A DNA stretch of 64,000 bases from Bacteroidota bacterium (GCA_024280295.1 JAJRQK010000025.1:22523-86522), one strand, 5' to 3'. Counted from the first letter of the stretch, positions 1-64,000 are shown. The notes: generated from the sequence alone by a model not told the origin. Numbers and translations: made by a program.

Positions 1-2825
1 GAATTATTTGGATCTGAATTGTCATTATTTGGGATAAAAATTCCTGACCTAATCCAATTTGTCGGAAAAAAGCTATCATCATCAGAAACCCCTGTAAGCC
101 AAATTTTAGAACTATCAGCAAACTCAATACTGGCACCAAGTATCCCAGTTGATAATGCAAATCTCCCCGTATTAGCTGCATCTTTGGGTAAAAAATACAT
201 TTCCTGATGAATCTGTACCGAAATACCCCATTTGGGAATTAGTTGCTCATTGTTATTTTCAATGGTTCGATCTGAATGTACAGAATCTAGGAGTGCTCCA
301 TTTAATTCAGAGTAGCGATAAATTACCCAACTTGCAGTGTCCGCACCATTTGAGTTATTGCTACTCCCAGCAACGTAGTTAGTAAACTTACATTCGAAAT
401 AGCCATCTGCAACATTTAATGGATCTATCACTTTAACATTTAATGGACCTTTTCCAAAATCATACGTTGGGTTTTCCATAAAACCATTTGCTAAGATGTA
501 ATCGCTAGAACTTACTGTGAGGTCGAGGTAGTGATTCCCATTTCCATGTCCATCTAGTCTAGTAATCTGAGGGGTTGAACCATAGGCAACATTTTGTACC
601 GTTCCATTTGCTTCAGGTATGGGGTTATGTGGAATTACTTCAATGATCTTTACCTCTCCAAATGCTGCTTTTCGACTTGCTATGTACCTCTTTTTTTGAC
701 CATCTAAACCAAGTGGATCTGTTGGATTGTACTCTTTGAAATTATTGTGGGCATAGGCAATCGCTATAAAGTAATAACGCTTAAAATTAACTAATCGATT
801 ATCGCCCTGGGCAAATAAATCAGTTGTTACTCGAAAAGAATGTTGAATTCCTTCATTTGCTCCATCCACTCGTTCTACGGGAATACTTGCCTGTAACTCT
901 TCATCAAATTCGAAATTGATAATTTGATCAATCTCATCTTTAATGTCACATTGTGCTGTTATTCTTGCTTTAGTTGCATCCGTTAAATCAGAAATCGCAA
1001 CATTATCACTAATAAGTTGATAGATTTGATATCCTTGGAAACGATAATTGAAATCTGCAAGTGAATCCGAAGAAACTAAAAACGGATCAAACTCTATGTA
1101 TTGCTCATTCGCGTTGTTCGAATTGGAGGGATTGCTTAACATTAATATCACCTCGTTTTCCAATTCTTGAAAATTTAAATCTGGTGCATGTGGAGCTTCC
1201 AAAACCTTGAAACAATTTTCGAATAATGCCTGTGCTTTGTCATCAGCTTGTTGTAAAACTTTGACCGACGCAAAAGGGTCACCAGAGGATGCTTGCGCCC
1301 AAACAATTCCAACAGTAATATTATTGACTGCGCCAGGCGTTAAGATAAATGGTCCAGCAGATTGCACAAAACGTCTATCGAAAGGGACATTTCCCGCTGT
1401 TTGCTCCGTCCATTCAGGTAAAACTTGACCACCAGTTCCCCAACCTAACGGATCAGAATCTCCTGGGAAAATAAACTCACAAGGAGCTGAAAGATTAGCT
1501 TGTGGGTCTGATAGATGACCAGATCCCCCATAATAGAAAGGACTTCCGTCTTTCCAAAATCCACGCAAATAATTGTAATAATCAGCCGCTGCGATTGGGT
1601 CTGTTTGATTGACGTTTCCTTGGCCGAGGTTATTATAGTATAAAAAGCGTCTCATTCCAAACCGTTCATTGTCAATTATACCATCACCAAATCCAATACC
1701 GTTGAGTGCTTCTCCAGGGCCAATCCCAATTGCATTATCTATTCCATCATTGTCCTGAAACGGTCCTTCGAAGAAATCGACTCCTACCGCAGGAGGATTA
1801 TCACCATAACCCAAGAAACCAGAATTATCACCATCGAAATTATTTCCATTGTAATAATATCCTAAACCTCGCTGAACATCACACCCAACATAATCATCAA
1901 ATGGATCTCCAAGTGCACCATCCGTAAAATAACCGAAGTAAGTATCATAAAGCGTTTGAGTCCCTCTATTAATCAGTTCATAATTGTAAAAAGTCATATT
2001 GTTGATCTCATCGTTGGAAGCGAAAGAAAACGCTTGAGCTCGAATTTCCATTCCTATAGGATCTCCACCTGTCTCAGTATGAATGTTGCCTTTATCATTC
2101 ATCACCCACCAATAATTTAGATCTCCAAACAACGAAACTCGCCGATCAATCCCACAGTCTTTTGTTTTATGGATATCATGCCATGGATAATCTCCTAGCT
2201 CCCATTGATAAGTCCCATCATTATTACGATCAAAAAACGGAGCCAAGTAATAATCCTGTCCAGCTGCAGCGTCACCATGAGCAGGCCATTTTTTTATAAT
2301 ATCTGGTACTTGATAATCTGGATACAATGTACTTTGGGTATTTGTTCCGTTTTGGGCATCCATCTCTCCAGCTGTGTACCAAGAATCAAACAAACGAATT
2401 TCATCCTGTGCAGAAACAAAATGCTTATCGTATTTGCTGCAATTATCAGAATTAGTCTCAGCTGCTCCTTCTGTAAGTGGCCCTGTCCAGTAATCTTGAC
2501 CATTACGATAGCGAAGCGCTGCAAGTTTAAGTTGGTTGTTGACATCCGTTCCTCCTAACCACAATGCAGAAGTAAATAGTGCCATTCTTCCAGAATTTTT
2601 AGGGATTTCATATTGCGAGAAGTTCTGTCCAGGCACCTGCCACATATTACCTGCGGTGTGTACCAACATACGAACATTATTCAGCTCCATATAAGTGGAT
2701 GTTGACGGAGGGATACATCCTGCTGCTTTCTCTATTTCTGTTTCTAGATGTGTATAACCAGCGTATGGCTGTCCAAATACTAGTAGCCCAGAACCTATTA
2801 ATAGAAGTGTGAGGATGATTTTCAT
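1..2825 (-). CDS. Large secreted protein of unknown function; N-terminal ~941 codons only, because the 3' end runs off the window start
   Basis: ATG at 2825-2823 is followed by a signal-peptide-like MKIILTLLLIGSGLLVFGQ. Hand translation of the minus strand stays open to position 1. It is absent from the ORF track because it has no in-window stop. The only other ORFs in 1-2900 are short and out of frame. Confidence 0.7.
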   Translation of the reverse strand, partial: MKIILTLLLIGSGLLVFGQPYAGYTHLETEIEKAAGCIPPSTSTYMELNNVRMLVHTAGNMWQVPGQNFSQYEIPKNSGRMALFTSALWLGGTDVNNQLKLAALRYRNGQDYWTGPLTEGAAETNSDNCSKYDKHFVSAQDEIRLFDSWYTAGEMDAQNGTNTQSTLYPDYQVPDIIKKWPAHGDAAAGQDYYLAPFFDRNNDGTYQWELGDYPWHDIHKTKDCGIDRRVSLFGDLNYWWVMNDKGNIHTETGGDPIGMEIRAQAFSFASNDEINNMTFYNYELINRGTQTLYDTYFGYFTDGALGDPFDDYVGCDVQRGLGYYYNGNNFDGDNSGFLGYGDNPPAVGVDFFEGPFQDNDGIDNAIGIGPGEALNGIGFGDGIIDNERFGMRRFLYYNNLGQGNVNQTDPIAAADYYNYLRGFWKDGSPFYYGGSGHLSDPQANLSAPCEFIFPGDSDPLGWGTGGQVLPEWTEQTAGNVPFDRRFVQSAGPFILTPGAVNNITVGIVWAQASSGDPFASVKVLQQADDKAQALFENCFKVLEAPHAPDLNFQELENEVILMLSNPSNSNNANEQYIEFDPFLVSSDSLADFNYRFQGYQIYQLISDNVAISDLTDATKARITAQCDIKDEIDQIINFEFDEELQASIPVERVDGANEGIQHSFRVTTDLFAQGDNRLVNFKRYYFIAIAYAHNNFKEYNPTDPLGLDGQKKRYIASRKAAFGEVKIIEVIPHNPIPEANGTVQNVAYGSTPQITRLDGHGNGNHYLDLTVSSSDYILANGFMENPTYDFGKGPLNVKVIDPLNVADGYFECKFTNYVAGSSNNSNGADTASWVIYRYSELNGALLDSVHSDRTIENNNEQLIPKWGISVQIHQEMYFLPKDAANTGRFALSTGILGASIEFADSSKIWLTGVSDDDSFFPTNWIRSGIFIPNNDNSDPNN

Positions 2826-2912
2826 AATGCAGCTTTGAGTGCAAAATACTGAATATTTGGGCGTTGAACCAATACCATGAGATTCAATTTCAACAGGGGT
2901 ATGCTATTCAAA

Positions 2913-4190
2913 TTAGTTCGTTTTCCGCAATCGCTCAACGAAAGTGACTAAGAGTGTAGTAATATCATGGTATTCCATAAAACTAAGTTCTGAATATTTA
3001 TCAAAAACATCATGGTAATTTTTATTCGGTCCCATTGTATAAATGAAGAATGCTGGCACTCCTTTTTCGGTAAACCAGTAGTGATCAGAATTCGCTGCTG
3101 GACCTCTTTTCTTCACTTTAGCAAGTAAGTCCATTTCCGTATTTATAGATTGGAGGAGTTCAAATTCTTTTTCAAAAAGAGTCGCATTTACAGCAGTGAT
3201 TCCTTCTTCACCAGAACCCATAATATCCAGGTTAATTAAAAACCTTATTTTTTTAAGCGGCAGCACTGGATTCTCAGTGAAGTATTTTGAGCCTACCAAT
3301 CCAGCCTCTTCACCTGAGAATGCAACAAACATTATATTGAAGTCGGATGGATGCTCTTTGAAATACTTAGCCATGGTTAAAAGCATCGCAGTTCCAGAAG
3401 CATTATCGTTTGCTCCGGGGAAATAAGTGTCGGTTCCCATTCTACCAAGATGATCGTAATGAGCTGTGAATAAGATCGTTTTTGCGCATTTCTTCTTCGA
3501 AGCAATATAAGTTACAATATTCTGTGTGGTGTAGGAGTCAATTAATTCTGCATCAATGTTGATAGTGAATTCTGCATTACGTTTAACAATAGAATCTTGA
3601 ATTTGTATGAGTGGGAATGCCAATTGATTTCGACTTACAGACCAAGTAAATTTACTATCTACGATCTCAATGACTGGATGATATGCTGCAATAGCTTGAG
3701 CCAAACCAGCGATTTCCTTTTTTTGATCTGCGGTAGCATTAGCAAAATCAAGTAAGAGAGCATTATATTCTTCAGACTCCATGTATCGACCCATTGCTAA
3801 TCCCAATTCTTTTTGATTGAGGGCCGTCTCCAAGCTAATTAAATAAGGCTTTAATTGACCTCGCATTCCACCGGACGAAGGATTCAATAAGAAATGAATA
3901 CCTGGTTTTAATTCTTTTGAACCTTGAATAACTGAAGCATTTCCAGGGAAAGTATTGACTCCTTTTAATTCGTAATGCTGTAATACATCCAATTTTTTAA
4001 ATCCACCAACTTCCAATTTTGCGAACTCTTTTACAATATAATCTGCGGCCAATGAATCTCCTTTTGCGTAATAGCCTCTACCATGAAATTCCGGAGCGCA
4101 AAGCTGTTTAGTAATTCTCCGGACTTCCTCAATTTGGGATATGGCGGAAAATGAGTAAAGAACGACTGCAACTATAAGAAACCTAAGCAT
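2913..4190 (-). CDS. M28 family metallo-aminopeptidase
   Basis: 425 aa with a hydrophobic N-terminus. M28 metal-ligand motifs are readable: HYDHLG, GANDNASG, FSGEEAGLVGS, NLDIMGSG, SDHYWF. Confidence 0.85.
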   Translation of the reverse strand: MLRFLIVAVVLYSFSAISQIEEVRRITKQLCAPEFHGRGYYAKGDSLAADYIVKEFAKLEVGGFKKLDVLQHYELKGVNTFPGNASVIQGSKELKPGIHFLLNPSSGGMRGQLKPYLISLETALNQKELGLAMGRYMESEEYNALLLDFANATADQKKEIAGLAQAIAAYHPVIEIVDSKFTWSVSRNQLAFPLIQIQDSIVKRNAEFTINIDAELIDSYTTQNIVTYIASKKKCAKTILFTAHYDHLGRMGTDTYFPGANDNASGTAMLLTMAKYFKEHPSDFNIMFVAFSGEEAGLVGSKYFTENPVLPLKKIRFLINLDIMGSGEEGITAVNATLFEKEFELLQSINTEMDLLAKVKKRGPAANSDHYWFTEKGVPAFFIYTMGPNKNYHDVFDKYSELSFMEYHDITTLLVTFVERLRKTN

Positions 4191-4914
4191 ATCGTCGTTT
4201 GATTATTGACATAAACTCCAAAACAGCCTCCTCTTCAAGATCCCATGAATTAGAAAATGCCAGCTCTTCCACCTTAACGCTTGCGTCTTCCAACGAAGGT
4301 TGACTGTCTAACGATGAAATTGCTTCTGAAAACAGATCATTTGACCCATCAAATAATTCGCGTATATAACGCAAGCGTTCATTCAAGCCAAACGCACCAT
4401 TCAATGACTCAATCTTACTTTCAGAGAACTGCGAACTTACAGAATTTGGCAGTGTTTTTATCCGCTCTAAGAAGTTGCCTTTCTGATCATCATCAGATTT
4501 AATGGGCTTGGATAGGTTGACTTCCTTGTTAGGTGCTATCTTCTTCTCTTCGACCGCTGGCATTTCAACGATTGTTTCATTTACAACCTCTTCATTAGGT
4601 TTTTCAACTTCGATCACTTCTTCTGCGGTTTCCTCCTCTGGTTCTTTAGTCGAACTCGGCTCTTCGAACAACGAGAATTCTAATCCATTATCATCAACCT
4701 TATCCTCCATTTCCTCCTCAATCTCAACCACTTTTGTTAGGCCAACCTTCTTTTCAAATGCTTTATATTTGAGGATGATACTTCGCTCGTGTAAATAACG
4801 CGTTAGGTCTTCCAGTTCAGATAACTCATCAATAGAGAGGGTTCCGTTCTCTATCTTTTCAATAAGCGTGCTGAGTGACTTTAGTTTTGACTTATATTTT
4901 TCTAATCCTTCCAT
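4183..4914 (-). CDS. Hypothetical acidic protein
   Basis: 243-aa ORF that overlaps the downstream M28 gene by 8 bp. It has an E/D/S-rich central region and no motif I recognise. Confidence 0.5.
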   Translation of the reverse strand: MEGLEKYKSKLKSLSTLIEKIENGTLSIDELSELEDLTRYLHERSIILKYKAFEKKVGLTKVVEIEEEMEDKVDDNGLEFSLFEEPSSTKEPEEETAEEVIEVEKPNEEVVNETIVEMPAVEEKKIAPNKEVNLSKPIKSDDDQKGNFLERIKTLPNSVSSQFSESKIESLNGAFGLNERLRYIRELFDGSNDLFSEAISSLDSQPSLEDASVKVEELAFSNSWDLEEEAVLEFMSIIKRRYA

Positions 4915-5091
4915 GTGTTCCTGATGAATGTTTTTTCAACATTTATGCCAAGTTGCTAACGAAGCTTTTGCTCTGTCCTGCAATTTAGCGAATTTGGTTG
5001 TTCAAAGTTAGTGAAGGATGGTAATTAATCTCAATAAAACTTATCGAGTTGTTGTTGCTCACCTGTTGAAAACCTGTAAAACAAACAAATT

Positions 5092-5667
5092 ATGTTTTTA
5101 GAACATTTCCCAGAAGAAGGAAAAGTACACGGATGGATTGAGGTTGTATGTGGATCAATGTTTTCAGGAAAAACAGAAGAATTAATACGACGATTACGTC
5201 GTGCAGAATTCGCTAATCAGAAGATTTTATTGGTTAAACCGAAAATTGACGATCGCTACCACAAGAAGAATGTTGTAAGTCATCAAGGCACAAGCTTTGA
5301 AGCAATTTGTGTTGATAATTCTAAAGAGATCTTAGTCGTTTGGAAAAAAGAGCGTGTAGTTGCTATTGATGAAGCACAATTTTTTGACGCTGGAATAGTA
5401 GATGTCTGTCATCATTTATCTGCCAATGGTGTACGTGTGATTATTGCGGGTTTAGATATGGATTTTCAGGGAACACCTTTCGGCCCCATGCCACACTTGC
5501 TTTCAATTGCCGAATATGTAACTAAGGTTCATGCGATTTGCGTATCTTGTGGTAACTTAGCACAATTCTCACATCGAACTGTTGCGGAGAAGGAACAGGT
5601 TCTAGTTGGAACTGTTGATCAATACAAACCTCTTTGCAGATCGTGCTTCAATAAAATAGCGCATTGA
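5092..5667 (+). CDS. tdk: Thymidine kinase
   Basis: 191 aa with P-loop GSMFSGKTEEL, DEAQFF, and a C-terminal zinc ribbon CVSCG...CRSC. Confidence 0.9.
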   Translation: MFLEHFPEEGKVHGWIEVVCGSMFSGKTEELIRRLRRAEFANQKILLVKPKIDDRYHKKNVVSHQGTSFEAICVDNSKEILVVWKKERVVAIDEAQFFDAGIVDVCHHLSANGVRVIIAGLDMDFQGTPFGPMPHLLSIAEYVTKVHAICVSCGNLAQFSHRTVAEKEQVLVGTVDQYKPLCRSCFNKIAH

Positions 5668-7943
5668 AACTAAATTACGAATACGGTAAAATTGCTTCTC
5701 TTCTTTCTAGCTCATCCAATTCGGATTCAGTTATCCAATCGATTGGTTATGATACACGCAAGATTTCACAAGGAGAAAATGTCTTGTTTTTTGCCTTGAA
5801 AGGAGATTTCAGAGATGGGCATGATTTTATTGATCAAGCGTATTCAAAAGGAGTTCGCCATTTTGTTGTTTCAAATGTTGGAAGTACAAATCATCTAGAA
5901 GGTACAAATGAAATTGTCGTTGCAGATACGTTCGAGGCACTTCAGCAACTTGCTCACTACCATCGGTCTCAATTTGATTACCCTGTAATTGCGATTACAG
6001 GGAGTTACGGAAAAACAACGGTGAAGGAGTGGTTGAGTGAATTGTGCACACCTGTTTTCAACATAATTCGAAGTCCAAAAAGTTATAATTCTCGACTTGG
6101 TGTTGCCCTTTCATTATTTGAGATGAATGAAGATGCTAGTCTAGCAATCATTGAAACCGGAATTTCAGCCCCAGGCGACATGTCTTCGTTGCAAAAGATG
6201 ATTACTCCATCGCATGGTATTTTCACCTCACTAGGGAATGCACATATTGAACATTTCAGATCAAAGCAAGACCTTAAACTTGAAAAACTCAACCTATTTG
6301 AGACGATTGATCTACTGATTCATCCAAGTTCGATTGAAATCAATCATCCTAATGCAAAAGTTGTTAATAAAAGAGATTTTCAGTCGTTAAAATCTCAGTT
6401 TCAACTAAATGACGATCTTCAATGGCAAAACTGTCAATTAGCAATTGCTATGGCGATAGAATTAGGAGTTCCCGAATCAGTAATTGAGCGAAGTGTTTCG
6501 AAACTTGGAGCTTTATCAATGCGATTGGAAACTTTTGACGGGATTAAAAACAACACAATTATTAATGATGCCTATAATCTTGATAAAGATTCACTCAGAC
6601 ATGCGCTCGAATATCAGCAATTATCTGCTGGGGGTAAGTCGAGAGTTGTCCTTATCGGACTAAGTGAAAAAAATCAAGATGCACGAAGTTGGATTACTGA
6701 AATGGTAAATTCATTTTCTCCAATTAATTTACAGATTGTGAACTCGACTGATTCAGTTGACACTTCAATTTCTGATAGTTCAATCTTGATTAAGGGAGAT
6801 CGAAGTACAAACATGGAGTTAATTGCTGGGAAGTATAAGCGACAACAACATCAGACTTATTTACAAATTGATTTCGGAGCAATACGAAAGAATATCCGTG
6901 CTTACAAGGCAAAATTGAATGTAGAAACCAAAATCCTGTGTATGGTTAAGGCATCTTCTTATGGTTCAGATGCTACTAAGACTGGATTATTTCTGGAGCA
7001 GATGGGTGTCGATTATTTGGGTGTCGCCTATCCAGATGAAGGAGTCGAATTACGAAATCATGGTGTTACGCTACCAATTTTAGTAATGAATTGTGAAGCA
7101 GCAGCTTTTTCGACTTGCATTGATCACAAATTAGAGCCAGCAATATTTTCATTTAGTCAGTTAGAATCATTTGTGCAAGAATTGATTTTACATGCCAAAT
7201 TGAACTACCCTATTCATTTAAAATTAGAAACAGGGATGAATCGAATGGGGATTGATATTCAAGAATTCAATGCTATCGTTCAAAAAATAAATGCTCAACC
7301 AGAGGTGACAATTATTAGCGTTTATTCTCACCTCTCAGAAGCTGATGTTGAAAACTCGGATCATGTTCAAGATCAAATTGATCGTTTTCTGAAGATGTCC
7401 GATAAAATACAATCAACCATTTCTTATCCAATTTTACGTCATTTAATTAACTCTGAAGGGATTGTAAATTACTCAAAGGCACAATTTGATATGGTGCGCC
7501 TAGGAATCGGAATGTATGGTGTGTCAGATAATGAAAATTGGCGAAAAAAATTAGCCCCTTCACTCGCTTGGTACAGTGCTGTTTCTCAAGTTAAACGGCT
7601 AAATCCAGATGATGCTGTTGGTTACCGTAGACGATTTACAGCCGCAAAATCGATGGAGATTGCAATTATTCCTGTTGGCTATGCTGATGGATTTCGAAGA
7701 CAGTTAAGTAATGGGAAAGGTGGGGTTTTCATCAAGTCTACTTTCTGTCCCACAGTTGGTAATGTTTGCATGGATATGATTATGGTTGATGTTACTGGAT
7801 TAAATGTTAAGGAAAAAGATTCTGTTGAAATTATAGGAGTACATCAATCAATTTACGAATTTTCAGAAAAACTTGGAACAATTCCATACGAAGTAATGAC
7901 ACACTTTTCAGGAAGGATGCATCGGAAATTTATTGAGGGGTAA
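5664..7943 (+). CDS. murF-alr: Bifunctional UDP-MurNAc-tripeptide--D-Ala-D-Ala ligase (MurF) / alanine racemase (Alr) fusion
   Basis: 759 aa. The N-terminal Mur-ligase half carries the ITGSYGKTT P-loop. It is fused in frame to an alanine racemase half with the MVKASSYGSD PLP-lysine motif and C-terminal PYEVMT. It overlaps tdk by 4 bp. Confidence 0.85.
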   Translation: MKLNYEYGKIASLLSSSSNSDSVIQSIGYDTRKISQGENVLFFALKGDFRDGHDFIDQAYSKGVRHFVVSNVGSTNHLEGTNEIVVADTFEALQQLAHYHRSQFDYPVIAITGSYGKTTVKEWLSELCTPVFNIIRSPKSYNSRLGVALSLFEMNEDASLAIIETGISAPGDMSSLQKMITPSHGIFTSLGNAHIEHFRSKQDLKLEKLNLFETIDLLIHPSSIEINHPNAKVVNKRDFQSLKSQFQLNDDLQWQNCQLAIAMAIELGVPESVIERSVSKLGALSMRLETFDGIKNNTIINDAYNLDKDSLRHALEYQQLSAGGKSRVVLIGLSEKNQDARSWITEMVNSFSPINLQIVNSTDSVDTSISDSSILIKGDRSTNMELIAGKYKRQQHQTYLQIDFGAIRKNIRAYKAKLNVETKILCMVKASSYGSDATKTGLFLEQMGVDYLGVAYPDEGVELRNHGVTLPILVMNCEAAAFSTCIDHKLEPAIFSFSQLESFVQELILHAKLNYPIHLKLETGMNRMGIDIQEFNAIVQKINAQPEVTIISVYSHLSEADVENSDHVQDQIDRFLKMSDKIQSTISYPILRHLINSEGIVNYSKAQFDMVRLGIGMYGVSDNENWRKKLAPSLAWYSAVSQVKRLNPDDAVGYRRRFTAAKSMEIAIIPVGYADGFRRQLSNGKGGVFIKSTFCPTVGNVCMDMIMVDVTGLNVKEKDSVEIIGVHQSIYEFSEKLGTIPYEVMTHFSGRMHRKFIEG

Positions 7944-8349
7944 CTATTGGATAATCACGAAGGATAAGGAAAGAAAAAAGGGAATCCAAAAATGCCCCCC
8001 CTTGAAAAGATCGCTTAGATTTACCAAACCGAAGTATTGCTGAGGTTTATATTTTATCGTGTTTAATTTAACATAGATTCAACTAGGTAATACTGAAAAT
8101 GAAATTACTATCTCAATTTTTTTCATAAAGACTTATTTAGAATGATATTGCGCTACATTTTTAGTGTTTAACGATGCCTCTAAATGCTTTACCTTGACTC
8201 GTTTGTACTTCTTAGTGTATAACTTCCATTACTGACACTTGAGATGAGAATTTCAGATTCTAAAGCGTTAGGAGTTAGTTTCTCTTTCTCCCTTCCAAAT
8301 GATCAAATTCGAGATTTTCTTTAATCATCTGTTCTGCCTTACTATCAAT

Positions 8350-10371
8350 CTACTTATTAATGTTTTTACATTTGATGAGGTCAGCACCTTTGCCATCTTC
8401 GGAATACTTTGGTCCGATGAATACGGGTTTACCCCATGAGTTCCCACCAGTGTTTTTAATGTCAATCGAAAACGCATTGGAATAGAAGCACTGACCTTGG
8501 TTATTCTTCCATGCAATGCACACACCTCTATGTAATTGCTTGTTCACAGGACGATTATAGGCATCTGTAAAGAGTTCGAATTGCTCCTTGATAACACTTA
8601 CTGCTTGCACATTATATCCAAGATTTTTAGCTCCCGATGTTGCTAAATTGACGTACTGAGAATGCAAAGACCCAGATTTCGGCATTCTTGCAGCTTCCAC
8701 CTCCGCCTCAGCTATAGCTTTTCGTAATTCCACTAATTTTTTAATTCCAGATTCGGTGATTTCCAGATCATACGTTTTCTTGAATGATTTATCTCTATGT
8801 CCAGTAAAGAATATTTCAACTTCCATTTTATGTGTTTCTCCAGGCATCAATCCCATCACGCAACCTGCAAATAGCCAATAGGTATCATCAAACCACTTAT
8901 TTCTTGAGTATTCCTCGACACTTGGAAAAAGAGGCAGGGATAAATACGAATTTGCTTCTTCGGCATTTGAGATGTCGTATTGTCGTGCATTGTGTGTTCC
9001 TCCACAACCTTCCCACTCAATTCCAACTTGGTCGTTGAAGCGAATTACTGCACCCACCATCGTTGATCGATCCAATAAATCTTTGAGTGGAGTATTGGCA
9101 AGAAGTAAAAAATGCAGCGATGCTGTGTTCTCGTCAATTACAATTTTCTCACCACAGAAATTAGTTTGTGACGTTTTGTTATAGTCAATCGCTTGGTGCG
9201 CGATCAACAACTCTCCTCTGTGCTGTTTATGGAAATCATTACCCAAGTATTTGCTGTAAGTACTCATCAACTTATCATCTATAAATTTCCCTTCTTTAAT
9301 AGAATACGACAAATAGGAAGCATATTCAGAATTTCCAGGATCTGCACCTAAGTAGACATTCATCATCCCTTCAAACACTTTCCATTCCTTTAGAGCGGCT
9401 TCTTGTTGATGGGTTGTTGCATTAACTGGGTGTTTTGCCGCTTTGGTTGCTTCTTTTGCGCGGTCAAATCGAGTTTTAACCTGACTTGGATAATTTTCAG
9501 CAATCAATTTGGGAAGTTTCTCAAGTACATAGCCTCTATAGTTTGTCAGAGGGTCTGCTGTTTTGCCTTGCTCTGTATATTCTCTAAATGACGTAAACAG
9601 CTTTTCGAAATCTTCTGGTGATCCAAGTTCAGACCAGTTTTTGTATGCATTGGCATTTGAAATTTCGGGCATTTGAGAATCATTTGAAACTTTTAGCACA
9701 TAGTCGATCATTCTCTTTAGCTCAGCACTTTCCTCCTGAGATAATTCATTTGTAACTTGCGAATTTGTCTCAGCTATTAACTTTTGATCTGATTCACCTT
9801 TCATGGTTGTTAATCTCTGGTCATAGCTTGATCGCAACTTACTGATCATTTTAGTGTAGACATCCCAATTGTATTTACCATCTACGTCTTTGGATTTACA
9901 TAATTCGACGTGGCGCTTGAGTCCTTTAATGGAAGTATTTGCATAACTCGAATATCGATCGTATTTCAATTGTTCCCATTTCGCATCTGATCCGCTACTC
10001 GATTTCGTGCCACTTTTTGTTTTTGTTCCTTTTGTGGGTCTTGCAGCACCTGAATTACTATAGCCTTCTTCTTCTTTCGTAAGTTCTTTGGATACAAGTG
10101 CATCACCTTCATTTCCAGCATCAACTAGGCGAATATAGTACCGGCGAATGGTGCCACCTGTTTCAGGAATAGACAAATCAGGGTACTTATCCCATTTACC
10201 ACTTCCACTAATAGAACTTGTTTCGGGTTTTTTATCGTCTGTCCCTTTAGGAACCTTTACGACACCTTTATTCAATTTCTTTTTAACCCCTTTCAGCGTT
10301 GGTTGCGCTAGGACTCCAAAACTTGTCGTCATCATCACCGCAACCATCAATAATTTCGTTATTAATTTCAT
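8350..10371 (-). CDS. Secreted hypothetical protein
   Basis: 673 aa with signal peptide MKLITKLLMVAVMMTTSFGVLAQ and a K/S/T-rich linker. Its Cys-containing C-terminal ~60 aa resembles the C-terminus of the 15502-16764 product. Confidence 0.55.
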   Translation of the reverse strand: MKLITKLLMVAVMMTTSFGVLAQPTLKGVKKKLNKGVVKVPKGTDDKKPETSSISGSGKWDKYPDLSIPETGGTIRRYYIRLVDAGNEGDALVSKELTKEEEGYSNSGAARPTKGTKTKSGTKSSSGSDAKWEQLKYDRYSSYANTSIKGLKRHVELCKSKDVDGKYNWDVYTKMISKLRSSYDQRLTTMKGESDQKLIAETNSQVTNELSQEESAELKRMIDYVLKVSNDSQMPEISNANAYKNWSELGSPEDFEKLFTSFREYTEQGKTADPLTNYRGYVLEKLPKLIAENYPSQVKTRFDRAKEATKAAKHPVNATTHQQEAALKEWKVFEGMMNVYLGADPGNSEYASYLSYSIKEGKFIDDKLMSTYSKYLGNDFHKQHRGELLIAHQAIDYNKTSQTNFCGEKIVIDENTASLHFLLLANTPLKDLLDRSTMVGAVIRFNDQVGIEWEGCGGTHNARQYDISNAEEANSYLSLPLFPSVEEYSRNKWFDDTYWLFAGCVMGLMPGETHKMEVEIFFTGHRDKSFKKTYDLEITESGIKKLVELRKAIAEAEVEAARMPKSGSLHSQYVNLATSGAKNLGYNVQAVSVIKEQFELFTDAYNRPVNKQLHRGVCIAWKNNQGQCFYSNAFSIDIKNTGGNSWGKPVFIGPKYSEDGKGADLIKCKNINK

Positions 10372-10406
10372 GTTATTTCAGTATTTATTAATTTCAACTC
10401 AAGAAT

Positions 10407-12782
10407 TTACCTCCGTTTTAACACCTTCACCACAAGCACATCACCCTTTTCTGAAACAATCTCCATAAAGTAAACGCCGGCACTTCCTTCAATACTAAGT
10501 TGGAAGTGTGACGAATTAAAGAAAGAATCAATTAACATGATCTCACCCAAAACATTCGTAACCCTTACATCCACCTTAGAATATTTTCTGCCCAGATCAA
10601 CGTAAACGTGTTCAGTCGTAGGATTTGGAAAGACAACGATCTGCATCCCAAAAGTGTTTTCGAAAACATCCTCTACATTAACACTCACGCAGGCAGAAGT
10701 GTCGGTACAACCGTTTTCAATTATTTGAACAGCATAATTGCCAATAACAGTTGCTGTAAAAATCTGATTTGTTTCTCCAGAAATTATTGAATAGTTATTG
10801 TCGCAATCTAACCATTGATACGTCACTCCTGAATTATTAGCTGTAATGGTAGGCTCTACAACAGACGTCGTAACATCAACCGTATTGATTGTTAAATCTA
10901 ATGTAACGATTGAATCACATCCCGATGTATTGACCAATGTAAATGTCGCAGAATTATTATTTGCCGTATATGTATTTCCATCAATCCATGTGTATGAATT
11001 GCAGGCTGTTTGTGGATCGGTCCCAGAGTTAGAATTCAGGATTGTTAAATCTAGCGTTACCAATGAATCACAACCTGCTGCGTTCATTATCGTAAATGTC
11101 GCGGTGTTATTACTTGCTGTATATGCATTTCCATCGATCCAGGTATAAGAGTCGCACTCCGTTTTAACATCTGTGCTTGAACTGGAATTCAGGATTGTTA
11201 AATCTAAGTTCACTAGAGAATCACAACCTGCTACATTCATCAATGTATATGTCGCGGTGTTATTACTTGATGTATATGTATTTCCATCAATCCAAGTATA
11301 AGTTTCACATTCCAATTTGATATCGGTAGCGGCAGTAACTAAGCACTGACTCATTTTCTGAACAAAACTATCATTTGAACCCGAAGTTGACATATTGAAC
11401 ACTCCCAATCCAGGATCAAAATCTACGGATGAGGCTTTGAAATAACCAATTGTATGAACGCTGGTATATTGATCAACATAAATCGAAATACCTAGATCAT
11501 TCTGAAAATCTCCTCCTATTGAGTACGCCCATTCAAAATTACCATTCATGTCTAATTTCTGAATAAAAACATCTTGTAATCCGATTGAGGAAAGGTTACT
11601 TACACCAGGGCCTGGATCAAAATCAACAATAGCACCTAAGAACGTACCCGTTACATAAATATTTCCTACCAAATCTATATCAATACTATTCCCAGCATCA
11701 GTTGATCCACCACCTTCTGAAATAGCCCATAAAAAGTCTCCGTTAGCATCAATTTTATAAATAAAAATGTCCGATCCTGAACTCGCGGTCAAATTGAAAA
11801 TACTCGGCCCCGAATCAAAATCAACTGTACCCCAAAAACGTCCAGTAAGGCATACATTTCCAGCAGCATCCGCCTGAAGTGAATTACCTTCTATGTCATT
11901 AGAGCCCTTAACAGTATTGGCCCATATAAAATTACCTGAAGGATCTAATTTTTCTACAAATAAAGCATTGGCTCCACCTATACCCGTCAATAGAAAAGTA
12001 CCTGGGCCAGGATTGAAGTCAACGGTAGCGATGTAGAAGCCTGTTGTATAAACATTTCCAAAACCATCCGTTGAAACAGAGTAACCACGCTCAACTCCAA
12101 ATCCTCCAAAGGACTTCGCCCACAAGAAAGTTCCGAACGCGTCGAATTTTTGAATAAAGACATCCGTAGCACCATTAGAACTTAGATTCGTATTTGCAGG
12201 ACCTGGGTCAAAATCTACTGTTCCTGTGAATAATCCTGTTAAATAAACATTACCTGAAGGATCAATGGTTATTGCTCTTGCCTGATCATTTGATGTTCCC
12301 CCTGTTACTCGTACCCATCCAATATTTCCGTTTGAATCCAGATTGAGCACAAAAATATCATTCGAACCACTAGCGGTAAGGTTCAGTACTCCAGGTCCTG
12401 GGTTAAAGTCCACCGTTCCTTGAAAGAAACCTGTAATGTAAGTTGTGCCAGATGCTGTAGAGACTATCCCCCAACCTCGATCATTTAACGTCCCGCCAAT
12501 TTTAATTGCCCACAAAAAACTGCCATCTGCAGCCACCTTTTGGATAAAAATATCTGCCCCTCCATTTGAGGAGAGATTATAAATCATCACTCCAGGGTCA
12601 AAGTCAACAGTACCTGTAAAGTAACCTGTCGTGTAAACGTTTCCGACAGCATCTACAGAGACTGATCTCCCCTGATCATCTCCAGAACTACCTGCTTTAT
12701 AGGCCCATTCAAAGTCTGCCCCTTGGCTTACAGCGCTATACGATAGCAGGCATAAAATAAGGGTGAAAAGATTATTTATCAT
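10407..12782 (-). CDS. SBBP-repeat beta-propeller protein with three 51-aa Cys-pair modules and a T9SS C-terminal sorting domain
   Basis: 791 aa with a signal peptide. It has repeated SBBP-type units (D-x-x-G-N-V-Y-x-T-G-x-F-x-G-T-V-D-F-D-P-G). The C-terminal ~80 aa (VVFPNPTTEHVYVDL ... VYFMEI ...) fit a type IX secretion CTD. Confidence 0.8.
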   Translation of the reverse strand: MINNLFTLILCLLSYSAVSQGADFEWAYKAGSSGDDQGRSVSVDAVGNVYTTGYFTGTVDFDPGVMIYNLSSNGGADIFIQKVAADGSFLWAIKIGGTLNDRGWGIVSTASGTTYITGFFQGTVDFNPGPGVLNLTASGSNDIFVLNLDSNGNIGWVRVTGGTSNDQARAITIDPSGNVYLTGLFTGTVDFDPGPANTNLSSNGATDVFIQKFDAFGTFLWAKSFGGFGVERGYSVSTDGFGNVYTTGFYIATVDFNPGPGTFLLTGIGGANALFVEKLDPSGNFIWANTVKGSNDIEGNSLQADAAGNVCLTGRFWGTVDFDSGPSIFNLTASSGSDIFIYKIDANGDFLWAISEGGGSTDAGNSIDIDLVGNIYVTGTFLGAIVDFDPGPGVSNLSSIGLQDVFIQKLDMNGNFEWAYSIGGDFQNDLGISIYVDQYTSVHTIGYFKASSVDFDPGLGVFNMSTSGSNDSFVQKMSQCLVTAATDIKLECETYTWIDGNTYTSSNNTATYTLMNVAGCDSLVNLDLTILNSSSSTDVKTECDSYTWIDGNAYTASNNTATFTIMNAAGCDSLVTLDLTILNSNSGTDPQTACNSYTWIDGNTYTANNNSATFTLVNTSGCDSIVTLDLTINTVDVTTSVVEPTITANNSGVTYQWLDCDNNYSIISGETNQIFTATVIGNYAVQIIENGCTDTSACVSVNVEDVFENTFGMQIVVFPNPTTEHVYVDLGRKYSKVDVRVTNVLGEIMLIDSFFNSSHFQLSIEGSAGVYFMEIVSEKGDVLVVKVLKRR
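10890..11348 (-). repeat. In-frame tandem repeat, 3 x 153 bp (51-aa module C-x-S-Y-T-W-I-D-G-N-x-Y-T ... G-C-D-S-x-V-T-L-D-L-T-I)
   Basis: The translation shows three consecutive copies. Coordinates were derived by counting back from the stop codon. Confidence 0.75.
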
Positions 12783-12786
12783 AGTA

Positions 12787-15474
12787 TTAATTTTTAATTA
12801 CTCTTACTGTTCTTTGAGTATCATTGTTGTCTACATGAATGAAGTATATGCCTTTGCTTAAGTCCTTCATAGGCAGTACAGATTCACTTACAGCATAAAT
12901 TTCCCCACGGTAAACCTCTTGCCCCCTCAAATCAGTTATATACACTAGAGTATACTGCTGTAGGAATTCAAATTCCAACGTGACATCGGATATTGTTGGA
13001 TTAGGGTAAACTCTCACTTGAAAAGGATGAGTAAGATCTGTCAGACCAACAGTTGTAATAGCAACACAAGAAGATGTATCTACACACCCATTCTCCATCA
13101 CTTCAACAGCGTAGTTTCCGTTTATTGTAGCTGTAAAGGTTTGATTCGTTTCTCCAGAAATAATGGAGTAGTTATTATCACAATCCAACCATTGATATGT
13201 TGCTCCTATTGCATTGGCAGTGACTGCAAGTCCTGCGGCAGATGTTATGACATCAACAGTATTAATCGTTAAGTTTAGCGTAACGATTGAATCACACCCA
13301 ACAGCATTTGTTAAAGTATGTGGCGCAGCACTATTGGAAGAAGTGTACGTATTTCCATCTATCCATGTATAAGAATCACACGCTGTTTGGACATCTGTTC
13401 CAGTAGTAGAATAATTGATCGTCAAGTTTAGCGTAACGATAGAGTCGCACCCAACTGAATTTGTTAAAGTATGGGTCGCAGCACTATTTGAAGAAGTGTA
13501 CGTATTTCCATCTATCCATGTATAAGAATCACACGCTGTTTGAACATCCGTTCCTGAAGTAGCATAATATAGTGTCAAGTTTAGCGTAACGATTGAATCA
13601 CACCCAACAGCATTTGTTAAAGTATGGGTCGCAGCACTATTTGAAGAAGTGTACGTATTTCCATCTATCCATGTATAAGAATCACATGCTGTTTGAACAT
13701 CTGCTCCTGAAGTAGAATAGTTCATTGTTAAGTTTAGCGTAACAACTGAATCGCATCCTGCAGCATTCGTTAAGGTTTGTGTTGCTGTGACATTTGAAGA
13801 TGTGTACGTAATTCCATCGATCCAAGTATAAGAATCACATGCTGTTTGAGCGTCGGTTCCAGAGGTTGAATAGTTGACGGTCAAATTGAGGGTAATCAAA
13901 GAATCGCAACCAACAGCATTCGTTAATATATGTGTTGCAGTGTTATTGGATGAAGTGTATGCCATTCCATCGATCCAAGTATAAGAATCACATGCAGTTT
14001 GAGTATCAATTACACTGTCTGGAATACACGGACTGAGTTTGATGACAAACACATCTTGTAAACCATTTGATGCTAGACTAGAAACACCCGCATTTGGGTC
14101 GAAATCAACTGTATCACCATAATTACCAGTCACATAGATGTTTCCGGCTGGATCTGTTGTGATTGATCTTCCTAGATCACCTTGCGAACCATTTGTTCCC
14201 ATAGATTTCACCCAAAGAAAGTTGCCATTTGTATCTAACTTCTCAATAAAGATATCTACGCCGTTATTAAATGATGTTAAATTATTAATACCAACCCCAG
14301 GGTCGAAGTCAACTGTACCAGTATAGTAACCAGTCAAATAAAGCCCACTTAGAGGATCAATGTTTATCGATTGAGCATTGTCTGGCATAGAGCCTCCAAA
14401 AGATTTTGCCCAGATAAAATTTCCGTTCGTATCTAATTTTTGAACAAAAACATCTGCACTACCATTTGACACCAAATTAACTATTGGTCCACTCGGGTCG
14501 AAATCTGCCGTGCCATTAAAAATGCCAGTGGAGTATATATTTCCTGAAGCATCTGTACTAATGGCCCTCCCATAATCAGCTGAAGTTCCTCCCATCGATT
14601 TCGCCCAAAGAAAATCTCCATTTGCCTCCATTTTGACTATGAAAACATCATAATTCCCGTTTGTAGTTAGCGTTGACACTCCAGAACCAGGATCGAAATC
14701 TCCAAAACCATTAAAATACCCTAATAACACCACATCTCCATTGCTATCAATAGTAGTCGTATACCCGAGGTCTGCTCCAGTCCCCCCAAAAGATTTAGCC
14801 CATATGAAATTCCCATCTGAACTTAATTTGAGCAAAAAGGCATCATAACTGTTATCCATAGTTGCAGTCATGTCGAAAACAGATGCGCCAGGATCAAAAT
14901 CAACAGTACTTCGATAGAATCCTGAAATGTAGATGTTGTCAGATAAATCAACGGATATAGAATATGCTTGATCTTGATAAACGTTACCAAATGACTTGGC
15001 CCAAACAAAGATTCCGCTCGCGTTTAGTTTCAATACAAAAGGATCTGTACTCCCGTTAGCCGTCATATTGAATACCCCAACACCCGGATTAAAATCGACT
15101 GTTCCACTATAAAAACCACAGACATAAACATTGTTGGAAGCATCTGTAACTATGGAGTATCCTCGGTCAGGATCAACTGATCCGCCTAATGCTTTCGCCC
15201 ATAACAAAGAACCGTTTGCATCTACTTTTTGGATGTAGATGTCATAAACACCATTTGAAACAAGAGTTTCCACTCCTACTCCAGGATTAAAATCTGCAGT
15301 TCCGGTAAACACTCCGGTTGAAAGCACATTGCCAGCTCCATCTACGTGAATAGACCAAGCTTGATCCGTTTGAGTACCCCCGCTTGAATTTGCCCATTGA
15401 AGATCTACTTGAGCATTGATTTGCGTGGATAAAAGACATAAGAGTCCTATTGTAATTCTTTTCATTATTGACAT
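12787..15474 (-). CDS. SBBP-repeat beta-propeller protein with five 51-aa Cys-pair modules and a T9SS C-terminal sorting domain; paralog of 10407-12782
   Basis: 895 aa with signal peptide MKRITIGLLCLLSTQINAQ. It has the same SBBP units, the module QTACDSYTWIDGNTYTSSN..ATHTLTN.VGCDS.VTLNLT repeated five times, and a CTD-like end (VRVYPNPTISDVTLEF ... IYFIHV). Confidence 0.8.
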   Translation of the reverse strand: MSIMKRITIGLLCLLSTQINAQVDLQWANSSGGTQTDQAWSIHVDGAGNVLSTGVFTGTADFNPGVGVETLVSNGVYDIYIQKVDANGSLLWAKALGGSVDPDRGYSIVTDASNNVYVCGFYSGTVDFNPGVGVFNMTANGSTDPFVLKLNASGIFVWAKSFGNVYQDQAYSISVDLSDNIYISGFYRSTVDFDPGASVFDMTATMDNSYDAFLLKLSSDGNFIWAKSFGGTGADLGYTTTIDSNGDVVLLGYFNGFGDFDPGSGVSTLTTNGNYDVFIVKMEANGDFLWAKSMGGTSADYGRAISTDASGNIYSTGIFNGTADFDPSGPIVNLVSNGSADVFVQKLDTNGNFIWAKSFGGSMPDNAQSINIDPLSGLYLTGYYTGTVDFDPGVGINNLTSFNNGVDIFIEKLDTNGNFLWVKSMGTNGSQGDLGRSITTDPAGNIYVTGNYGDTVDFDPNAGVSSLASNGLQDVFVIKLSPCIPDSVIDTQTACDSYTWIDGMAYTSSNNTATHILTNAVGCDSLITLNLTVNYSTSGTDAQTACDSYTWIDGITYTSSNVTATQTLTNAAGCDSVVTLNLTMNYSTSGADVQTACDSYTWIDGNTYTSSNSAATHTLTNAVGCDSIVTLNLTLYYATSGTDVQTACDSYTWIDGNTYTSSNSAATHTLTNSVGCDSIVTLNLTINYSTTGTDVQTACDSYTWIDGNTYTSSNSAAPHTLTNAVGCDSIVTLNLTINTVDVITSAAGLAVTANAIGATYQWLDCDNNYSIISGETNQTFTATINGNYAVEVMENGCVDTSSCVAITTVGLTDLTHPFQVRVYPNPTISDVTLEFEFLQQYTLVYITDLRGQEVYRGEIYAVSESVLPMKDLSKGIYFIHVDNNDTQRTVRVIKN
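13267..14031 (-). repeat. In-frame tandem repeat, 5 x 153 bp; two adjacent copies share a ~75-nt identical core
   Basis: The DNA string tttgttaaagtatgggtcgcagcactatttgaagaagtgtacgtatttccatctatccatgtataagaatcaca occurs twice 153 bp apart (about 13472 and 13625). A near-identical third copy lies at about 13313. Confidence 0.85.
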
Positions 15475-15501
15475 AATATTGATTGTTATTGCTCCAAAGA
15501 C

Positions 15502-16764
15502 CTATTTCAACTTCGAACAAAGCACTTTCTGGGCAATGCCGATTCCACCATAGTATGATTTTCCATAATTACCATTGTTGTAATCTTGCTTCACATTTAT
15601 GCCATAGATATAGCAAATCTTGTCGTCCAATTTTACGCATACAATTACGTTCGCTGTTCTTGATAGCGTAACACCATAAGCAGTCTTTTCCACATACCAT
15701 TTATCGGATTCTATATAAGTCTTATATGGATTCCCTTCAAATTTCTCATCTTTAAACAAACGAATCGCATCATTACAAATAGTGGCATTCTTCATTCCTT
15801 CAGGCGGCACGTTGTTGGCCGCAATAATTTGATATTCAAGCTCATCGATAATTTTCTTCCATTTCGCCTTTCCTTCTTCGGTGACGTTCAGCTCAAAGGT
15901 GCCAATTACGCTTGCTGTTACAGCACCTGGAGAATGACTATCCTCAAGATACATTGTAACCTCATGTTTACCAATTGGCAGCTTATTGAATTTAATTAAC
16001 CTATTTACTCTACGCCCTGTAGTTCGAACAATTTCAATGTCCAAATAATCTTCCCCTCCTTCACATGGGAAAGCAGTATCGTCTGTACTTATTCTTTCAC
16101 CATCTACTTCAAATGATGCGAAGTATTTGGCTTTTTTCATTACATTTTTTACAGGAACGCTAAACTTGGCGCGCACCATAATTATGTCTCCAGAAGTAAA
16201 TTGAGTGACAGATTCCGAAGACTTGAATTCATCCTTAGAAAACACCATTGATTCTAACCAGCTATCAACTTCGCGACGTCTTTTGTTTACTGGAGAGTTG
16301 GCTTCCTGCCTCTCGTCATACGCAGCATCGATATTCGCCAAATTCTGCTTATGTTTATCTACACCATTAGTATAAGCGGATTCAAATTTGCTGAATTCTT
16401 CCTTGTATGCTTGAACATCATATTCTGGATCAAGTTTCTCTATTTTTTGAACCCTTGACGTTAATTCCTCCATTTCATCTTTCACGGTCGTTTCGCGCAA
16501 ATGAGTATTATCAAAGTCACCATTTTCAAGATGTTTATTTAAGGTTTTAACTCGGATGTCAGCCATTTGAATTTCAGATTTCGCGGGACTGTTCTTCTCA
16601 GGTGAATTAATAGTGCCTGTAGTACTTGAATTTTGTTCTACACTTATTGTTTTCTTGGGCTTACCTATTTTAGGTTTCTTCAATCCTCTCAATTGAGCAT
16701 TTATAGAAAACGAGCATGCTGAAGTTAGCATTATAAGAAAACACATCTTTTTCATAGATTCCAA
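15502..16764 (-). CDS. Secreted hypothetical protein; C-terminus related to that of 8350-10371
   Basis: 420 aa with signal peptide MKKMCFLIMLTSACSFSINAQ, a basic K/P-rich stretch and no enzymatic motif I recognise. Confidence 0.55.
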   Translation of the reverse strand: MESMKKMCFLIMLTSACSFSINAQLRGLKKPKIGKPKKTISVEQNSSTTGTINSPEKNSPAKSEIQMADIRVKTLNKHLENGDFDNTHLRETTVKDEMEELTSRVQKIEKLDPEYDVQAYKEEFSKFESAYTNGVDKHKQNLANIDAAYDERQEANSPVNKRRREVDSWLESMVFSKDEFKSSESVTQFTSGDIIMVRAKFSVPVKNVMKKAKYFASFEVDGERISTDDTAFPCEGGEDYLDIEIVRTTGRRVNRLIKFNKLPIGKHEVTMYLEDSHSPGAVTASVIGTFELNVTEEGKAKWKKIIDELEYQIIAANNVPPEGMKNATICNDAIRLFKDEKFEGNPYKTYIESDKWYVEKTAYGVTLSRTANVIVCVKLDDKICYIYGINVKQDYNNGNYGKSYYGGIGIAQKVLCSKLK

Positions 16765-16915
16765 GATTAATTGACGCTACAAAAATATCGTTGGATAGAC
16801 CTATAAATTCAATTCATAAGGGCCTTTGTGATATTTGGTATCATTATAATGACAACTGGCAAATCTTTATTGATGATCGAATTTTTAGGTTCTCAAGATT
16901 GAGTATTTTTGCTCT

Positions 16916-19516
16916 ATGCGAGTCAAAATGACACTATACATACTTCTCATATCTAGCGGTCTATATTCGCAGAGCAACCCTTACAAGCAATACACCCAAA
17001 CTGACGGTTTGAATAGCTCTACGGTGTACTGCTCGTATCAGGACCTTAATGGTCTTATATGGTTTGGTACAGATAAGGGTGTAAACTGGTTTGATGGTAG
17101 TAAATTCACTTCATTTTCTCTAAACGACGGACTTTCCGATTCTGAAATTTTTAAAATTCAAAATGATTCACAGCAGAAAATTTGGCTTTTAACAAACAAT
17201 GGTATTCCAAGTATTTATTATGATTCTGAATTCAAAACACGAAGAACATATTCTGGTCTGACAAAATTTCCGGGAGGATCATTTCTTTGGTGTCAGTTTC
17301 AAGATAAAAATGGAAATCAATGGTTTGGTACACAATCAGATGGCATCTTAAAACTGGACACTACTGGAAAGATCACGAAATATGACCCTGATAATCTATC
17401 AACTTGTTTTCACATTTGGACAGATGAACAAGATAGGTTGTTGTTTGCTACAAAAAGTGGAGTCTATCGATTTGAACGAGGAATGTTCACAAAACTATTT
17501 AGTTATGACCGCAATAAAAAAAGACGCTTTAGTACACAAGATGGATTTGTATTGTTTAGTGAAGGAGAAAAATTAATGACAACCTATGACAATAAAAGTT
17601 ATCGAAGCCTTGTTGAATTTGTTTCTAGCATATTGTTTATTGGGAAAGTTGAAAATAATAAAGTACTAATAGGAACTAACACAGGTCTATTTGAATATAA
17701 TTTCAGCTCTGGGAAGAAAAGAATAATACTGCCAAATATTGCAGTTAGTTCAACACTTAAAGATCATGAGGGCGGTCTTTGGATAACCACTCTTAAACAC
17801 GGCGTATTTTATATTGCGGGAAACAGCCCTAAGCGAATTGATCCATGCGAAGAATGCTCCAACGACGAATACAGACTATATCAGCAACAAAACAAATTAG
17901 TGATAGCTGGAAATACAATCTGTAGCCTTAACACAATAGATTCGAAATGGAATATAGTGCATCAGTTCTTAGACCCAAAGATAAGAGTAAATAAAGTCAT
18001 CACCTCTAAGAAGGAAGATTTCATTGCAACAAATAACGGTCTCTATAAAAAAGTAAACAATAAAGATGTTCTTTACTTATCAGGAACAGCTGTCAAAGAC
18101 ATTGAAATTATTAACAAGACAGATCTAGTACTTGTCTTGTCACGATCTATCGTTAAGATAGCAATAGACAGTCTCGGCCTTCTAGGAGAGCCAACTATTG
18201 ATCGAAATGAATTGAAGAAACACCTCATATTTGATCTTTCAAAACCAACCTGTATAGAAAAAAGTAAATTAGGCATTTGGATTGGTACAGTTGATGGAGT
18301 TTATTTTTATTCTTTAAAAACTCATTCAATCATTGATCTCAGAGAATTGTATCCTGAAATAGCATGCACAATAAACGATTTGCTTCTTATTGGAAATTCC
18401 CTTTGGATTGCAACGAAAGGTAAGGGAGTTTATCAATTGCTACTCAACGAAAATCATCTAATTCATTACACAAAAAAGAATAGCATCCAAAGCAATTATT
18501 GTTCAAGTTTATACTATGATGATCAAACCGATCAAATAATCGCGATTCATACAAAGGGACTTGATATTTGGGATAAAGGGCAGTGGTTAAACATACCCTT
18601 AAACCTTCGAATTAATGAAGGTCGAGGCGCTTTAGCTATTATTAGAGGTAACTATTATTTAAGTGATGGAAACAAACTGTATTCATTTTCTCCATCTCTG
18701 TGGTTGAGTTCTTTGGAGCATCCTAGATTAAATGTTTACTCTTTATATATTAACGACCGACGAGAAGAGTTAATCAATAATTTCACTTCATCCTATGATA
18801 ATAATTCAATCAAATTGAATTTTAGAGCAAGTTCATTTCGACTCAGTAGCTTGATAAAATACCACTATGAATTGAAAAAAAATGATTTAACTATTATATC
18901 TGAAAGTTTGAAGGGATCAGAACTTCAATTGGCGTCACTATCCCCTGGGAAATATAACATCAAGGTTTGGGCAACTTCAAGGAACAATTTAACGAGCAAA
19001 CCCTATTTACTTACTTTTACAATACTTCCTCCATGGTGGGAGTCATGGTGGTTCTTCTTGTTGATCATCATCCTACTACTTGGAGTTATTTATTTGTTCT
19101 TTAAAATTCGTGTATTGACCTATAACAAAGATATTGTTCGGGAAATACTAAGTGCAATCGTAAAACGAATTAAACGAGAGCGGAAAATCGTTTTTAAAGA
19201 TAATGAAGGTAAATACATCACAATAAACAATATGAATGACCTACTACATGTCAAATCAGCAGGTAATTATGTGGAGATTCACTGTACAAATAAGCACTAC
19301 GTGACTCGAATAACAATGAAGGAAATTGAGTTGCAATTATCTGATTATTCAAATTTTGTGCGGATTCATCATTCACACTTAGTAAATATGGACCATATTT
19401 CCGAGGTGGGAAGAGATCATGTAGTAATTCGTGAAGAATTAATTCCCGTAAGTCGAAGAAAAAGAAACCGTCTTATTACACCTAATCAAAAAGAAATCAT
19501 TCATAAAAAGACCTAA
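16916..19516 (+). CDS. Membrane-anchored sensor-regulator: periplasmic two-component-regulator-propeller repeats plus Y_Y_Y domain, one TM helix, cytoplasmic LytTR DNA-binding domain
   Basis: 866 aa. Reg_prop-like repeats are present (YTQTDGLNSSTVYCSYQDLNGLIWFGTDKGV). A Y_Y_Y-like segment (YHYELKKND ... LSPGKYNIKVWA) precedes the TM helix WWESWWFFLLIIILLLGVIYLFF. The LytTR motif is HVKSAGNYVEIH ... FVRIHHSHLVNMDHI ... IPVSRRKR. No kinase or receiver domain is present. Confidence 0.75.
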   Translation: MRVKMTLYILLISSGLYSQSNPYKQYTQTDGLNSSTVYCSYQDLNGLIWFGTDKGVNWFDGSKFTSFSLNDGLSDSEIFKIQNDSQQKIWLLTNNGIPSIYYDSEFKTRRTYSGLTKFPGGSFLWCQFQDKNGNQWFGTQSDGILKLDTTGKITKYDPDNLSTCFHIWTDEQDRLLFATKSGVYRFERGMFTKLFSYDRNKKRRFSTQDGFVLFSEGEKLMTTYDNKSYRSLVEFVSSILFIGKVENNKVLIGTNTGLFEYNFSSGKKRIILPNIAVSSTLKDHEGGLWITTLKHGVFYIAGNSPKRIDPCEECSNDEYRLYQQQNKLVIAGNTICSLNTIDSKWNIVHQFLDPKIRVNKVITSKKEDFIATNNGLYKKVNNKDVLYLSGTAVKDIEIINKTDLVLVLSRSIVKIAIDSLGLLGEPTIDRNELKKHLIFDLSKPTCIEKSKLGIWIGTVDGVYFYSLKTHSIIDLRELYPEIACTINDLLLIGNSLWIATKGKGVYQLLLNENHLIHYTKKNSIQSNYCSSLYYDDQTDQIIAIHTKGLDIWDKGQWLNIPLNLRINEGRGALAIIRGNYYLSDGNKLYSFSPSLWLSSLEHPRLNVYSLYINDRREELINNFTSSYDNNSIKLNFRASSFRLSSLIKYHYELKKNDLTIISESLKGSELQLASLSPGKYNIKVWATSRNNLTSKPYLLTFTILPPWWESWWFFLLIIILLLGVIYLFFKIRVLTYNKDIVREILSAIVKRIKRERKIVFKDNEGKYITINNMNDLLHVKSAGNYVEIHCTNKHYVTRITMKEIELQLSDYSNFVRIHHSHLVNMDHISEVGRDHVVIREELIPVSRRKRNRLITPNQKEIIHKKT

Positions 19517-19733
19517 ATAGTCTATACAAACATCTCATTTAGAGCTAAAACAATTGGATAATATTTATATTTGCTACATGTAATATTTTTGGTCAAGTTT
19601 AGCACCTATGTGCACTATTTTCATGCTAAAATTGTTGTGCAGAGTATAGTCTTCTTATCCGAAGAGAGATTATTCATCACAAACAAAGACTTAACCTAGA
19701 CTTATTTGGTACACTATTCGTAATACAACTAAT

Positions 19734-20588
19734 ATGAAAAAAGCATTGGTCATACAAGGTGGTGGTTTCCGCACAGGATTTACAGCGGGAATACTCGATG
19801 CTTTTATGGCATTCGATTACAATCCTTTTGATCAATATGTAGGTGTTTCTGGAGGTGCAATCGCAGCTTCATATTACTTGAGTAAACAACGCGGTGCAAC
19901 ATTCACCGCGATGAAATTTTTAGCGGAAGATGATGAATTTGTGAAATTCGTTCGTGTAATGAAGGACAAAGGTTATATGAATATCGACAGACTTAGGGCT
20001 GTAGCAATTAATCATGTCCCTTTCGATTTTGATAAAGCAGTTGCCGCTAAAGTTGGGAAAGAAGTCCATTTTGTCGCAACGAACCGTGATACTGGTCAGC
20101 CTGCATACTTAGAGCCAACACCTAAAGATTGGATTGAGAGTGTGATAGCATCGAGTACACTTCCATTTGTAACAAAAGGAACCCATGCGGTAAAAGGCAT
20201 GGACTTGATGGATGGAGGATGGAGTGATCCTCTTCCTGTTGAATGGGCTGTAAAGCAAGGAGCAACCGATATTGTTGTCATTCGAACGTCCGACTTAACC
20301 AAACGAGCAAGTCAAAGCTGGCCAGATTATTTTGGCAGTATCTTTTTTCGATCACAAAAACAGTTAAGTGAATGCTTTGCTAACAGTCATCATCAATATA
20401 ATCGTGCATTGGATTTCTTAGAGAATCCGCCAAAAGGAGTTAAGATTCAACAAATTTGGCCTGAGGATGGATTAAAGTGTACAACTTATAGTTACTCAGT
20501 AGATAGTATCAAAATAGATTATCGATATGGCCTACATGTTGGAATGAAGTTTATTTGGAGACAGCAAAAAACTATGATTCTAAAGTAA
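19734..20588 (+). CDS. Patatin-like phospholipase
   Basis: 284 aa with oxyanion GGGFRTG, nucleophile elbow GVSGGA and catalytic Asp in MDGGWSDPLPV. Confidence 0.85.
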   Translation: MKKALVIQGGGFRTGFTAGILDAFMAFDYNPFDQYVGVSGGAIAASYYLSKQRGATFTAMKFLAEDDEFVKFVRVMKDKGYMNIDRLRAVAINHVPFDFDKAVAAKVGKEVHFVATNRDTGQPAYLEPTPKDWIESVIASSTLPFVTKGTHAVKGMDLMDGGWSDPLPVEWAVKQGATDIVVIRTSDLTKRASQSWPDYFGSIFFRSQKQLSECFANSHHQYNRALDFLENPPKGVKIQQIWPEDGLKCTTYSYSVDSIKIDYRYGLHVGMKFIWRQQKTMILK

Positions 20589-20715
20589 CGTAATCTTGTT
20601 GAAAAAAATAACACTTCGAGTTAATAATAAAATACTTATCCGTTTCACATCTTACTTTTTATTGATTTATTAAAGGCACCAACTTCTTATCTCAAGTAAT
20701 GACACAACCGAATTA

Positions 20716-20767
20716 TTAAGACACTAAAATTCTGAAAATCTTAGTGTCTTAAAGATTTTTTGTTTTT
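20716..20767 (+). terminator. Putative intrinsic terminator for the patatin gene
   Basis: A perfect 12-bp inverted repeat, TTAAGACACTAA (20716-20727) / TTAGTGTCTTAA (20741-20752), encloses a 13-nt loop. It is followed by AGATTTTTTGTTTTT on the + strand. The right arm contains the stop codon of the convergent minus-strand gene. The stem is AT-rich. Confidence 0.45.
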
Positions 20768-22183
20768 CTTCAACGAATATTCCAAAGCAATAAATGCTGC
20801 GCAGAATCCCCAAATTGGAACCGAAGCTTTATCTGTATCAAGATAGTTATTCAAGACGCCATGCACGAAATAAGTTACGAGTGCCAATATCATCGTTAGA
20901 ATAAGTGTGCGCATTTGTCTGTCTTCCTCCGGCCATTTATAATAGAGAGTAATCGACTTGTAGAAAATTGTAGCGACAATTAGTAGCATTGCAATCAAAC
21001 CAAAGATTCCCATTTCTGCCATCGGACCTAAATACTCACTGTGAGCATTACCCATATCCCCAAAATTGGTAGAAATAATCGTTAAGTTCTCCGCCTTTTG
21101 ATATCGAGCATACTCAAATGCATAGGTTCCAGGACCAAAACCAAAGATTGGACGTTCTTTAAACATCGCGATAGCACAAGACCATCGATTGAGCCTTTCT
21201 AGATTAGAAGCATCCGTAGTAACATTTGTTGCACTCTGTAGTTTCTCGCCAAATTCTTCTGTTGTATGTTCGAACTTATTTCGCTCTAATTCCATTTGAA
21301 TAGAATCCCACGAAAAGAACAATAGTACACCTACAATGGTAAGTCCACCAGCAATTAATGAGAATTTAATCTTAAATTTAATAGCTATCAGAACACACAA
21401 TGCCGCAATGACACTTAACCATGCAGCTCTTGTGTAAGAGAAATACAAACCAACGATTGTAATCACCATCATGATCAATAACACAACCTTCATCAGAGGA
21501 TCATGCTTCTTTGAGAGATAAAGTCCGAAAATACATGGTGTAACGAATGCCACAGCAGCTCCATATATTGTGTGATCCTTAAAGAATGGCCACATTACCC
21601 AATGCCCTTCTTTTTCACCAAATGCATAACTCGCATGCACAACTAATGTGTAACTTATTGCAACTGTCATTCCTATACAGAGCAACCATATAAACATGTT
21701 GATACGCTTTTTGGCCTTGAAAACAGTTGGTCCAAAAAATAAAATAGGGACAATAAACCAAAGCTTTGCAAGCAAAAACTTGAATGATGCCATTGGATGT
21801 GAGCTCGAAATTGAAGTGATAAAGATCCAAATCAGGTAAAAACTAACAGCCCACACAATCGGATGTTGCCAAATGTGTTTTTCAAATGTCTGACCTTTCA
21901 ATTGACGTAAAATGAGGAGCATCAGCAAGCCAAATAAGATTGGTTCTGTGGGGATGAATAACCCAAAGCCTTCTGTGTATTCCTCAATATTGATGGACAA
22001 TGGTGTTAGAAAAGCCAGTGCCATGTACGTCCATTGCGAATAGTAAATTGCTGCGTAAACTGCCAACATTCCAATGGGTGCAAGGGTTAAATACGCTTGA
22101 TTACTCCAAACTAAATAGCACGATAATGCAACGTAGAGCAAGGAGATTAATAAGACAATGCTATGTTGTCGAAGGATTTGCAA
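20741..22183 (-). CDS. O-antigen ligase / polymerase family (Wzy_C-type) integral membrane protein
   Basis: 480 aa with about 10-12 hydrophobic segments and a Wzy_C-like FSYTRAAWLSVIAALCVL motif. It starts directly after the Wzz-like gene, with no intergenic gap. Confidence 0.6.
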   Translation of the reverse strand: MQILRQHSIVLLISLLYVALSCYLVWSNQAYLTLAPIGMLAVYAAIYYSQWTYMALAFLTPLSINIEEYTEGFGLFIPTEPILFGLLMLLILRQLKGQTFEKHIWQHPIVWAVSFYLIWIFITSISSSHPMASFKFLLAKLWFIVPILFFGPTVFKAKKRINMFIWLLCIGMTVAISYTLVVHASYAFGEKEGHWVMWPFFKDHTIYGAAVAFVTPCIFGLYLSKKHDPLMKVVLLIMMVITIVGLYFSYTRAAWLSVIAALCVLIAIKFKIKFSLIAGGLTIVGVLLFFSWDSIQMELERNKFEHTTEEFGEKLQSATNVTTDASNLERLNRWSCAIAMFKERPIFGFGPGTYAFEYARYQKAENLTIISTNFGDMGNAHSEYLGPMAEMGIFGLIAMLLIVATIFYKSITLYYKWPEEDRQMRTLILTMILALVTYFVHGVLNNYLDTDKASVPIWGFCAAFIALEYSLKKNKKSLRH

Positions 22184-23179
22184 TTAACTTAACTTTCTCA
22201 ATTGAGCAATTCGCTCTTTTACGAGTAAAGCAAAAACAATGAAGAAGAAAGCTCCAAATGCCGCAACTAGAACGATGATCATTCGTTTTGGTTTGTCTTT
22301 CTTATCGGCAACAACTGCTGGTTCAACAACAAATTTATGATTGAACATCGCATTTGCATCCGATTCTGATTGCTCATAAGAATCTTCGAATTTGGTTAAT
22401 TTCACGATTTTCTCATCACGCAAAATTTCCAATCCATCGTAGCGCGCTCCAAATTGCTGATTGACATCAATTTGATTTTTAATAAAAATTCTGCCTTCTC
22501 CATCTCTAGCTTTGGAGTAATCTGAGTTCAAATTTGCACGCACTTCACTCGACACAACCCCCATACGCGAAAGACTATCCATCTCGATGAGAATCACGTT
22601 TTTTTCTGTTTCAAGTTGTGTTCGTTTCCGCAAGTTGATTTCAAACGCTGGAATTGTTCGCTCCTTTATCATTTCGTTTTTAACGGTATCAATTAAGTCG
22701 ACAATTTTATTGGCAACTTCTGCTGCGAGTTCTCTATCTCGGTCAGAAACATCAATCCGTATAGACCCATATCGTGTTCGCGTAAACTGAATGTGGCTGC
22801 CGTATTCCTTTCCAAGTTTGTAGAACTTATTTGGATCGTCAATATCAATCTCATAATGCTCCAACAATCCAAATTGTTGAACTACTCTGTTTCTAATTCT
22901 AGCCGATTGCAAGATCTGTAATAACTGCTCTGCTTGCTCTTCCTCTCCGAAATCACCTGCAGCAGCTTTAGCATTACTTTGCTCGGAAAAAGATACAGTA
23001 CTTGTCGCAGCAGGAAAAACGATCGCCGTCGATTTAAACATGGGAGTCATCAATAAAGAGATAATCACAGCTGCAACAATTGCAATACCTGTTACTAGGA
23101 GGACAATCTTTCTCTTTCGCCAAATGAAGAGTAATAAGTTACGACTTTCACTCTGAAATTCAGGGGCATTTTCATTCAT
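22184..23179 (-). CDS. Wzz-type polysaccharide chain-length determinant protein
   Basis: 331 aa with an N-terminal TM (IVLLVTGIAIVAAVIISLLM), a coiled periplasmic region and a C-terminal TM (MIIVLVAAFGAFFFIVFALLV). This is the classic PCP topology. Confidence 0.65.
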   Translation of the reverse strand: MNENAPEFQSESRNLLLFIWRKRKIVLLVTGIAIVAAVIISLLMTPMFKSTAIVFPAATSTVSFSEQSNAKAAAGDFGEEEQAEQLLQILQSARIRNRVVQQFGLLEHYEIDIDDPNKFYKLGKEYGSHIQFTRTRYGSIRIDVSDRDRELAAEVANKIVDLIDTVKNEMIKERTIPAFEINLRKRTQLETEKNVILIEMDSLSRMGVVSSEVRANLNSDYSKARDGEGRIFIKNQIDVNQQFGARYDGLEILRDEKIVKLTKFEDSYEQSESDANAMFNHKFVVEPAVVADKKDKPKRMIIVLVAAFGAFFFIVFALLVKERIAQLRKLS

Positions 23180-23260
23180 GTTCTAGTTTTTTGTAGCGCG
23201 AAGTTAACGTTTCTAGTTGAAGATAATAACTGAGTATTTGCCATTTTATTATTAGGGCCA

Positions 23261-23297
23261 AATAAAAAATCCCAATGCTCTGCTAGAACATCAGGAT
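23261..23297 (-). terminator. Putative intrinsic terminator after the exbB-exbD operon
   Basis: The minus-strand RNA would be AUCCUGAUG - 11-nt loop - CAUUGGGAU, a 9-bp stem including two G-U pairs, followed by UUUUUAUU. It begins 19 nt downstream of the exbD stop at 23316. Confidence 0.5.
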
Positions 23298-23315
23298 CTA
23301 TGAAATTTCAACTTA

Positions 23316-23831
23316 TTAGTTTGCGTTCGTGTTATCTTTTACCGCGTACGCGATTTTTAGTGCATCAATGTCTTGAAGTTCTTTACGAATATCGAAGATA
23401 ATTCCTGAAGGCGCACCTTCATCTGCTTTGATACAAGTAATTACTTGTTCAATTGTAGCTGTCATTTGAGTTGGTTTTGATTCAAATTTGTCTAATTTCC
23501 AACGTTTAATTGCGTTTGTATTGTACAAATCACCCGGATCAGGTTGCGCTACATTATCTAAGAAAAGAGCATACCCCATCTTAAACTGTTCAGCACGAGC
23601 CGTATTTCTGGGTGTGCCTAAGTACAAGAAATCAATCTCAGAACGTTGCTTGTATGCAGTTAAATCTTGAGCACGCGTACCATTTGGCTGCGTTACCTTT
23701 ACTGTTGGATCTGACTCTTTACTTGTCGTTGCCACCATAAAGAAGAACAACAGCATAAAAACGATATCCGGAAGCGACGAGGTATTTATCCCTGGTGCTG
23801 GCTTCTTTCCTCCTTTTGAAAACTTTGACAT
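23316..23831 (-). CDS. exbD: ExbD/TolR family biopolymer transport protein
   Basis: 171 aa with the typical N-terminal segment INTSSLPDIVFMLLFFFMV. Confidence 0.75.
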   Translation of the reverse strand: MSKFSKGGKKPAPGINTSSLPDIVFMLLFFFMVATTSKESDPTVKVTQPNGTRAQDLTAYKQRSEIDFLYLGTPRNTARAEQFKMGYALFLDNVAQPDPGDLYNTNAIKRWKLDKFESKPTQMTATIEQVITCIKADEGAPSGIIFDIRKELQDIDALKIAYAVKDNTNAN

Positions 23832-23837
23832 ACGTTT

Positions 23838-24632
23838 CTAGTTTTTAGGTGTTACTTCAATGATTCTATCTGGACACAGTAATTTAAGAAGATCAAACTT
23901 CGCTTTGTATTCCACATTGCCAGCATCATCTGCCAACTTGGCAATAACAGAAGCATAACCGACACCAAAAATCTCCTTGGAGGCGTCATCACGCATTTCG
24001 AAGATTGCCTCTTCAATTTCGGATTGAATCTTAGCGAATAATTCATAATCTGTGCGATCTTGAACCTCAATTCTGATATGTGCTTGCGATGATATTTCTG
24101 GAAGAATTTTCTTTCCGTACAAGTTTAAAGCAAATTTTTTCTTTTCCCACTGCGTAACTTCGTTCCACATGAAAGAAATTAACGTTTCCTCAACACCTTC
24201 CATTTCTTCTACCCTCTCGGCCTCTTTTATGGCTGCTTGAATTCGTTGTTCAATTCCAGCTTTTGAAATTCGAGAATAGAATGGGAAATTGTTTCCGGGG
24301 TGATTAGGATCTCCCATAGCTGCCATCATAGCATCTCCACTTATACTTTCATTAATTCTATAGAACTCCAAAATTCGTTCAGAAATGTCATCAGGATTCT
24401 CCATTAGCTCATCGCGCACCATCAATTGATTTGCACTGTTCGCTTTTATGGCCAAAATATCTCTTTCTGGCACCGGAGCTGGAGGAATAACAACCTCAAC
24501 ATTTTTAGGAATATCCCTAATATACGCCTTATCCCTATCCATCGTCGTCGTTACCAAGAAGAAAATCAATAGCAGGAAGGCGATGTCAGCCATCGAACCT
24601 GCATTAATTTCTGGTATGTCTCGCTTCGCCAT
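23838..24632 (-). CDS. exbD: ExbD/TolR family protein (long form)
   Basis: 264 aa with N-terminal EINAGSMADIAFLLLIFFLVTTTM. Confidence 0.75.
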   Translation of the reverse strand: MAKRDIPEINAGSMADIAFLLLIFFLVTTTMDRDKAYIRDIPKNVEVVIPPAPVPERDILAIKANSANQLMVRDELMENPDDISERILEFYRINESISGDAMMAAMGDPNHPGNNFPFYSRISKAGIEQRIQAAIKEAERVEEMEGVEETLISFMWNEVTQWEKKKFALNLYGKKILPEISSQAHIRIEVQDRTDYELFAKIQSEIEEAIFEMRDDASKEIFGVGYASVIAKLADDAGNVEYKAKFDLLKLLCPDRIIEVTPKN

Positions 24633-24643
24633 ATTGCGTGTTA

Positions 24644-25117
24644 TTATTTTTTAAGTTTCATCACTGCACCAGCAAGAATTGCCAATATCCCGATGGAGAT
24701 CCCAATAATAGCCGTCCAAAGTCCAGCTGTTGTTGCCCCAATCGTTGATAGATCAACTTGTGATTCTTCCCTTAATTGCAGTGTTTCGTTTGTGTCAGCG
24801 GTTCCTGCCATCAAAATAATTAAGTAGATGACGAGTGCTGCAACGATTCCAGCAATTGATAATAAAGTCCGTTTAGGATTAGATATCAATTGAACTACGA
24901 AGAAGAGTAAAATTAATGCTACTCCTATGAAGAGGATAAATCCAGTGAAATTTGTCGCTACCGCTAGTGTAGTCCCATCACGGAATGCTTCAAATTCCTC
25001 TGTTGGCAATCCTTCTGGCTCCGGCCCACCAAGTAAAAAGATACATGATAGTACTCCAGTTGTAATTAATACAACCTTTAGAATTGTTAAATATAAATTC
25101 AGTTTTTGCAACTTCAT
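24644..25117 (-). CDS. Small integral membrane protein within the exbBD operon
   Basis: 157 aa with four hydrophobic segments. There is no Pro-rich or TonB-like region. Confidence 0.5.
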   Translation of the reverse strand: MKLQKLNLYLTILKVVLITTGVLSCIFLLGGPEPEGLPTEEFEAFRDGTTLAVATNFTGFILFIGVALILLFFVVQLISNPKRTLLSIAGIVAALVIYLIILMAGTADTNETLQLREESQVDLSTIGATTAGLWTAIIGISIGILAILAGAVMKLKK

Positions 25118-25174
25118 TGCTTTCGTTTTTAAAGTTAATGATCAATCTAGTATTCCTTTCCGAATGACTGGGAA

Positions 25175-26044
25175 CTAGACTTTAGCGATCTTGTGCTTCA
25201 ACATCATATCCACTAAAGAGATAGAAGCATCTTCCATTTCGTTTACAATTCCGTCAATTTTCGAGACGATATAATTGTAAAAGATCTGAAGGATAATCGC
25301 AGCGATCAAACCAAATACTGTTGTCAAAAGTGATACCTTAATACCCCCGGCAACTGTTGTAGGTGATACTTGACCATCTTCAATAATTTTATCAAAGGCG
25401 AAGATCATCCCGATTACTGTACCCAAGAAACCAAGCATTGGTGCAAGAGCAATAAAGAGTGACAGCCATGAAAGTCCTTTTTCCATCAATCCCATTTGAA
25501 CTCCACCGTAAGAAACGACAGATTTCTCAACCATTTCAATTCCTTCATTGGTACGATCAAGTCCTTGATAATAGATTGAAGCAATTGGTCCTCTTGTGTT
25601 ACGACAAACATCTTTTGCAGCATCAACACCACCGTTTTTGAGTGCTGTTTCAACATCTTCTAAGAATTTTTTAGTGTTAATGGTAGACAAGTTAAGGTAA
25701 ATAATACGCTCGATTGAAAGTGCTAATCCAATAATTAAACAAATCAACGGCAGTGTCATCCATAATGGTGAACCATCGATAAATTGTTTTTTCAACTCTT
25801 GAACGAATGTCAACTCCTTTTTCTTATCATCCTCTCCAGTTGCATTATTTGCACCATCTTTAGCATCACCTGCTGTTGGTCCAGCCACTTCTTCTACAGG
25901 CTCCGCTTCTATTGGATTCCCTTCTTCATCTAATAGTTCAGCCACATTTTGATCTGGCTCCCCTTCAACTTGAGCATTTGAAAAACTTGCAAAACCAAAT
26001 GTTATTACTGCTGCAAATGCTAAAGAACTAATTACTTTTTTCAT
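25175..26044 (-). CDS. exbB: MotA/TolQ/ExbB proton-channel protein
   Basis: 289 aa with a signal-like N-terminus, an acidic linker and a C-terminal MotA/ExbB core (LALAPMLGFLGTVIGMIFAF ... TTVFGLIAAI). Confidence 0.8.
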   Translation of the reverse strand: MKKVISSLAFAAVITFGFASFSNAQVEGEPDQNVAELLDEEGNPIEAEPVEEVAGPTAGDAKDGANNATGEDDKKKELTFVQELKKQFIDGSPLWMTLPLICLIIGLALSIERIIYLNLSTINTKKFLEDVETALKNGGVDAAKDVCRNTRGPIASIYYQGLDRTNEGIEMVEKSVVSYGGVQMGLMEKGLSWLSLFIALAPMLGFLGTVIGMIFAFDKIIEDGQVSPTTVAGGIKVSLLTTVFGLIAAIILQIFYNYIVSKIDGIVNEMEDASISLVDMMLKHKIAKV

Positions 26045-26091
26045 GTTCTATAAAGATTAATTAAATCGTATTCTTTGTTAAAATTTCAAGC

Positions 26092-26099
26092 CAAAAATA
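26092..26099 (-). promoter_or_regulatory. Possible Bacteroidota -7 promoter box (TATTTTTG on the minus strand) for the exbB operon
   Basis: Plus-strand CAAAAATA lies 48-55 nt upstream of the exbB ATG and matches the TAnnTTTG consensus. This rests on the motif match alone. Confidence 0.3.
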
Positions 26100-26321
26100 A
26101 CAAAAATTATTTCACGCTTACACGGATGAATTGATATTCGAAAAAATTTCCGAAATATTGATGGGTTTTGAAGCTTTCTAGTGCATCAAGTGCTCATAAA
26201 TAGATACGGTTCTCGAAAATAGTGATAATATAGAGAATGAAGAAGTCAGACTACTATAAATTGATTGTGGAAGTGGAATTATTGAGTTAAGTGCGAATCA
26301 ATGAATTCAATAATTCTATGT

Positions 26322-27452
26322 TTAATGAGAGATCAGACCTTCCAGAAGCGATTCTAATGTTAGAAAAACAACAATGTCTGGATTAATTTTTTCAATAATA
26401 TCTTCATTCAACTTATACTGCCAAGCATCAAATATGAAAACGCTCTCTTTAAAGTACTCCCGTACGAACGGCATCATTTGATGTCCAAAAGAATCTCGGA
26501 TGAAGAGTATTTTTAATCCAGTTGTATCATCGTTAATTGTATAACGATGTTCAAAATCCCATGGAGCAGCAAATCCAGGCGGACAAGTAAAGTCATACTT
26601 AGCATCCTCGACTGATCTTGACTTAGCACAGATTGGGAACTCTCTTCTTTCGCCTAAATGTTTCATTCCAAGTACAACATAATGAATTCCAGACTTCTCA
26701 ATAGAGTCACCCCAAGTATAAACTGGATTAATTTCATCAATACGATTAGGGAAATCAACTTTTATGTGTGATAAAAGTAAATCAGTAGTGACACTTCCAG
26801 CACGATAATTCCAATGGTTATCTAGCTTATAGTACAATTTATTATCCTTTTTCGCTCTCAGTAATGATGGTGTTGGGTCAATGATCAAGTTTGGCAAAGA
26901 TGATTGAAAATAATCTTTCAACTGATCGACACGGCTTTTTTGAGCTCCTAAAATGTTAAATGGTAATTCTTCTGAATAAACATTGTGCTTTATTGGTGCT
27001 ATTATCCAATAGGTTTTTATGTTTCGCTTAGACAAGTAGTCTGTTCGCCGTTTCCATTCCTTCAATAAAAGTTGAAGTGTATCACTTGTAAAATCGCGCT
27101 CACCAGTGTAACATTCTTTATGTTTACCCGAAGTAAAGTACCAATCATGGCGACCTAAAATAGTTTTATCTGGATGTGGAGAAGTCTGAAAAACATTAAA
27201 TTTCATCGAATGGTATAGATCGAGTAATGGCGCTCGAAACGAAAAATTATCATTCACATAAGCTTCACAGTCTTCAGGGAACTCATCTAAATGAGAAAAA
27301 TCAACCTCTAAAGAATCCGTAAATGTTCTATTCTCATCACTTCTTTCAAATTTCCAGAATTCAAGTTTGTTATTCAACATTGGCAAAAACAGAAGTAGAA
27401 TGAAGGTCACCGGAAGTGCTAATTGATATTTCGAATTGCTCTTTTTATCCAT
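26322..27452 (-). CDS. AlgJ/AlgX-like SGNH-type polysaccharide O-acetyltransferase
   Basis: 376 aa with an N-terminal TM and the D-x-H-W signature (KLDNHWNYRAG). It lies 2 bp downstream of the MBOAT gene. Confidence 0.65.
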   Translation of the reverse strand: MDKKSNSKYQLALPVTFILLLFLPMLNNKLEFWKFERSDENRTFTDSLEVDFSHLDEFPEDCEAYVNDNFSFRAPLLDLYHSMKFNVFQTSPHPDKTILGRHDWYFTSGKHKECYTGERDFTSDTLQLLLKEWKRRTDYLSKRNIKTYWIIAPIKHNVYSEELPFNILGAQKSRVDQLKDYFQSSLPNLIIDPTPSLLRAKKDNKLYYKLDNHWNYRAGSVTTDLLLSHIKVDFPNRIDEINPVYTWGDSIEKSGIHYVVLGMKHLGERREFPICAKSRSVEDAKYDFTCPPGFAAPWDFEHRYTINDDTTGLKILFIRDSFGHQMMPFVREYFKESVFIFDAWQYKLNEDIIEKINPDIVVFLTLESLLEGLISH

Positions 27453-27454
27453 CT

Positions 27455-28873
27455 TTAGAATCTTGAATATATGAATGGATTGTATGAACCAGAATTGATG
27501 TACATTACAGCGTAAACGAAGAGAATAACAATTAGTATGTCGAGACTGATAGCAACTCCTATAGAATTCTGAGTTGTTACCGAAAGCAGTGCTTTTTTCA
27601 GCCGATTAAGTAATCCTGTTGCGAAAAATAAAGCTAAAGACAAAATAGTGATACTCTCATAATCAAGGTAAGATAGAAAATGCCTCTCAGATGAGTCAAA
27701 GCCAACTAACTTACCGATGAACTCAATTGCTAACGGAAGTTCTTCGATTCTAAAGAAAACCCAACCAATCATAACGATCAGCATAGCATAACACCACCTT
27801 AAAAGTCTCGGCGCTTTATCCAAAAACTTATCAAACCCAAGTTTTTCGATTACAAGGAAAAGCCCATGAAATAGACCCCAGAGTACAAAACTCCACGTAG
27901 CTCCATGCCAAAATCCGGTGAGCAGAAATACAATTAGAAGATTTACATACATCCTAAATGCACCTCGCCTATTTCCTCCTAAGGGGATGTACACATAATC
28001 CCTAAACCAAGTTGAAAGTGAGATATGCCATCTTCTCCAAAAATCTTTAACGCTCGTCGCAATATATGGGAAATTGAAATTTTCGAGAATTTTAAACCCA
28101 AACATCCTCCCTAAACCTATTGCCATGTCAGAATAACCAGAAAAATCGAAATAGATTTGTAGCGAGTAGGTAATGATACCAAGCCATGCGATTGGAGCGT
28201 TAATTAAATCAAAATCACTGTTTAAAATTGAATCAGCGATTGCTCCACAGGAGTTTGCAAAAACAATTTTTTTAAACAAACCTATTACAAATCGAATTAC
28301 TCCCGACCTAAATAGTTGGATGGATTCCGTTCTATTTTTAATTTGATCTATTATATCATTATATCGAACAATTGGTCCTGCAATTAGTTGAGGGAAAAGG
28401 CTAATGTATAAGGAATTTTCTACTAATTTAATTCTCTTCGAATTTGGATCTCGGTAAATATCCCAAAGCAAAGACATTTGTTGAAAGGTGAAAAATGAAA
28501 TACCAAGAGGCATCACAATTTTCAGCAGCGCAATAGGCTTGTAGTCATAAGGCAAGAGGTCTCTAATTCCATTAATATTCATAATGAAAAAATCAAGATA
28601 TTTAAACCCACCGATAAGGCCCAAATTGAAGATCAAACCAATAATAAGCCAGTTTTTCTTCTTGCCTAAGCTCTTTTGAATTCTGGTGACAAACAGATAG
28701 TTGAATAAAATAGAGAGTATGAGAATCACAGAATAACTAACCCCTCCGTATGCAAAGAACAGGAGACTTGAGAACAGTAATAGATGATTTCTAAATTTCT
28801 TTGGTAGGATATAATAGAGGGCTATTAATGTCGGAAGAAAATAAAACAAGAAAGTTAGGCTGCTAAATAACAT
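27455..28873 (-). CDS. MBOAT family (AlgI/DltB-like) membrane-bound O-acyltransferase
   Basis: It carries FWRRWHISLSTWFRDYVYIPLGGNRRG with the conserved His. I prefer the ATG at 28873, which gives the family-typical N-terminus MLFSSLTFLFYFLP, over the TTG at 28909 used by the ORF track. Confidence 0.85.
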   Translation of the reverse strand: MLFSSLTFLFYFLPTLIALYYILPKKFRNHLLLFSSLLFFAYGGVSYSVILILSILFNYLFVTRIQKSLGKKKNWLIIGLIFNLGLIGGFKYLDFFIMNINGIRDLLPYDYKPIALLKIVMPLGISFFTFQQMSLLWDIYRDPNSKRIKLVENSLYISLFPQLIAGPIVRYNDIIDQIKNRTESIQLFRSGVIRFVIGLFKKIVFANSCGAIADSILNSDFDLINAPIAWLGIITYSLQIYFDFSGYSDMAIGLGRMFGFKILENFNFPYIATSVKDFWRRWHISLSTWFRDYVYIPLGGNRRGAFRMYVNLLIVFLLTGFWHGATWSFVLWGLFHGLFLVIEKLGFDKFLDKAPRLLRWCYAMLIVMIGWVFFRIEELPLAIEFIGKLVGFDSSERHFLSYLDYESITILSLALFFATGLLNRLKKALLSVTTQNSIGVAISLDILIVILFVYAVMYINSGSYNPFIYSRF

Positions 28874-29254
28874 TATTGTGACCCGTCTGGGAGCTTGTGA
28901 TTTCAGCAAATATAGCGAATCAATGTCATAAAATAATGTCGATTGATCATGTTATTGCGTGTGCTAAATACTGGTAATTCACATTCTTTGTTAGACGTGA
29001 CTTTTTGAGATTTCTATCCCTGAAATCATAATTTTGATGCCATTAGAGGTCCTCCTTGGCGCATCAGAGTTCCATTTCTCACTTCGTTCTCATCCAACTT
29101 TCTCATCCGAAAAACAATAGTCCTTCGGTCTAGCAATCTTAGGAAAGATGGAGTCGTTTTTGTACTCATTGTATCAAGATTTGAAGGTTTTGGATAAACT
29201 TTATGATCAGTCTCCTTATTTTTAACAATTAATTGAACCAAGAAAGAAAAACTA

Positions 29255-29905
29255 ATGGATAGTAATTGTGAGATATATATTTATCAACTTTCGTTAACTA
29301 GCGAAGTAGAATATAAGAGATTTCAAAATATCAACGAGTAATTTCAATATGCAATATTGAGTCATCACATTGGAAGAAGAATTGAAAAAGATGATATCAA
29401 TGTGAATGAGTTTGGGAAACCATATTTTGAAGCGAAAGACATAAAACACATCCACTTTAATATAAGTCATACCAAAGATGAAATTGTTCTTGCTATTGCA
29501 CCCTTTAAACTGGGGATAGATCTTGAAAGAATACAAATGGATTATGATGCACGACTATTATCTAGGGTTGTTAATCTAGAAGATCAATTAAAGATTAATT
29601 CGGCAGTTAATTTTTATGAACTATGGACAATAAAAGAAGCATACGTGAAATTGATAGGCAAGGGGCTTCAGTTGCCATTGAAAGGTGTCATTGTTAGAAA
29701 GAATAGAAGTAACGGATATGTGGTTAGTTCTTCTGAATTCAGTGCAGAAGTAATTGAAATAGAAATTTTAAAGAATCATGTTTGTCATGTTGCATCCGAA
29801 GAGTTATCAAACACAATCTTTAAGATTGTAACTCTTTCGAATTGTGTGGAAATACTTTCGAATCATCTAACTAAGAATGATAAAAAGTTGAGATCAAATT
29901 CGTGA
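29255..29905 (+). pseudogene. Sfp-type 4'-phosphopantetheinyl transferase interrupted by an in-frame TAA at 29339-29341
   Basis: Downstream of the stop are PPTase motifs: FGKPYF, FNISHTKDEIVLAI, GIDLERI, WTIKEAYVKLIGKG. The same frame upstream reads ATG(29255) MDSNCEIYIYQLSLTSEVEYKRFQNINE*FQYAILSHHIGRR, which aligns by eye with the Sfp N-terminus. Confidence 0.7.
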
Positions 29906-31001
29906 TTTCTATTACTTGGCTCAAGTCTAATTCAACATAGAGAGGTAATCGCAATAACGTTTGGGAATAACGTTCAGCGTTTGGTAAAACAAATGTTTCA
30001 GTTGACTTACCTTGAGCATAAGGACTCGAATGGAGAGGTGAATAGTGAAACACAGCCATAATGTTGTTCTTTTTTAAAAAGGAAATAAGGTCATCTCTTT
30101 CATATTGTGAAGCACAAAGAATATAGAAAATATGATAATTATTCGACTGATAATCCTCTAAAGTGGTGAGCTTTATTTTTCCGGATTTCTCCAGGTTTCG
30201 AAGTTGTTTCTCATAAGTTTTCCAGATTAATTTACGCTTATATTGAATAAACTCAATGGACTGTAATTGCGCAAATAATAAACAAGCAGTTATTTCTGAT
30301 GGATAGAAATTTGATCCGAGATCTACCCATTCATACTTCGGAATAATTCCTCTTTGCATATCAAGCTGGTTTGTTCCTTTCACCCATACTTTTTCCGCAC
30401 GATTAATCATTGAGTGATCATTGATCACAAGCATTCCGCCTTGACCAGAACTAATGTTTTTGGTTTCATGAAATGAAAAAGCTGCAAAATGACCAGAAGT
30501 TCCAAGAAACCTATCCTTATATCGACTTGTGATACTATGCGCAGCATCTTCGATGACAAAAAGCTTGTGCCGATTCGCCAATGCCATAATTGCGTCCATG
30601 TCACAAGCTAAACCTGCATAATGCACCACTATTATTGCCTTTGTTTTGGAAGTAATAAGTTGCTCTATCCGCTGTACATCTATATTTGGACTTGACACCT
30701 CACTATCACAAAAAATGATTTTTGCTCCGCGGAGCGCAAAGGGAGTAGCTGTAGAAACAAATGTATACGATGGAATAATAACCTCATCGCCCTCTTTAAT
30801 ATCGCAAAGTAAAGAAGCCATTTCTAATGCAGAGGTTGCGCTATTAGTTAGAAAACAATTCTTAAATCCAAAATACTCATTGAAAAAGGTGTGACATTTA
30901 TTAGTGAAATAACCATTTCCAGAGAATTTTCCTTTACTCAAGGCTTTTTCTATGAGTGCAAATTCATTTCCAGTTAAGTATGGCTTGTTGAATGGAATCA
31001 T
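29871..31001 (-). CDS. wecE: DegT/WecE-family PLP aminotransferase, probably a dTDP-4-keto-6-deoxyhexose 4-aminotransferase
   Basis: 376 aa. It is collinear with E. coli WecE as I remember it: MIPFNKPYLTG, PSYTFVSTA, VHYAG, EDAAH, PLP lysine in SFHETKNISSGQGG, FHYSPLH, LLRLPLY. Sugar specificity is inferred. Confidence 0.7.
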   Translation of the reverse strand: MIPFNKPYLTGNEFALIEKALSKGKFSGNGYFTNKCHTFFNEYFGFKNCFLTNSATSALEMASLLCDIKEGDEVIIPSYTFVSTATPFALRGAKIIFCDSEVSSPNIDVQRIEQLITSKTKAIIVVHYAGLACDMDAIMALANRHKLFVIEDAAHSITSRYKDRFLGTSGHFAAFSFHETKNISSGQGGMLVINDHSMINRAEKVWVKGTNQLDMQRGIIPKYEWVDLGSNFYPSEITACLLFAQLQSIEFIQYKRKLIWKTYEKQLRNLEKSGKIKLTTLEDYQSNNYHIFYILCASQYERDDLISFLKKNNIMAVFHYSPLHSSPYAQGKSTETFVLPNAERYSQTLLRLPLYVELDLSQVIEITNLISTFYHS

Positions 31002-31059
31002 AGATTAAAGTCGCTTTCTGAACTTTTTGTAAAATAACACAAAATCAGTCGAAATAAGC

Positions 31060-31067
31060 TATATTTG
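31060..31067 (+). promoter_or_regulatory. Possible Bacteroidota -7 promoter box TATATTTG upstream of the ACP gene
   Basis: It matches TAnnTTTG 30 nt upstream of the ATG at 31097, within the 95-bp divergent intergenic region. This rests on the motif match alone. Confidence 0.3.
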
Positions 31068-31096
31068 ATTAATTCATACTGACTAAAATCTGATAA

Positions 31097-31318
31097 ATGG
31101 AAATTAATTTTCCAGAATTTGAAAACATAATTAAAGATCTTTTTGATCCTGAAATCTCTTTTGACCCTTCAATAGTTGAATCCTGGTCTTCTATGCAATC
31201 GTTGATAGTAGTTAGTGCGATTGATGAACACTATAATGTTCTTCTCAGTCATCCAGATCTGAAAGCCGCAAAAACGATACAAGATTTACATAGTATTCTT
31301 CTCAAAAAGTATTCTTAA
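31097..31318 (+). CDS. Acyl carrier protein (polysaccharide-locus type)
   Basis: 73 aa and acidic, with a carrier-protein helix II region ESWSSMQSLIVVSAIDEHY containing the candidate phosphopantetheine serine. It lies immediately upstream of the KAS III gene. Confidence 0.65.
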   Translation: MEINFPEFENIIKDLFDPEISFDPSIVESWSSMQSLIVVSAIDEHYNVLLSHPDLKAAKTIQDLHSILLKKYS

Positions 31319-31319
31319 A

Positions 31320-32336
31320 ATGGCTTTGTTCAAGGTTGAAAACACTAAAATTGTTGGCGTATCAGGCGCAATTCCTAAAAACGAAGTCTCTAATAATGAT
31401 CTTGAAGGGTTAACCAGGCAAGAGATTGACTTACTGATTAAGACAACAGGAATTGAGAATAGAAGAGTAGCAAATAATGCTATTTGTGCTTCAGATTTGT
31501 GTTTTTCGGCTGCTGAAAAATTACTCGAAGAACTCCAATGGGATAAAAATGAAATTGAGGTCCTAGTATTTGTTACTCAAACTCCAGATTATCCAATTCC
31601 AGGAACAAGTATGATTTTACAAGATAGGTTAGACCTACCAAAATCATGCATGACAATAGATATTAATCAAGGTTGCGCGGGATACGTATATGGACTTTCG
31701 GTAATAACTAGTATGATGAGCTCAGGAGGAATTAAAAAAGGGCTATTACTTGTCGGAGATACAATTACCAAATTAATCGATAAAGGAGACAATAGTGTCG
31801 CTCCAATTTTTTCAGATGCGGGAACTGCAACTGCAATTCAATTTGACTCCTCTGCGGAGGAAATGGTCTTCAACTTACAAACCGACGGTTCCGGATTTGA
31901 GGCGATTATTGTAAAGGAAGGAGGAGCTCGAAATCAGAAAATTGAAGGTGGAAATAAAATGCGTATGCGCGGACATGATATTTTTGCTTTCGCGCTGAAA
32001 GAGGTTCTGCCAAATATAAATTCGGTGATAGAGCATGCTGATGCAAACAAAGATCAAATTGATTATTACATATTTCATCAAGCGAATAAACTATTGAATG
32101 AATCTATTCGAAGAAAAATGAGAATTGATTCTTCGAAAGTTCCTTACACATTAAACAAGTATGGAAATACAAGTTGTGCAACAATCCCCTTAACTCTTGT
32201 GAGTGAGTTAAGCGAGGAGGCTCGAAATAAAGCCTTGAATTTGCTAATCTCTGGATTTGGAGTAGGTTTGTCATGGGGAAGTGCTCTCGTAAAAATTTCC
32301 GATATTGTGTGTCCCGAACTAATTGAAGAGGAGTGA
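31320..32336 (+). CDS. 3-oxoacyl-ACP synthase III (FabH-like)
   Basis: 338 aa with the Cys-His-Asn triad context: INQGCAGYVYGL, FHQANKLL, YGNTSCATIPL. Confidence 0.8.
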   Translation: MALFKVENTKIVGVSGAIPKNEVSNNDLEGLTRQEIDLLIKTTGIENRRVANNAICASDLCFSAAEKLLEELQWDKNEIEVLVFVTQTPDYPIPGTSMILQDRLDLPKSCMTIDINQGCAGYVYGLSVITSMMSSGGIKKGLLLVGDTITKLIDKGDNSVAPIFSDAGTATAIQFDSSAEEMVFNLQTDGSGFEAIIVKEGGARNQKIEGGNKMRMRGHDIFAFALKEVLPNINSVIEHADANKDQIDYYIFHQANKLLNESIRRKMRIDSSKVPYTLNKYGNTSCATIPLTLVSELSEEARNKALNLLISGFGVGLSWGSALVKISDIVCPELIEEE

Positions 32337-33244
32337 GTCAAGTTGAATATACTGTAATTGTTCCCGTTTACAAAAGTGTAGATACACTCCAACAATTATT
32401 TGATGGCGTGGAGAAGTGCATGTCTGAATTAAATTTCACATTTGAAATTCTCTATGTTGAAGATTCTGGATCAGAGGACAGCTGGAATGAGCTGCTCAGA
32501 TTAAAAACAATCCATCCAAATCATATTAGAATAATCCGTCTTTCTAGGAATTTTGGACAGAATGGAGCTACACTCTGCGGAATTGATGAGAGTAGGGGTG
32601 AAAAGATTATTACTATTGATGATGATATGCAAACTCCACCAAGTGAAATTGCAAAAATGATCAACTTCTATCAAGAAACAGGGGCGGATGTTGTCTATGC
32701 CAAATACTCTGAAAATAAAACATCATGGTTTCGTCGGTCGGGTAGTAAATTGATGAAGCGAATTTTTAGAAAGAGCGATAGTGGGTCAATAGGGTCGTCA
32801 TTCAGGCTTATTGACACACATATTGTAGATCGATTAAGGTTTCACGCGCAAGATCATCTCTTCATCAACCAGGTGATTTCTTGGTACACATTGAATGCTC
32901 AGTATATAGAAGTAGAGCAAAATGCGCGCGTTTCAGGTAAATCAGGATATTCATTGTTCAGATTGGTAGTAATGTCGCTTCGACTCATCATGTATTATAC
33001 AAGTATTCCAATCAAAATTATGATTACGCTAAGTGTCTTGACAGCAATTGGTATTGCGAGTATGACGGCGTACTATATTTATTACCAGCTTAACAAAGGG
33101 GATTCAGTCGATTTATTTATGATCAGTGTCCTATTAGCAATGGCAGTAATCTCTGCTAGCATTAGTGTTTTTGGTGTTTACATTAATCGTATTTATTCAG
33201 CTAGAGTTAAGAAGCCGAACTATGCGATCAAAGTCAAAATGTAA
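32333..33244 (+). CDS. GT2 polyprenyl-phosphate glycosyltransferase (ArnC/GtrB-like)
   Basis: 303 aa. It has VIVPVYKS, YVEDSGSEDS, DDDMQTPP and two C-terminal TM helices followed by YINRIYSARVKKPNY, the layout of ArnC/GtrB/DPM1-type enzymes. GTGA start-stop overlap with the upstream gene. Confidence 0.75.
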   Translation: MSQVEYTVIVPVYKSVDTLQQLFDGVEKCMSELNFTFEILYVEDSGSEDSWNELLRLKTIHPNHIRIIRLSRNFGQNGATLCGIDESRGEKIITIDDDMQTPPSEIAKMINFYQETGADVVYAKYSENKTSWFRRSGSKLMKRIFRKSDSGSIGSSFRLIDTHIVDRLRFHAQDHLFINQVISWYTLNAQYIEVEQNARVSGKSGYSLFRLVVMSLRLIMYYTSIPIKIMITLSVLTAIGIASMTAYYIYYQLNKGDSVDLFMISVLLAMAVISASISVFGVYINRIYSARVKKPNYAIKVKM

Positions 33245-33825
33245 TGATCCTCAGAAAATATGGAGTTGAGCTTGTTTCAATTACAAAAATTGACCTCGAA
33301 ACAATTAGAGTTTGGCGCAATGATCCGGCAGTGAGTACACGAATGTTTTTTCAAAAAAATATTTCCACAGAGAAACAACAGAATTGGTTTAACTCCCTTA
33401 CCAATTCTGATGTTTATATGATGATTTGTTATGATAATATCCAGATTGGATTAATAGACGTGAAGAATATTGACTTTGAAAATCTAACAGGAGAAGCTGG
33501 AATATTTATTGGAGATAAAGATTACAGACAGTCGTACGTTCCAATGCTCGCAATTCTTTGCATGATGCACACATTTTTCCTCGATTTCGGTTTTATATCT
33601 TTATCGGCTATCCTGCGAAGTGATAATAAAATGGCCCTTAAATTCAATCTTGACCTGGGATATGAAATTGTTTCTAAATCTTCAGATCAAATTAACTTGA
33701 AGGTGAGTAGAGAGGCTTTTTTGAATTATATTGATATCAATCAGTCAACTTATGCCTGTTTTGAGAATGACGAACTAGATCATTCACTTTCTTCAATTGA
33801 AGAAACTCTTTTCCGTTTGAAATAG
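33244..33825 (+). CDS. GNAT-family N-acyltransferase
   Basis: 193 aa with the IRVWRNDPAV motif typical of sugar N-acetyltransferase GNATs (PseH/WecD-like). Its start overlaps the preceding stop. Confidence 0.6.
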   Translation: MILRKYGVELVSITKIDLETIRVWRNDPAVSTRMFFQKNISTEKQQNWFNSLTNSDVYMMICYDNIQIGLIDVKNIDFENLTGEAGIFIGDKDYRQSYVPMLAILCMMHTFFLDFGFISLSAILRSDNKMALKFNLDLGYEIVSKSSDQINLKVSREAFLNYIDINQSTYACFENDELDHSLSSIEETLFRLK

Positions 33826-34682
33826 CTAAAAAATCGTTCCTTTTCTAATCGTAGTGCTAGACGAATAGGAATGCTTGGCTGAAGTCCCCATCGAATCAAT
33901 CTAAGAGGAAGCCATAAATTAGAATAAGGTAACTTTTTGGAGGACATTTTTTTTCGCAAAGGTGAGTTCATTGCCATCCAGAATTGTTTTTGATTGTACT
34001 TGAAGTAGTCTCTTGCTGCTCGACCTCTGAATATTTCCATTCCAATATGAAAGGTCAAAATTTCATCTTCGAATAATCGATAGTTTTTAGCAAGAGCAAA
34101 AATGTTTTGAGCAAATGTGATTCCGATAAATGGAACTCCGATGCAAATCTTCTTCAACTCAAAGTCGAGAAATAAATCACGGTGAAATACGAAACAATCA
34201 AATCCAGGATGTTTCTTCCCTTTTTCTTGGTAAATTTCTTCGAGTTGTTCAACCTTTGTGAAATGTGCTTCAAGCCTCCTCCGATTGATAATAAATGCAT
34301 CCAATCCTTCATTAATGAATCGATTTACTTCAGAATAGAAGTCTAGGTAAACACCAATATCAACATTTGTATAGATCAAATACTCGGCATCACTTTCTTC
34401 AAACAGGCGACGGACAATATCATCAATTAATGGAAGTTTTAGTTGCTTTTCAAAGGTTCCGAAATCGAGTACTGACCGATCTAAATCACGTGTGCTACGA
34501 AATCCATCCACAACCATTTCTTTATCCTCAGGATATTGGGCCGTCCATAACTCAACCTCTACAAGTTCTTTGGCTTCCTCTTTTGCGTGCAGCATAGACG
34601 CAAATGTTATGGGCTGTGCGGTAAACAAATCCGAACTTGAATCAGCATGAAATGGATTTATAATATGAGCTATTTTTCGCAC
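33780..34682 (-). CDS. Hypothetical protein, possibly a GT-A-like glycosyltransferase
   Basis: 300 aa with a GTG start. YTNVDIGV is a possible DxD-like site. The function is not supported beyond genomic context. Confidence 0.4.
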   Translation of the reverse strand: MRKIAHIINPFHADSSSDLFTAQPITFASMLHAKEEAKELVEVELWTAQYPEDKEMVVDGFRSTRDLDRSVLDFGTFEKQLKLPLIDDIVRRLFEESDAEYLIYTNVDIGVYLDFYSEVNRFINEGLDAFIINRRRLEAHFTKVEQLEEIYQEKGKKHPGFDCFVFHRDLFLDFELKKICIGVPFIGITFAQNIFALAKNYRLFEDEILTFHIGMEIFRGRAARDYFKYNQKQFWMAMNSPLRKKMSSKKLPYSNLWLPLRLIRWGLQPSIPIRLALRLEKERFFSYFKRKRVSSIEESE

Positions 34683-34751
34683 GTTTCGATTAATGTCTGA
34701 CCAAAACTACAAATAATCAAGCGATGTAAATCAATTCGTAGTTTGTTTAAT

Positions 34752-35726
34752 ATGTGTACCTTAGAAGCCACATTCTGCGACGTGAATAATTATCCCAAAA
34801 TATCAATTGTCACCGTAAACTTTAACAACGGTGAATTTCTCGAACAGACCATCAAATCGGTTATTGAACAGGAGTACCCTAATCTTGAGTACATCTTGAT
34901 TGATGGCGGTAGTACGGACAATAGTTTGGAAATAATCGAACGTTACGCGGACCATTTTTCTTATTGGATAAGTGAACCAGACGATGGACAATATCAGGGC
35001 ATTCAAAAAGGATTTGAAAAATCGACAGGCGAAATCATGGCGTGGCTGAATTCAGATGATAAATATTTGCCCCAATCGCTTTTCAGTGTAGCTGAAATAT
35101 TTACCAAGTACGAAGAAGTAAATTGGTTGATGGGATTAGCGCGAGAATATACAGAAGATGGTGCTCTTGTTGGTCAAATTACCTTACCATGGTGTCGCTG
35201 GTCAAAATACCGCTACCTCACAAATGATTTCCAATTCATACAACAGGAATCATCGTTTTGGTCGAGAGAGTTATGGGATAAAGTAGGAGCAACCCTCGAT
35301 TTTCAATTTGATTTAGCGGGAGATATGGAGTTGTGGTCACGTTTCTTCCGATTCGAGAAATTGCACACAACGACATTAGAATTATCTGGTTTTCGTCACA
35401 GGAAAGAAGGCCAACGATCAAAAGTAGGAAAGAAGACCTACCTCGAAGAATGTCTTCAAGTGGTTAAACGCGAACAAAAACGCTTATCAATTGGAACTAA
35501 AATAGGCTTACCTTTTCGCTACCTTGCCAAATGGTTTTTTGGCCCCTTCTTCTTTCTTGATTGGCCGTTTTTTAGATGGTTGTATCGACTTTCGTTCAGT
35601 ATTCCAGATGTCATTTATTATGATTTCTATAGCCACAACTTTACCAAAGAATCGAAAATGGTGAAATTGCCGCCAATGATGATAGGAAAAAGACAAGTTC
35701 ACCGTAAAATGTTCTCTCAGAAATAA
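34752..35726 (+). CDS. Glycosyltransferase family 2
   Basis: It has ISIVTVNFNNGEFLEQTIKSVIEQEYPNLEYILIDGGSTDNS and NSDD. I prefer the ATG at 34752 to the TTG at 34743. Confidence 0.8.
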   Translation: MCTLEATFCDVNNYPKISIVTVNFNNGEFLEQTIKSVIEQEYPNLEYILIDGGSTDNSLEIIERYADHFSYWISEPDDGQYQGIQKGFEKSTGEIMAWLNSDDKYLPQSLFSVAEIFTKYEEVNWLMGLAREYTEDGALVGQITLPWCRWSKYRYLTNDFQFIQQESSFWSRELWDKVGATLDFQFDLAGDMELWSRFFRFEKLHTTTLELSGFRHRKEGQRSKVGKKTYLEECLQVVKREQKRLSIGTKIGLPFRYLAKWFFGPFFFLDWPFFRWLYRLSFSIPDVIYYDFYSHNFTKESKMVKLPPMMIGKRQVHRKMFSQK

Positions 35727-36541
35727 TGGGAAAGACAGTCATAAATAATAAATCAGCAAAATTCGGAGAATACCTTCGAAGTATTTATCAATACCGACAA
35801 TTGATCTTCTCTTTTGCGAAACGAGATTTAAAAACTCGGTTTATTCAAACAAAACTAGGTGTGCTTTGGATGATTATCCAACCGTTAATCGCACTAACTA
35901 TTTTTACCATTTTCTTCGACCAATTAATTCAACTCGAAACAGGAGATGCTCCCTACATAGCGTTTGCATTTAGTGGAATGACGATCTGGTACTTTTTCAC
36001 AAACATGGTGAACACTGCTGGAACTGCATTGATTAGTTCGCAAGAATTAATCCGGAAAGTTTATTTCCCCAAAATATTACTTCCAATCTCAAAAATTGCC
36101 GTCGCAACGATTGAATTCTTTGTAGCTTTTTCGCTGCTGATCATCATAATGCTCATTCTTGGCTTGAACTTCTCTCCGAAAATTATCTTTCTACCAGTAG
36201 TAATTGTAATGACAATTCTAGTGGGAAGTTGTGTCGCTATTTGGCTAAATATCCTAACAATCAAGAAAAGAGATTTGCAACACTTGATTCCTTACCTCAC
36301 AAACTTTGGAATATGGGTAACTCCAGTTTTTTACCCAACTACATTGATTCCTGAAGAATTCCGTGATTACATTTATTACGTAAACCCAATTGCAACTACG
36401 ATTGATTTCCTAAGATCCATGCTTTTTGACCTCCCATTTCAATGGATGTACTGCTTGTCGTTTATCCCTGTTTTTATCCTACTTATTCTAGGAATTCGTA
36501 CTTTTAAGAATATTGAAAAAAACATGGTTGACTATCTCTAA
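35726..36541 (+). CDS. wzm: ABC-2 type polysaccharide exporter permease (Wzm/TagG/KpsM-like)
   Basis: 271 aa with six hydrophobic segments and the N-terminal RDLKTRFIQTKLGVLWMIIQPL motif typical of ABC-2 permeases. Confidence 0.8.
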   Translation: MGKTVINNKSAKFGEYLRSIYQYRQLIFSFAKRDLKTRFIQTKLGVLWMIIQPLIALTIFTIFFDQLIQLETGDAPYIAFAFSGMTIWYFFTNMVNTAGTALISSQELIRKVYFPKILLPISKIAVATIEFFVAFSLLIIIMLILGLNFSPKIIFLPVVIVMTILVGSCVAIWLNILTIKKRDLQHLIPYLTNFGIWVTPVFYPTTLIPEEFRDYIYYVNPIATTIDFLRSMLFDLPFQWMYCLSFIPVFILLILGIRTFKNIEKNMVDYL

Positions 36542-36550
36542 ACTTCCGCT

Positions 36551-37600
36551 ATGAGAAAGATATTTAAAAATGAAGAACAACAGAAGCAATTTATCAAAGA
36601 CGGATTTGTGCTGCTTCAATTACTCGATGCAAAAGAGGTTGATACATTGTTAAACTATTACAACAATCAGCAATTTGATAATAAAATTGAAGCTGGATTT
36701 CACATCAGCCTTGACAACGAAAATGAAGATTTAGTAAAGGAAGTTGGATCGAAAATTAAAGAAATTGTTGTTCCGAAAACGTCTGATTTATTGGACAATT
36801 GTAAAGTCTTCACAGCAAGTTATGTGATCAAAGAACCAGGCTTACAAAACATCGTCCCACCTCACCAAGATTGGACTTTTGTGGATGAAAATCAATTCTG
36901 CTCGGCAACTGTTTGGACTGCATTGGTTGATGTGACTGAACAAAATGGAGCACTTGGTGTTATTCGAGGAAGTCACAAAATTTTCGATCACAAACGTTCA
37001 TCACCTTCGCCTCAATCTAAATCACCATTATCTGATCATGTTTTTACATTGTTTCCATTCGTCGAAATCATAGAAATGAAAGCGGGGGAAAGTTTAATTT
37101 TTGATAATCGTCTGATTCATGCGTCTCCACCAAATTTATCTGATCAAGCTCGAATTGCAGTCGGAATTGGAATTACACAAAGTGAAGCACAATTGAAACA
37201 TTATTACCAAAATCCTACTTCTGGAAAGTTGGAAGAATATGAGGTGGATGAGAATTTCTATACATGGTTCAACAACAAGCGACTTTCTGATTTATTTGAT
37301 GAAGGAAAATCACCCAGCGGATTAAAGAAAGTGAGGGAGGTTGAACGTGTAGTTCCCGATTTATCGAAAGAAGAAATGGAAAATCTCGTTCAACAATTAG
37401 ATGGAGTGGAGTACAATCGCCCTTTCATGGAGCGTTTGGCAAAATTGTTTGATTATTCAATCGATGGATCGAAAGGTGAAGATCAAGAACCTGAATTAGT
37501 AGTGACTGAAACATGGACTGATAAACGTTCCTTTTTCCAAAAGTATTCACCTGGAAATGTCGTCAGAGAAGTAAGTTGGAGAATAAAAGGTCGACCATAA
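36551..37600 (+). CDS. PhyH-family Fe(II)/2-oxoglutarate dioxygenase, paralog 1
   Basis: 349 aa with FIKDGFVLL, PPHQDWTFVDE, GALGVIRGSH, LIHASPPN and ARIAV. The C-terminal tail is KRSFFQKY...SWRIKGRP. Confidence 0.8.
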   Translation: MRKIFKNEEQQKQFIKDGFVLLQLLDAKEVDTLLNYYNNQQFDNKIEAGFHISLDNENEDLVKEVGSKIKEIVVPKTSDLLDNCKVFTASYVIKEPGLQNIVPPHQDWTFVDENQFCSATVWTALVDVTEQNGALGVIRGSHKIFDHKRSSPSPQSKSPLSDHVFTLFPFVEIIEMKAGESLIFDNRLIHASPPNLSDQARIAVGIGITQSEAQLKHYYQNPTSGKLEEYEVDENFYTWFNNKRLSDLFDEGKSPSGLKKVREVERVVPDLSKEEMENLVQQLDGVEYNRPFMERLAKLFDYSIDGSKGEDQEPELVVTETWTDKRSFFQKYSPGNVVREVSWRIKGRP

Positions 37601-37609
37601 TTGAAAGCG

Positions 37610-38548
37610 ATGAGAAAGACATTTACAGACCAAGGATTAGAAGAACGTTTTCAAAAAGACGGATACGTTGAAGTACCATTTTTGACCTCCAAAGAAGTTG
37701 AAATGCTGAAAACGTATTACTTTGATTCCTTAAATGAAAGCGGAGGAAGACTTGGGCCTGAAGACGAAAAACACCAATCGAATCAGGAAATCACTTATGA
37801 CTTCACGTTTATCGATAAGAATTCTGACTACAAGCAACAAGTGTTCGATATGATCACAAATGCCTTTATGAAACGAGTGGATGATTACCTATTTGATTAC
37901 AAACCGATCATTGCAAATTTTATCAGAAAGAAAGAGGACGGAGGAGAAGTTCCATTGCATCAAAATTGGGCATTTGCTGATGAACATAAATGTGCAACCG
38001 TCTCAATTTGGTGTCCTCTTGTGGACAGCAATAAAGAAAATGGAACACTCGAAGTTGTACCAGGAAGCCACAAACGCTATGGAGAAGTGCGTGGGCCGAT
38101 GATTAAATCGGAATTGGCTGGAATTTAATCTGAAATTATTGATAAGTATATGCAACCCGTTGAAACAAAAGCTGGAAATGCAGTTATCCTCGACGATAGT
38201 ATCGTTCATTATTCTTCCCCAAATCAAACAGATGGATTGCGTTTGGCGATTCAATTGATCCTAATTCCAACAGAAGAAAAATCAATTCATTTCCACATGG
38301 ACTTGGGTAAAGACAGGTCAAATGTTGAAGTTCTAGAAGTAGATAAAGACTTTTACATGAAGTTTAATCCGTGGAAAAAACCTTCAGAAGACGTGAAGAG
38401 AATAAACTCATTTAAGTACGAACCGTTTGATATGACAATCGAAGAATTCGGTGCTAAATTGAACAAACAGCGTTTCGACGAGAATAACCAGCCAGTTGAA
38501 GCACTATCTTGGTGGAAAAAAGTACGATCTAAATTGGCAGGAGCATGA
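37610..38548 (+). pseudogene. PhyH-family dioxygenase paralog 2, interrupted by an in-frame TAA (38126-38128) and with H-Q-N replacing H-x-D
   Basis: ORFs 37601-38128 and 38150-38548 are in the same frame. The junction reads ...KSELAGI*SEIIDKYMQPVETKAGNAVILDDSIVHYSSPN, collinear with the neighbouring paralogs. The metal motif is PLHQNWAFADE, with AAT at 37964-37966. Confidence 0.75.
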
Positions 38549-39471
38549 TTGATTTCGATCAGAAAAAAGGGATTTTTAGTGACCCGAAGCTACAAACAGA
38601 GTTTCATGAGAATGGATTCGTTATTGTGCCGTTTATTTCACCTCAACAAATTAAGGAATTATTTGGAGTTTACAAGTCCTGTTATCCTGATGGAGTGGAA
38701 GGCTTTTTCACCACAACCTTTGCGAATAATGTTGAACACCGAGAGCTTGTCAATCAATCGATAAAGAATATTTGTATTGAACAGATCGAAAACTTGTTTG
38801 AGAACTATAAAATTCTGTTTTCTAGTTTTATTGTCAAGGCTCCAGGAGAAGACAGTCGCCTAATCATGCACCAAGACATGACCCTAGTTGATGAAAACGA
38901 ATACTCTGGGATCAATATTTGGTGTCCAATGGTCGATTTGAACGAACTCAACGGAGCGATTGAAGTGTTGCCAAAGAGCCATCGGTTCTATAAAACATAT
39001 CGAGGTTCTTCTATTCCTGATATCTATGATAATGTAAAGGATGAGGTTGTGAATTTGATGCAACCATGTTTCTTGAAAGCTGGTGAAGCAATCATTTTCG
39101 ATCAAAGTATTATTCACAATTCACCTCCTAATTTATCAGATACGGAACGTCCGACAATCAATACGTTTGTTGCACACAAGAATGCAAAAATTAAAATTTG
39201 CTATTGGGACAAAGACACGTTTGGAGATAACATTGAAGTGTTCGAACAGGAAGATGACTTCTTGGAGAAATTTGAGAACTTCGGACACAATATTTTCAGT
39301 CGGCCAACAATCGGGAAAAGTTTAGGGCTCTTTCCGTATGATTTCCCGAAATTAACTGTGAATCAAATTGAACGTGAATTGGGAGTGACAATTGCTCGTG
39401 CACCTCAAAATCAACCTGAACAGGAAAAACAAAGTTGGTTAAAACGACTTTTTTCAATAAAAACAGCATGA
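38545..39471 (+). CDS. PhyH-family Fe(II)/2OG dioxygenase, paralog 3
   Basis: 308 aa with FHENGFVIVPF, IMHQDMTLVDE, GAIEVLPKSH and IIHNSPPN. The tail is SWLKRLFSIKTA. ATGA overlap with the upstream gene. Confidence 0.8.
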   Translation: MIDFDQKKGIFSDPKLQTEFHENGFVIVPFISPQQIKELFGVYKSCYPDGVEGFFTTTFANNVEHRELVNQSIKNICIEQIENLFENYKILFSSFIVKAPGEDSRLIMHQDMTLVDENEYSGINIWCPMVDLNELNGAIEVLPKSHRFYKTYRGSSIPDIYDNVKDEVVNLMQPCFLKAGEAIIFDQSIIHNSPPNLSDTERPTINTFVAHKNAKIKICYWDKDTFGDNIEVFEQEDDFLEKFENFGHNIFSRPTIGKSLGLFPYDFPKLTVNQIERELGVTIARAPQNQPEQEKQSWLKRLFSIKTA

Positions 39472-40337
39472 AAGAACCCATTTTTAAAGATGCAGAAATT
39501 CAACGCAAGTTTGACGAAGATGGCTTTGTGAAAATCCCTTTGTTGAGTGAGCAAGAAGTGGATACTTTAGCGAAAATGAGAGAAGAATATTTCCCTGAGA
39601 AAGGAAGCGTATTTTTCTCATCGAGCTACTTAGACGACTATGATTTAAAAATGGAAATCAGCAACAAAATTTCTGAAGCAATCAGTGCGGGATTAGAAAA
39701 ACAATGTGTCAATTATCGATTGATTGGAGCAGCATATTTGATCAAAGGAATTGGAAAACACAGCGAAATGCCAATGCATCAAGATTGGACGATTGTAGAT
39801 GAGCAGGAATTCTATGCTGTCAATGTTTGGATTCCACTAACTGACACCAACGAGGAAAATGGAACACTTGAATTGATGAAGGGAAGTCATAAATGGAATG
39901 AAGCATTACGCGCACCAACCTTACCTATGGCGTTTGCAGGATTGGAAGATAAAATAAAACCTAAATTAACAGTAGTTCCTGCCAAAAAAGGTGAGGTAAT
40001 TATACTGAACCAAGCAACAATTCATTATTCAAAGCCAAACACGACAGATGAAATTCGTCCTGCAATCACATCGGGAATGATTAGTCAAAAAGCACCACTC
40101 AAATTCCATTATTGGGACAAGGAACGAAATCAAATAGAGGAGTTCGAACAGGAGGATGATTTCCTTTTGCGTTTCGAGAATTTTATGGATGCAATTTACA
40201 AACGTCCTCTAATGGGCAAGAGTAAGCAATTCTTTGATTATTCAATTCCTAGATGGAACGAACAAGATTTGAATAGGTTGACTAATACAAGAGTAAATAA
40301 ATCGTCATTTTTTAAACGAATATTCGGGAAATCATGA
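39468..40337 (+). CDS. PhyH-family Fe(II)/2OG dioxygenase, paralog 4
   Basis: It has FDEDGFVKIPL, PMHQDWTIVDE, GTLELMKGSH and TIHYSKPN. The tail is SSFFKRIFGKS. The ATG at 39468 forms an ATGA overlap with the upstream stop, so I prefer it to the 39435 start in the ORF track. Confidence 0.8.
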   Translation: MKEPIFKDAEIQRKFDEDGFVKIPLLSEQEVDTLAKMREEYFPEKGSVFFSSSYLDDYDLKMEISNKISEAISAGLEKQCVNYRLIGAAYLIKGIGKHSEMPMHQDWTIVDEQEFYAVNVWIPLTDTNEENGTLELMKGSHKWNEALRAPTLPMAFAGLEDKIKPKLTVVPAKKGEVIILNQATIHYSKPNTTDEIRPAITSGMISQKAPLKFHYWDKERNQIEEFEQEDDFLLRFENFMDAIYKRPLMGKSKQFFDYSIPRWNEQDLNRLTNTRVNKSSFFKRIFGKS

Positions 40338-41197
40338 ATCGAGTTAACTTTAAAAGTCCTGAACTGACAGAACGATTAAAAGTGGATGGATACGCAACAT
40401 TTAATTTGCTGCGTGATCATGATATAGAAGCGTTGACCTCTATTTTTAATGAAAACCATTCATCTACCCCTGAAGGCTTTTATGCCACAACTCATTTGGA
40501 TGACAAGAAGAAACGAAAAACGTTGAGCGATCAAGCAATGTCTATCTTATCTTGTCGGATTGAATCTCATTTTGAAAACATTGAACTATTGGGAGGAGCA
40601 TTTATTTCAAAATCTCCAGGTGAGAAAGGAATTTTACCACTTCACCAAGATTGGAACTTAGTCAACGAAAAACACGCGCGATCCTATAATTTATGGATTC
40701 CTCTGGTTGATGTCGATGAAGTAAATGGCGCGATGAGAATTTTGGTCGGAAGTCACTCAAAGCAGGAAACGTACCGAGGCCCAAATGTTCCGCCAGTACT
40801 GTACTCGATTTCGAATGAAGTAGATCAGCACATGGTTTCGTTAAACATGAAACAAGGTGAGGCTGTGCTATACGATCACGCACTCTGGCATTCTTCTCCA
40901 AAAAACCAAACGGATAAACTACGCCTTGCCTTTGTGTTGGGTGTTGTTCCAAAAGAAGCAGATTTGAAGTATTATCAGCAAAATGGAGATACTGTGGAAG
41001 AATATGCGTCACATTCCAATTTTTTCTTTGAAAATGATCGAGATTCAGGCCCAAAGGGATTATCCTTGCTGCGATCATTCAACTATCCAAATTCTTTTCT
41101 ATCAAAAGAGCAATTTGAAGAAGTGTATCTTGGAAAAGATAAACTGAAACAAGAACCAAAAAAAGGCTTTTTCCAAAAACTATTTGGGACTAAATAA
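40334..41197 (+). CDS. PhyH-family Fe(II)/2OG dioxygenase, paralog 5
   Basis: 287 aa with LKVDGYATF, PLHQDWNLVNE, GAMRILVGSH and LWHSSPKN. The tail is KKGFFQKLFGTK. ATGA overlap with the upstream gene. Confidence 0.8.
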   Translation: MNRVNFKSPELTERLKVDGYATFNLLRDHDIEALTSIFNENHSSTPEGFYATTHLDDKKKRKTLSDQAMSILSCRIESHFENIELLGGAFISKSPGEKGILPLHQDWNLVNEKHARSYNLWIPLVDVDEVNGAMRILVGSHSKQETYRGPNVPPVLYSISNEVDQHMVSLNMKQGEAVLYDHALWHSSPKNQTDKLRLAFVLGVVPKEADLKYYQQNGDTVEEYASHSNFFFENDRDSGPKGLSLLRSFNYPNSFLSKEQFEEVYLGKDKLKQEPKKGFFQKLFGTK

Positions 41198-41203
41198 GAA
41201 ACA

Positions 41204-42175
41204 ATGACTACAACAATATATATCGTATTTATTCTACTTCTAGCGATATGCTGTTTTGTTCTCACGATCCTATTGATGAGAAAAGGAAGTAAGGATAAAA
41301 GGATGATTATTCCCCAAAAACCAGATCATTCAGCTCGAGAAGTTGGTGATTTTTACAACAATCAAACCAATAATTTTTTAAAAGTTTATGGCGAAGTGAT
41401 TCAAGCATTTCGAACAACTGATGTGACCAAATTACTCGATTATCAAATTGAAACAATTGGTTTCGAGAAAGGTCAGCGGGTTTTAGATGCTGGTTGCGGA
41501 GTTTGTGGTCCAGCTCGATATTTTGCGAAAAATGCAGGTGTCCAAGTTGAAGCAATCACCATTTCGGAGGATCAAGTTGAAAAGTCAAAAAAATACATTG
41601 CTGACGAAGGCTTGGAAGGAAAAGTCAATGTTACACATGGCGATTATCACCAATTAGAGAAATATTACGAATCGGATAGTTTTGATGCCGTGTATTTCTT
41701 GGAATCGTTTGGGCATGCTACAAATCATGAGCAGGTAATCAACTCTGCATGGGGAATGTTGAAGCCAGGAGGGAAACTCTACATCAAAGATTTATTCATC
41801 AAGGAAGCGGCAATCCAGTCTTTATCGGATGATATTCAACGCGAAGTGAAAAACATCAATGACGCGTATCGCTACAACATTGCTGATTTATACGAAGTAT
41901 TAAAACATGTTCGAAAAAAAGGATATATCCTATCAAGCGTTAAAACCATCGACCTTCCCTTGGAGGATTTTGAAAACTTAACGATCTCAAATGATTTCCA
42001 AGAACTAACGGGTATCAATAAAATTGAAAACCTACAAGAATATGTGTTTCCCGTCGATTTTTTCGAGATAACATGTATCAAACCTTGGAATGCCCTAGAG
42101 TATGGGAATAGTCGTTATTTCTTGCAGAATTTATTCTACATGCAAATGCATAATCGTAAACAGGAGGAATTGTAA
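41204..42175 (+). CDS. Class I SAM-dependent methyltransferase with an N-terminal TM anchor
   Basis: 323 aa with TM TIYIVFILLLAICCFVLTILLM, SAM motif I VLDAGCGVCGPARYFA and post-I/II elements (VEAITIS, FDAVYFLES, LKPGGKLYI). It ends 2 nt before wzt. Confidence 0.8.
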   Translation: MTTTIYIVFILLLAICCFVLTILLMRKGSKDKRMIIPQKPDHSAREVGDFYNNQTNNFLKVYGEVIQAFRTTDVTKLLDYQIETIGFEKGQRVLDAGCGVCGPARYFAKNAGVQVEAITISEDQVEKSKKYIADEGLEGKVNVTHGDYHQLEKYYESDSFDAVYFLESFGHATNHEQVINSAWGMLKPGGKLYIKDLFIKEAAIQSLSDDIQREVKNINDAYRYNIADLYEVLKHVRKKGYILSSVKTIDLPLEDFENLTISNDFQELTGINKIENLQEYVFPVDFFEITCIKPWNALEYGNSRYFLQNLFYMQMHNRKQEEL

Positions 42176-42177
42176 TC

Positions 42178-43389
42178 ATGGATGACGATAGAAAAGTGTT
42201 GGAAGTCAGAAATCTTCAGAAAGTATTTGTGAAAAATGACGGAACTAAAATTCTTGTCTTGGATGATGTCAATTTTGATCTAAACAAAGGCGAAATTTTA
42301 GGTGTAATCGGACGAAATGGATCAGGAAAAAGCACCTTGTTGAAAGTGTTAAGTAAGATTAGTGGTCCAACCGATGGAGAAATTCAATATTCTGGTATTC
42401 TGAAATCAATTATCGAAATTGGAACCGGGTTTCATCCTGATTTGTCTGGCAAGGAGAATGTAAAGTTGAATGCTCAACTACTTGGTATTCCTTGGAATGA
42501 ATTTAAGTTGATTTATGATGAATTGGTAGAATTTAGCGGACTGGAAGATTTCATGAATATGCCAGTTAAGCATTATTCGAGCGGAATGTATTTGCGTCTA
42601 GCTTTTTCCATTGCTTTCCATTCTAAAATCGATATTCTTTTACTTGATGAGGTTTTGGCAGTGGGAGATGCTGAATTTCGGCGTAAATGTTACCACAAGA
42701 TCAGGGAATTACGAGATGAAGGAACAGCAATTATTTTTGTGAGCCATCAAATGGAACCGATTATTGAATTCTGCGAACGTTGCATGTGGTTGGATAACGG
42801 TCGAGTGGAAATGATTGGAAAACCAATGGATGTAATTGAAAATTACCTAGACTCAAGTTTAAATCAAAATGACAAAATTCGTGGTGAGAGAATTGATTCA
42901 GAGCGAATAGCATATGAGATTGATTACGCTAGTTTAAATTCAGAATTTTTAAAAGTGAATGCCATATTCGTATATGCGCAAGGAAAAGATCTTGATGAAA
43001 ACATTACAGTTTCCGATGATATTATTATAAAAATGGAGTGCGATAAATTGGTGGATTTTAATTCATTTGAAATTATTTATACGCTTTGGAACATAAATAA
43101 TGTTCGCGTACTGACAGACTCATATGGACTTCGGCGTGATTATTCTATTGAGAGTCTGAAAAAAGGAAAGTACGAAGTGATCTGTCGAATACCAGCTAAC
43201 TTGTTAACAAGAGGCGTTTACAGTGTGGGGATTGCAATTGGTCGCTCAAGAGAATTTGTAAAAGAAGTACCGAACGTCTTCAATTTTAAAGTTCATACAG
43301 AAGAAGAGGATGTTTACGGAATCGAGATAAGTTCAATCATTCGTCCTCACTTGGACTGGACTGTTGAACTGAAAAAGTCCAATGTTTAG
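42178..43389 (+). CDS. wzt: Polysaccharide ABC exporter ATPase (Wzt/TagH-like) with a ~160-aa C-terminal extension
   Basis: 403 aa with Walker A GRNGSGKST, signature YSSGMYLRLAFS and Walker B LLLDEVLAVGD. Residues ~245-403 extend beyond the NBD, as in Wzt proteins that carry a glycan-cap-binding domain. Confidence 0.8.
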   Translation: MDDDRKVLEVRNLQKVFVKNDGTKILVLDDVNFDLNKGEILGVIGRNGSGKSTLLKVLSKISGPTDGEIQYSGILKSIIEIGTGFHPDLSGKENVKLNAQLLGIPWNEFKLIYDELVEFSGLEDFMNMPVKHYSSGMYLRLAFSIAFHSKIDILLLDEVLAVGDAEFRRKCYHKIRELRDEGTAIIFVSHQMEPIIEFCERCMWLDNGRVEMIGKPMDVIENYLDSSLNQNDKIRGERIDSERIAYEIDYASLNSEFLKVNAIFVYAQGKDLDENITVSDDIIIKMECDKLVDFNSFEIIYTLWNINNVRVLTDSYGLRRDYSIESLKKGKYEVICRIPANLLTRGVYSVGIAIGRSREFVKEVPNVFNFKVHTEEEDVYGIEISSIIRPHLDWTVELKKSNV

Positions 43390-44273
43390 AAAAATAACCA
43401 CCTTTTCTTTGAAGGAATATGCTTTTTTAAAAGCGATTTGAATTCGCTGTTACTAATCGAATCAAGATTACCGTAATCAATAGTTGTTTTATTCTTCCCA
43501 ATCGGATTCGGATCGTCTTTCTGGTTATTGAAATCGTCGTAATGAATGAATAAATCATCAGGCACATCGTAGCGATTAACTTCCATTCCTCTATTGGTTT
43601 CTGCTCCATGAAAACACATCGTTTCCGCAGGAATTGGAATAATATTATTAATAATCGAAGTTCTTGATGAATCGGAAAGGTTCGGTGGCGAATAATGTAA
43701 AATTCGGCTATCGAAGATTAACGCTTCTCCTACTTTCACATCAATTGGCTTAAGGTGTTTCTTCGCCTCATCTATATTGCCTGAAAATTTTGGGGGAATT
43801 CCTGCTCCACGAATGTTTAACGGAAAACGGTGACTTCCTTTTACAGCATAGAGAGTTCCATTCTGAGTCGTACTATCAACTAAAGGAATCCATAAATTGT
43901 AAGCGCGAAATTTACGTTCATCAATAATACTCCAGTCTTGGTGCAAGTTTAAAACGGAGTTGTCACCGATACCTTTAACCAAAAAGAAATAAGAGAGCAT
44001 TCTATGATTGACGAGCATTGATTCTATACTTGGAGAAAGCATATCACGTATTCCGGCATGTACGTTTCGCTTAATATCAATGTCAGAAATTGAAACACTT
44101 CCATAAAAAGCAGATTCAAAATCTTGGGGATAACCATCCACAGTTGTCTCTAAAAATGAACGATAACTCTCGGAATCGAAATTCGGCAAGCTAATTTTCA
44201 CAATGCCATCTTCACGCAATGATTGATTCAAAGCGTCAGAATGAAATACATCGATCCAATTTTCGGTTTCCAT
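43386..44273 (-). CDS. PhyH-family Fe(II)/2OG dioxygenase, paralog 6
   Basis: It has LREDGIVKISL, NLHQDWSIIDE, GTLYAVKGSH and ILHYSPPN. The tail is SKKRWLFF. I prefer the ATG at 44273 to the TTG at 44282. Its 3' end overlaps the wzt stop by 4 bp. Confidence 0.8.
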   Translation of the reverse strand: METENWIDVFHSDALNQSLREDGIVKISLPNFDSESYRSFLETTVDGYPQDFESAFYGSVSISDIDIKRNVHAGIRDMLSPSIESMLVNHRMLSYFFLVKGIGDNSVLNLHQDWSIIDERKFRAYNLWIPLVDSTTQNGTLYAVKGSHRFPLNIRGAGIPPKFSGNIDEAKKHLKPIDVKVGEALIFDSRILHYSPPNLSDSSRTSIINNIIPIPAETMCFHGAETNRGMEVNRYDVPDDLFIHYDDFNNQKDDPNPIGKNKTTIDYGNLDSISNSEFKSLLKKHIPSKKRWLFF

Positions 44274-44278
44274 TTTTA

Positions 44279-46147
44279 TCAATTAAAGAATGATTTTATT
44301 TTTTGAAAAAAACCATCCGATTCCTCTTGAGTTTTAGCCGTTTTTTGTTGAGGTAAGTTCAGGCCGTCAAAGTGACTTTTGTTATATGGTTTTGGATCAA
44401 CATTAAGTGTTTGAATGTGATCAATTGTCGTTGGATAATCGAATCGATCTTCCCGCAATAAATAGTTAGGATACGATAAGAATTCTTCAGTTCGCTCTCC
44501 AAGAGGAGTTTCATTAATATGATAGAATCGAAACTCAGCATTTTTGTTTGTTATCGCGCAAGCAGATGCTGGACGAACAATGGTGCTATTATTATTTCGC
44601 GATCCATGAATGAAGCGATGGTCATAAATAAAGGCGTGACCAGCTTTCATTGGTTTTAATTCCAAATTATCCCACAGAAAATCTTCTACATCTCGCAATT
44701 GATTTATAACGTTGGGTCCACGATATGTTGGTTGAATCAAATGACTTTTTGGAAGTATTTCAATAGCACCGTTCTCGGCTGTTGTATCAACCAGTGGCAC
44801 CCAAATGTTGCATGATCTAAATCGACGTTCGTCCACCAAGTTCCAATCCCTATGTGGAGTAATGAGCCCTTTTCCGTTTGGAGGTTTTGCAACGAATGTC
44901 CCACCTAATATTTGAGTGTCAACGAAGAGTTCTTCAACGTGTTGAGCGTACATATTTGCAATCCAATCGTTCACGTTTTTTTTCAATTCAACATCTTCGG
45001 AATGACTGATTGCAAATATCCGTTCGGCACTATCTTTATTCTGATCGTTAAAATAGTTCAGTAATTTGGCCACTTCATCTTCATTGAAAAATGGAATGAT
45101 TGCATAACCTTCTTCGCACAATTCCCGCTCTAATTCATCGTCCTTGAAAATGCGTATCGCCTCATGCACGTCAGAATTGTATTCAGCGAACTTCGCTTGC
45201 TCGAGAGGGGTTGTTGTTATTGGTTCAGTGATGAAGTTTTGAACTGGTTCACCATCATGGAACAAAGAAACTTTCTCAATTCCAAGTAAGTCACAATCGT
45301 TTTCGAATTGCTCAGAAGTGATTTTTGGAGAAATAAATGCTCCTTCACCTATTTTTTTACCAATCGTAGGTCGTACAACACAATTGTGAAAGAAATTTGG
45401 ATAATTAATTAAAAAATCATCAGCTTGCTGGTAAAGTTCTATTGGGTCATCTTCTTTATCTTGGTAACTCAACTGGAAGGTCGCTTCTGCCGGAAGGATA
45501 CCACTCACAACCGCAATTCGATCTTTCCCTGATGTGTTTTTTCCAGAAGTATGAATAATCCGAGCATCGAACACGAGTGCTTGACCCGCCTTCAATGCAA
45601 TTGGTTTCAAGTATTTCTTGACTGTTTCTTTAATGTTTGAAAAGGGAGGAGAAAACGACACGCTTCTGAACGGAGAAAACATTTGATGCGTTTTTTCTAC
45701 AACCCATAAAGCACCATTAGTTTCATCAACGTCCTGCAAGGGAATCCATACGCTCAAAGAAGAATGTTTGAATTCATCTACTGCGCTGGAATCTTGGTGA
45801 ATTGAAAATGCGCTATCGTCACCAGATAATTTATTAATGAAAAAATTCAAACCGTTGTTGTACCCTGTAAAATGTTCTTCGAAAACAGAATTGAGTTCTG
45901 TCTGAAGTGCACTATGAATACGTTTACGATAGTCGGTATCTTGAGAATAAACAGAGTAGAACATTCCTCCTTTTTCATCTGTTAGTTGGTGCTCCTGATG
46001 GTAAATCGAAAGCATCTCCTCAATTGTTGAAGGTTCAATTAGATCCACTATTGCATAACCAAATTCCTCAACCTTCTGTTTGATTTCAGAATTTTTGAAA
46101 ATGGTAAATGGAGCGGGAGTCCATGAAAATGGATGGGAATAACTCAT
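44279..46147 (-). CDS. Tandem double PhyH-family Fe(II)/2OG dioxygenase (two complete domains in one polypeptide)
   Basis: Domain 1 has SIHQDSSAVDE, GALWVVEKTH and IIHTSGKN. Domain 2 has TPHRDWNLVDE, GAIEILPKSH and FIHGSRNN. The tail is GFFQKIKSFFN. The start at 46147 forms an ATGA overlap with the upstream stop. Confidence 0.8.
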   Translation of the reverse strand: MSYSHPFSWTPAPFTIFKNSEIKQKVEEFGYAIVDLIEPSTIEEMLSIYHQEHQLTDEKGGMFYSVYSQDTDYRKRIHSALQTELNSVFEEHFTGYNNGLNFFINKLSGDDSAFSIHQDSSAVDEFKHSSLSVWIPLQDVDETNGALWVVEKTHQMFSPFRSVSFSPPFSNIKETVKKYLKPIALKAGQALVFDARIIHTSGKNTSGKDRIAVVSGILPAEATFQLSYQDKEDDPIELYQQADDFLINYPNFFHNCVVRPTIGKKIGEGAFISPKITSEQFENDCDLLGIEKVSLFHDGEPVQNFITEPITTTPLEQAKFAEYNSDVHEAIRIFKDDELERELCEEGYAIIPFFNEDEVAKLLNYFNDQNKDSAERIFAISHSEDVELKKNVNDWIANMYAQHVEELFVDTQILGGTFVAKPPNGKGLITPHRDWNLVDERRFRSCNIWVPLVDTTAENGAIEILPKSHLIQPTYRGPNVINQLRDVEDFLWDNLELKPMKAGHAFIYDHRFIHGSRNNNSTIVRPASACAITNKNAEFRFYHINETPLGERTEEFLSYPNYLLREDRFDYPTTIDHIQTLNVDPKPYNKSHFDGLNLPQQKTAKTQEESDGFFQKIKSFFN

Positions 46148-47064
46148 GTTTTCAGGATCGTTTTTTTGATTTTTCTTAACCAATTAGTAGTGTTTTTAGC
46201 TTTCTGAATAGGCTTGATTACTTTGACTTCTCCCTGAACCAATCTAATTTGCTCGATTAAGTGATTCTCAGAAAGTGAATCAAATGTAAATGAATCAAAT
46301 TCTGCTTCACCTTCTGGTCGCGCTCCTCGTTTTGACGCATAATCAATATAGAAATCAGGTGTTGTTTCAAATCGTTCTAGTTGCTTTTCACCTTCACCAT
46401 TTTCCTTATAATGAAAATAGTGCTGAGCATTTTCTGGTGTGAGTGTTAAGCCCAAACTTACACGGGATTTCGGAGTTTTATTCAAGGTTGATCCGTGAAG
46501 TAAACCATGAAAAAAGAAGATTGCTTCACCAGCTTTCATCGGCACTGATTGCATATTTTTTTCAATAAGTTTCCAGTGATCTCGGTAAACGTCGGGAGTT
46601 CCAACGCCACGAATAGTTCGATTGAATTGATGACTTCCTTTTAAAACAATGATGTTTCCATTTTCATCATTTACATCTTCAAGCGGACACCACATGTTGA
46701 TACTCCAATCATTTCGCTCATCTACAAACGACCAATCCTGGTGCGGAGGAAGATGTCCTTCTTGAGTGGGAGGTTTCACAACAAATAATCCGCCAAATGC
46801 GTTGTATTTGCAAAATGTCGTATTCATTTTCTCCTGAAAGACGCGTATTATTTCATTTTCCACTTCCAGTTTATATTCCATTCGTGGATCGAAATAGGAC
46901 TTGTAAAATGCAGTTGGGTGCTCAGGGTGCCATTTCTTATATAATTCTTTAAACGCCGAAATTTCCTGTTTGTCGATAAATGGAAGTACAATGAAACCAT
47001 CGCGCACCATTTTTTTATCCAATTCTGGATTTAAAAATAGACCAACAGGTTTCTCATTTAACAT
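46144..47064 (-). CDS. PhyH-family Fe(II)/2OG dioxygenase, paralog 9
   Basis: It has MVRDGFIVLPF, PPHQDWSFVDE, GNIIVLKGSH and LLHGSTLN. The tail is NWLRKIKKTILKT. I prefer the ATG at 47064 to the TTG at 47076. Confidence 0.8.
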   Translation of the reverse strand: MLNEKPVGLFLNPELDKKMVRDGFIVLPFIDKQEISAFKELYKKWHPEHPTAFYKSYFDPRMEYKLEVENEIIRVFQEKMNTTFCKYNAFGGLFVVKPPTQEGHLPPHQDWSFVDERNDWSINMWCPLEDVNDENGNIIVLKGSHQFNRTIRGVGTPDVYRDHWKLIEKNMQSVPMKAGEAIFFFHGLLHGSTLNKTPKSRVSLGLTLTPENAQHYFHYKENGEGEKQLERFETTPDFYIDYASKRGARPEGEAEFDSFTFDSLSENHLIEQIRLVQGEVKVIKPIQKAKNTTNWLRKIKKTILKT

Positions 47065-47123
47065 AGAAGAGTTCAAATGTTTCAGGTTTAAAGATACGAC
47101 TTCCTATAGAACTAAATCAAGTT

Positions 47124-48046
47124 TCAAGTCCAGTACTTTAAGGTTTTTTCATCTTCCGTGAAAGCTAAAAATCCCCCAATAGTAATTCTGTTTTGAGTTC
47201 CTTCAACCAATTCTACTTTGTGCCAGATTGGACCTCCAGAAAAGATCAAGAGATCACCTGCATTCGGTTTCACTTTACTTCGCTTCAAGGGGCTGTTTGG
47301 GCTTGTGTCTAGACTTGTTCCGTCTGCTAAAAACACTTCATTATCATGACGAGCACTTTCTTTTGTTTGACCACCTTCCCAGAGTAAATCGAACAAGGTT
47401 AATTCCCCACCAATTTCAGCTGGATTTACCGTTAAAAAATAGCTGAGTTGATCTTTGACATTAACTTCTGTCTGTAAATGATCATAAAATACAGGAAACT
47501 CTTGTTGGAAGTAATTACCGCAGTGAACCATAATGAATCCTTGTCCTGGATAATTAACCCGAATAGAACCACTTGCATAACGCCCTTCTCCATCAAATCC
47601 TTTTGGAACATCTACTGATCGACCTCCTACTAACTTCTCTAAAATTGATTGAAGCCTTTTATTGAAGTCAAAGCCAGTAAGTTTTTTAAATGTTTCAGAC
47701 AACTGCTCGCATTCATTGAAATAGGCTTTGATGTTGTCGCGTTCTTGCGAAAAATCGTCATCTGGTTTACCAATTGTGAAAAATGCCGTGGATACGAATG
47801 TCCAACACCTGTAGGAATCGTTATTTCTGGATCAATCGCTTCGATTGCCGTTTTCATTTTCGATATTTCTTCTTTCGAGCAGACATTTCGAATGATAATT
47901 CCAGTATATTTTTTGTCGTAAATGTCTTTCACGGCATCAGAGAAATTGTCCAATTCGGAAACATCAATGTATTTCCAATTGTATAGGTCATTTTGGATGT
48001 TGGAGACGGAAATTTTCTTTTTGAAAAAATTAAATTGTTTAAACAT
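47124..48046 (-). pseudogene. P4H-like 2OG-Fe(II) oxygenase-fold gene split by a -1 frameshift; the H-x-D position reads H-C-G
   Basis: ORFs 47639-48046 and 47124-47702 overlap in different frames. The downstream frame is open up to 47831. Restoring one base in the A5 run at 47779-47783 (T5 on the coding strand) joins ...GVGHSYPRHF to FTIGKPDDDFSQERDNIKAY.... The fold motifs are VNYPGQGFIMVHCGN, LSYFLTVNPAEIGGELTLF, KPNAGDLLIFSGGPIWHKV and NRITIGGF. Confidence 0.65.
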
Positions 48047-48051
48047 CGTAG

Positions 48052-48582
48052 TTAAAAATCAAAGTTAATTATACAGCCAATTAGTGGCGTTTCTGAAATT
48101 TGAATTTCTTTATTTCCCTTCCATTCCTGAATCGCTAAATCTACATAATTTATGGTTGGTTCATATTTATGTTTTCCAAGTTTGATGTAATAATCATCCA
48201 TTTTTCCAGAATAGATGCACTTTTCACCATCATAGAGCATGATTTGTGGGGTAACTGTCGCTCCGTGTTTCTTGGCAATGTTCAAATTAGTATCGCAAAT
48301 CACCTCAAAAACAATGTCAAATTCGCTCAATGTTTCATCCAGCTTAGTTTGATCCAATTGCGGATCAGATACTATACCAATAACCTTAAGACTTGATGGA
48401 TATCGCTCCGAAATCCGTTGCATCTTAGGGAGGTTATTTCTTGATGCAGGGCAATCAGAAATAAAGAAAAAATAGCATGTCAACTCACCTGAATTTTTCT
48501 GAACCTTTGCGATCGTTTCATTCTTCGAGTCAGAACATCCGAATGTGAGTGCAAAAAGCGATAAAAGTAGTATGATTTTCAT
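48052..48582 (-). CDS. Thioredoxin-fold lipoprotein with a monothiol C-P-A-S motif
   Basis: 176 aa with lipobox LTFGCS. It resembles TlpA/AhpC-type proteins (CYFFFISDCPASRNNLP ... VTPQIMLYD). Its start overlaps the upstream stop by 1 nt. Confidence 0.55.
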   Translation of the reverse strand: MKIILLLSLFALTFGCSDSKNETIAKVQKNSGELTCYFFFISDCPASRNNLPKMQRISERYPSSLKVIGIVSDPQLDQTKLDETLSEFDIVFEVICDTNLNIAKKHGATVTPQIMLYDGEKCIYSGKMDDYYIKLGKHKYEPTINYVDLAIQEWKGNKEIQISETPLIGCIINFDF

Positions 48583-49949
48583 TATTCAATAAGGTGACCT
48601 AGTTTGAGATTTTCATCGTTTTCATCGTACTTCATGTAGGTTAAACAGAGTACGAACATTTCATCTTTTGCTCCGTGCCCAAATCCGACATCACGAATGG
48701 GTGAATTTGGTTGGTACTGATTTTTTGAAGTGTTGTCATAAACAATATTCATAAAGATAATTGATCCTTTTGGGATTGTTTTTGCAGTTTCAAACATGTA
48801 TTGCCCTTGAAAGTAATAATCCCAATCGTCTATTCTGAGTAGTTTGATTTTTTTGTTTTCGGGTGTCAGCGCATAGCATTCCACCATTCGACCTAAGAAA
48901 TGAAAATGAGGAAAAAGTCCTATTAGACTGATCGTCGAGTCAATTTTTTGTTCTATTGTTATAACAGTTACTTCATTGGCGGGAATAGAGAAATCCAGAT
49001 CACTTTGCGTAAGAAATTGAACCTCTTTTTTAACCTCTTCGATATAATGAAGACTGATCGAGATATCACCTGAATGATTTTTATATTCTGGCGCATAATG
49101 TGCTTGAAGAACAATACAACTTCCCTTTGGGATTTTTAGTCCTAAATCACTATCGAATAAAAAGGGTTGTTTTCCTCTGCTCCAAACGCCAATTTGTGTT
49201 CCAATCACTTCTGATTCGATGCAGTCCCAAGTCGAAGGATTATTATCTCCTTTTTTTGCAACGAACACAGTAACATGATGCAATATTTCGGGATTATCTG
49301 TTATTACCTCAAATCCAGAAATGTATCGGTCTTTGGTTGATTCAAGGTCTAATGAAAAGCATTGATAAGTATCTTTATTGCTGCATAATACATGACGTTT
49401 ATCATACCTTAGAATTGTATCGGGAATTGTTTTTCGAGAATAGTTCAAATCATCAGCTTTGTTACTCAGTGTTGCTCCTTGATCTATCCATTCAATCAAT
49501 TTAGCACGTTGATAATCATCTATGTCTGGCGCGTTATAGAAGGTTGAATAAGTGGGGTCAGGAGTCCATGGAGGCATAAGCTTAGTATTCAAAGCTTCTT
49601 TGATTACCTGAGCGCGTTTCTTTATGTCGAAATAGGACGTGAGTGCAAATGGGGCATTTCCTTTTTCACGATGACATAGGATGCAATTTTTCTGAAAAAT
49701 AGGAGCCACGTCTTTGTAATCTAACTCCAGCGTATCAAGATTAAAAGAAGACTTCTGATCTAAAACAGGATGATCCCTTTTCTGTAAATACGCATGAAGA
49801 ATTGAGTCTCTTGCAATTTCATTGATTGAGTTTGCATGAGAAATAGCTCCAGCTGTTTTTTTTGGGGACGTGCAAGATGCTATGAACAGAATAAGGAAAA
49901 ACACACTTGTCAGGTACCGAAACAGATTTGAAATGGGAGTTATTTTCAT
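48582..49949 (-). CDS. Lipoprotein combining a cytochrome c (CxxCH) module with a PHM/DBH-like copper type II monooxygenase domain
   Basis: 455 aa with lipobox FIASC and heme motif CILCH (49671-49685). Copper-site motifs are collinear with peptidylglycine monooxygenase: YQCFSL...ILHHVTVF, VLQAHYAP, LFPHFHFLGR, KDEMFVLCLTYM. Confidence 0.7.
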   Translation of the reverse strand: MKITPISNLFRYLTSVFFLILFIASCTSPKKTAGAISHANSINEIARDSILHAYLQKRDHPVLDQKSSFNLDTLELDYKDVAPIFQKNCILCHREKGNAPFALTSYFDIKKRAQVIKEALNTKLMPPWTPDPTYSTFYNAPDIDDYQRAKLIEWIDQGATLSNKADDLNYSRKTIPDTILRYDKRHVLCSNKDTYQCFSLDLESTKDRYISGFEVITDNPEILHHVTVFVAKKGDNNPSTWDCIESEVIGTQIGVWSRGKQPFLFDSDLGLKIPKGSCIVLQAHYAPEYKNHSGDISISLHYIEEVKKEVQFLTQSDLDFSIPANEVTVITIEQKIDSTISLIGLFPHFHFLGRMVECYALTPENKKIKLLRIDDWDYYFQGQYMFETAKTIPKGSIIFMNIVYDNTSKNQYQPNSPIRDVGFGHGAKDEMFVLCLTYMKYDENDENLKLGHLIE

Positions 49950-50024
49950 TATACTTATTTAATGCATAAGGAGTTATAAATATACATAAATATTTTTTGG
50001 TCGAAAGACGCTAAGTAGTATAGT

Positions 50025-51089
50025 TCACTCCAATTTATTTAGATAAGACCCTAATTTTTCCGCAAACATTTTGTGAGCTTTTGAGCTCGGGTGTTGATCA
50101 AGTGGGGCATTCGTAAATCCTTTTTGAGATAAATCAATGTAAATATCAATGGTATAAATTGATTTATCTTCACAATGCTTGATTAGTCGACGAGTGATTT
50201 CGTCGTTCATCATTGTTGAGATCACAAGTTCAACTCCGTTGTTTTTGCATATTTCATAAATGCGGTCGATCATGGCGAGGGTCACTTTTTCATCTTCTGC
50301 CGCATCAACAGTTTGTTCATCCCATGTGTTTTGAAGTGCATTCATGCTTACTGAATATTCAATTAATGGAAAGGTTGAACTAATTTCATGAATTGAAATG
50401 TGGTCGAATTTTAACTCATTCTCCTCAAACCATCCATAAGGATAGGAGCATTTGAATCTCGCTATCCCGATGTCAGCACGTTTTGTGATTTCATATCCCA
50501 TTCGTAATTTTTGTCGATAAGAAGAATTCAAGGTATTGCGCTCATTGTGAAATGATAAATAATTTAGAATAATGACCTCCGGTTTCTGGGAAGATGTTAA
50601 TTCCTGTTCAAGATTGACAAGAATTTGTGCTTGACCATAACCGGGAACCGCACGATTTTCAATATTCAAATTGGGGAAATCTGCTTGAAGTAAAAACGGA
50701 TAAACTTCGGAATCATTCACGCCAGTTCCGTATGTGAATGAGCAACCATAAAATGCAACAGTGGTTTGTTCCTTAGAGCGATTCTCTAAATTACCGCATG
50801 TTCTTTGTCCATTTTTAAGATGAGTCGCCGTGTATTTTAACTTTTTATTGATTGTTACTTCATAGATGCCTGGATTCATGCGAATACCAAGTTCTTTGTC
50901 TGGCGAAAGGTGACGGTTAGGAGCAGAAGTCATTGAGAATTCAGGGAGTTCAAATACACCAAAACCAAATATTCGCAGACCGACTTCCAAAAGAACGATT
51001 GTGATAATCACCAGTATGAAACCGCGTTTTACGAATGCCATCAACTTTTTACTCATTAATGAGGTGTTTTTGCTAAAGATACGAAACAC
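50025..51089 (-). CDS. TM-anchored SGNH/GDSL-like hydrolase or acyltransferase
   Basis: 354 aa with N-terminal TM GFILVIITIVLLEVGL. Block I is degenerate (FYGCSFTYGTG) and block V is LDQHPSSKAHKMFA. It is a paralog of the SGNH domains at 55308-56882 and 59200-60265. Confidence 0.6.
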   Translation of the reverse strand: MFRIFSKNTSLMSKKLMAFVKRGFILVIITIVLLEVGLRIFGFGVFELPEFSMTSAPNRHLSPDKELGIRMNPGIYEVTINKKLKYTATHLKNGQRTCGNLENRSKEQTTVAFYGCSFTYGTGVNDSEVYPFLLQADFPNLNIENRAVPGYGQAQILVNLEQELTSSQKPEVIILNYLSFHNERNTLNSSYRQKLRMGYEITKRADIGIARFKCSYPYGWFEENELKFDHISIHEISSTFPLIEYSVSMNALQNTWDEQTVDAAEDEKVTLAMIDRIYEICKNNGVELVISTMMNDEITRRLIKHCEDKSIYTIDIYIDLSQKGFTNAPLDQHPSSKAHKMFAEKLGSYLNKLE

Positions 51090-51135
51090 GTCAAAACGTA
51101 ATCCTTTATGTATCTTGGTTGAAATTTATAAGTTC

Positions 51136-52410
51136 ATGGCATTTTGGCGAAAAAAGAAAGAAATTACAGTAAATAACAACGGTCAATTTAAGGATGACGG
51201 TGTTTTTTGTGCAATGCCTTGGGTCCATTTACATGTCACGCAAAACGGGAATATTACTCCATGCTGTCAGGCTCCATGGGGAGATGAAGCAAAACTAGGA
51301 GATATCAATACATCAACGATTCAAGAAATTTGGAAGGGAAAACCATTTGAAGATTTCAGAAAACAAATGCTCAAGGGAAAACCTGCTCCAGCATGCACGA
51401 GATGTTACGAAAAAGAAGAGTTGGGATGGATAAGTCTTCGCGAAATTACCAACGACAAATATGAGAATGAGATCAATGAATTGATTTTAAAAGAATTTCA
51501 TTCTTCCAGTTATGAGACACCCGTCTATTTTGATATTCGTTTTTCGAATGTCTGCAACTTAAAATGCCGCATCTGTAATTTTTCGTCCAGTTCGAGTTGG
51601 TACAATGATGATCTCGCTTTGGGGAATATCAAACCAGAATCGCCAGCTCTTACGACGTCAATTATCGACGAAGAAAAATTCTTTAATGACTTCAAGGAGC
51701 AAATTGGATCAATCAAGGAAATTTATTTTGCTGGTGGCGAGCCTTTGATGATGGATCAACATTATCGGATTTTGGAATTTTTAATCGAAACAGGAAATAC
51801 GAAGTGCAAATTGTTCTACAACACTAACCTATCACGTTTGACCTTCAAACAATTTAACGTTCTAGAACTTTGGAAGCAATTTGATAGCGTTAATCTTGCA
51901 GTGAGTCTTGATGGTATTGGTGAGCGACTAGAGTACCAACGAAAAAATGCCAAATGGGAACAAATGGCATCCAACTTCGAAGCGATTAAGCAGGATGCAC
52001 CCAATGTCGATTTAATGATTAGTCCTACCATTAGCGTTTTCAATATTCTATCGATTACTGAAATGCACAAAACGCTTTTTGAAAAAGGCTACGTTAGAGT
52101 TGAAGATGTGGTTCCAACCTTGCTCGTTTACCCGATGGAATTTAACATAAGGAGTTTAACGAAGGAATTAAAGGGTATTGCTGAAGGACGAATTCTTGAT
52201 CATCTGATTTGGCTAGAAAGTAAAATGGTCGAAGATCGGAAGAAAATGGACTATGTTTTGCGCCAATACCGCAATATTATTGCGTACTTGAATAATGATG
52301 GTGATGAAAAGGCGCGATTAAATTTCCCGCAGAAAATTGCTCAATTGGATGCGTTGCGAGATGAAGATTTCATCGGAGTTTTTCCAGAGTTGAAATCCAT
52401 GATTCACTAG
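51136..52410 (+). CDS. Radical SAM enzyme with an N-terminal Cys-rich (twitch/SPASM-like) domain
   Basis: The N-terminus FCAMPWVHLHVTQNGNITPCC...ACTRC is followed by the CX3CX2C motif in DIRFSNVCNLKCRIC and by YFAGGEPLM. I prefer the ATG at 51136, because the track's 51001 start overlaps the divergent gene. Confidence 0.75.
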   Translation: MAFWRKKKEITVNNNGQFKDDGVFCAMPWVHLHVTQNGNITPCCQAPWGDEAKLGDINTSTIQEIWKGKPFEDFRKQMLKGKPAPACTRCYEKEELGWISLREITNDKYENEINELILKEFHSSSYETPVYFDIRFSNVCNLKCRICNFSSSSSWYNDDLALGNIKPESPALTTSIIDEEKFFNDFKEQIGSIKEIYFAGGEPLMMDQHYRILEFLIETGNTKCKLFYNTNLSRLTFKQFNVLELWKQFDSVNLAVSLDGIGERLEYQRKNAKWEQMASNFEAIKQDAPNVDLMISPTISVFNILSITEMHKTLFEKGYVRVEDVVPTLLVYPMEFNIRSLTKELKGIAEGRILDHLIWLESKMVEDRKKMDYVLRQYRNIIAYLNNDGDEKARLNFPQKIAQLDALRDEDFIGVFPELKSMIH

Positions 52411-53778
52411 CTAGTCCGGGAGCGGGGTTACAAATGACTTAAACAAGTACAAGGCGTGTTCACGATCTATTTGCGGCAAAGACTGTACAACGGTTTTATA
52501 GTCCATTTCAATGATTCGCTGAGTAGCAGTTTCGTGCAAATTGTTCTCGGATGCCACACTCACGATATAATTCAACTTCGCCTCAATGTCTTCAATAGTA
52601 GCTTGTTGCTCTTTTGGGACGATATCAGAATTTTCGTTTATGTATAATTTCAAACCAGCGAAGTACGTTTCCAAATCAACAATTTTTCCTGTTTGATTAA
52701 TTAGTTTCTCTCGTTCCAAAGCTTCTTTTTGCCACAATTCAAAATGACTAACAACTTGGAGGAAACTTAGTTTATTTTCCTTTTGAATAGTAGTGTTAGA
52801 TTGAAGATTTGATTTTGACAGAAATGCAACAATTTTAGAAATTTCGGTAGATGAAAGCGAATTAATGGAACACGATTTTGGATGAAAAACGGTATTGAAA
52901 AAGATGTTACAATCAAGTTCATTGGCAAATTTCACAACATCAGGAAGTTCTTTCCAATTTTGAATCATCGGACAGTATGAAATATGAAAATGGGTTCCTT
53001 TTTCTCTGCAATATTCTCTAAAGAAATGGATGTTCGACAGCACTTTTTTCCACTCGCCATTTTTGCGAATAATTCGATAGTTTTCTTCGATAATTGAATC
53101 AATTGAAACGGCAATATCAAAGTTCATCGAATTGATTATATGCTTAATTCTATTTGTTAAGATAGTACCGTTAGTTTGAATCGAAATTCGAATTTTTGGA
53201 TTGATCGCGACCATCCGCTCCCAAATATTGAGGTAAATAGGTACTAGAAATGGTTCCCCTCCAAGGAAATGTGAATTCTCGAGATAGGGAATAAATTCTT
53301 CCAACTGATCAACGAAATCACTGTCATAAGCTGATTTTATTGGAGGTAGTTTTTCTCTGTTTTTTCGAATGGATGAAGAAAATTCTCCGCGGCACATAAG
53401 GCATTCAAGATTACATTCATTGGACAGCTCAAAATCCATTTTAGAAGGGAAACCTGTTCGAAGAACGGGAAGAGAATCAAAGTTTTTAGCTGGAAGTGCT
53501 TTGAAATTTTCGGCAACAATAAGTTCCTCACAACCCATACATCCAAGAGAGAAATCATTTTGCGCTAGTCGCTGAGTGATTTCCTTTCTTTTGGCACTAT
53601 TCCATATTTCCCGAATAGTAAGATCAGGATATTTTCCAACAACATGAATTTTATTAAAGCAACACACGGATGTGTTCCCTCGAAATCCAAAGTACAAACT
53701 CTTGATTGGAGCCCAGCAGACCATAGTTCGAGCTTCAGGAACGCGCTTTTCGTTATATTTTATTAGTTCATCTCCCAT
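52411..53778 (-). CDS. Radical SAM enzyme with an N-terminal Cys-rich domain (divergent paralog)
   Basis: 455 aa with VCWAPIKSLYFGFRGNTSVCC...LGCMGC, then ELSNECNLECLMCRG (CX3CX2C) and HFLGGEPFL. Confidence 0.75.
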   Translation of the reverse strand: MGDELIKYNEKRVPEARTMVCWAPIKSLYFGFRGNTSVCCFNKIHVVGKYPDLTIREIWNSAKRKEITQRLAQNDFSLGCMGCEELIVAENFKALPAKNFDSLPVLRTGFPSKMDFELSNECNLECLMCRGEFSSSIRKNREKLPPIKSAYDSDFVDQLEEFIPYLENSHFLGGEPFLVPIYLNIWERMVAINPKIRISIQTNGTILTNRIKHIINSMNFDIAVSIDSIIEENYRIIRKNGEWKKVLSNIHFFREYCREKGTHFHISYCPMIQNWKELPDVVKFANELDCNIFFNTVFHPKSCSINSLSSTEISKIVAFLSKSNLQSNTTIQKENKLSFLQVVSHFELWQKEALEREKLINQTGKIVDLETYFAGLKLYINENSDIVPKEQQATIEDIEAKLNYIVSVASENNLHETATQRIIEMDYKTVVQSLPQIDREHALYLFKSFVTPLPD

Positions 53779-53779
53779 T

Positions 53780-55165
53780 TCAAGTATTCTCTCCTATTGA
53801 TTTGGCGAAATCCCACAACGGGCTCAATTCTGGTAATACTGTCCTCGTCGATTCTGTTCGTAAGTGATCTAATTTATCCGTAAAGGCTATAAATTCTGGA
53901 ATTAAGTGCTGGTCAATTTTACTGTCCATGTATGTTATGCAATTCCTAAACTCGTTCAGTTGCATGTCAATTTTTGGATGCCCAGTGGTATTATTCATCC
54001 CAAGGTTATCGAGTAAGCCTTCAAATTGCTCGAGTTCAGCTTTAGTTGGTGCTTGAGGTGGATGATCTTTCGCGTACTCAATCACCCAAGTGATGTGTTG
54101 TTCGAGTTTTTCGCGAATGGTTTCTCGTTCGCCTTCTGGAAAAATTCGAATGCTTAAATAATTCGGACTCCTCAAAGTATGCGGCATGAACTCATCAATA
54201 TTAATTAGTCCAGAAAGCACCCATTCTTTGTGGAAAGCACCGATATTGTTAATGTTCATCACATTGATGGTCGGTGTTACTAAAAAATGAACATGTGGAC
54301 AGACTTCGAGCATTCGCTTTCTTTCCGAAACAGTAATGTCCCATGATTGTCCGCTACGTTGGAGTTCTCCTCGTTTACCTGTATCGTCGAGACTCGCATG
54401 GACATTTACATTTTTAAAATGTGTCCATAACTCAAAAATGTCTCTTCCTTTGTAGATTGTTTGAGAAAAATTGGTCGCGTACCTGAGCTTTATGTCGGTT
54501 TTTCCATGCTCAAGAAGAAGGTCAAGTATTGCCCAATGTTCTTCCATCAACAAGGGTTCTCCTCCAGCAAAATAGATCTCTTCGAGATCATCGAACACAA
54601 AGAGCAATTGCTCCAGTAATTCATCAAAATTCTTTGGACCATGTTGAATTTTTGTTTCGTGGGAAAGTGACCCCATTTCTTTTGCGTCTTTGTACCATTG
54701 TGAACTTGAATGATGTCCACATATTCGACATTTGAAATTACATAAGTTTGAAATACGAATGTCCCAAAAGATAGGCTTGGCCTTTTCTGAGAATCCATTT
54801 CGTTTGGTGTCGAGTGCCCAGTCCAATTTGTCTGCATATAGCGCATTGGTCATTTTCCGGGTGCTTTTCAAACCATTTCGTTCACTTTCGTAACACAATT
54901 TACAGCGTTCATCATGTTGATCTTTTAATAAGGTCTTTCGAAATTGCCTCATTTCGTTGCCGTTCCATATCTCCTTGATTGATTGCTTGTTCACATCTCC
55001 TAATGCACCTTTTTTATCCCAAGGAGTCAAGCAACAAGGAACAACCGAGCCATATTGAGAAACAAAAAGATGCACCCATGGTTTCATGCAAAAAGCTTGG
55101 CTTTCAGCAACTGATTCAGCATCAGTTATCTTTCGATTGGAAAATAAGCTGAACGGTTTTGACAT
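53780..55165 (-). CDS. Radical SAM enzyme with an N-terminal Cys-rich domain (close paralog of 51136-52410)
   Basis: 461 aa with FCMKPWVHLFVSQYGSVVPCC...RCKLC, then DIRISNLCNFKCRICGH and YFAGGEPLLM. Confidence 0.75.
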   Translation of the reverse strand: MSKPFSLFSNRKITDAESVAESQAFCMKPWVHLFVSQYGSVVPCCLTPWDKKGALGDVNKQSIKEIWNGNEMRQFRKTLLKDQHDERCKLCYESERNGLKSTRKMTNALYADKLDWALDTKRNGFSEKAKPIFWDIRISNLCNFKCRICGHHSSSQWYKDAKEMGSLSHETKIQHGPKNFDELLEQLLFVFDDLEEIYFAGGEPLLMEEHWAILDLLLEHGKTDIKLRYATNFSQTIYKGRDIFELWTHFKNVNVHASLDDTGKRGELQRSGQSWDITVSERKRMLEVCPHVHFLVTPTINVMNINNIGAFHKEWVLSGLINIDEFMPHTLRSPNYLSIRIFPEGERETIREKLEQHITWVIEYAKDHPPQAPTKAELEQFEGLLDNLGMNNTTGHPKIDMQLNEFRNCITYMDSKIDQHLIPEFIAFTDKLDHLRTESTRTVLPELSPLWDFAKSIGENT

Positions 55166-55307
55166 GGGATAAAGTGTTAATAGTCAAAAATAACAATCCT
55201 GAGTAAATTATCGAAAATTTAATCTAGGTCTTATCACCAAATATCGTGACATGATTTCAAATCAAGAATAAATGACATATAGAGTATTTATGATGTATAT
55301 TTAACTT

Positions 55308-56882
55308 GTGTTCTATTCTTTGCTTTTGTTTATCTTAATGCTAATGATTTGGCTGTCACGTCGCTATTATGCACAAAAGCATCTTGGAGTTCAATACACG
55401 TTTACTTGGAAATCAGGATATTACTTTGTGATAGGGCTGATGTTAATCTTATCGTTGCCGAAATTTTCAGTTCTATTTATTGTTTTATTTCCACTTTTTT
55501 TATTGACAAGGCACATTCGTGTAATTCGTACGATTAAAGCATCGACATACAATGTAAACATAGCATCAGAATATAAACAGCAATTAAAGACATATCTCGC
55601 GTTGAGATCGAAACGAATGATGTTTTTCCAAAACAATGGACATGTGCTCTTCATTCTTCTCGTTGTTACTGAATTTGGACTTACCCTTGCCAGTTTCGTT
55701 CCTGGTGTGATTTCATACGATGATCATTTTTCAGTTGTTGATGAACTTTTGGTATTTGAGGGGTATAGTGCGGATGAACGAGGAATCATGCATCTTGATA
55801 ATAAGGCAAGAAACTACGCAAGAAAGTATATCAAAGAGAATAACCTAGGGAATAATTTGCTTTTTCAAGCAAAATTAAATTTTGAACACAAACACTATAC
55901 CCCTTATCGCGTCGGTAGAGATTTTCTAGAAATAGCTCAAGGGGAAGTTCAAACTAATTTCCACTTTTTCCTAAAAAAATTGAAAGCCGAAATTAGCCTA
56001 TCTCTCGGTGAAAAAGCGATACTAAATTATATGAGTTCGCCAATTAATTCGGATGGTTTTAGAAGTATTGAGTTTGAATACATACTCTCGAATAAACGGA
56101 AAGTCTTTTTACTGGGAGATTCATTTACTTGGGGATCTGGAGTAGAAAATTTAAGTTCAAGTTTTGCCGATGAATTGACTTCTCAAGGTTTTCTCGTGTA
56201 TAATTCAGGAATTGTAGGAACAAATCTTCCTCAGTATGTTGAAATAGTTCGCAAATACATTTTAACAGTAAAACCAGATGTAGTGGTGCTCAATTTATTT
56301 TTGGGAAATGATATTGTTGAACACAGGATAGACTTAAAACCATTTCATCCACAGTATTACAACACAAACGCTGGTACTCTAATGTGTGCACCTCATGGTA
56401 TGTATGCTAATAGCGCCGAAGATGCCTATGCTAGAATAATTGATCAAACGACGATTCCAAAAAAAATGTCTTGGCTGAATTATCTATCTAGTCAAACAAG
56501 AATTTCGACCTTGCTTTGGAGTGCCTTTGCAGAGATGGGAATTATTGGAAATGTGGCATCCAAAGAATCGGTGGATTATTGGGACTTTGTGAATCAGTCA
56601 AAAGTTGGTTATAAAGTGAATGCTGAGGATCTTGAAGACATTGAACGCATTTGCAAAAAGAATCAGTGTGAATTGATAGTTTCCATCATTTCTGAACGAG
56701 ATAATTTAGACTTATCTGATCTCATAGTAGATAAAATGGTGGGTAACTTCCCGTATGTAAGAATCGCTAATTTAACAAAGGAAGATTATGCACCTGATCA
56801 TCACCTTAATGAATCAGGTAATCGCAAGTATGCTAGATTTCTTCAGTTGCAAATCGAGAAAGAAGCCCTCGACAATCGTTAG
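55308..56882 (+). CDS. Polytopic membrane protein with a C-terminal SGNH/GDSL domain
   Basis: 524 aa with a GTG start and 3-4 N-terminal TM segments. SGNH blocks: VFLLGDSFTWGSG, YNSGIVGTN, LFLGNDIV, PDHHLNESGNRKYA. Confidence 0.65.
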   Translation: MFYSLLLFILMLMIWLSRRYYAQKHLGVQYTFTWKSGYYFVIGLMLILSLPKFSVLFIVLFPLFLLTRHIRVIRTIKASTYNVNIASEYKQQLKTYLALRSKRMMFFQNNGHVLFILLVVTEFGLTLASFVPGVISYDDHFSVVDELLVFEGYSADERGIMHLDNKARNYARKYIKENNLGNNLLFQAKLNFEHKHYTPYRVGRDFLEIAQGEVQTNFHFFLKKLKAEISLSLGEKAILNYMSSPINSDGFRSIEFEYILSNKRKVFLLGDSFTWGSGVENLSSSFADELTSQGFLVYNSGIVGTNLPQYVEIVRKYILTVKPDVVVLNLFLGNDIVEHRIDLKPFHPQYYNTNAGTLMCAPHGMYANSAEDAYARIIDQTTIPKKMSWLNYLSSQTRISTLLWSAFAEMGIIGNVASKESVDYWDFVNQSKVGYKVNAEDLEDIERICKKNQCELIVSIISERDNLDLSDLIVDKMVGNFPYVRIANLTKEDYAPDHHLNESGNRKYARFLQLQIEKEALDNR

Positions 56883-57055
56883 GCTGTACTTCATTGATGC
56901 TATTCACTATAAACACATATAGTATTTGTGGGACCTTACCCGAATCGTTTACTCAGTAAATGGTCAATTCCTATAAGGAAATGAAGAAAGCACCTCTTAG
57001 TTAGTTCAGAACAGTTCTTGTTTCTAGATGGTAAGATTAATTCTTTTTCGTTTCT

Positions 57056-60000
57056 TTGAAACAATTCTTACTGCTAATGATTTCCTTTTTTCAATTCTTT
57101 ACTCAAAAATTGCGACTCAGTAATCCGTGGCGGTACAAAGTTCCACTACTTATTTCGTTTTGTTATTTCTTACTCCTCACAGGTAATGTCCATCCCTATA
57201 TTGCCTCAATGTCATTCTTTGCAGCAATCGGAACAACGATTGGTTTTATGGGCTTCGGATATTTGACAAATGATCTTGCCGACCGAAAAAAAGATGCGCT
57301 TGCTGGAAAAGGAAATGGAACTGCGAAATTATCCTCAGCATCAATTTTACTTTTAGTCCTCACCTTTTTGGCTATTGCAATTTTGCCTTGGATTTATCTC
57401 CCAATGGATCGAGTTTCGGTTGTTTGCATTATTACAGAACTGGTCTTATTCGTGTTGTATGCATTCCCTCCTTTTCGCCTTAAGGAAAGAGGTTTTTTAG
57501 GAGTGATTACGGATTCTCTCTATGCACATGTCGTCCCTGGGTTTCTTGCTTCTTGGACATTTTATTTAGTTGGTAACGAACACTATAAAAACTTCTTTTA
57601 TTTCGCAATTGCACTTTCAGTTTGGCAATTATTCTCAGGAATTCGAAACATAATTTCTCATCACTATAAGGATTACGAAAACGATCAAACGAGTGGAACC
57701 AGAACCTTTGCTACACAGATTGGAAAAGAGAAAGTGTATAAGCTAATCACTCATTTTTTCATTCCGTTGGAGATTATCTCTGCGTTGGGGTTTCTTGTCG
57801 TTATTCAATTTGAAATTGATTTCCTCTTCATTCCAGTGATCATTTTCCCCTTTATTGCTTGGTCGAAGTATCGTAATGGGAGATCGGAAACATCAGCCAA
57901 ACATTTTACTAATACCTTTTTAGATCGATTTTATATTCACTGGTTTCCTTACATCGTTCTTTTCGCTCTAGTATTCGGAATCTACGATTTTTGGTGGATT
58001 GTACTTTTTCACGTATTGATCTTTCATCCATTAACTGGGAGAATTTCACGCCATATTTTTGCGAAGAAAGCGGATGTAACTTCTGAAGAAGTCATCCCAA
58101 ACAAGATTGCGATTCTATCAACAAATCGAAATCAATATTCGGAGACGTTTATTCAATCACACATTCGTTTACTTTCAAATGCAATCATTTATTCGGATGG
58201 ATACTTTCCAACATCAGTCTCTACGAACCGAGGGGAAACGTGGAATAAATTAGAATTTTCAGATAGTCCTAAATCAGATTTAGTCCAGTCATGGAAAGAC
58301 AACAATGTGAAAGTTGTTTTAGCTGAATACGGACCTGCTGGTGTTGAACTAATAAAGGCATGTCAGAAGGCGAATATTCCTTTGGTTGTTCATTTTCATG
58401 GCTTTGATGCGTATCGGGATGATGTTCTGAAATCTTACAAAGAGCGCTACAAAGAGTTGTTTCAAATTGCTTCTAAGATTATCATTGTTTCCAATGATAT
58501 GAAGTCTCAGTTACTCGCATTAGGTTGCCCAAAAGAGAAATTGGAACAAATAACCTACGGCGTTGATGCGGAGCTATTCTCTCCTCCATATCAGAATGAT
58601 AAACGAAATGGTTTCATTGCCTGTGGACGCTTTGTCCCAAAAAAATCTCCGTTAACAACAATTCGAGCTTTCGCAAAAATTGTTGAGTTACATCCGAATG
58701 CAAAATTGACGTTTATTGGTGATGGCGAGTTGCTTGAAGAAGCGATTTCACTGAGTAAAGAGCTTAAAATTGAAGGGAACATTGACTTCAAAGGAGTTTT
58801 GAGTCCTGCAGAGGTTGCCGATGAGTTTAAAAAGCACGCAATTTTTGTTCAGCATTCAGTCCGCACAACTCAAAACGATTCAGAAGGAACACCACTTTCG
58901 TTATTAGAAGCTGCCGCATCGGGATTGGCAATTGTGGCTACAAATCACGGTGGAATTTCTGATGTCATTGTTGATGGTGAATCTGGTTTCCTTGTTGAGG
59001 AAGGGGATGTTGTCGAAATGACTAAGCGCATGCTTCAAGTTTTTGAGGATGATAAACTTAAAAAACAACTCGGATCGAAAGCAAGGGAAACGGTTTTGAA
59101 AAATTACCATTTGGTAGGTTATATATCTTCATTGGAGTCGTGTTTAAATCAAGCTGAAACCCCACCAAAGAAAGAAAGTAAATTGACTATTTGGAAGAAT
59201 CGATTAATTGTCTTTTTAGTCTTGTTTTTAGTTGCGGAAATCGCTCTCAGAATGGTTGGCTATAAAGCGGGAGTCATCGAAGATTTCTATTTTCATCGTG
59301 GAGAAGTGCAATACGATTCCTTGCTTTACGCCGATGAAGTTGGTATTACGCACATAGTTGACGGAGTAGAACTGATTGTTGATGGTGAAATAAATTCCGA
59401 AGGATTTTTGAGCTCGGTAGAATTTACCGCTGAATCAATGGACTCAATTCGAGAATCAGGGAAGAAAATCATTATGCTAATCGGTGATTCATATGCGCAG
59501 GGATGTTGTGCTGATAGTTACAATTACTCGTTTGCGAATCTTATTAACCAATCGGATGATTACGAAGTTCTCAATTTTGGAATTCCAGGAGCAGATCCAG
59601 TTCAATACCGTCTAATTGTTGAGAAATATGCACCAATTCTAAAGCCAGATTTGATTCTAGTAACAGTTTATGGGGGAAATGACATCTTGGAATATGATCG
59701 AACTGCGAAGCCATTTATTCCGATTGCTTATCCAATCAAGAATGGTCCTTGGCTCAATTCAGAAGGTCCAATTTATTTAACAAAGCAAGGAACTTACTTC
59801 AAGGATTTCAATGAAGCTAAGGCGCATTACTTCGAATATTTCTCTCTCTGGAGTGATGAATCTTCGTTCTTTGAGAAAACGATTCGTTACAGTGTAATTC
59901 TATCTCGCCCTTATATGAAATGGAAAACAAGTAAGCAATACAATAAAATCAAGTATCAAATGCCTGATAAATTAGATCACATGCCTTACTCAAAGGAAAA

Positions 60001-60265
60001 TCTTATTTCACTGTCGGCTTTTGCCTCAAATCTTAAAATCCCAATTCAATATACATTGATTCCATCTCCGTCTGATGTTATATCCAATCTAAACCTTCGC
60101 AAGAAATACAATTTTGTTTTTGGAGAAATAAGCTATGGAGTATCTGATAAATTGGTGATTGAAGATTACGATGGAGACGCGGACGCGAATCACTTTAACA
60201 ATCAAGGACATCAGAAATATGCAATATATCTGACAACTTTAATTGATGCAAAACTTTCTGAATGA
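57056..60265 (+). CDS. Triple-domain fusion: UbiA-family prenyltransferase (polytopic) - GT4 glycosyltransferase - TM helix - SGNH domain
   Basis: 1069 aa. The UbiA Asp-rich motifs are NDLADRKKD (57269-57295) and YKDYENDQTSG. The GT4 E-x7-E region is EGTPLSLLEAAASGLAIVATNHGGISDVIVDGESGFLVEE. The TM helix is LIVFLVLFLVAEIALRMVGY. SGNH blocks are MLIGDSYAQG, NFGIPGAD, VYGGNDIL and DANHFNNQGHQKYA. The TTG start is uncertain; ATG at 57077 is an alternative. Confidence 0.75.
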   Translation: MKQFLLLMISFFQFFTQKLRLSNPWRYKVPLLISFCYFLLLTGNVHPYIASMSFFAAIGTTIGFMGFGYLTNDLADRKKDALAGKGNGTAKLSSASILLLVLTFLAIAILPWIYLPMDRVSVVCIITELVLFVLYAFPPFRLKERGFLGVITDSLYAHVVPGFLASWTFYLVGNEHYKNFFYFAIALSVWQLFSGIRNIISHHYKDYENDQTSGTRTFATQIGKEKVYKLITHFFIPLEIISALGFLVVIQFEIDFLFIPVIIFPFIAWSKYRNGRSETSAKHFTNTFLDRFYIHWFPYIVLFALVFGIYDFWWIVLFHVLIFHPLTGRISRHIFAKKADVTSEEVIPNKIAILSTNRNQYSETFIQSHIRLLSNAIIYSDGYFPTSVSTNRGETWNKLEFSDSPKSDLVQSWKDNNVKVVLAEYGPAGVELIKACQKANIPLVVHFHGFDAYRDDVLKSYKERYKELFQIASKIIIVSNDMKSQLLALGCPKEKLEQITYGVDAELFSPPYQNDKRNGFIACGRFVPKKSPLTTIRAFAKIVELHPNAKLTFIGDGELLEEAISLSKELKIEGNIDFKGVLSPAEVADEFKKHAIFVQHSVRTTQNDSEGTPLSLLEAAASGLAIVATNHGGISDVIVDGESGFLVEEGDVVEMTKRMLQVFEDDKLKKQLGSKARETVLKNYHLVGYISSLESCLNQAETPPKKESKLTIWKNRLIVFLVLFLVAEIALRMVGYKAGVIEDFYFHRGEVQYDSLLYADEVGITHIVDGVELIVDGEINSEGFLSSVEFTAESMDSIRESGKKIIMLIGDSYAQGCCADSYNYSFANLINQSDDYEVLNFGIPGADPVQYRLIVEKYAPILKPDLILVTVYGGNDILEYDRTAKPFIPIAYPIKNGPWLNSEGPIYLTKQGTYFKDFNEAKAHYFEYFSLWSDESSFFEKTIRYSVILSRPYMKWKTSKQYNKIKYQMPDKLDHMPYSKENLISLSAFASNLKIPIQYTLIPSPSDVISNLNLRKKYNFVFGEISYGVSDKLVIEDYDGDADANHFNNQGHQKYAIYLTTLIDAKLSE

Positions 60266-60315
60266 ACTATTTTCGCCAAATTGCAATTGATAATGAATAC
60301 GACTAACGAAAAATA

Positions 60316-60465
60316 ATGGACTTTTTAAAAGATATTTGGGGCTTCATCAAGGAACGCAAAAAATACTGGCTTGGACCGGTTATTATTATGTTGCTATTAA
60401 TTGGAGTGCTATTGGTAATTGGCGGAGGAAGTAGTGTTGCTCCATTTATTTATTCACTCTTTTAA
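60316..60465 (+). CDS. Small membrane protein, DUF5989/SxtK-like (49 aa; below the ORF-track length cutoff)
   Basis: ATG at 60316 gives MDFLKDIWGFIKERKKYWLGPVIIMLLLIGVLLVIGGGSSVAPFIYSLF*. Its TAA overlaps the next gene's ATG by 1 nt. It matches my memory of the short proteins that accompany SxtJ and carbamoyltransferase genes. Confidence 0.65.
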   Translation: MDFLKDIWGFIKERKKYWLGPVIIMLLLIGVLLVIGGGSSVAPFIYSLF

Positions 60466-60839
60466 TGTCGTCTCAATCCAAGTCGATTAACCCCTCGAAA
60501 ACGGTACTTGTCATTACTGTCGGATTTCTTGTATTATTCTTCTTTTCAAAACAAAATTTATTATTGTATATCGCATTGAGTGTTGGTATTCTTGGTGCAC
60601 TTTCAAGTTACTTGGCAGACAAAATTGATTGGCTTTGGACCAAAATCGGTTGGATTCTCAGTTTTATCGTTCCAAATATCATCATGACAATTATTTTCTA
60701 TCTAGTTCTAGTACCAACTGCTTTTTTATCTCGCATTTTCGGCAAGTCTGATCCAATGGATTTAAAAAATTCACAGCCATCCTTATTTAAGAAGAAAGAT
60801 ACAATCTTTAGCAAAGAATCATTCGAGAAACCTTGGTGA
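60465..60839 (+). CDS. SxtJ-like small membrane protein
   Basis: 124 aa with three hydrophobic segments. It sits between the DUF5989-like ORF and the carbamoyltransferase gene. Confidence 0.55.
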   Translation: MSSQSKSINPSKTVLVITVGFLVLFFFSKQNLLLYIALSVGILGALSSYLADKIDWLWTKIGWILSFIVPNIIMTIIFYLVLVPTAFLSRIFGKSDPMDLKNSQPSLFKKKDTIFSKESFEKPW

Positions 60840-60840
60840 T

Positions 60841-62706
60841 ATGGCAGCAATTATAGGAATATCAGCCTTTTATCATGATTCAGCAGCAGCGATTGTTGTA
60901 GACGGTAAACTGATTGCAGCAGCTCAAGAAGAACGATTCACAAGAATCAAACACACGGAAGTATTTCCAGGAAATGCCGTTAAGTTCTGTTTGGAAGAAG
61001 CAGGATTAACAATTGATGAATTGGATGCTGTCGTTTTTTACGATAAGCCACTGCTGAAATTTGAACGATTGCTTCAAACATATTACTCATTCGCGCCTAA
61101 AGGATTGATTTCCTTTCTTAAAGCGATGCCTGTTTGGTTGAATGAAAAATTATTTCTTCGAAAGAAAATAAAGGAAGGTCTTGCGGAAGTTGGACCGTAT
61201 GACAAGAGCAAACTGAAAATGCTTTTTACAGAGCATCATTTATCTCACGCCGCAAGTGCATTTTATCCGTCAAATTTTGAAGATGCTGCTATCCTCACAA
61301 TTGATGGAGTGGGCGAGTGGTGTACAGCTTCTATTGGTATCGGAAAAGGAAACTCAATTGAGTTGGTGAAAGAAATGAATTTCCCTCATTCTGTTGGATT
61401 ATTGTATAGCGCTTTCACTTATTATTTGGGATTCAAAGTCAACTCTGGGGAATACAAACTAATGGGACTTGCTCCTTATGGTCATGTCGATTCTGATGAA
61501 ACCAAGAAATTCGTTGAGTTGATAAAATCAAAGTTGATTGACATTAAAGAAGATGGTTCGATCTGGCTGAATCAAGAATATTTCAACTACGCTACTGGAC
61601 TTCGAATGGTGAAGGATGCTAAATGGAAAGCTCTTTTTGGAGTTGTTCGAAAAGAGGATGAAAGCGACCTGACCCAAGCACATTGTAATTTAGCATTGGC
61701 AATTCAACTTGTTACCGAAGAGATCGTCTTGAAAATGGCGCAAGAAGCAAAAAACTTAACGGGTTTGAATAATCTCTGCATGGCTGGCGGTGTTGCACTT
61801 AATTGCGTGGCGAATGGGAAATTAGAGGCGGCGAATATATTTGATGAAATTTACATTCAACCTGCATCTGGCGATTGTGGTGGAGCAGTTGGAGCTGCAA
61901 TGACAATTAGTGCGATGTATTTTGACGAACCTCGAATTCTCAATATCGAGGAAGATGCAATGAATGGAACGTATTTAGGCCCCTATTTTTCTTCCAAGGA
62001 GATTGAGTTGATGTCGCGGAAACGAAAAGCGGTCTTTGATCAGTATGATGATTTTAGTGAGCTAAATGAAATCATTGCAACGAAACTTTCAGAAGGAAAT
62101 GTGATCGGTTGGTTCCAAGATCGAATGGAATTTGGTCCTCGTGCTCTAGGAAATCGAAGCATCATTGCAGACCCAACAAATCGATATATGCAGTCTAAGG
62201 TGAATCTCAAAATAAAATACCGAGAAGGATTTAGACCATTTGCTCCTTCAGTTTTAGAGGAGGATACTTCTGAATATTTTGATCTCAAATCGAAATCGCC
62301 TTACATGTTGCTTGTTGCGCCTGTTACTGAAAAGTATCGAATTGATTTACCTGTGAATTATCACAGTTTACCAATGATGGATCAGCTTAAAACAGAGAGA
62401 AGCAAGTTACAAGCGATCACTCATGTTGATTTTTCTGCTCGAATTCAATCTGTCAGTAAAAAAATGAATCCTCGTTATTGGGAATTAATCAATGCGTTTA
62501 AACAAAAATCAGGTATTGGAATGGTCGTGAATACTAGTTTTAATGTCAGAGGAGAACCAATTGTATGCACTCCTGATGATGCCTTTCGCTGTTTTATGAG
62601 TACGGAAATGGACTACCTTGTAATTGAAAATTATGTTTTCACTAAAACGGCTCAAATTGATTTCGAAAACAAGGGTAATTGGAGAATTGCTTTCGAGAAA
62701 GACTAA
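60841..62706 (+). CDS. NodU/CmcH-family O-carbamoyltransferase
   Basis: 621 aa. The N-terminus IIGISAFYHDSAAAIVVDGKLIAAAQEERFTRIKH, together with EHHLSHAASAF, MAGGVALNC and NTSFNVRGEPIV, is typical of the family. Confidence 0.85.
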   Translation: MAAIIGISAFYHDSAAAIVVDGKLIAAAQEERFTRIKHTEVFPGNAVKFCLEEAGLTIDELDAVVFYDKPLLKFERLLQTYYSFAPKGLISFLKAMPVWLNEKLFLRKKIKEGLAEVGPYDKSKLKMLFTEHHLSHAASAFYPSNFEDAAILTIDGVGEWCTASIGIGKGNSIELVKEMNFPHSVGLLYSAFTYYLGFKVNSGEYKLMGLAPYGHVDSDETKKFVELIKSKLIDIKEDGSIWLNQEYFNYATGLRMVKDAKWKALFGVVRKEDESDLTQAHCNLALAIQLVTEEIVLKMAQEAKNLTGLNNLCMAGGVALNCVANGKLEAANIFDEIYIQPASGDCGGAVGAAMTISAMYFDEPRILNIEEDAMNGTYLGPYFSSKEIELMSRKRKAVFDQYDDFSELNEIIATKLSEGNVIGWFQDRMEFGPRALGNRSIIADPTNRYMQSKVNLKIKYREGFRPFAPSVLEEDTSEYFDLKSKSPYMLLVAPVTEKYRIDLPVNYHSLPMMDQLKTERSKLQAITHVDFSARIQSVSKKMNPRYWELINAFKQKSGIGMVVNTSFNVRGEPIVCTPDDAFRCFMSTEMDYLVIENYVFTKTAQIDFENKGNWRIAFEKD

Positions 62707-62752
62707 TTGATTAATACAGAGTTGTATTTTTACAATAGATAACATTTACTAA

Positions 62753-63730
62753 ATGAAACGAATTCTTGTGCTTGGTGCTGGAGGCTTTATCGGAAGCCAT
62801 TTAGTAACCCGACTGAAAAATAATGGACATCACGTGGTTGGTGTCGATTTGAAGTATCCAGAATTCTCCGAAACACAGGCTGATGAATTTGTTATCGGTG
62901 ACTTACGAGATCCTAATGTTTGCGAAGCAGTAATAAAGGACGAGATTGACGAGATCTACCAACTCGCTGCCGATATGGGAGGTGCTGGATACTTGTTTAC
63001 AGGTGAAAATGATTTTAATGTCATGCACAATTCAGCGTTAATTAATCTAAATGTTTCTCATTTTGCAATTCAGTCGAAAGTTGAAAGGGTGTTTTTCTCA
63101 TCTTCGGCGTGTATTTATCCTCAATTCAATCAAACTGATCCAAACAATCCTAATTGTGAGGAGAGTTCAGCGTATCCTGCCGATCCAGATAGTGAATATG
63201 GTTGGGAGAAGATTTTTTCTGAGAGATTGTATCATGCAGCATCAAGAAATTACGATTTGAATGTACGAATTGCACGTTTTCATAATATTTACGGTCCAGA
63301 AGGAACTTGGAATTCTGGAAAGGAAAAAGCTCCAGCTGCATTATGTCGAAAAGTCGCAATGGCAAAACAAGAAGATACCATCGAAATTTGGGGGGATGGA
63401 ACTCAAACACGATCCTTTCTCTACATTGATGATTGCATTGATGGAATTTTGGCCTTGATGGGATCAGATTGTACAGAAGTACTAAATATTGGTTCAGAGG
63501 AAATGGTAACCATTAACCGCCTCGCGGAAATGATTGCTTCTCATGCAGATAAATCAATTTTATTAAATCACATTGATGGACCAATTGGCGTGATGGGGCG
63601 TAATTCAGAGAATTCCTTGGTAATGAAGTCAATTGGATGGAGCCCAAAAGTAAGTCTTTCAGAAGGACTTTTGAAAACATATCAATGGATCGATTCTGAA
63701 GTTGTTAAATTGAAAGTCTCACACAATTAA
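62753..63730 (+). CDS. NAD-dependent sugar-nucleotide epimerase, GDP-mannose 3,5-epimerase-like
   Basis: 325 aa with Rossmann motif LGAGGFIGSHL. SSACIYP ... YGWEK ... RFHNIYGPEGTW.SGKEKAPAALCRK ... WGDGTQTRSF is collinear with plant GDP-mannose 3,5-epimerase as I remember it. Confidence 0.7.
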   Translation: MKRILVLGAGGFIGSHLVTRLKNNGHHVVGVDLKYPEFSETQADEFVIGDLRDPNVCEAVIKDEIDEIYQLAADMGGAGYLFTGENDFNVMHNSALINLNVSHFAIQSKVERVFFSSSACIYPQFNQTDPNNPNCEESSAYPADPDSEYGWEKIFSERLYHAASRNYDLNVRIARFHNIYGPEGTWNSGKEKAPAALCRKVAMAKQEDTIEIWGDGTQTRSFLYIDDCIDGILALMGSDCTEVLNIGSEEMVTINRLAEMIASHADKSILLNHIDGPIGVMGRNSENSLVMKSIGWSPKVSLSEGLLKTYQWIDSEVVKLKVSHN

Positions 63731-64000
63731 TGTCCGACAAAACACCATACATTTCTTTCGTTGTTACTTCCAGAAATGACAATCATGGGGGAGACCTGCG
63801 CAAGCGAATGATGATTTTCTACAAAGGATTGATTCATCAATGCAACAAGTTCAAGCTTCCTTGCGAGTTAATTATGGTTGATTGGAATTCGCCCGATCAG
63901 AATGAATTGTTGGACAAAGTGCTACCTCCAGTTTCTGCATCTGATTATTTGTCCGTTCGATACGTGATCGTTCCTCCACAAATTCACAATGAACTTCGTT
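63730..64000 (+). CDS. Partial CDS (N-terminal 90 codons), possibly a GT-A-like glycosyltransferase; continues past the window end
   Basis: The ATG at 63730 overlaps the upstream TAA by 1 nt. The translation is MSDKTPYISFVVTSRNDNHGGDLRKRMMIFYKGLI...ELIMVDWNSPDQ and the frame stays open to 64000. The function is a guess from context. Confidence 0.45.
   Translation, partial: MSDKTPYISFVVTSRNDNHGGDLRKRMMIFYKGLIHQCNKFKLPCELIMVDWNSPDQNELLDKVLPPVSASDYLSVRYVIVPPQIHNELR

What the first reader, a model, noticed from the sequence alone, without database searches (positions are those of the whole stretch)
57056..60265. UbiA prenyltransferase - GT4 - SGNH triple fusion spanning the membrane
Seen: one 1069-aa ORF joins four parts.
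- A polytopic UbiA-type domain with both Asp-rich motifs, NDLADRKKD and YKDYENDQTSG.
- A GT-B/GT4 glycosyltransferase with the E-x7-E motif.
- A single TM helix.
- An SGNH domain with all four blocks.

The predicted topology puts the GT4 domain in the cytoplasm and the SGNH domain in the periplasm.

Established: UbiA-family members include decaprenyl-phosphate phosphoribosyltransferase, which builds a lipid-linked sugar donor for mycobacterial arabinan.

Seen: I found no WecA/WbaP-type initiating phosphoglycosyltransferase among the genes in this window.

Inference: this fusion could create or prime an unconventional lipid-linked acceptor, extend it, and later acylate or deacylate the product outside the membrane.
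Basis: partly seen in the sequence, partly recalled or inferred. Interest (0 to 1): 0.7.

Follow-up and report, generated by a model that had tools for sequence, protein, structure and literature searches.

The report
Fused UbiA–GT4–SGNH glycan-pathway enzyme
One 1069-residue membrane protein joins three enzymes (a UbiA-type prenyltransferase, a GT4 sugar transferase and an outward-facing SGNH esterase/acyltransferase) that are neighbouring genes in many other Bacteroidota, pointing to a widespread, uncharacterised surface-glycan pathway in which a prenyltransferase-like enzyme and a sugar transferase work as a pair.

Summary
ORF 57056..60265 (+) is uninterrupted. It encodes a 10-TM UbiA module (both Asp-rich motifs), a GT4 glycosyltransferase (E610-x7-E618), one TM helix and an SGNH domain (Ser812, Gly842, Asn875, His1046). 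Positive-inside counts put the UbiA active-site loops and GT4 in the cytoplasm and SGNH outside.

It is not an artefact. The fusion is intact in 14 reference genomes and about 46 protein clusters (57–100% identity, Crocinitomicaceae and relatives).

Elsewhere the three parts are adjacent genes in a conserved block: [SGNH]–UbiA–GT4–epimerase–unknown–UGDH-like–large GT2(–GT-C/TPR). Wzm/Wzt, many PhyH dioxygenases, a methyltransferase and twitch radical-SAM genes accompany it. UbiA–GT4 fusions arose several times.

The DPPR-synthase analogy is not supported. The module lies closest to AfUbiA, DGGGP synthase and chlorophyll synthase, and farthest from Rv3806c among UbiA folds. It keeps the second DxxxD motif, whose loop in Rv3806c has no Asp. 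No WecA/WbaP gene is in the window, which I regard as normal for Wzm/Wzt clusters, and three related clusters carry one.

Best reading (unproven): a prenyl-diphosphate-type transferase makes a lipid-linked intermediate, GT4 glycosylates it, and SGNH modifies the product after export. Substrates are unknown. New variant of a known kind; moderately interesting.

The parts
57056..60265 (+). Whole fused gene (1069 codons from TTG 57056; probable true start ATG 57077, M8)
57077..58060 (+). UbiA-superfamily module, residues about 8-335. Ten TM helices, N-in/C-in. Motif 1 is N72-D73-x2-D76-x3-D80; motif 2 is D206-x3-D210. It also has R141/K143 and conserved polar residues in the membrane (D153, H202, E239, Y293, H319).
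58061..58099 (+). Low-confidence linker, residues 336-348, basic, cytoplasmic
58100..59155 (+). GT4 (GT-B fold) glycosyltransferase, residues about 349-700; E610-x7-E618 invariant
59192..59260 (+). Single TM helix (TM11), residues about 713-735, carrying the chain out of the cytoplasm
59261..60262 (+). Extracytoplasmic SGNH/GDSL domain, residues about 736-1069; Ser812, Gly842/845, Asn875, His1046
55308..56882 (+). Upstream paralogous membrane-anchored SGNH gene (524 aa), in the position held by the stand-alone SGNH gene in unfused clusters
60316..62706 (+). DUF5989 (60316-60465), SxtJ-like (60465-60839) and carbamoyltransferase (60841-62706): a recurrent accessory trio of the block
62753..63730 (+). 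NAD-dependent epimerase/dehydratase (extended SDR); it follows the GT4 gene in almost all related loci
63709..64000 (+). Start of the conserved 'u348' gene (no family match), cut by the end of the window. In homologous loci a UGDH-like gene, a ~640-aa GT2 and often a GT-C/TPR gene follow.
35726..47076 (.). Co-conserved part of the system: Wzm-like ABC-2 permease (35726-36541), Wzt-like ATPase (42178-43389), methyltransferase (41204-42175) and about 10 PhyH-type 2OG dioxygenase genes
51001..55165 (.). Three N-terminal-twitch radical SAM genes, recurrent next to the UbiA block

Best explanation
The gene fuses three enzymes of one conserved, still uncharacterised glycoconjugate pathway. That pathway depends on a Wzm/Wzt ABC transporter and is widespread in Bacteroidota.

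Well supported by the analyses here:
- The N-terminal module is a catalytically intact member of a distinct UbiA subfamily. It has 10 TM helices, and its two-Asp-motif (two-Mg2+-type) diphosphate site faces the cytoplasm.
- The GT4 domain sits on the same side.
- One further TM helix puts an SGNH domain with an intact Ser/Gly/Asn/His set outside the membrane.
- UbiA and GT4 form a functional pair.

Inferred:
1. The UbiA module binds an allylic (poly)prenyl diphosphate. It transfers the prenyl chain to a polar, oxygen-nucleophile acceptor such as a polyol phosphate or sugar phosphate, as DGGGP synthase and chlorophyll synthase do. This makes a membrane-embedded lipid-linked intermediate.
2. The tethered retaining GT4 glycosylates that intermediate, or supplies its acceptor, using a nucleotide sugar. 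The co-conserved epimerase and UGDH-like genes probably tailor that sugar.
3. The other glycosyltransferases, the PhyH dioxygenases, the methyltransferase and the carbamoyltransferase extend and decorate the product, and Wzm/Wzt exports it.
4. The SGNH domain then adds or removes an ester-linked group at the outer face.
For: Fusion of neighbours:
- Stand-alone UbiA genes of the same subfamily lie in the order SGNH-UbiA-GT4-epimerase-u348-UGDH-like-GT2.
- L059 and L072 have separate UbiA|GT4|SGNH genes in the fusion's order.

Coupling:
- In 10 contexts chosen through UbiA alone, a GT4 is fused or the next gene in 6, and lies within 8 kb in 9.
- 12 of 150 subfamily representatives are UbiA-GT4 fusions.
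- A rough NJ tree needs at least 7 fused/unfused changes, and one protein has the reverse order, GT4-UbiA.

Catalytic competence:
- D73, D80 and D210 are kept in 153/153 sequences; N72, D76, Y135, R141, K143 and D153 in 152/153; D206 in 150/153. This holds in every fusion class.

Kind of UbiA enzyme:
- The profile hits only AfUbiA, chlorophyll synthase and DGGGP synthase.
- Foldseek order is AfUbiA (3e-6, TM 0.62-0.66), DGGGPS, ApUbiA, UBIAD1, then Rv3806c.
- The second DxxxD motif is kept, unlike in Rv3806c.
- One related cluster has two polyprenyl-diphosphate synthase genes, one fused to an FAD-binding domain, beside UbiA and GT4.
- In a Chloroflexi cluster two P450 genes flank UbiA. In my experience P450s usually act on lipids or terpenoids.

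Topology. SGNH residues. Glycan and ABC-transporter setting.
Against: - No substrate is identified. Nothing here shows prenyl transfer, the acceptor, or the order of the UbiA and GT4 steps.
- A dedicated prenyl-diphosphate synthase was seen in only one context. None was found in 87 fetched loci or the window.
- Similarity to every characterised UbiA enzyme is remote: E about 1e-3 to 1e-4 by profile, 18-19% identity by structure.
- Some residues that bind phosphoribose in Rv3806c have positional counterparts here (Y69~Y70 and Y156~Y157; K28 by numbering only).
- An SDR epimerase, and in 18 of 42 loci a GT-C/TPR gene, follow the pair. That resembles the pentofuranose three-component systems.
- Three related clusters also hold a Bac_transf initiating enzyme, so a UbiA-made primer is not obviously needed.
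- The SGNH Pfam score is just under the cut-off, and no acyl-donor partner is conserved with it.
Confidence: 0.45

Rival explanations
1. DPPR-synthase-like donor synthesis. The UbiA module transfers a phospho-sugar from a sugar-1-diphosphate such as PRPP to polyprenyl phosphate. The SDR epimerase converts the lipid-linked sugar. After flipping, the GT-C/TPR enzyme uses it outside the membrane. GT4 adds a second sugar or acts on the main chain.
For: - The block contains an extended-SDR epimerase right after GT4, and a PMT_2-type GT-C with TPR repeats in 18 of 42 loci.
- Kelly et al. 2024 (PMC11127046) describe UbiA-type polyprenyl phosphoribose synthase plus SDR epimerase plus flippase plus GT-C systems in O-antigen clusters. 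These include a UbiA enzyme fused to a soluble domain.
- hhalign pairs Y69 and Y156 with the phosphoribose-site residues Y70 and Y157 of Rv3806c.
- Many conserved polar residues lie inside the membrane helices.
Against: - Rv3806c is the most distant UbiA fold: Foldseek E 0.066 and 12% identity, no profile hit at E<=10, hhalign probability 14%.
- No DPPR-synthase model appeared among the 25 listed (of 28 matched) NCBIfam families for 58 members.
- The invariant D206xxxD210 corresponds to an Asp-free loop in Rv3806c, which uses one Mg2+ and a Lys/Arg cluster.
- No HAD or PAP2 phosphatase, and no GtrA- or MATE-type flippase, appears in any annotated context.
- The GT-C gene is missing from many loci that have more than 10 kb of downstream sequence.
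- The hypothesis gives no reason for the tight pairing with GT4.
Confidence: 0.2
2. Prenyl decoration or cap. The UbiA module O-prenylates a sugar of the short lipid-linked glycan itself, as a decoration or as the chain-ending cap read by the C-terminal domain of Wzt. PhyH dioxygenases, P450s and the methyltransferase then oxidise and methylate it.
For: - The closest GT4 relatives are fused to other modifying domains, methyltransferase or sulfotransferase.
- The UbiA module itself is fused to PhyH plus coiled coil plus TPR (P0117) and to a methyltransferase (P0260). As I recall it, chain-terminating enzymes such as E. coli WbdD have a similar build.
- Wzt_C domains are present in related clusters and weakly in the window.
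- Oxidative enzymes cluster tightly around UbiA.
Against: - The UbiA active site is embedded at the membrane surface, which suits a lipid-proximal acceptor better than the far end of a polymer.
- I know of no described prenylated bacterial surface glycan, and my literature searches found none.
- PhyH proteins here weakly match 'sporadic carbohydrate cluster' oxygenases, so they may act on sugars rather than on a prenyl chain.
Confidence: 0.15
3. Mainly a scaffold. The UbiA-like module anchors GT4 and other cytoplasmic enzymes at the membrane and binds the undecaprenyl-diphosphate end of the growing chain, without transferring anything.
For: The module is fused in different lineages to GT4, PhyH, a methyltransferase and a second membrane domain. 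That is what one would expect of an organising platform. The diphosphate-binding site could hold Und-PP-glycan.
Against: The full catalytic set of both Asp motifs, R141/K143 and Y135, together with D153, is kept in 150-153 of 153 sequences across every architecture. Most members are stand-alone proteins of about 343 aa with nothing to anchor.
Confidence: 0.08
4. Artefact: the three domains are really separate genes joined by an assembly or sequencing error.
For: Two other genes in the window are disrupted: a frameshift in the WelO5-like gene and an in-frame stop in a PhyH gene. The sequence therefore carries some errors or pseudogenes.
Against: The same continuous reading frame occurs in 14 independent reference genomes and about 46 protein clusters at 57-100% identity, from different studies. 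The linkers are conserved in length.
Confidence: 0.01

Closest known systems
AfUbiA (A. fulgidus UbiA homologue, PDB 4TQ3-4TQ6), digeranylgeranylglyceryl phosphate synthase (6M31/7BPU) and chlorophyll synthase (9SAU)
   Same: They are the best sequence-profile and fold matches. They share the NDxxDxxxD and DxxxD motifs, the Arg/Lys loop after TM4 and a cytoplasm-facing site. From general knowledge, DGGGPS and chlorophyll synthase transfer a prenyl group to an oxygen nucleophile, which is the chemistry proposed here.
   Different: Identity is only 16-19% and profile E is about 1e-3 to 1e-4. This subfamily has an extra TM9/TM10 hairpin, so its C-terminus is inside. It has 'AGKxN' in place of the usual 'RP' segment after motif 1, which is my own reading of the alignments. 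Many polar residues inside the membrane are conserved. It lies in Wzm/Wzt glycan clusters with an obligate GT4 partner. No substrate is known.
Polyprenyl-phosphate phosphoribosyltransferases: M. tuberculosis Rv3806c (8J8J) and C. youngae O1 ORF15 (HAD phosphatase-UbiA fusion), Kelly et al. 2024
   Same: These are UbiA-fold enzymes in cell-surface glycan pathways. One is fused to a soluble domain. They are associated with an SDR epimerase and a GT-C enzyme.
   Different: They are the most distant of the UbiA folds. The corresponding TM6-TM7 loop of Rv3806c has no Asp, and that enzyme uses one Mg2+ plus a K/R cluster. They need a phosphatase, and none is seen here. They have no GT4 partner.
EboC / Ubi-297 (ebo cluster UbiA-like prenyltransferase of Flavobacteria and cyanobacteria)
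   Same: A UbiA-family enzyme of Bacteroidota linked to transport of a product to the periplasm. It has been suggested to prenylate a polar compound.
   Different: It belongs to a different subfamily: 1 of 58 members touched the EboC model. Its gene cluster is different, with no GT4, Wzm/Wzt or PhyH. It farnesylates aromatic quinoline acids in vitro.
Moenomycin-type phosphoglycolipid assembly (MoeO5 prenyl-phosphoglycerate synthase, MoeE5 epimerase, MoeGT1, MoeM5 carbamoyltransferase, MoeK5 radical SAM); recalled from memory, not tested
   Same: The logic is the same as the best explanation: an ether-linked prenyl primer is glycosylated with an epimerase-derived uronic sugar, then carbamoylated and further tailored.
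   Different: As I recall, MoeO5 is a soluble TIM-barrel enzyme, not a UbiA-family one. No sequence relationship was tested. The organisms and the export route differ.
O-antigen O-acetyltransferases with periplasmic SGNH domains (OafA/OafB; 6SE1) and AlgX/AlgJ-type SGNH proteins
   Same: They have a membrane-anchored, extracytoplasmic SGNH domain acting on an exported glycan. There is a weak single-sequence hit to 6SE1 (E 0.48).
   Different: No conserved AT3 or MBOAT acyl-donor partner accompanies it in the block. The family profile finds only generic GDSL proteins. The direction of the reaction, adding or removing an ester, is unknown.

Membership tests
UbiA superfamily (PF01040) | Significant match to the family model | tested here: met
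   51.3 bits against a cut-off of 34.2, residues 33-284
UbiA superfamily (PF01040) | First Asp-rich motif NDxxDxxxD after TM2 | tested here: met
   N72, D73, D76 and D80 are kept in 152-153 of 153 subfamily sequences
UbiA superfamily (PF01040) | Second Asp-rich motif DxxxD after TM6 | tested here: met
   D206 in 150/153 and D210 in 153/153. It aligns with the DYEFD motif of AfUbiA.
UbiA superfamily (PF01040) | All-helical 9-TM fold with a cytoplasm-facing cap | tested here: met
   AF2 model with pLDDT 93.6 and pTM 0.91. Foldseek to AfUbiA gives TM 0.62-0.66, E 3e-6. There is one additional TM hairpin.
UbiA superfamily (PF01040) | Mg2+-dependent transfer from a diphosphate-activated donor | not testable with these tools
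   Needs an enzyme assay
Decaprenyl/polyprenyl-phosphate phosphoribosyltransferase (DPPR synthase, Rv3806c type) | Closest relatives among UbiA enzymes are DPPR synthases | tested here: not met
   There is no PDB profile hit to 8J8J at E<=10. Foldseek gives E 0.066 and 12% identity, the last of the UbiA folds. hhalign probability is 14%. No DPPR-synthase model appears among the 25 listed of 28 matched NCBIfam families.
Decaprenyl/polyprenyl-phosphate phosphoribosyltransferase (DPPR synthase, Rv3806c type) | One-Mg2+ site with a Lys/Arg cluster; no Asp motif in the TM6-TM7 loop | tested here: not met
   The window protein has an invariant D206xxxD210. The Rv3806c loop reads 'AGKRYAELHLAERTGAAIRKSLESYT'.
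Decaprenyl/polyprenyl-phosphate phosphoribosyltransferase (DPPR synthase, Rv3806c type) | Phosphoribose-binding residues (K28, Y70, Q135, Y157 of Rv3806c) | tested here: inconclusive
   Y69 and Y156 pair with Y70 and Y157 in a low-confidence alignment. K28 matches by numbering only. No counterpart of Q135 was found.
Decaprenyl/polyprenyl-phosphate phosphoribosyltransferase (DPPR synthase, Rv3806c type) | Companion phosphatase and GT-C consumer in the cluster | tested here: inconclusive
   A GT-C/TPR gene is present in 18 of 42 loci. No HAD or PAP2 phosphatase appears in any annotated context.
Glycosyltransferase family 4 (GT-B, retaining) | Match to Glycos_transf_1 and Glyco_transf_4 models | tested here: met
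   122 bits and 44.9 bits, both above cut-off
Glycosyltransferase family 4 (GT-B, retaining) | E-x7-E motif | tested here: met
   E610 and E618 are invariant in 34 sequences
Glycosyltransferase family 4 (GT-B, retaining) | Two-Rossmann GT-B fold | tested here: met
   Foldseek to BshA, PimB', MshA and HepE gives target TM 0.74-0.81 and E down to 1.8e-17
Glycosyltransferase family 4 (GT-B, retaining) | Donor and acceptor specificity | not testable with these tools
   The best named model is WcaL, at 101 bits against a cut-off of 537, so there is no equivalog
SGNH/GDSL hydrolase superfamily | Significant match to a family model | tested here: inconclusive
   PF13472 scores 28.6-31.8 bits against a cut-off of 32.9. 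The profile against the PDB finds only generic GDSL proteins at E 0.004-0.006.
SGNH/GDSL hydrolase superfamily | Blocks I, II, III and V (Ser, Gly, Asn, His) | tested here: met
   S812, G842, N875 and H1046 are kept in 42/42. The block V Asp is kept in only 16/42.
Initiating phosphoglycosyltransferase (WecA/MraY type or WbaP/Bac_transf type) | Sequence membership of the fusion or of any window gene | tested here: not met
   No PF00953 or PF02397 hit. Jackhmmer found none in the window.

The most novel reading that the evidence does not exclude
This UbiA subfamily, together with its obligate GT4 partner, makes a previously unknown kind of lipid-linked glycoconjugate. A (poly)prenyl chain would be joined by an ether or ester bond, not a phosphodiester, to the reducing-end unit of a glycan exported by Wzm/Wzt. 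That would be a new class of lipid anchor or primer, distinct from undecaprenyl-(di)phosphate carriers. The many PhyH, P450 and radical-SAM enzymes might tailor the isoprenoid, and the outward-facing SGNH domain might process the linkage or an acyl group after export.
Probability: 0.25. Interest if true: 0.85.

Novelty: new variant of a known kind. Interest (0 to 1): 0.58.

Why it matters
Bacterial surface glycans are, as far as is known, started by two enzyme families (WecA/MraY-type and WbaP-type) on undecaprenyl phosphate. A few exceptions are known among ABC-transporter pathways. UbiA enzymes have entered glycan biology only as phosphoribosyl transferases.

This work shows a separate, sizeable UbiA subfamily: at least 211 clusters at 50% identity below E 1e-30. 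It has a canonical prenyl-diphosphate-type site and is wired to a GT4 glycosyltransferase inside a conserved Wzm/Wzt glycan cluster. That cluster occurs across Bacteroidota and in some other phyla.

If the pair makes a prenyl-linked primer or decoration, that would add a new chemistry to glycoconjugate assembly. It would also give a function to hundreds of genes now annotated as 'glycosyltransferase' or '4-hydroxybenzoate polyprenyltransferase'.

The fusion protein is a convenient single-polypeptide target for biochemistry and cryo-EM. The recurrent fusion is ready-made evidence of which enzymes act together.

Tried and rejected
- Single-sequence searches of the PDB with the UbiA part found nothing, and with the SGNH part only a 0.48 hit. 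Profiles were needed.
- The fold search with the full-length model returned only GT4 structures. A second, UbiA-only model was required.
The run with the full-length alignment used GT4 peptide patterns. Loci L004-L082 are therefore biased towards containing a GT4. I corrected for this with 10 contexts chosen through UbiA alone.
- The exact database copy of the window protein (P0001) could not be located on a contig. The sequence beyond 64000 was therefore inferred from 77%-identical loci.
- I searched for IspA-type prenyl-diphosphate synthases in all fetched loci and found none. The one case seen has no DNA available.
- Five literature searches found nothing on this subfamily or cluster. Ubi-297/EboC turned out to be a different subfamily. 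The Xanthomonas LPS UbiA genes sit with FAD oxidoreductases and GtrA, which looks like the pentofuranose system.
- Pfam at a relaxed threshold gave nothing for the second membrane domain of the UbiA-X variants, or for the conserved u348 and 125-aa proteins.
I could not analyse pockets or domain contacts, and the full-length pTM of 0.44 says the relative domain placement is unreliable.
- The first NJ attempt timed out and was redone with a lighter method. That tree is rough and has no support values.

Full report
**1. The observation**

The window has a single uninterrupted ORF at 57056..60265 on the + strand. It is 1069 codons from the first possible start, a TTG. The identical database protein (P0001, 1062 aa) and the family consensus begin at Met8, so the likely start is the ATG at 57077.

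Pfam finds three kinds of domain:
- UbiA at residues 33-284, 51.3 bits, above the cut-off.
- The two GT4 halves at 407-506 and 513-678, 122 bits.
- A GDSL match at 809-884. It scores 28.6 bits on the whole protein and 31.8 on the isolated C-terminal part, against a cut-off of 32.9.

E610-x7-E618 is invariant in 34 homologues. In 42 fused and stand-alone relatives of the SGNH part, Ser812, Gly842, Asn875 and His1046 are invariant and Gly845 is kept in 41. The block V Asp is kept in only 16.

**2. Topology**

I combined the helices of the AlphaFold models with Lys+Arg counts over the family alignment.
- Predicted cytoplasmic segments carry 2.9-5.9 K+R on average: the N-terminus, loops 2-3, 4-5, 6-7 and 8-9, and the stretch after TM10.
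- Predicted periplasmic loops carry 0.06-0.9.

Both Asp-rich loops therefore face the cytoplasm, as in other UbiA enzymes. A short extra hairpin (TM9 292-309, TM10 312-324) brings the chain back inside, so the GT4 domain is cytoplasmic. TM11 (about 713-735) has a basic segment before it and an acidic one after it, so the SGNH domain is outside. It rests on sequence statistics and not on experiment.

**3. Not an artefact, and how common it is**

The same continuous architecture occurs in about 46 protein clusters at 57-100% identity. It also occurs in 14 reference genomes of Crocinitomicaceae, Fluviicola, Salibacteraceae and other Flavobacteriales. The window's own organism is not among the reference genomes; the nearest relative is 77% identical.

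An exhaustive search with the UbiA part alone found 211 clusters (at 50% identity) below E 1e-30 and 1202 below 1e-10. Of the best 150 representatives:
- 119 are stand-alone proteins, median 343 aa.
- 12 are UbiA-GT4 fusions.
- 9 carry another C-terminal extension.
- 1 is the triple fusion.

The triple fusion is therefore a lineage-specific elaboration of a widespread subfamily.

**4. What it is: a fusion of neighbouring genes of a conserved pathway**

Stand-alone members sit in clusters with the order membrane-anchored SGNH, UbiA, GT4, NAD-dependent epimerase, a conserved unknown of about 348 aa, a UDP-glucose/GDP-mannose-dehydrogenase-like gene, and a GT2 of about 640 aa. In 18 of 42 loci a PMT_2-type GT-C with TPR repeats follows.

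Around this block lie:
- Wzm- and Wzt-like ABC transporter genes.
- Four to ten PhyH-type 2OG dioxygenases.
- A methyltransferase.
- N-terminal-twitch radical SAM genes (NF033640, above cut-off).
- Often a DUF5989/SxtJ-like/carbamoyltransferase trio.

The window shows the same set. The conserved unknown begins at 63709 and is cut by the window's end. In L059 and L072 the genes are separate but lie in the fusion's order, UbiA|GT4|SGNH. The system is kept down to 26-29% identity of the UbiA part (L091). It also appears, with variations, in Chloroflexi (L083).

**5. A caveat on the adjacency statistic**

Loci L004-L082 were retrieved with peptide patterns from the GT4 domain. The finding that all 42 UbiA-carrying loci have GT4 fused or nearby is therefore biased.

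In the ten contexts selected through UbiA alone (L002, L003, L083, L084, L085, P0300, L087, P0329, L088, L091), a GT4 is fused or the next gene in six. It lies within 8 kb in nine.

Independent support comes from the fusions themselves. UbiA-GT4 proteins fall into several separate clades at 26-33%, about 40% and 55-100% identity to the window. One protein has the reverse order. A rough neighbour-joining tree needs at least seven fused/unfused changes.

**6. Is the UbiA module an enzyme, and of which kind?**

Across 153 sequences of all architectures:
- D73, D80 and D210 are kept in 153.
- N72, D76, Y135, R141, K143 and D153 are kept in 152.
- D206 is kept in 150.

This rules out a decayed anchor domain.

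A profile of the subfamily finds only AfUbiA (E 2.6e-4), chlorophyll synthase and DGGGP synthase in the PDB. NCBIfam hits are to archaeal 'prenyltransferase' models and ChlG, all far below cut-off.

The UbiA-only model is confident (pLDDT 93.6, pTM 0.91). Foldseek ranks AfUbiA first (E 3e-6, TM 0.62-0.66), then DGGGP synthase, ApUbiA and UBIAD1. Rv3806c is last among UbiA folds, at E 0.066 and 12% identity.

I recovered the deposited Rv3806c sequence (8J8J) and aligned it to the profile. The probability was 14%. The first motif, Y135/K143, Y69 and Y156 have partners. The invariant D206xxxD210 faces an Rv3806c loop without any Asp. Gao et al. 2024 report that Rv3806c binds PRPP with one Mg2+ and a Lys/Arg cluster, whereas canonical UbiA enzymes need a second Mg2+.

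The window's module is therefore of the canonical type that uses prenyl diphosphate, and it does not pass the membership test for DPPR synthases.

Two context clues point the same way. One related cluster has two polyprenyl-diphosphate synthase genes, one fused to an FAD-binding domain, next to UbiA and a double GT4. In Chloroflexi, UbiA is flanked by two P450 genes. Both are single cases. No IspA-type gene occurs in the 87 fetched loci or the window.

**7. The initiating-transferase argument**

No WecA- or WbaP-type gene exists in the window, nor within 10 kb downstream in the closest homologous loci.

To my knowledge this is usual for Wzm/Wzt-type clusters, which commonly rely on a WecA encoded elsewhere. 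Three related clusters (L084, L059, L072) carry a Bac_transf gene beside the UbiA system. The window also encodes a WaaL-type ligase and a Wzz-like protein at 20.7-23.2 kb. The absence therefore neither supports nor excludes a priming role for the fusion.

**8. Most likely mechanism**

*Well supported:*
- A cytoplasm-facing, catalytically intact UbiA site.
- A GT4 tethered on the same face.
- An intact SGNH domain outside.
- Functional coupling of UbiA with GT4.
- Membership of a glycan pathway exported by an ABC transporter.

*Inferred:*
- The UbiA module transfers a (poly)prenyl chain from its diphosphate to an oxygen nucleophile of a polar acceptor, making a membrane-bound intermediate.
- GT4 glycosylates that intermediate, or supplies its acceptor, using a sugar nucleotide. 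The adjacent epimerase and dehydrogenase-like genes probably tailor that sugar.
- Further transferases and tailoring enzymes act, and Wzm/Wzt exports the product.
- The SGNH domain adds or removes an ester-linked group outside.

I give this 0.45.

*Rivals:*
- A DPPR-synthase-like donor pathway feeding the GT-C enzyme: 0.2. The epimerase and GT-C context, and the precedent of Kelly et al. 2024, speak for it. The sequence, fold, motif and missing-phosphatase evidence speak against it.
- Prenylation of the glycan itself as a decoration or cap: 0.15.
- A mainly scaffolding role: 0.08.
- An artefact: 0.01.

**9. Comparison with what is known, and novelty**

The three domains belong to known superfamilies, and fusions of a UbiA enzyme with a soluble domain exist (HAD-UbiA in C. 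youngae). The following points are new as far as the searched literature shows:
- A distinct 10-TM UbiA subfamily with a canonical two-motif site.
- Its constant partnership, and repeated fusion, with a GT4.
- Its fusions with PhyH, methyltransferase and a second membrane domain.
- Its home in a conserved Wzm/Wzt cluster rich in dioxygenases.

Databases label these proteins only 'glycosyltransferase' or '4-hydroxybenzoate polyprenyltransferase'.

I rate it a new variant of a known kind, with interest 0.58. The most novel reading not excluded is a non-phosphodiester, prenyl-linked primer or anchor for an exported glycan. I give it probability about 0.25; it would be of high interest if true.

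Noticed in passing
window 47124-48046 (-): The WelO5-like 2OG enzyme is split over two reading frames, with a frameshift near 47.76-47.86 kb. It is intact (about 305 aa) in L008, L010 and L015. It may be a pseudogene or a sequencing error.
   Followed up: partly
window 37601-38548 (+): A PhyH dioxygenase gene carries an in-frame stop at about 38126-38128. ORFs 37601-38128 and 38150-38548 are in the same frame and align as one protein to an intact homologue.
   Followed up: partly
window 51001-55165: There are three paralogous radical SAM genes of the 'N-terminal twitch domain' family (NF033640; two of the three, at 388 and 375 bits, clear the 170-bit cut-off and the third, 52411-53778, scores 154.5). 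The Cys-rich SPASM/twitch part precedes the radical SAM core. They recur next to the UbiA block in many loci. Their substrate is unknown.
   Followed up: partly
window 36551-47076: About ten PhyH-type 2OG dioxygenase genes lie in 11 kb, one of them a double-domain protein of 634 aa. They weakly resemble the 'sporadic carbohydrate cluster 2OG-Fe(II) oxygenase' family (TIGR04324). This is an unusually dense set of oxygenases for a glycan cluster.
   Followed up: partly
window 48052-49949 (-): A copper type II monooxygenase-like protein (PHM/DBH-type domains) sits next to an AhpC/TSA-like protein. The same pair occurs in L032.
   Followed up: no
window 60316-62706 (+): A DUF5989 (49 aa), SxtJ-like (124 aa) and carbamoyltransferase trio lies directly after the fusion. 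The trio recurs on either side of the block in many loci.
   Followed up: partly
window 26322-34682: An MBOAT plus AlgX-like SGNH pair, a PPTase, a DegT aminotransferase, a FabH-like KAS III, two GT2 genes and a GNAT together look like an acylated-amino-sugar and O-acylation module. The same set occurs in L047.
   Followed up: no
window 20741-23179 (-): A WaaL-type O-antigen ligase (Wzy_C) and a Wzz-like chain-length protein sit at the edge of the cluster. They suggest the product, or a second glycan, is ligated to a lipid or protein acceptor.
   Followed up: no
P0058-P0065 and others; L022, L025, L031, L039: UbiA variants of about 870-900 aa carry a second polytopic membrane domain (8-9 TM) and a soluble tail of about 120 aa, with no Pfam match. 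No SGNH-like ORF was detected in the fetched flanks of these loci, so the extension may replace it.
   Followed up: partly
P0117 (L085 10001-14689); P0260: The same UbiA module is fused to two PhyH domains, a coiled coil and TPR repeats (1562 aa) in P0117. In a high-GC organism (P0260) it is fused to a methyltransferase. The catalytic residues are intact in both.
   Followed up: partly
L083 8763-14166: In a Chloroflexi cluster, UbiA lies between a Wzt-like ATPase and two cytochrome P450 genes, with sulfotransferases, GT87 and GT4 genes nearby. P450s take the place that PhyH genes hold in Bacteroidota.
   Followed up: no
context of P0329 (no DNA held): The order is UbiA, a double GT4, an FAD_binding_3-polyprenyl synthase fusion, and a second polyprenyl synthase. 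This is the only context seen with dedicated prenyl-diphosphate synthases.
   Followed up: partly
L011 (contig CAXPPC010000002.1): A MAG labelled Henriciella pelagia (Alphaproteobacteria) carries a 57%-identical triple fusion and the full Bacteroidota-type block on a 244-kb contig. This is either mis-binning or horizontal transfer.
   Followed up: no
window 50025-51089 (-): A conserved 354-aa protein has no Pfam hit. It matches weakly a Leptospira 'LA_2486 family SGNH/GDSL-type esterase' model. That would make four SGNH-type proteins in the window.
   Followed up: no
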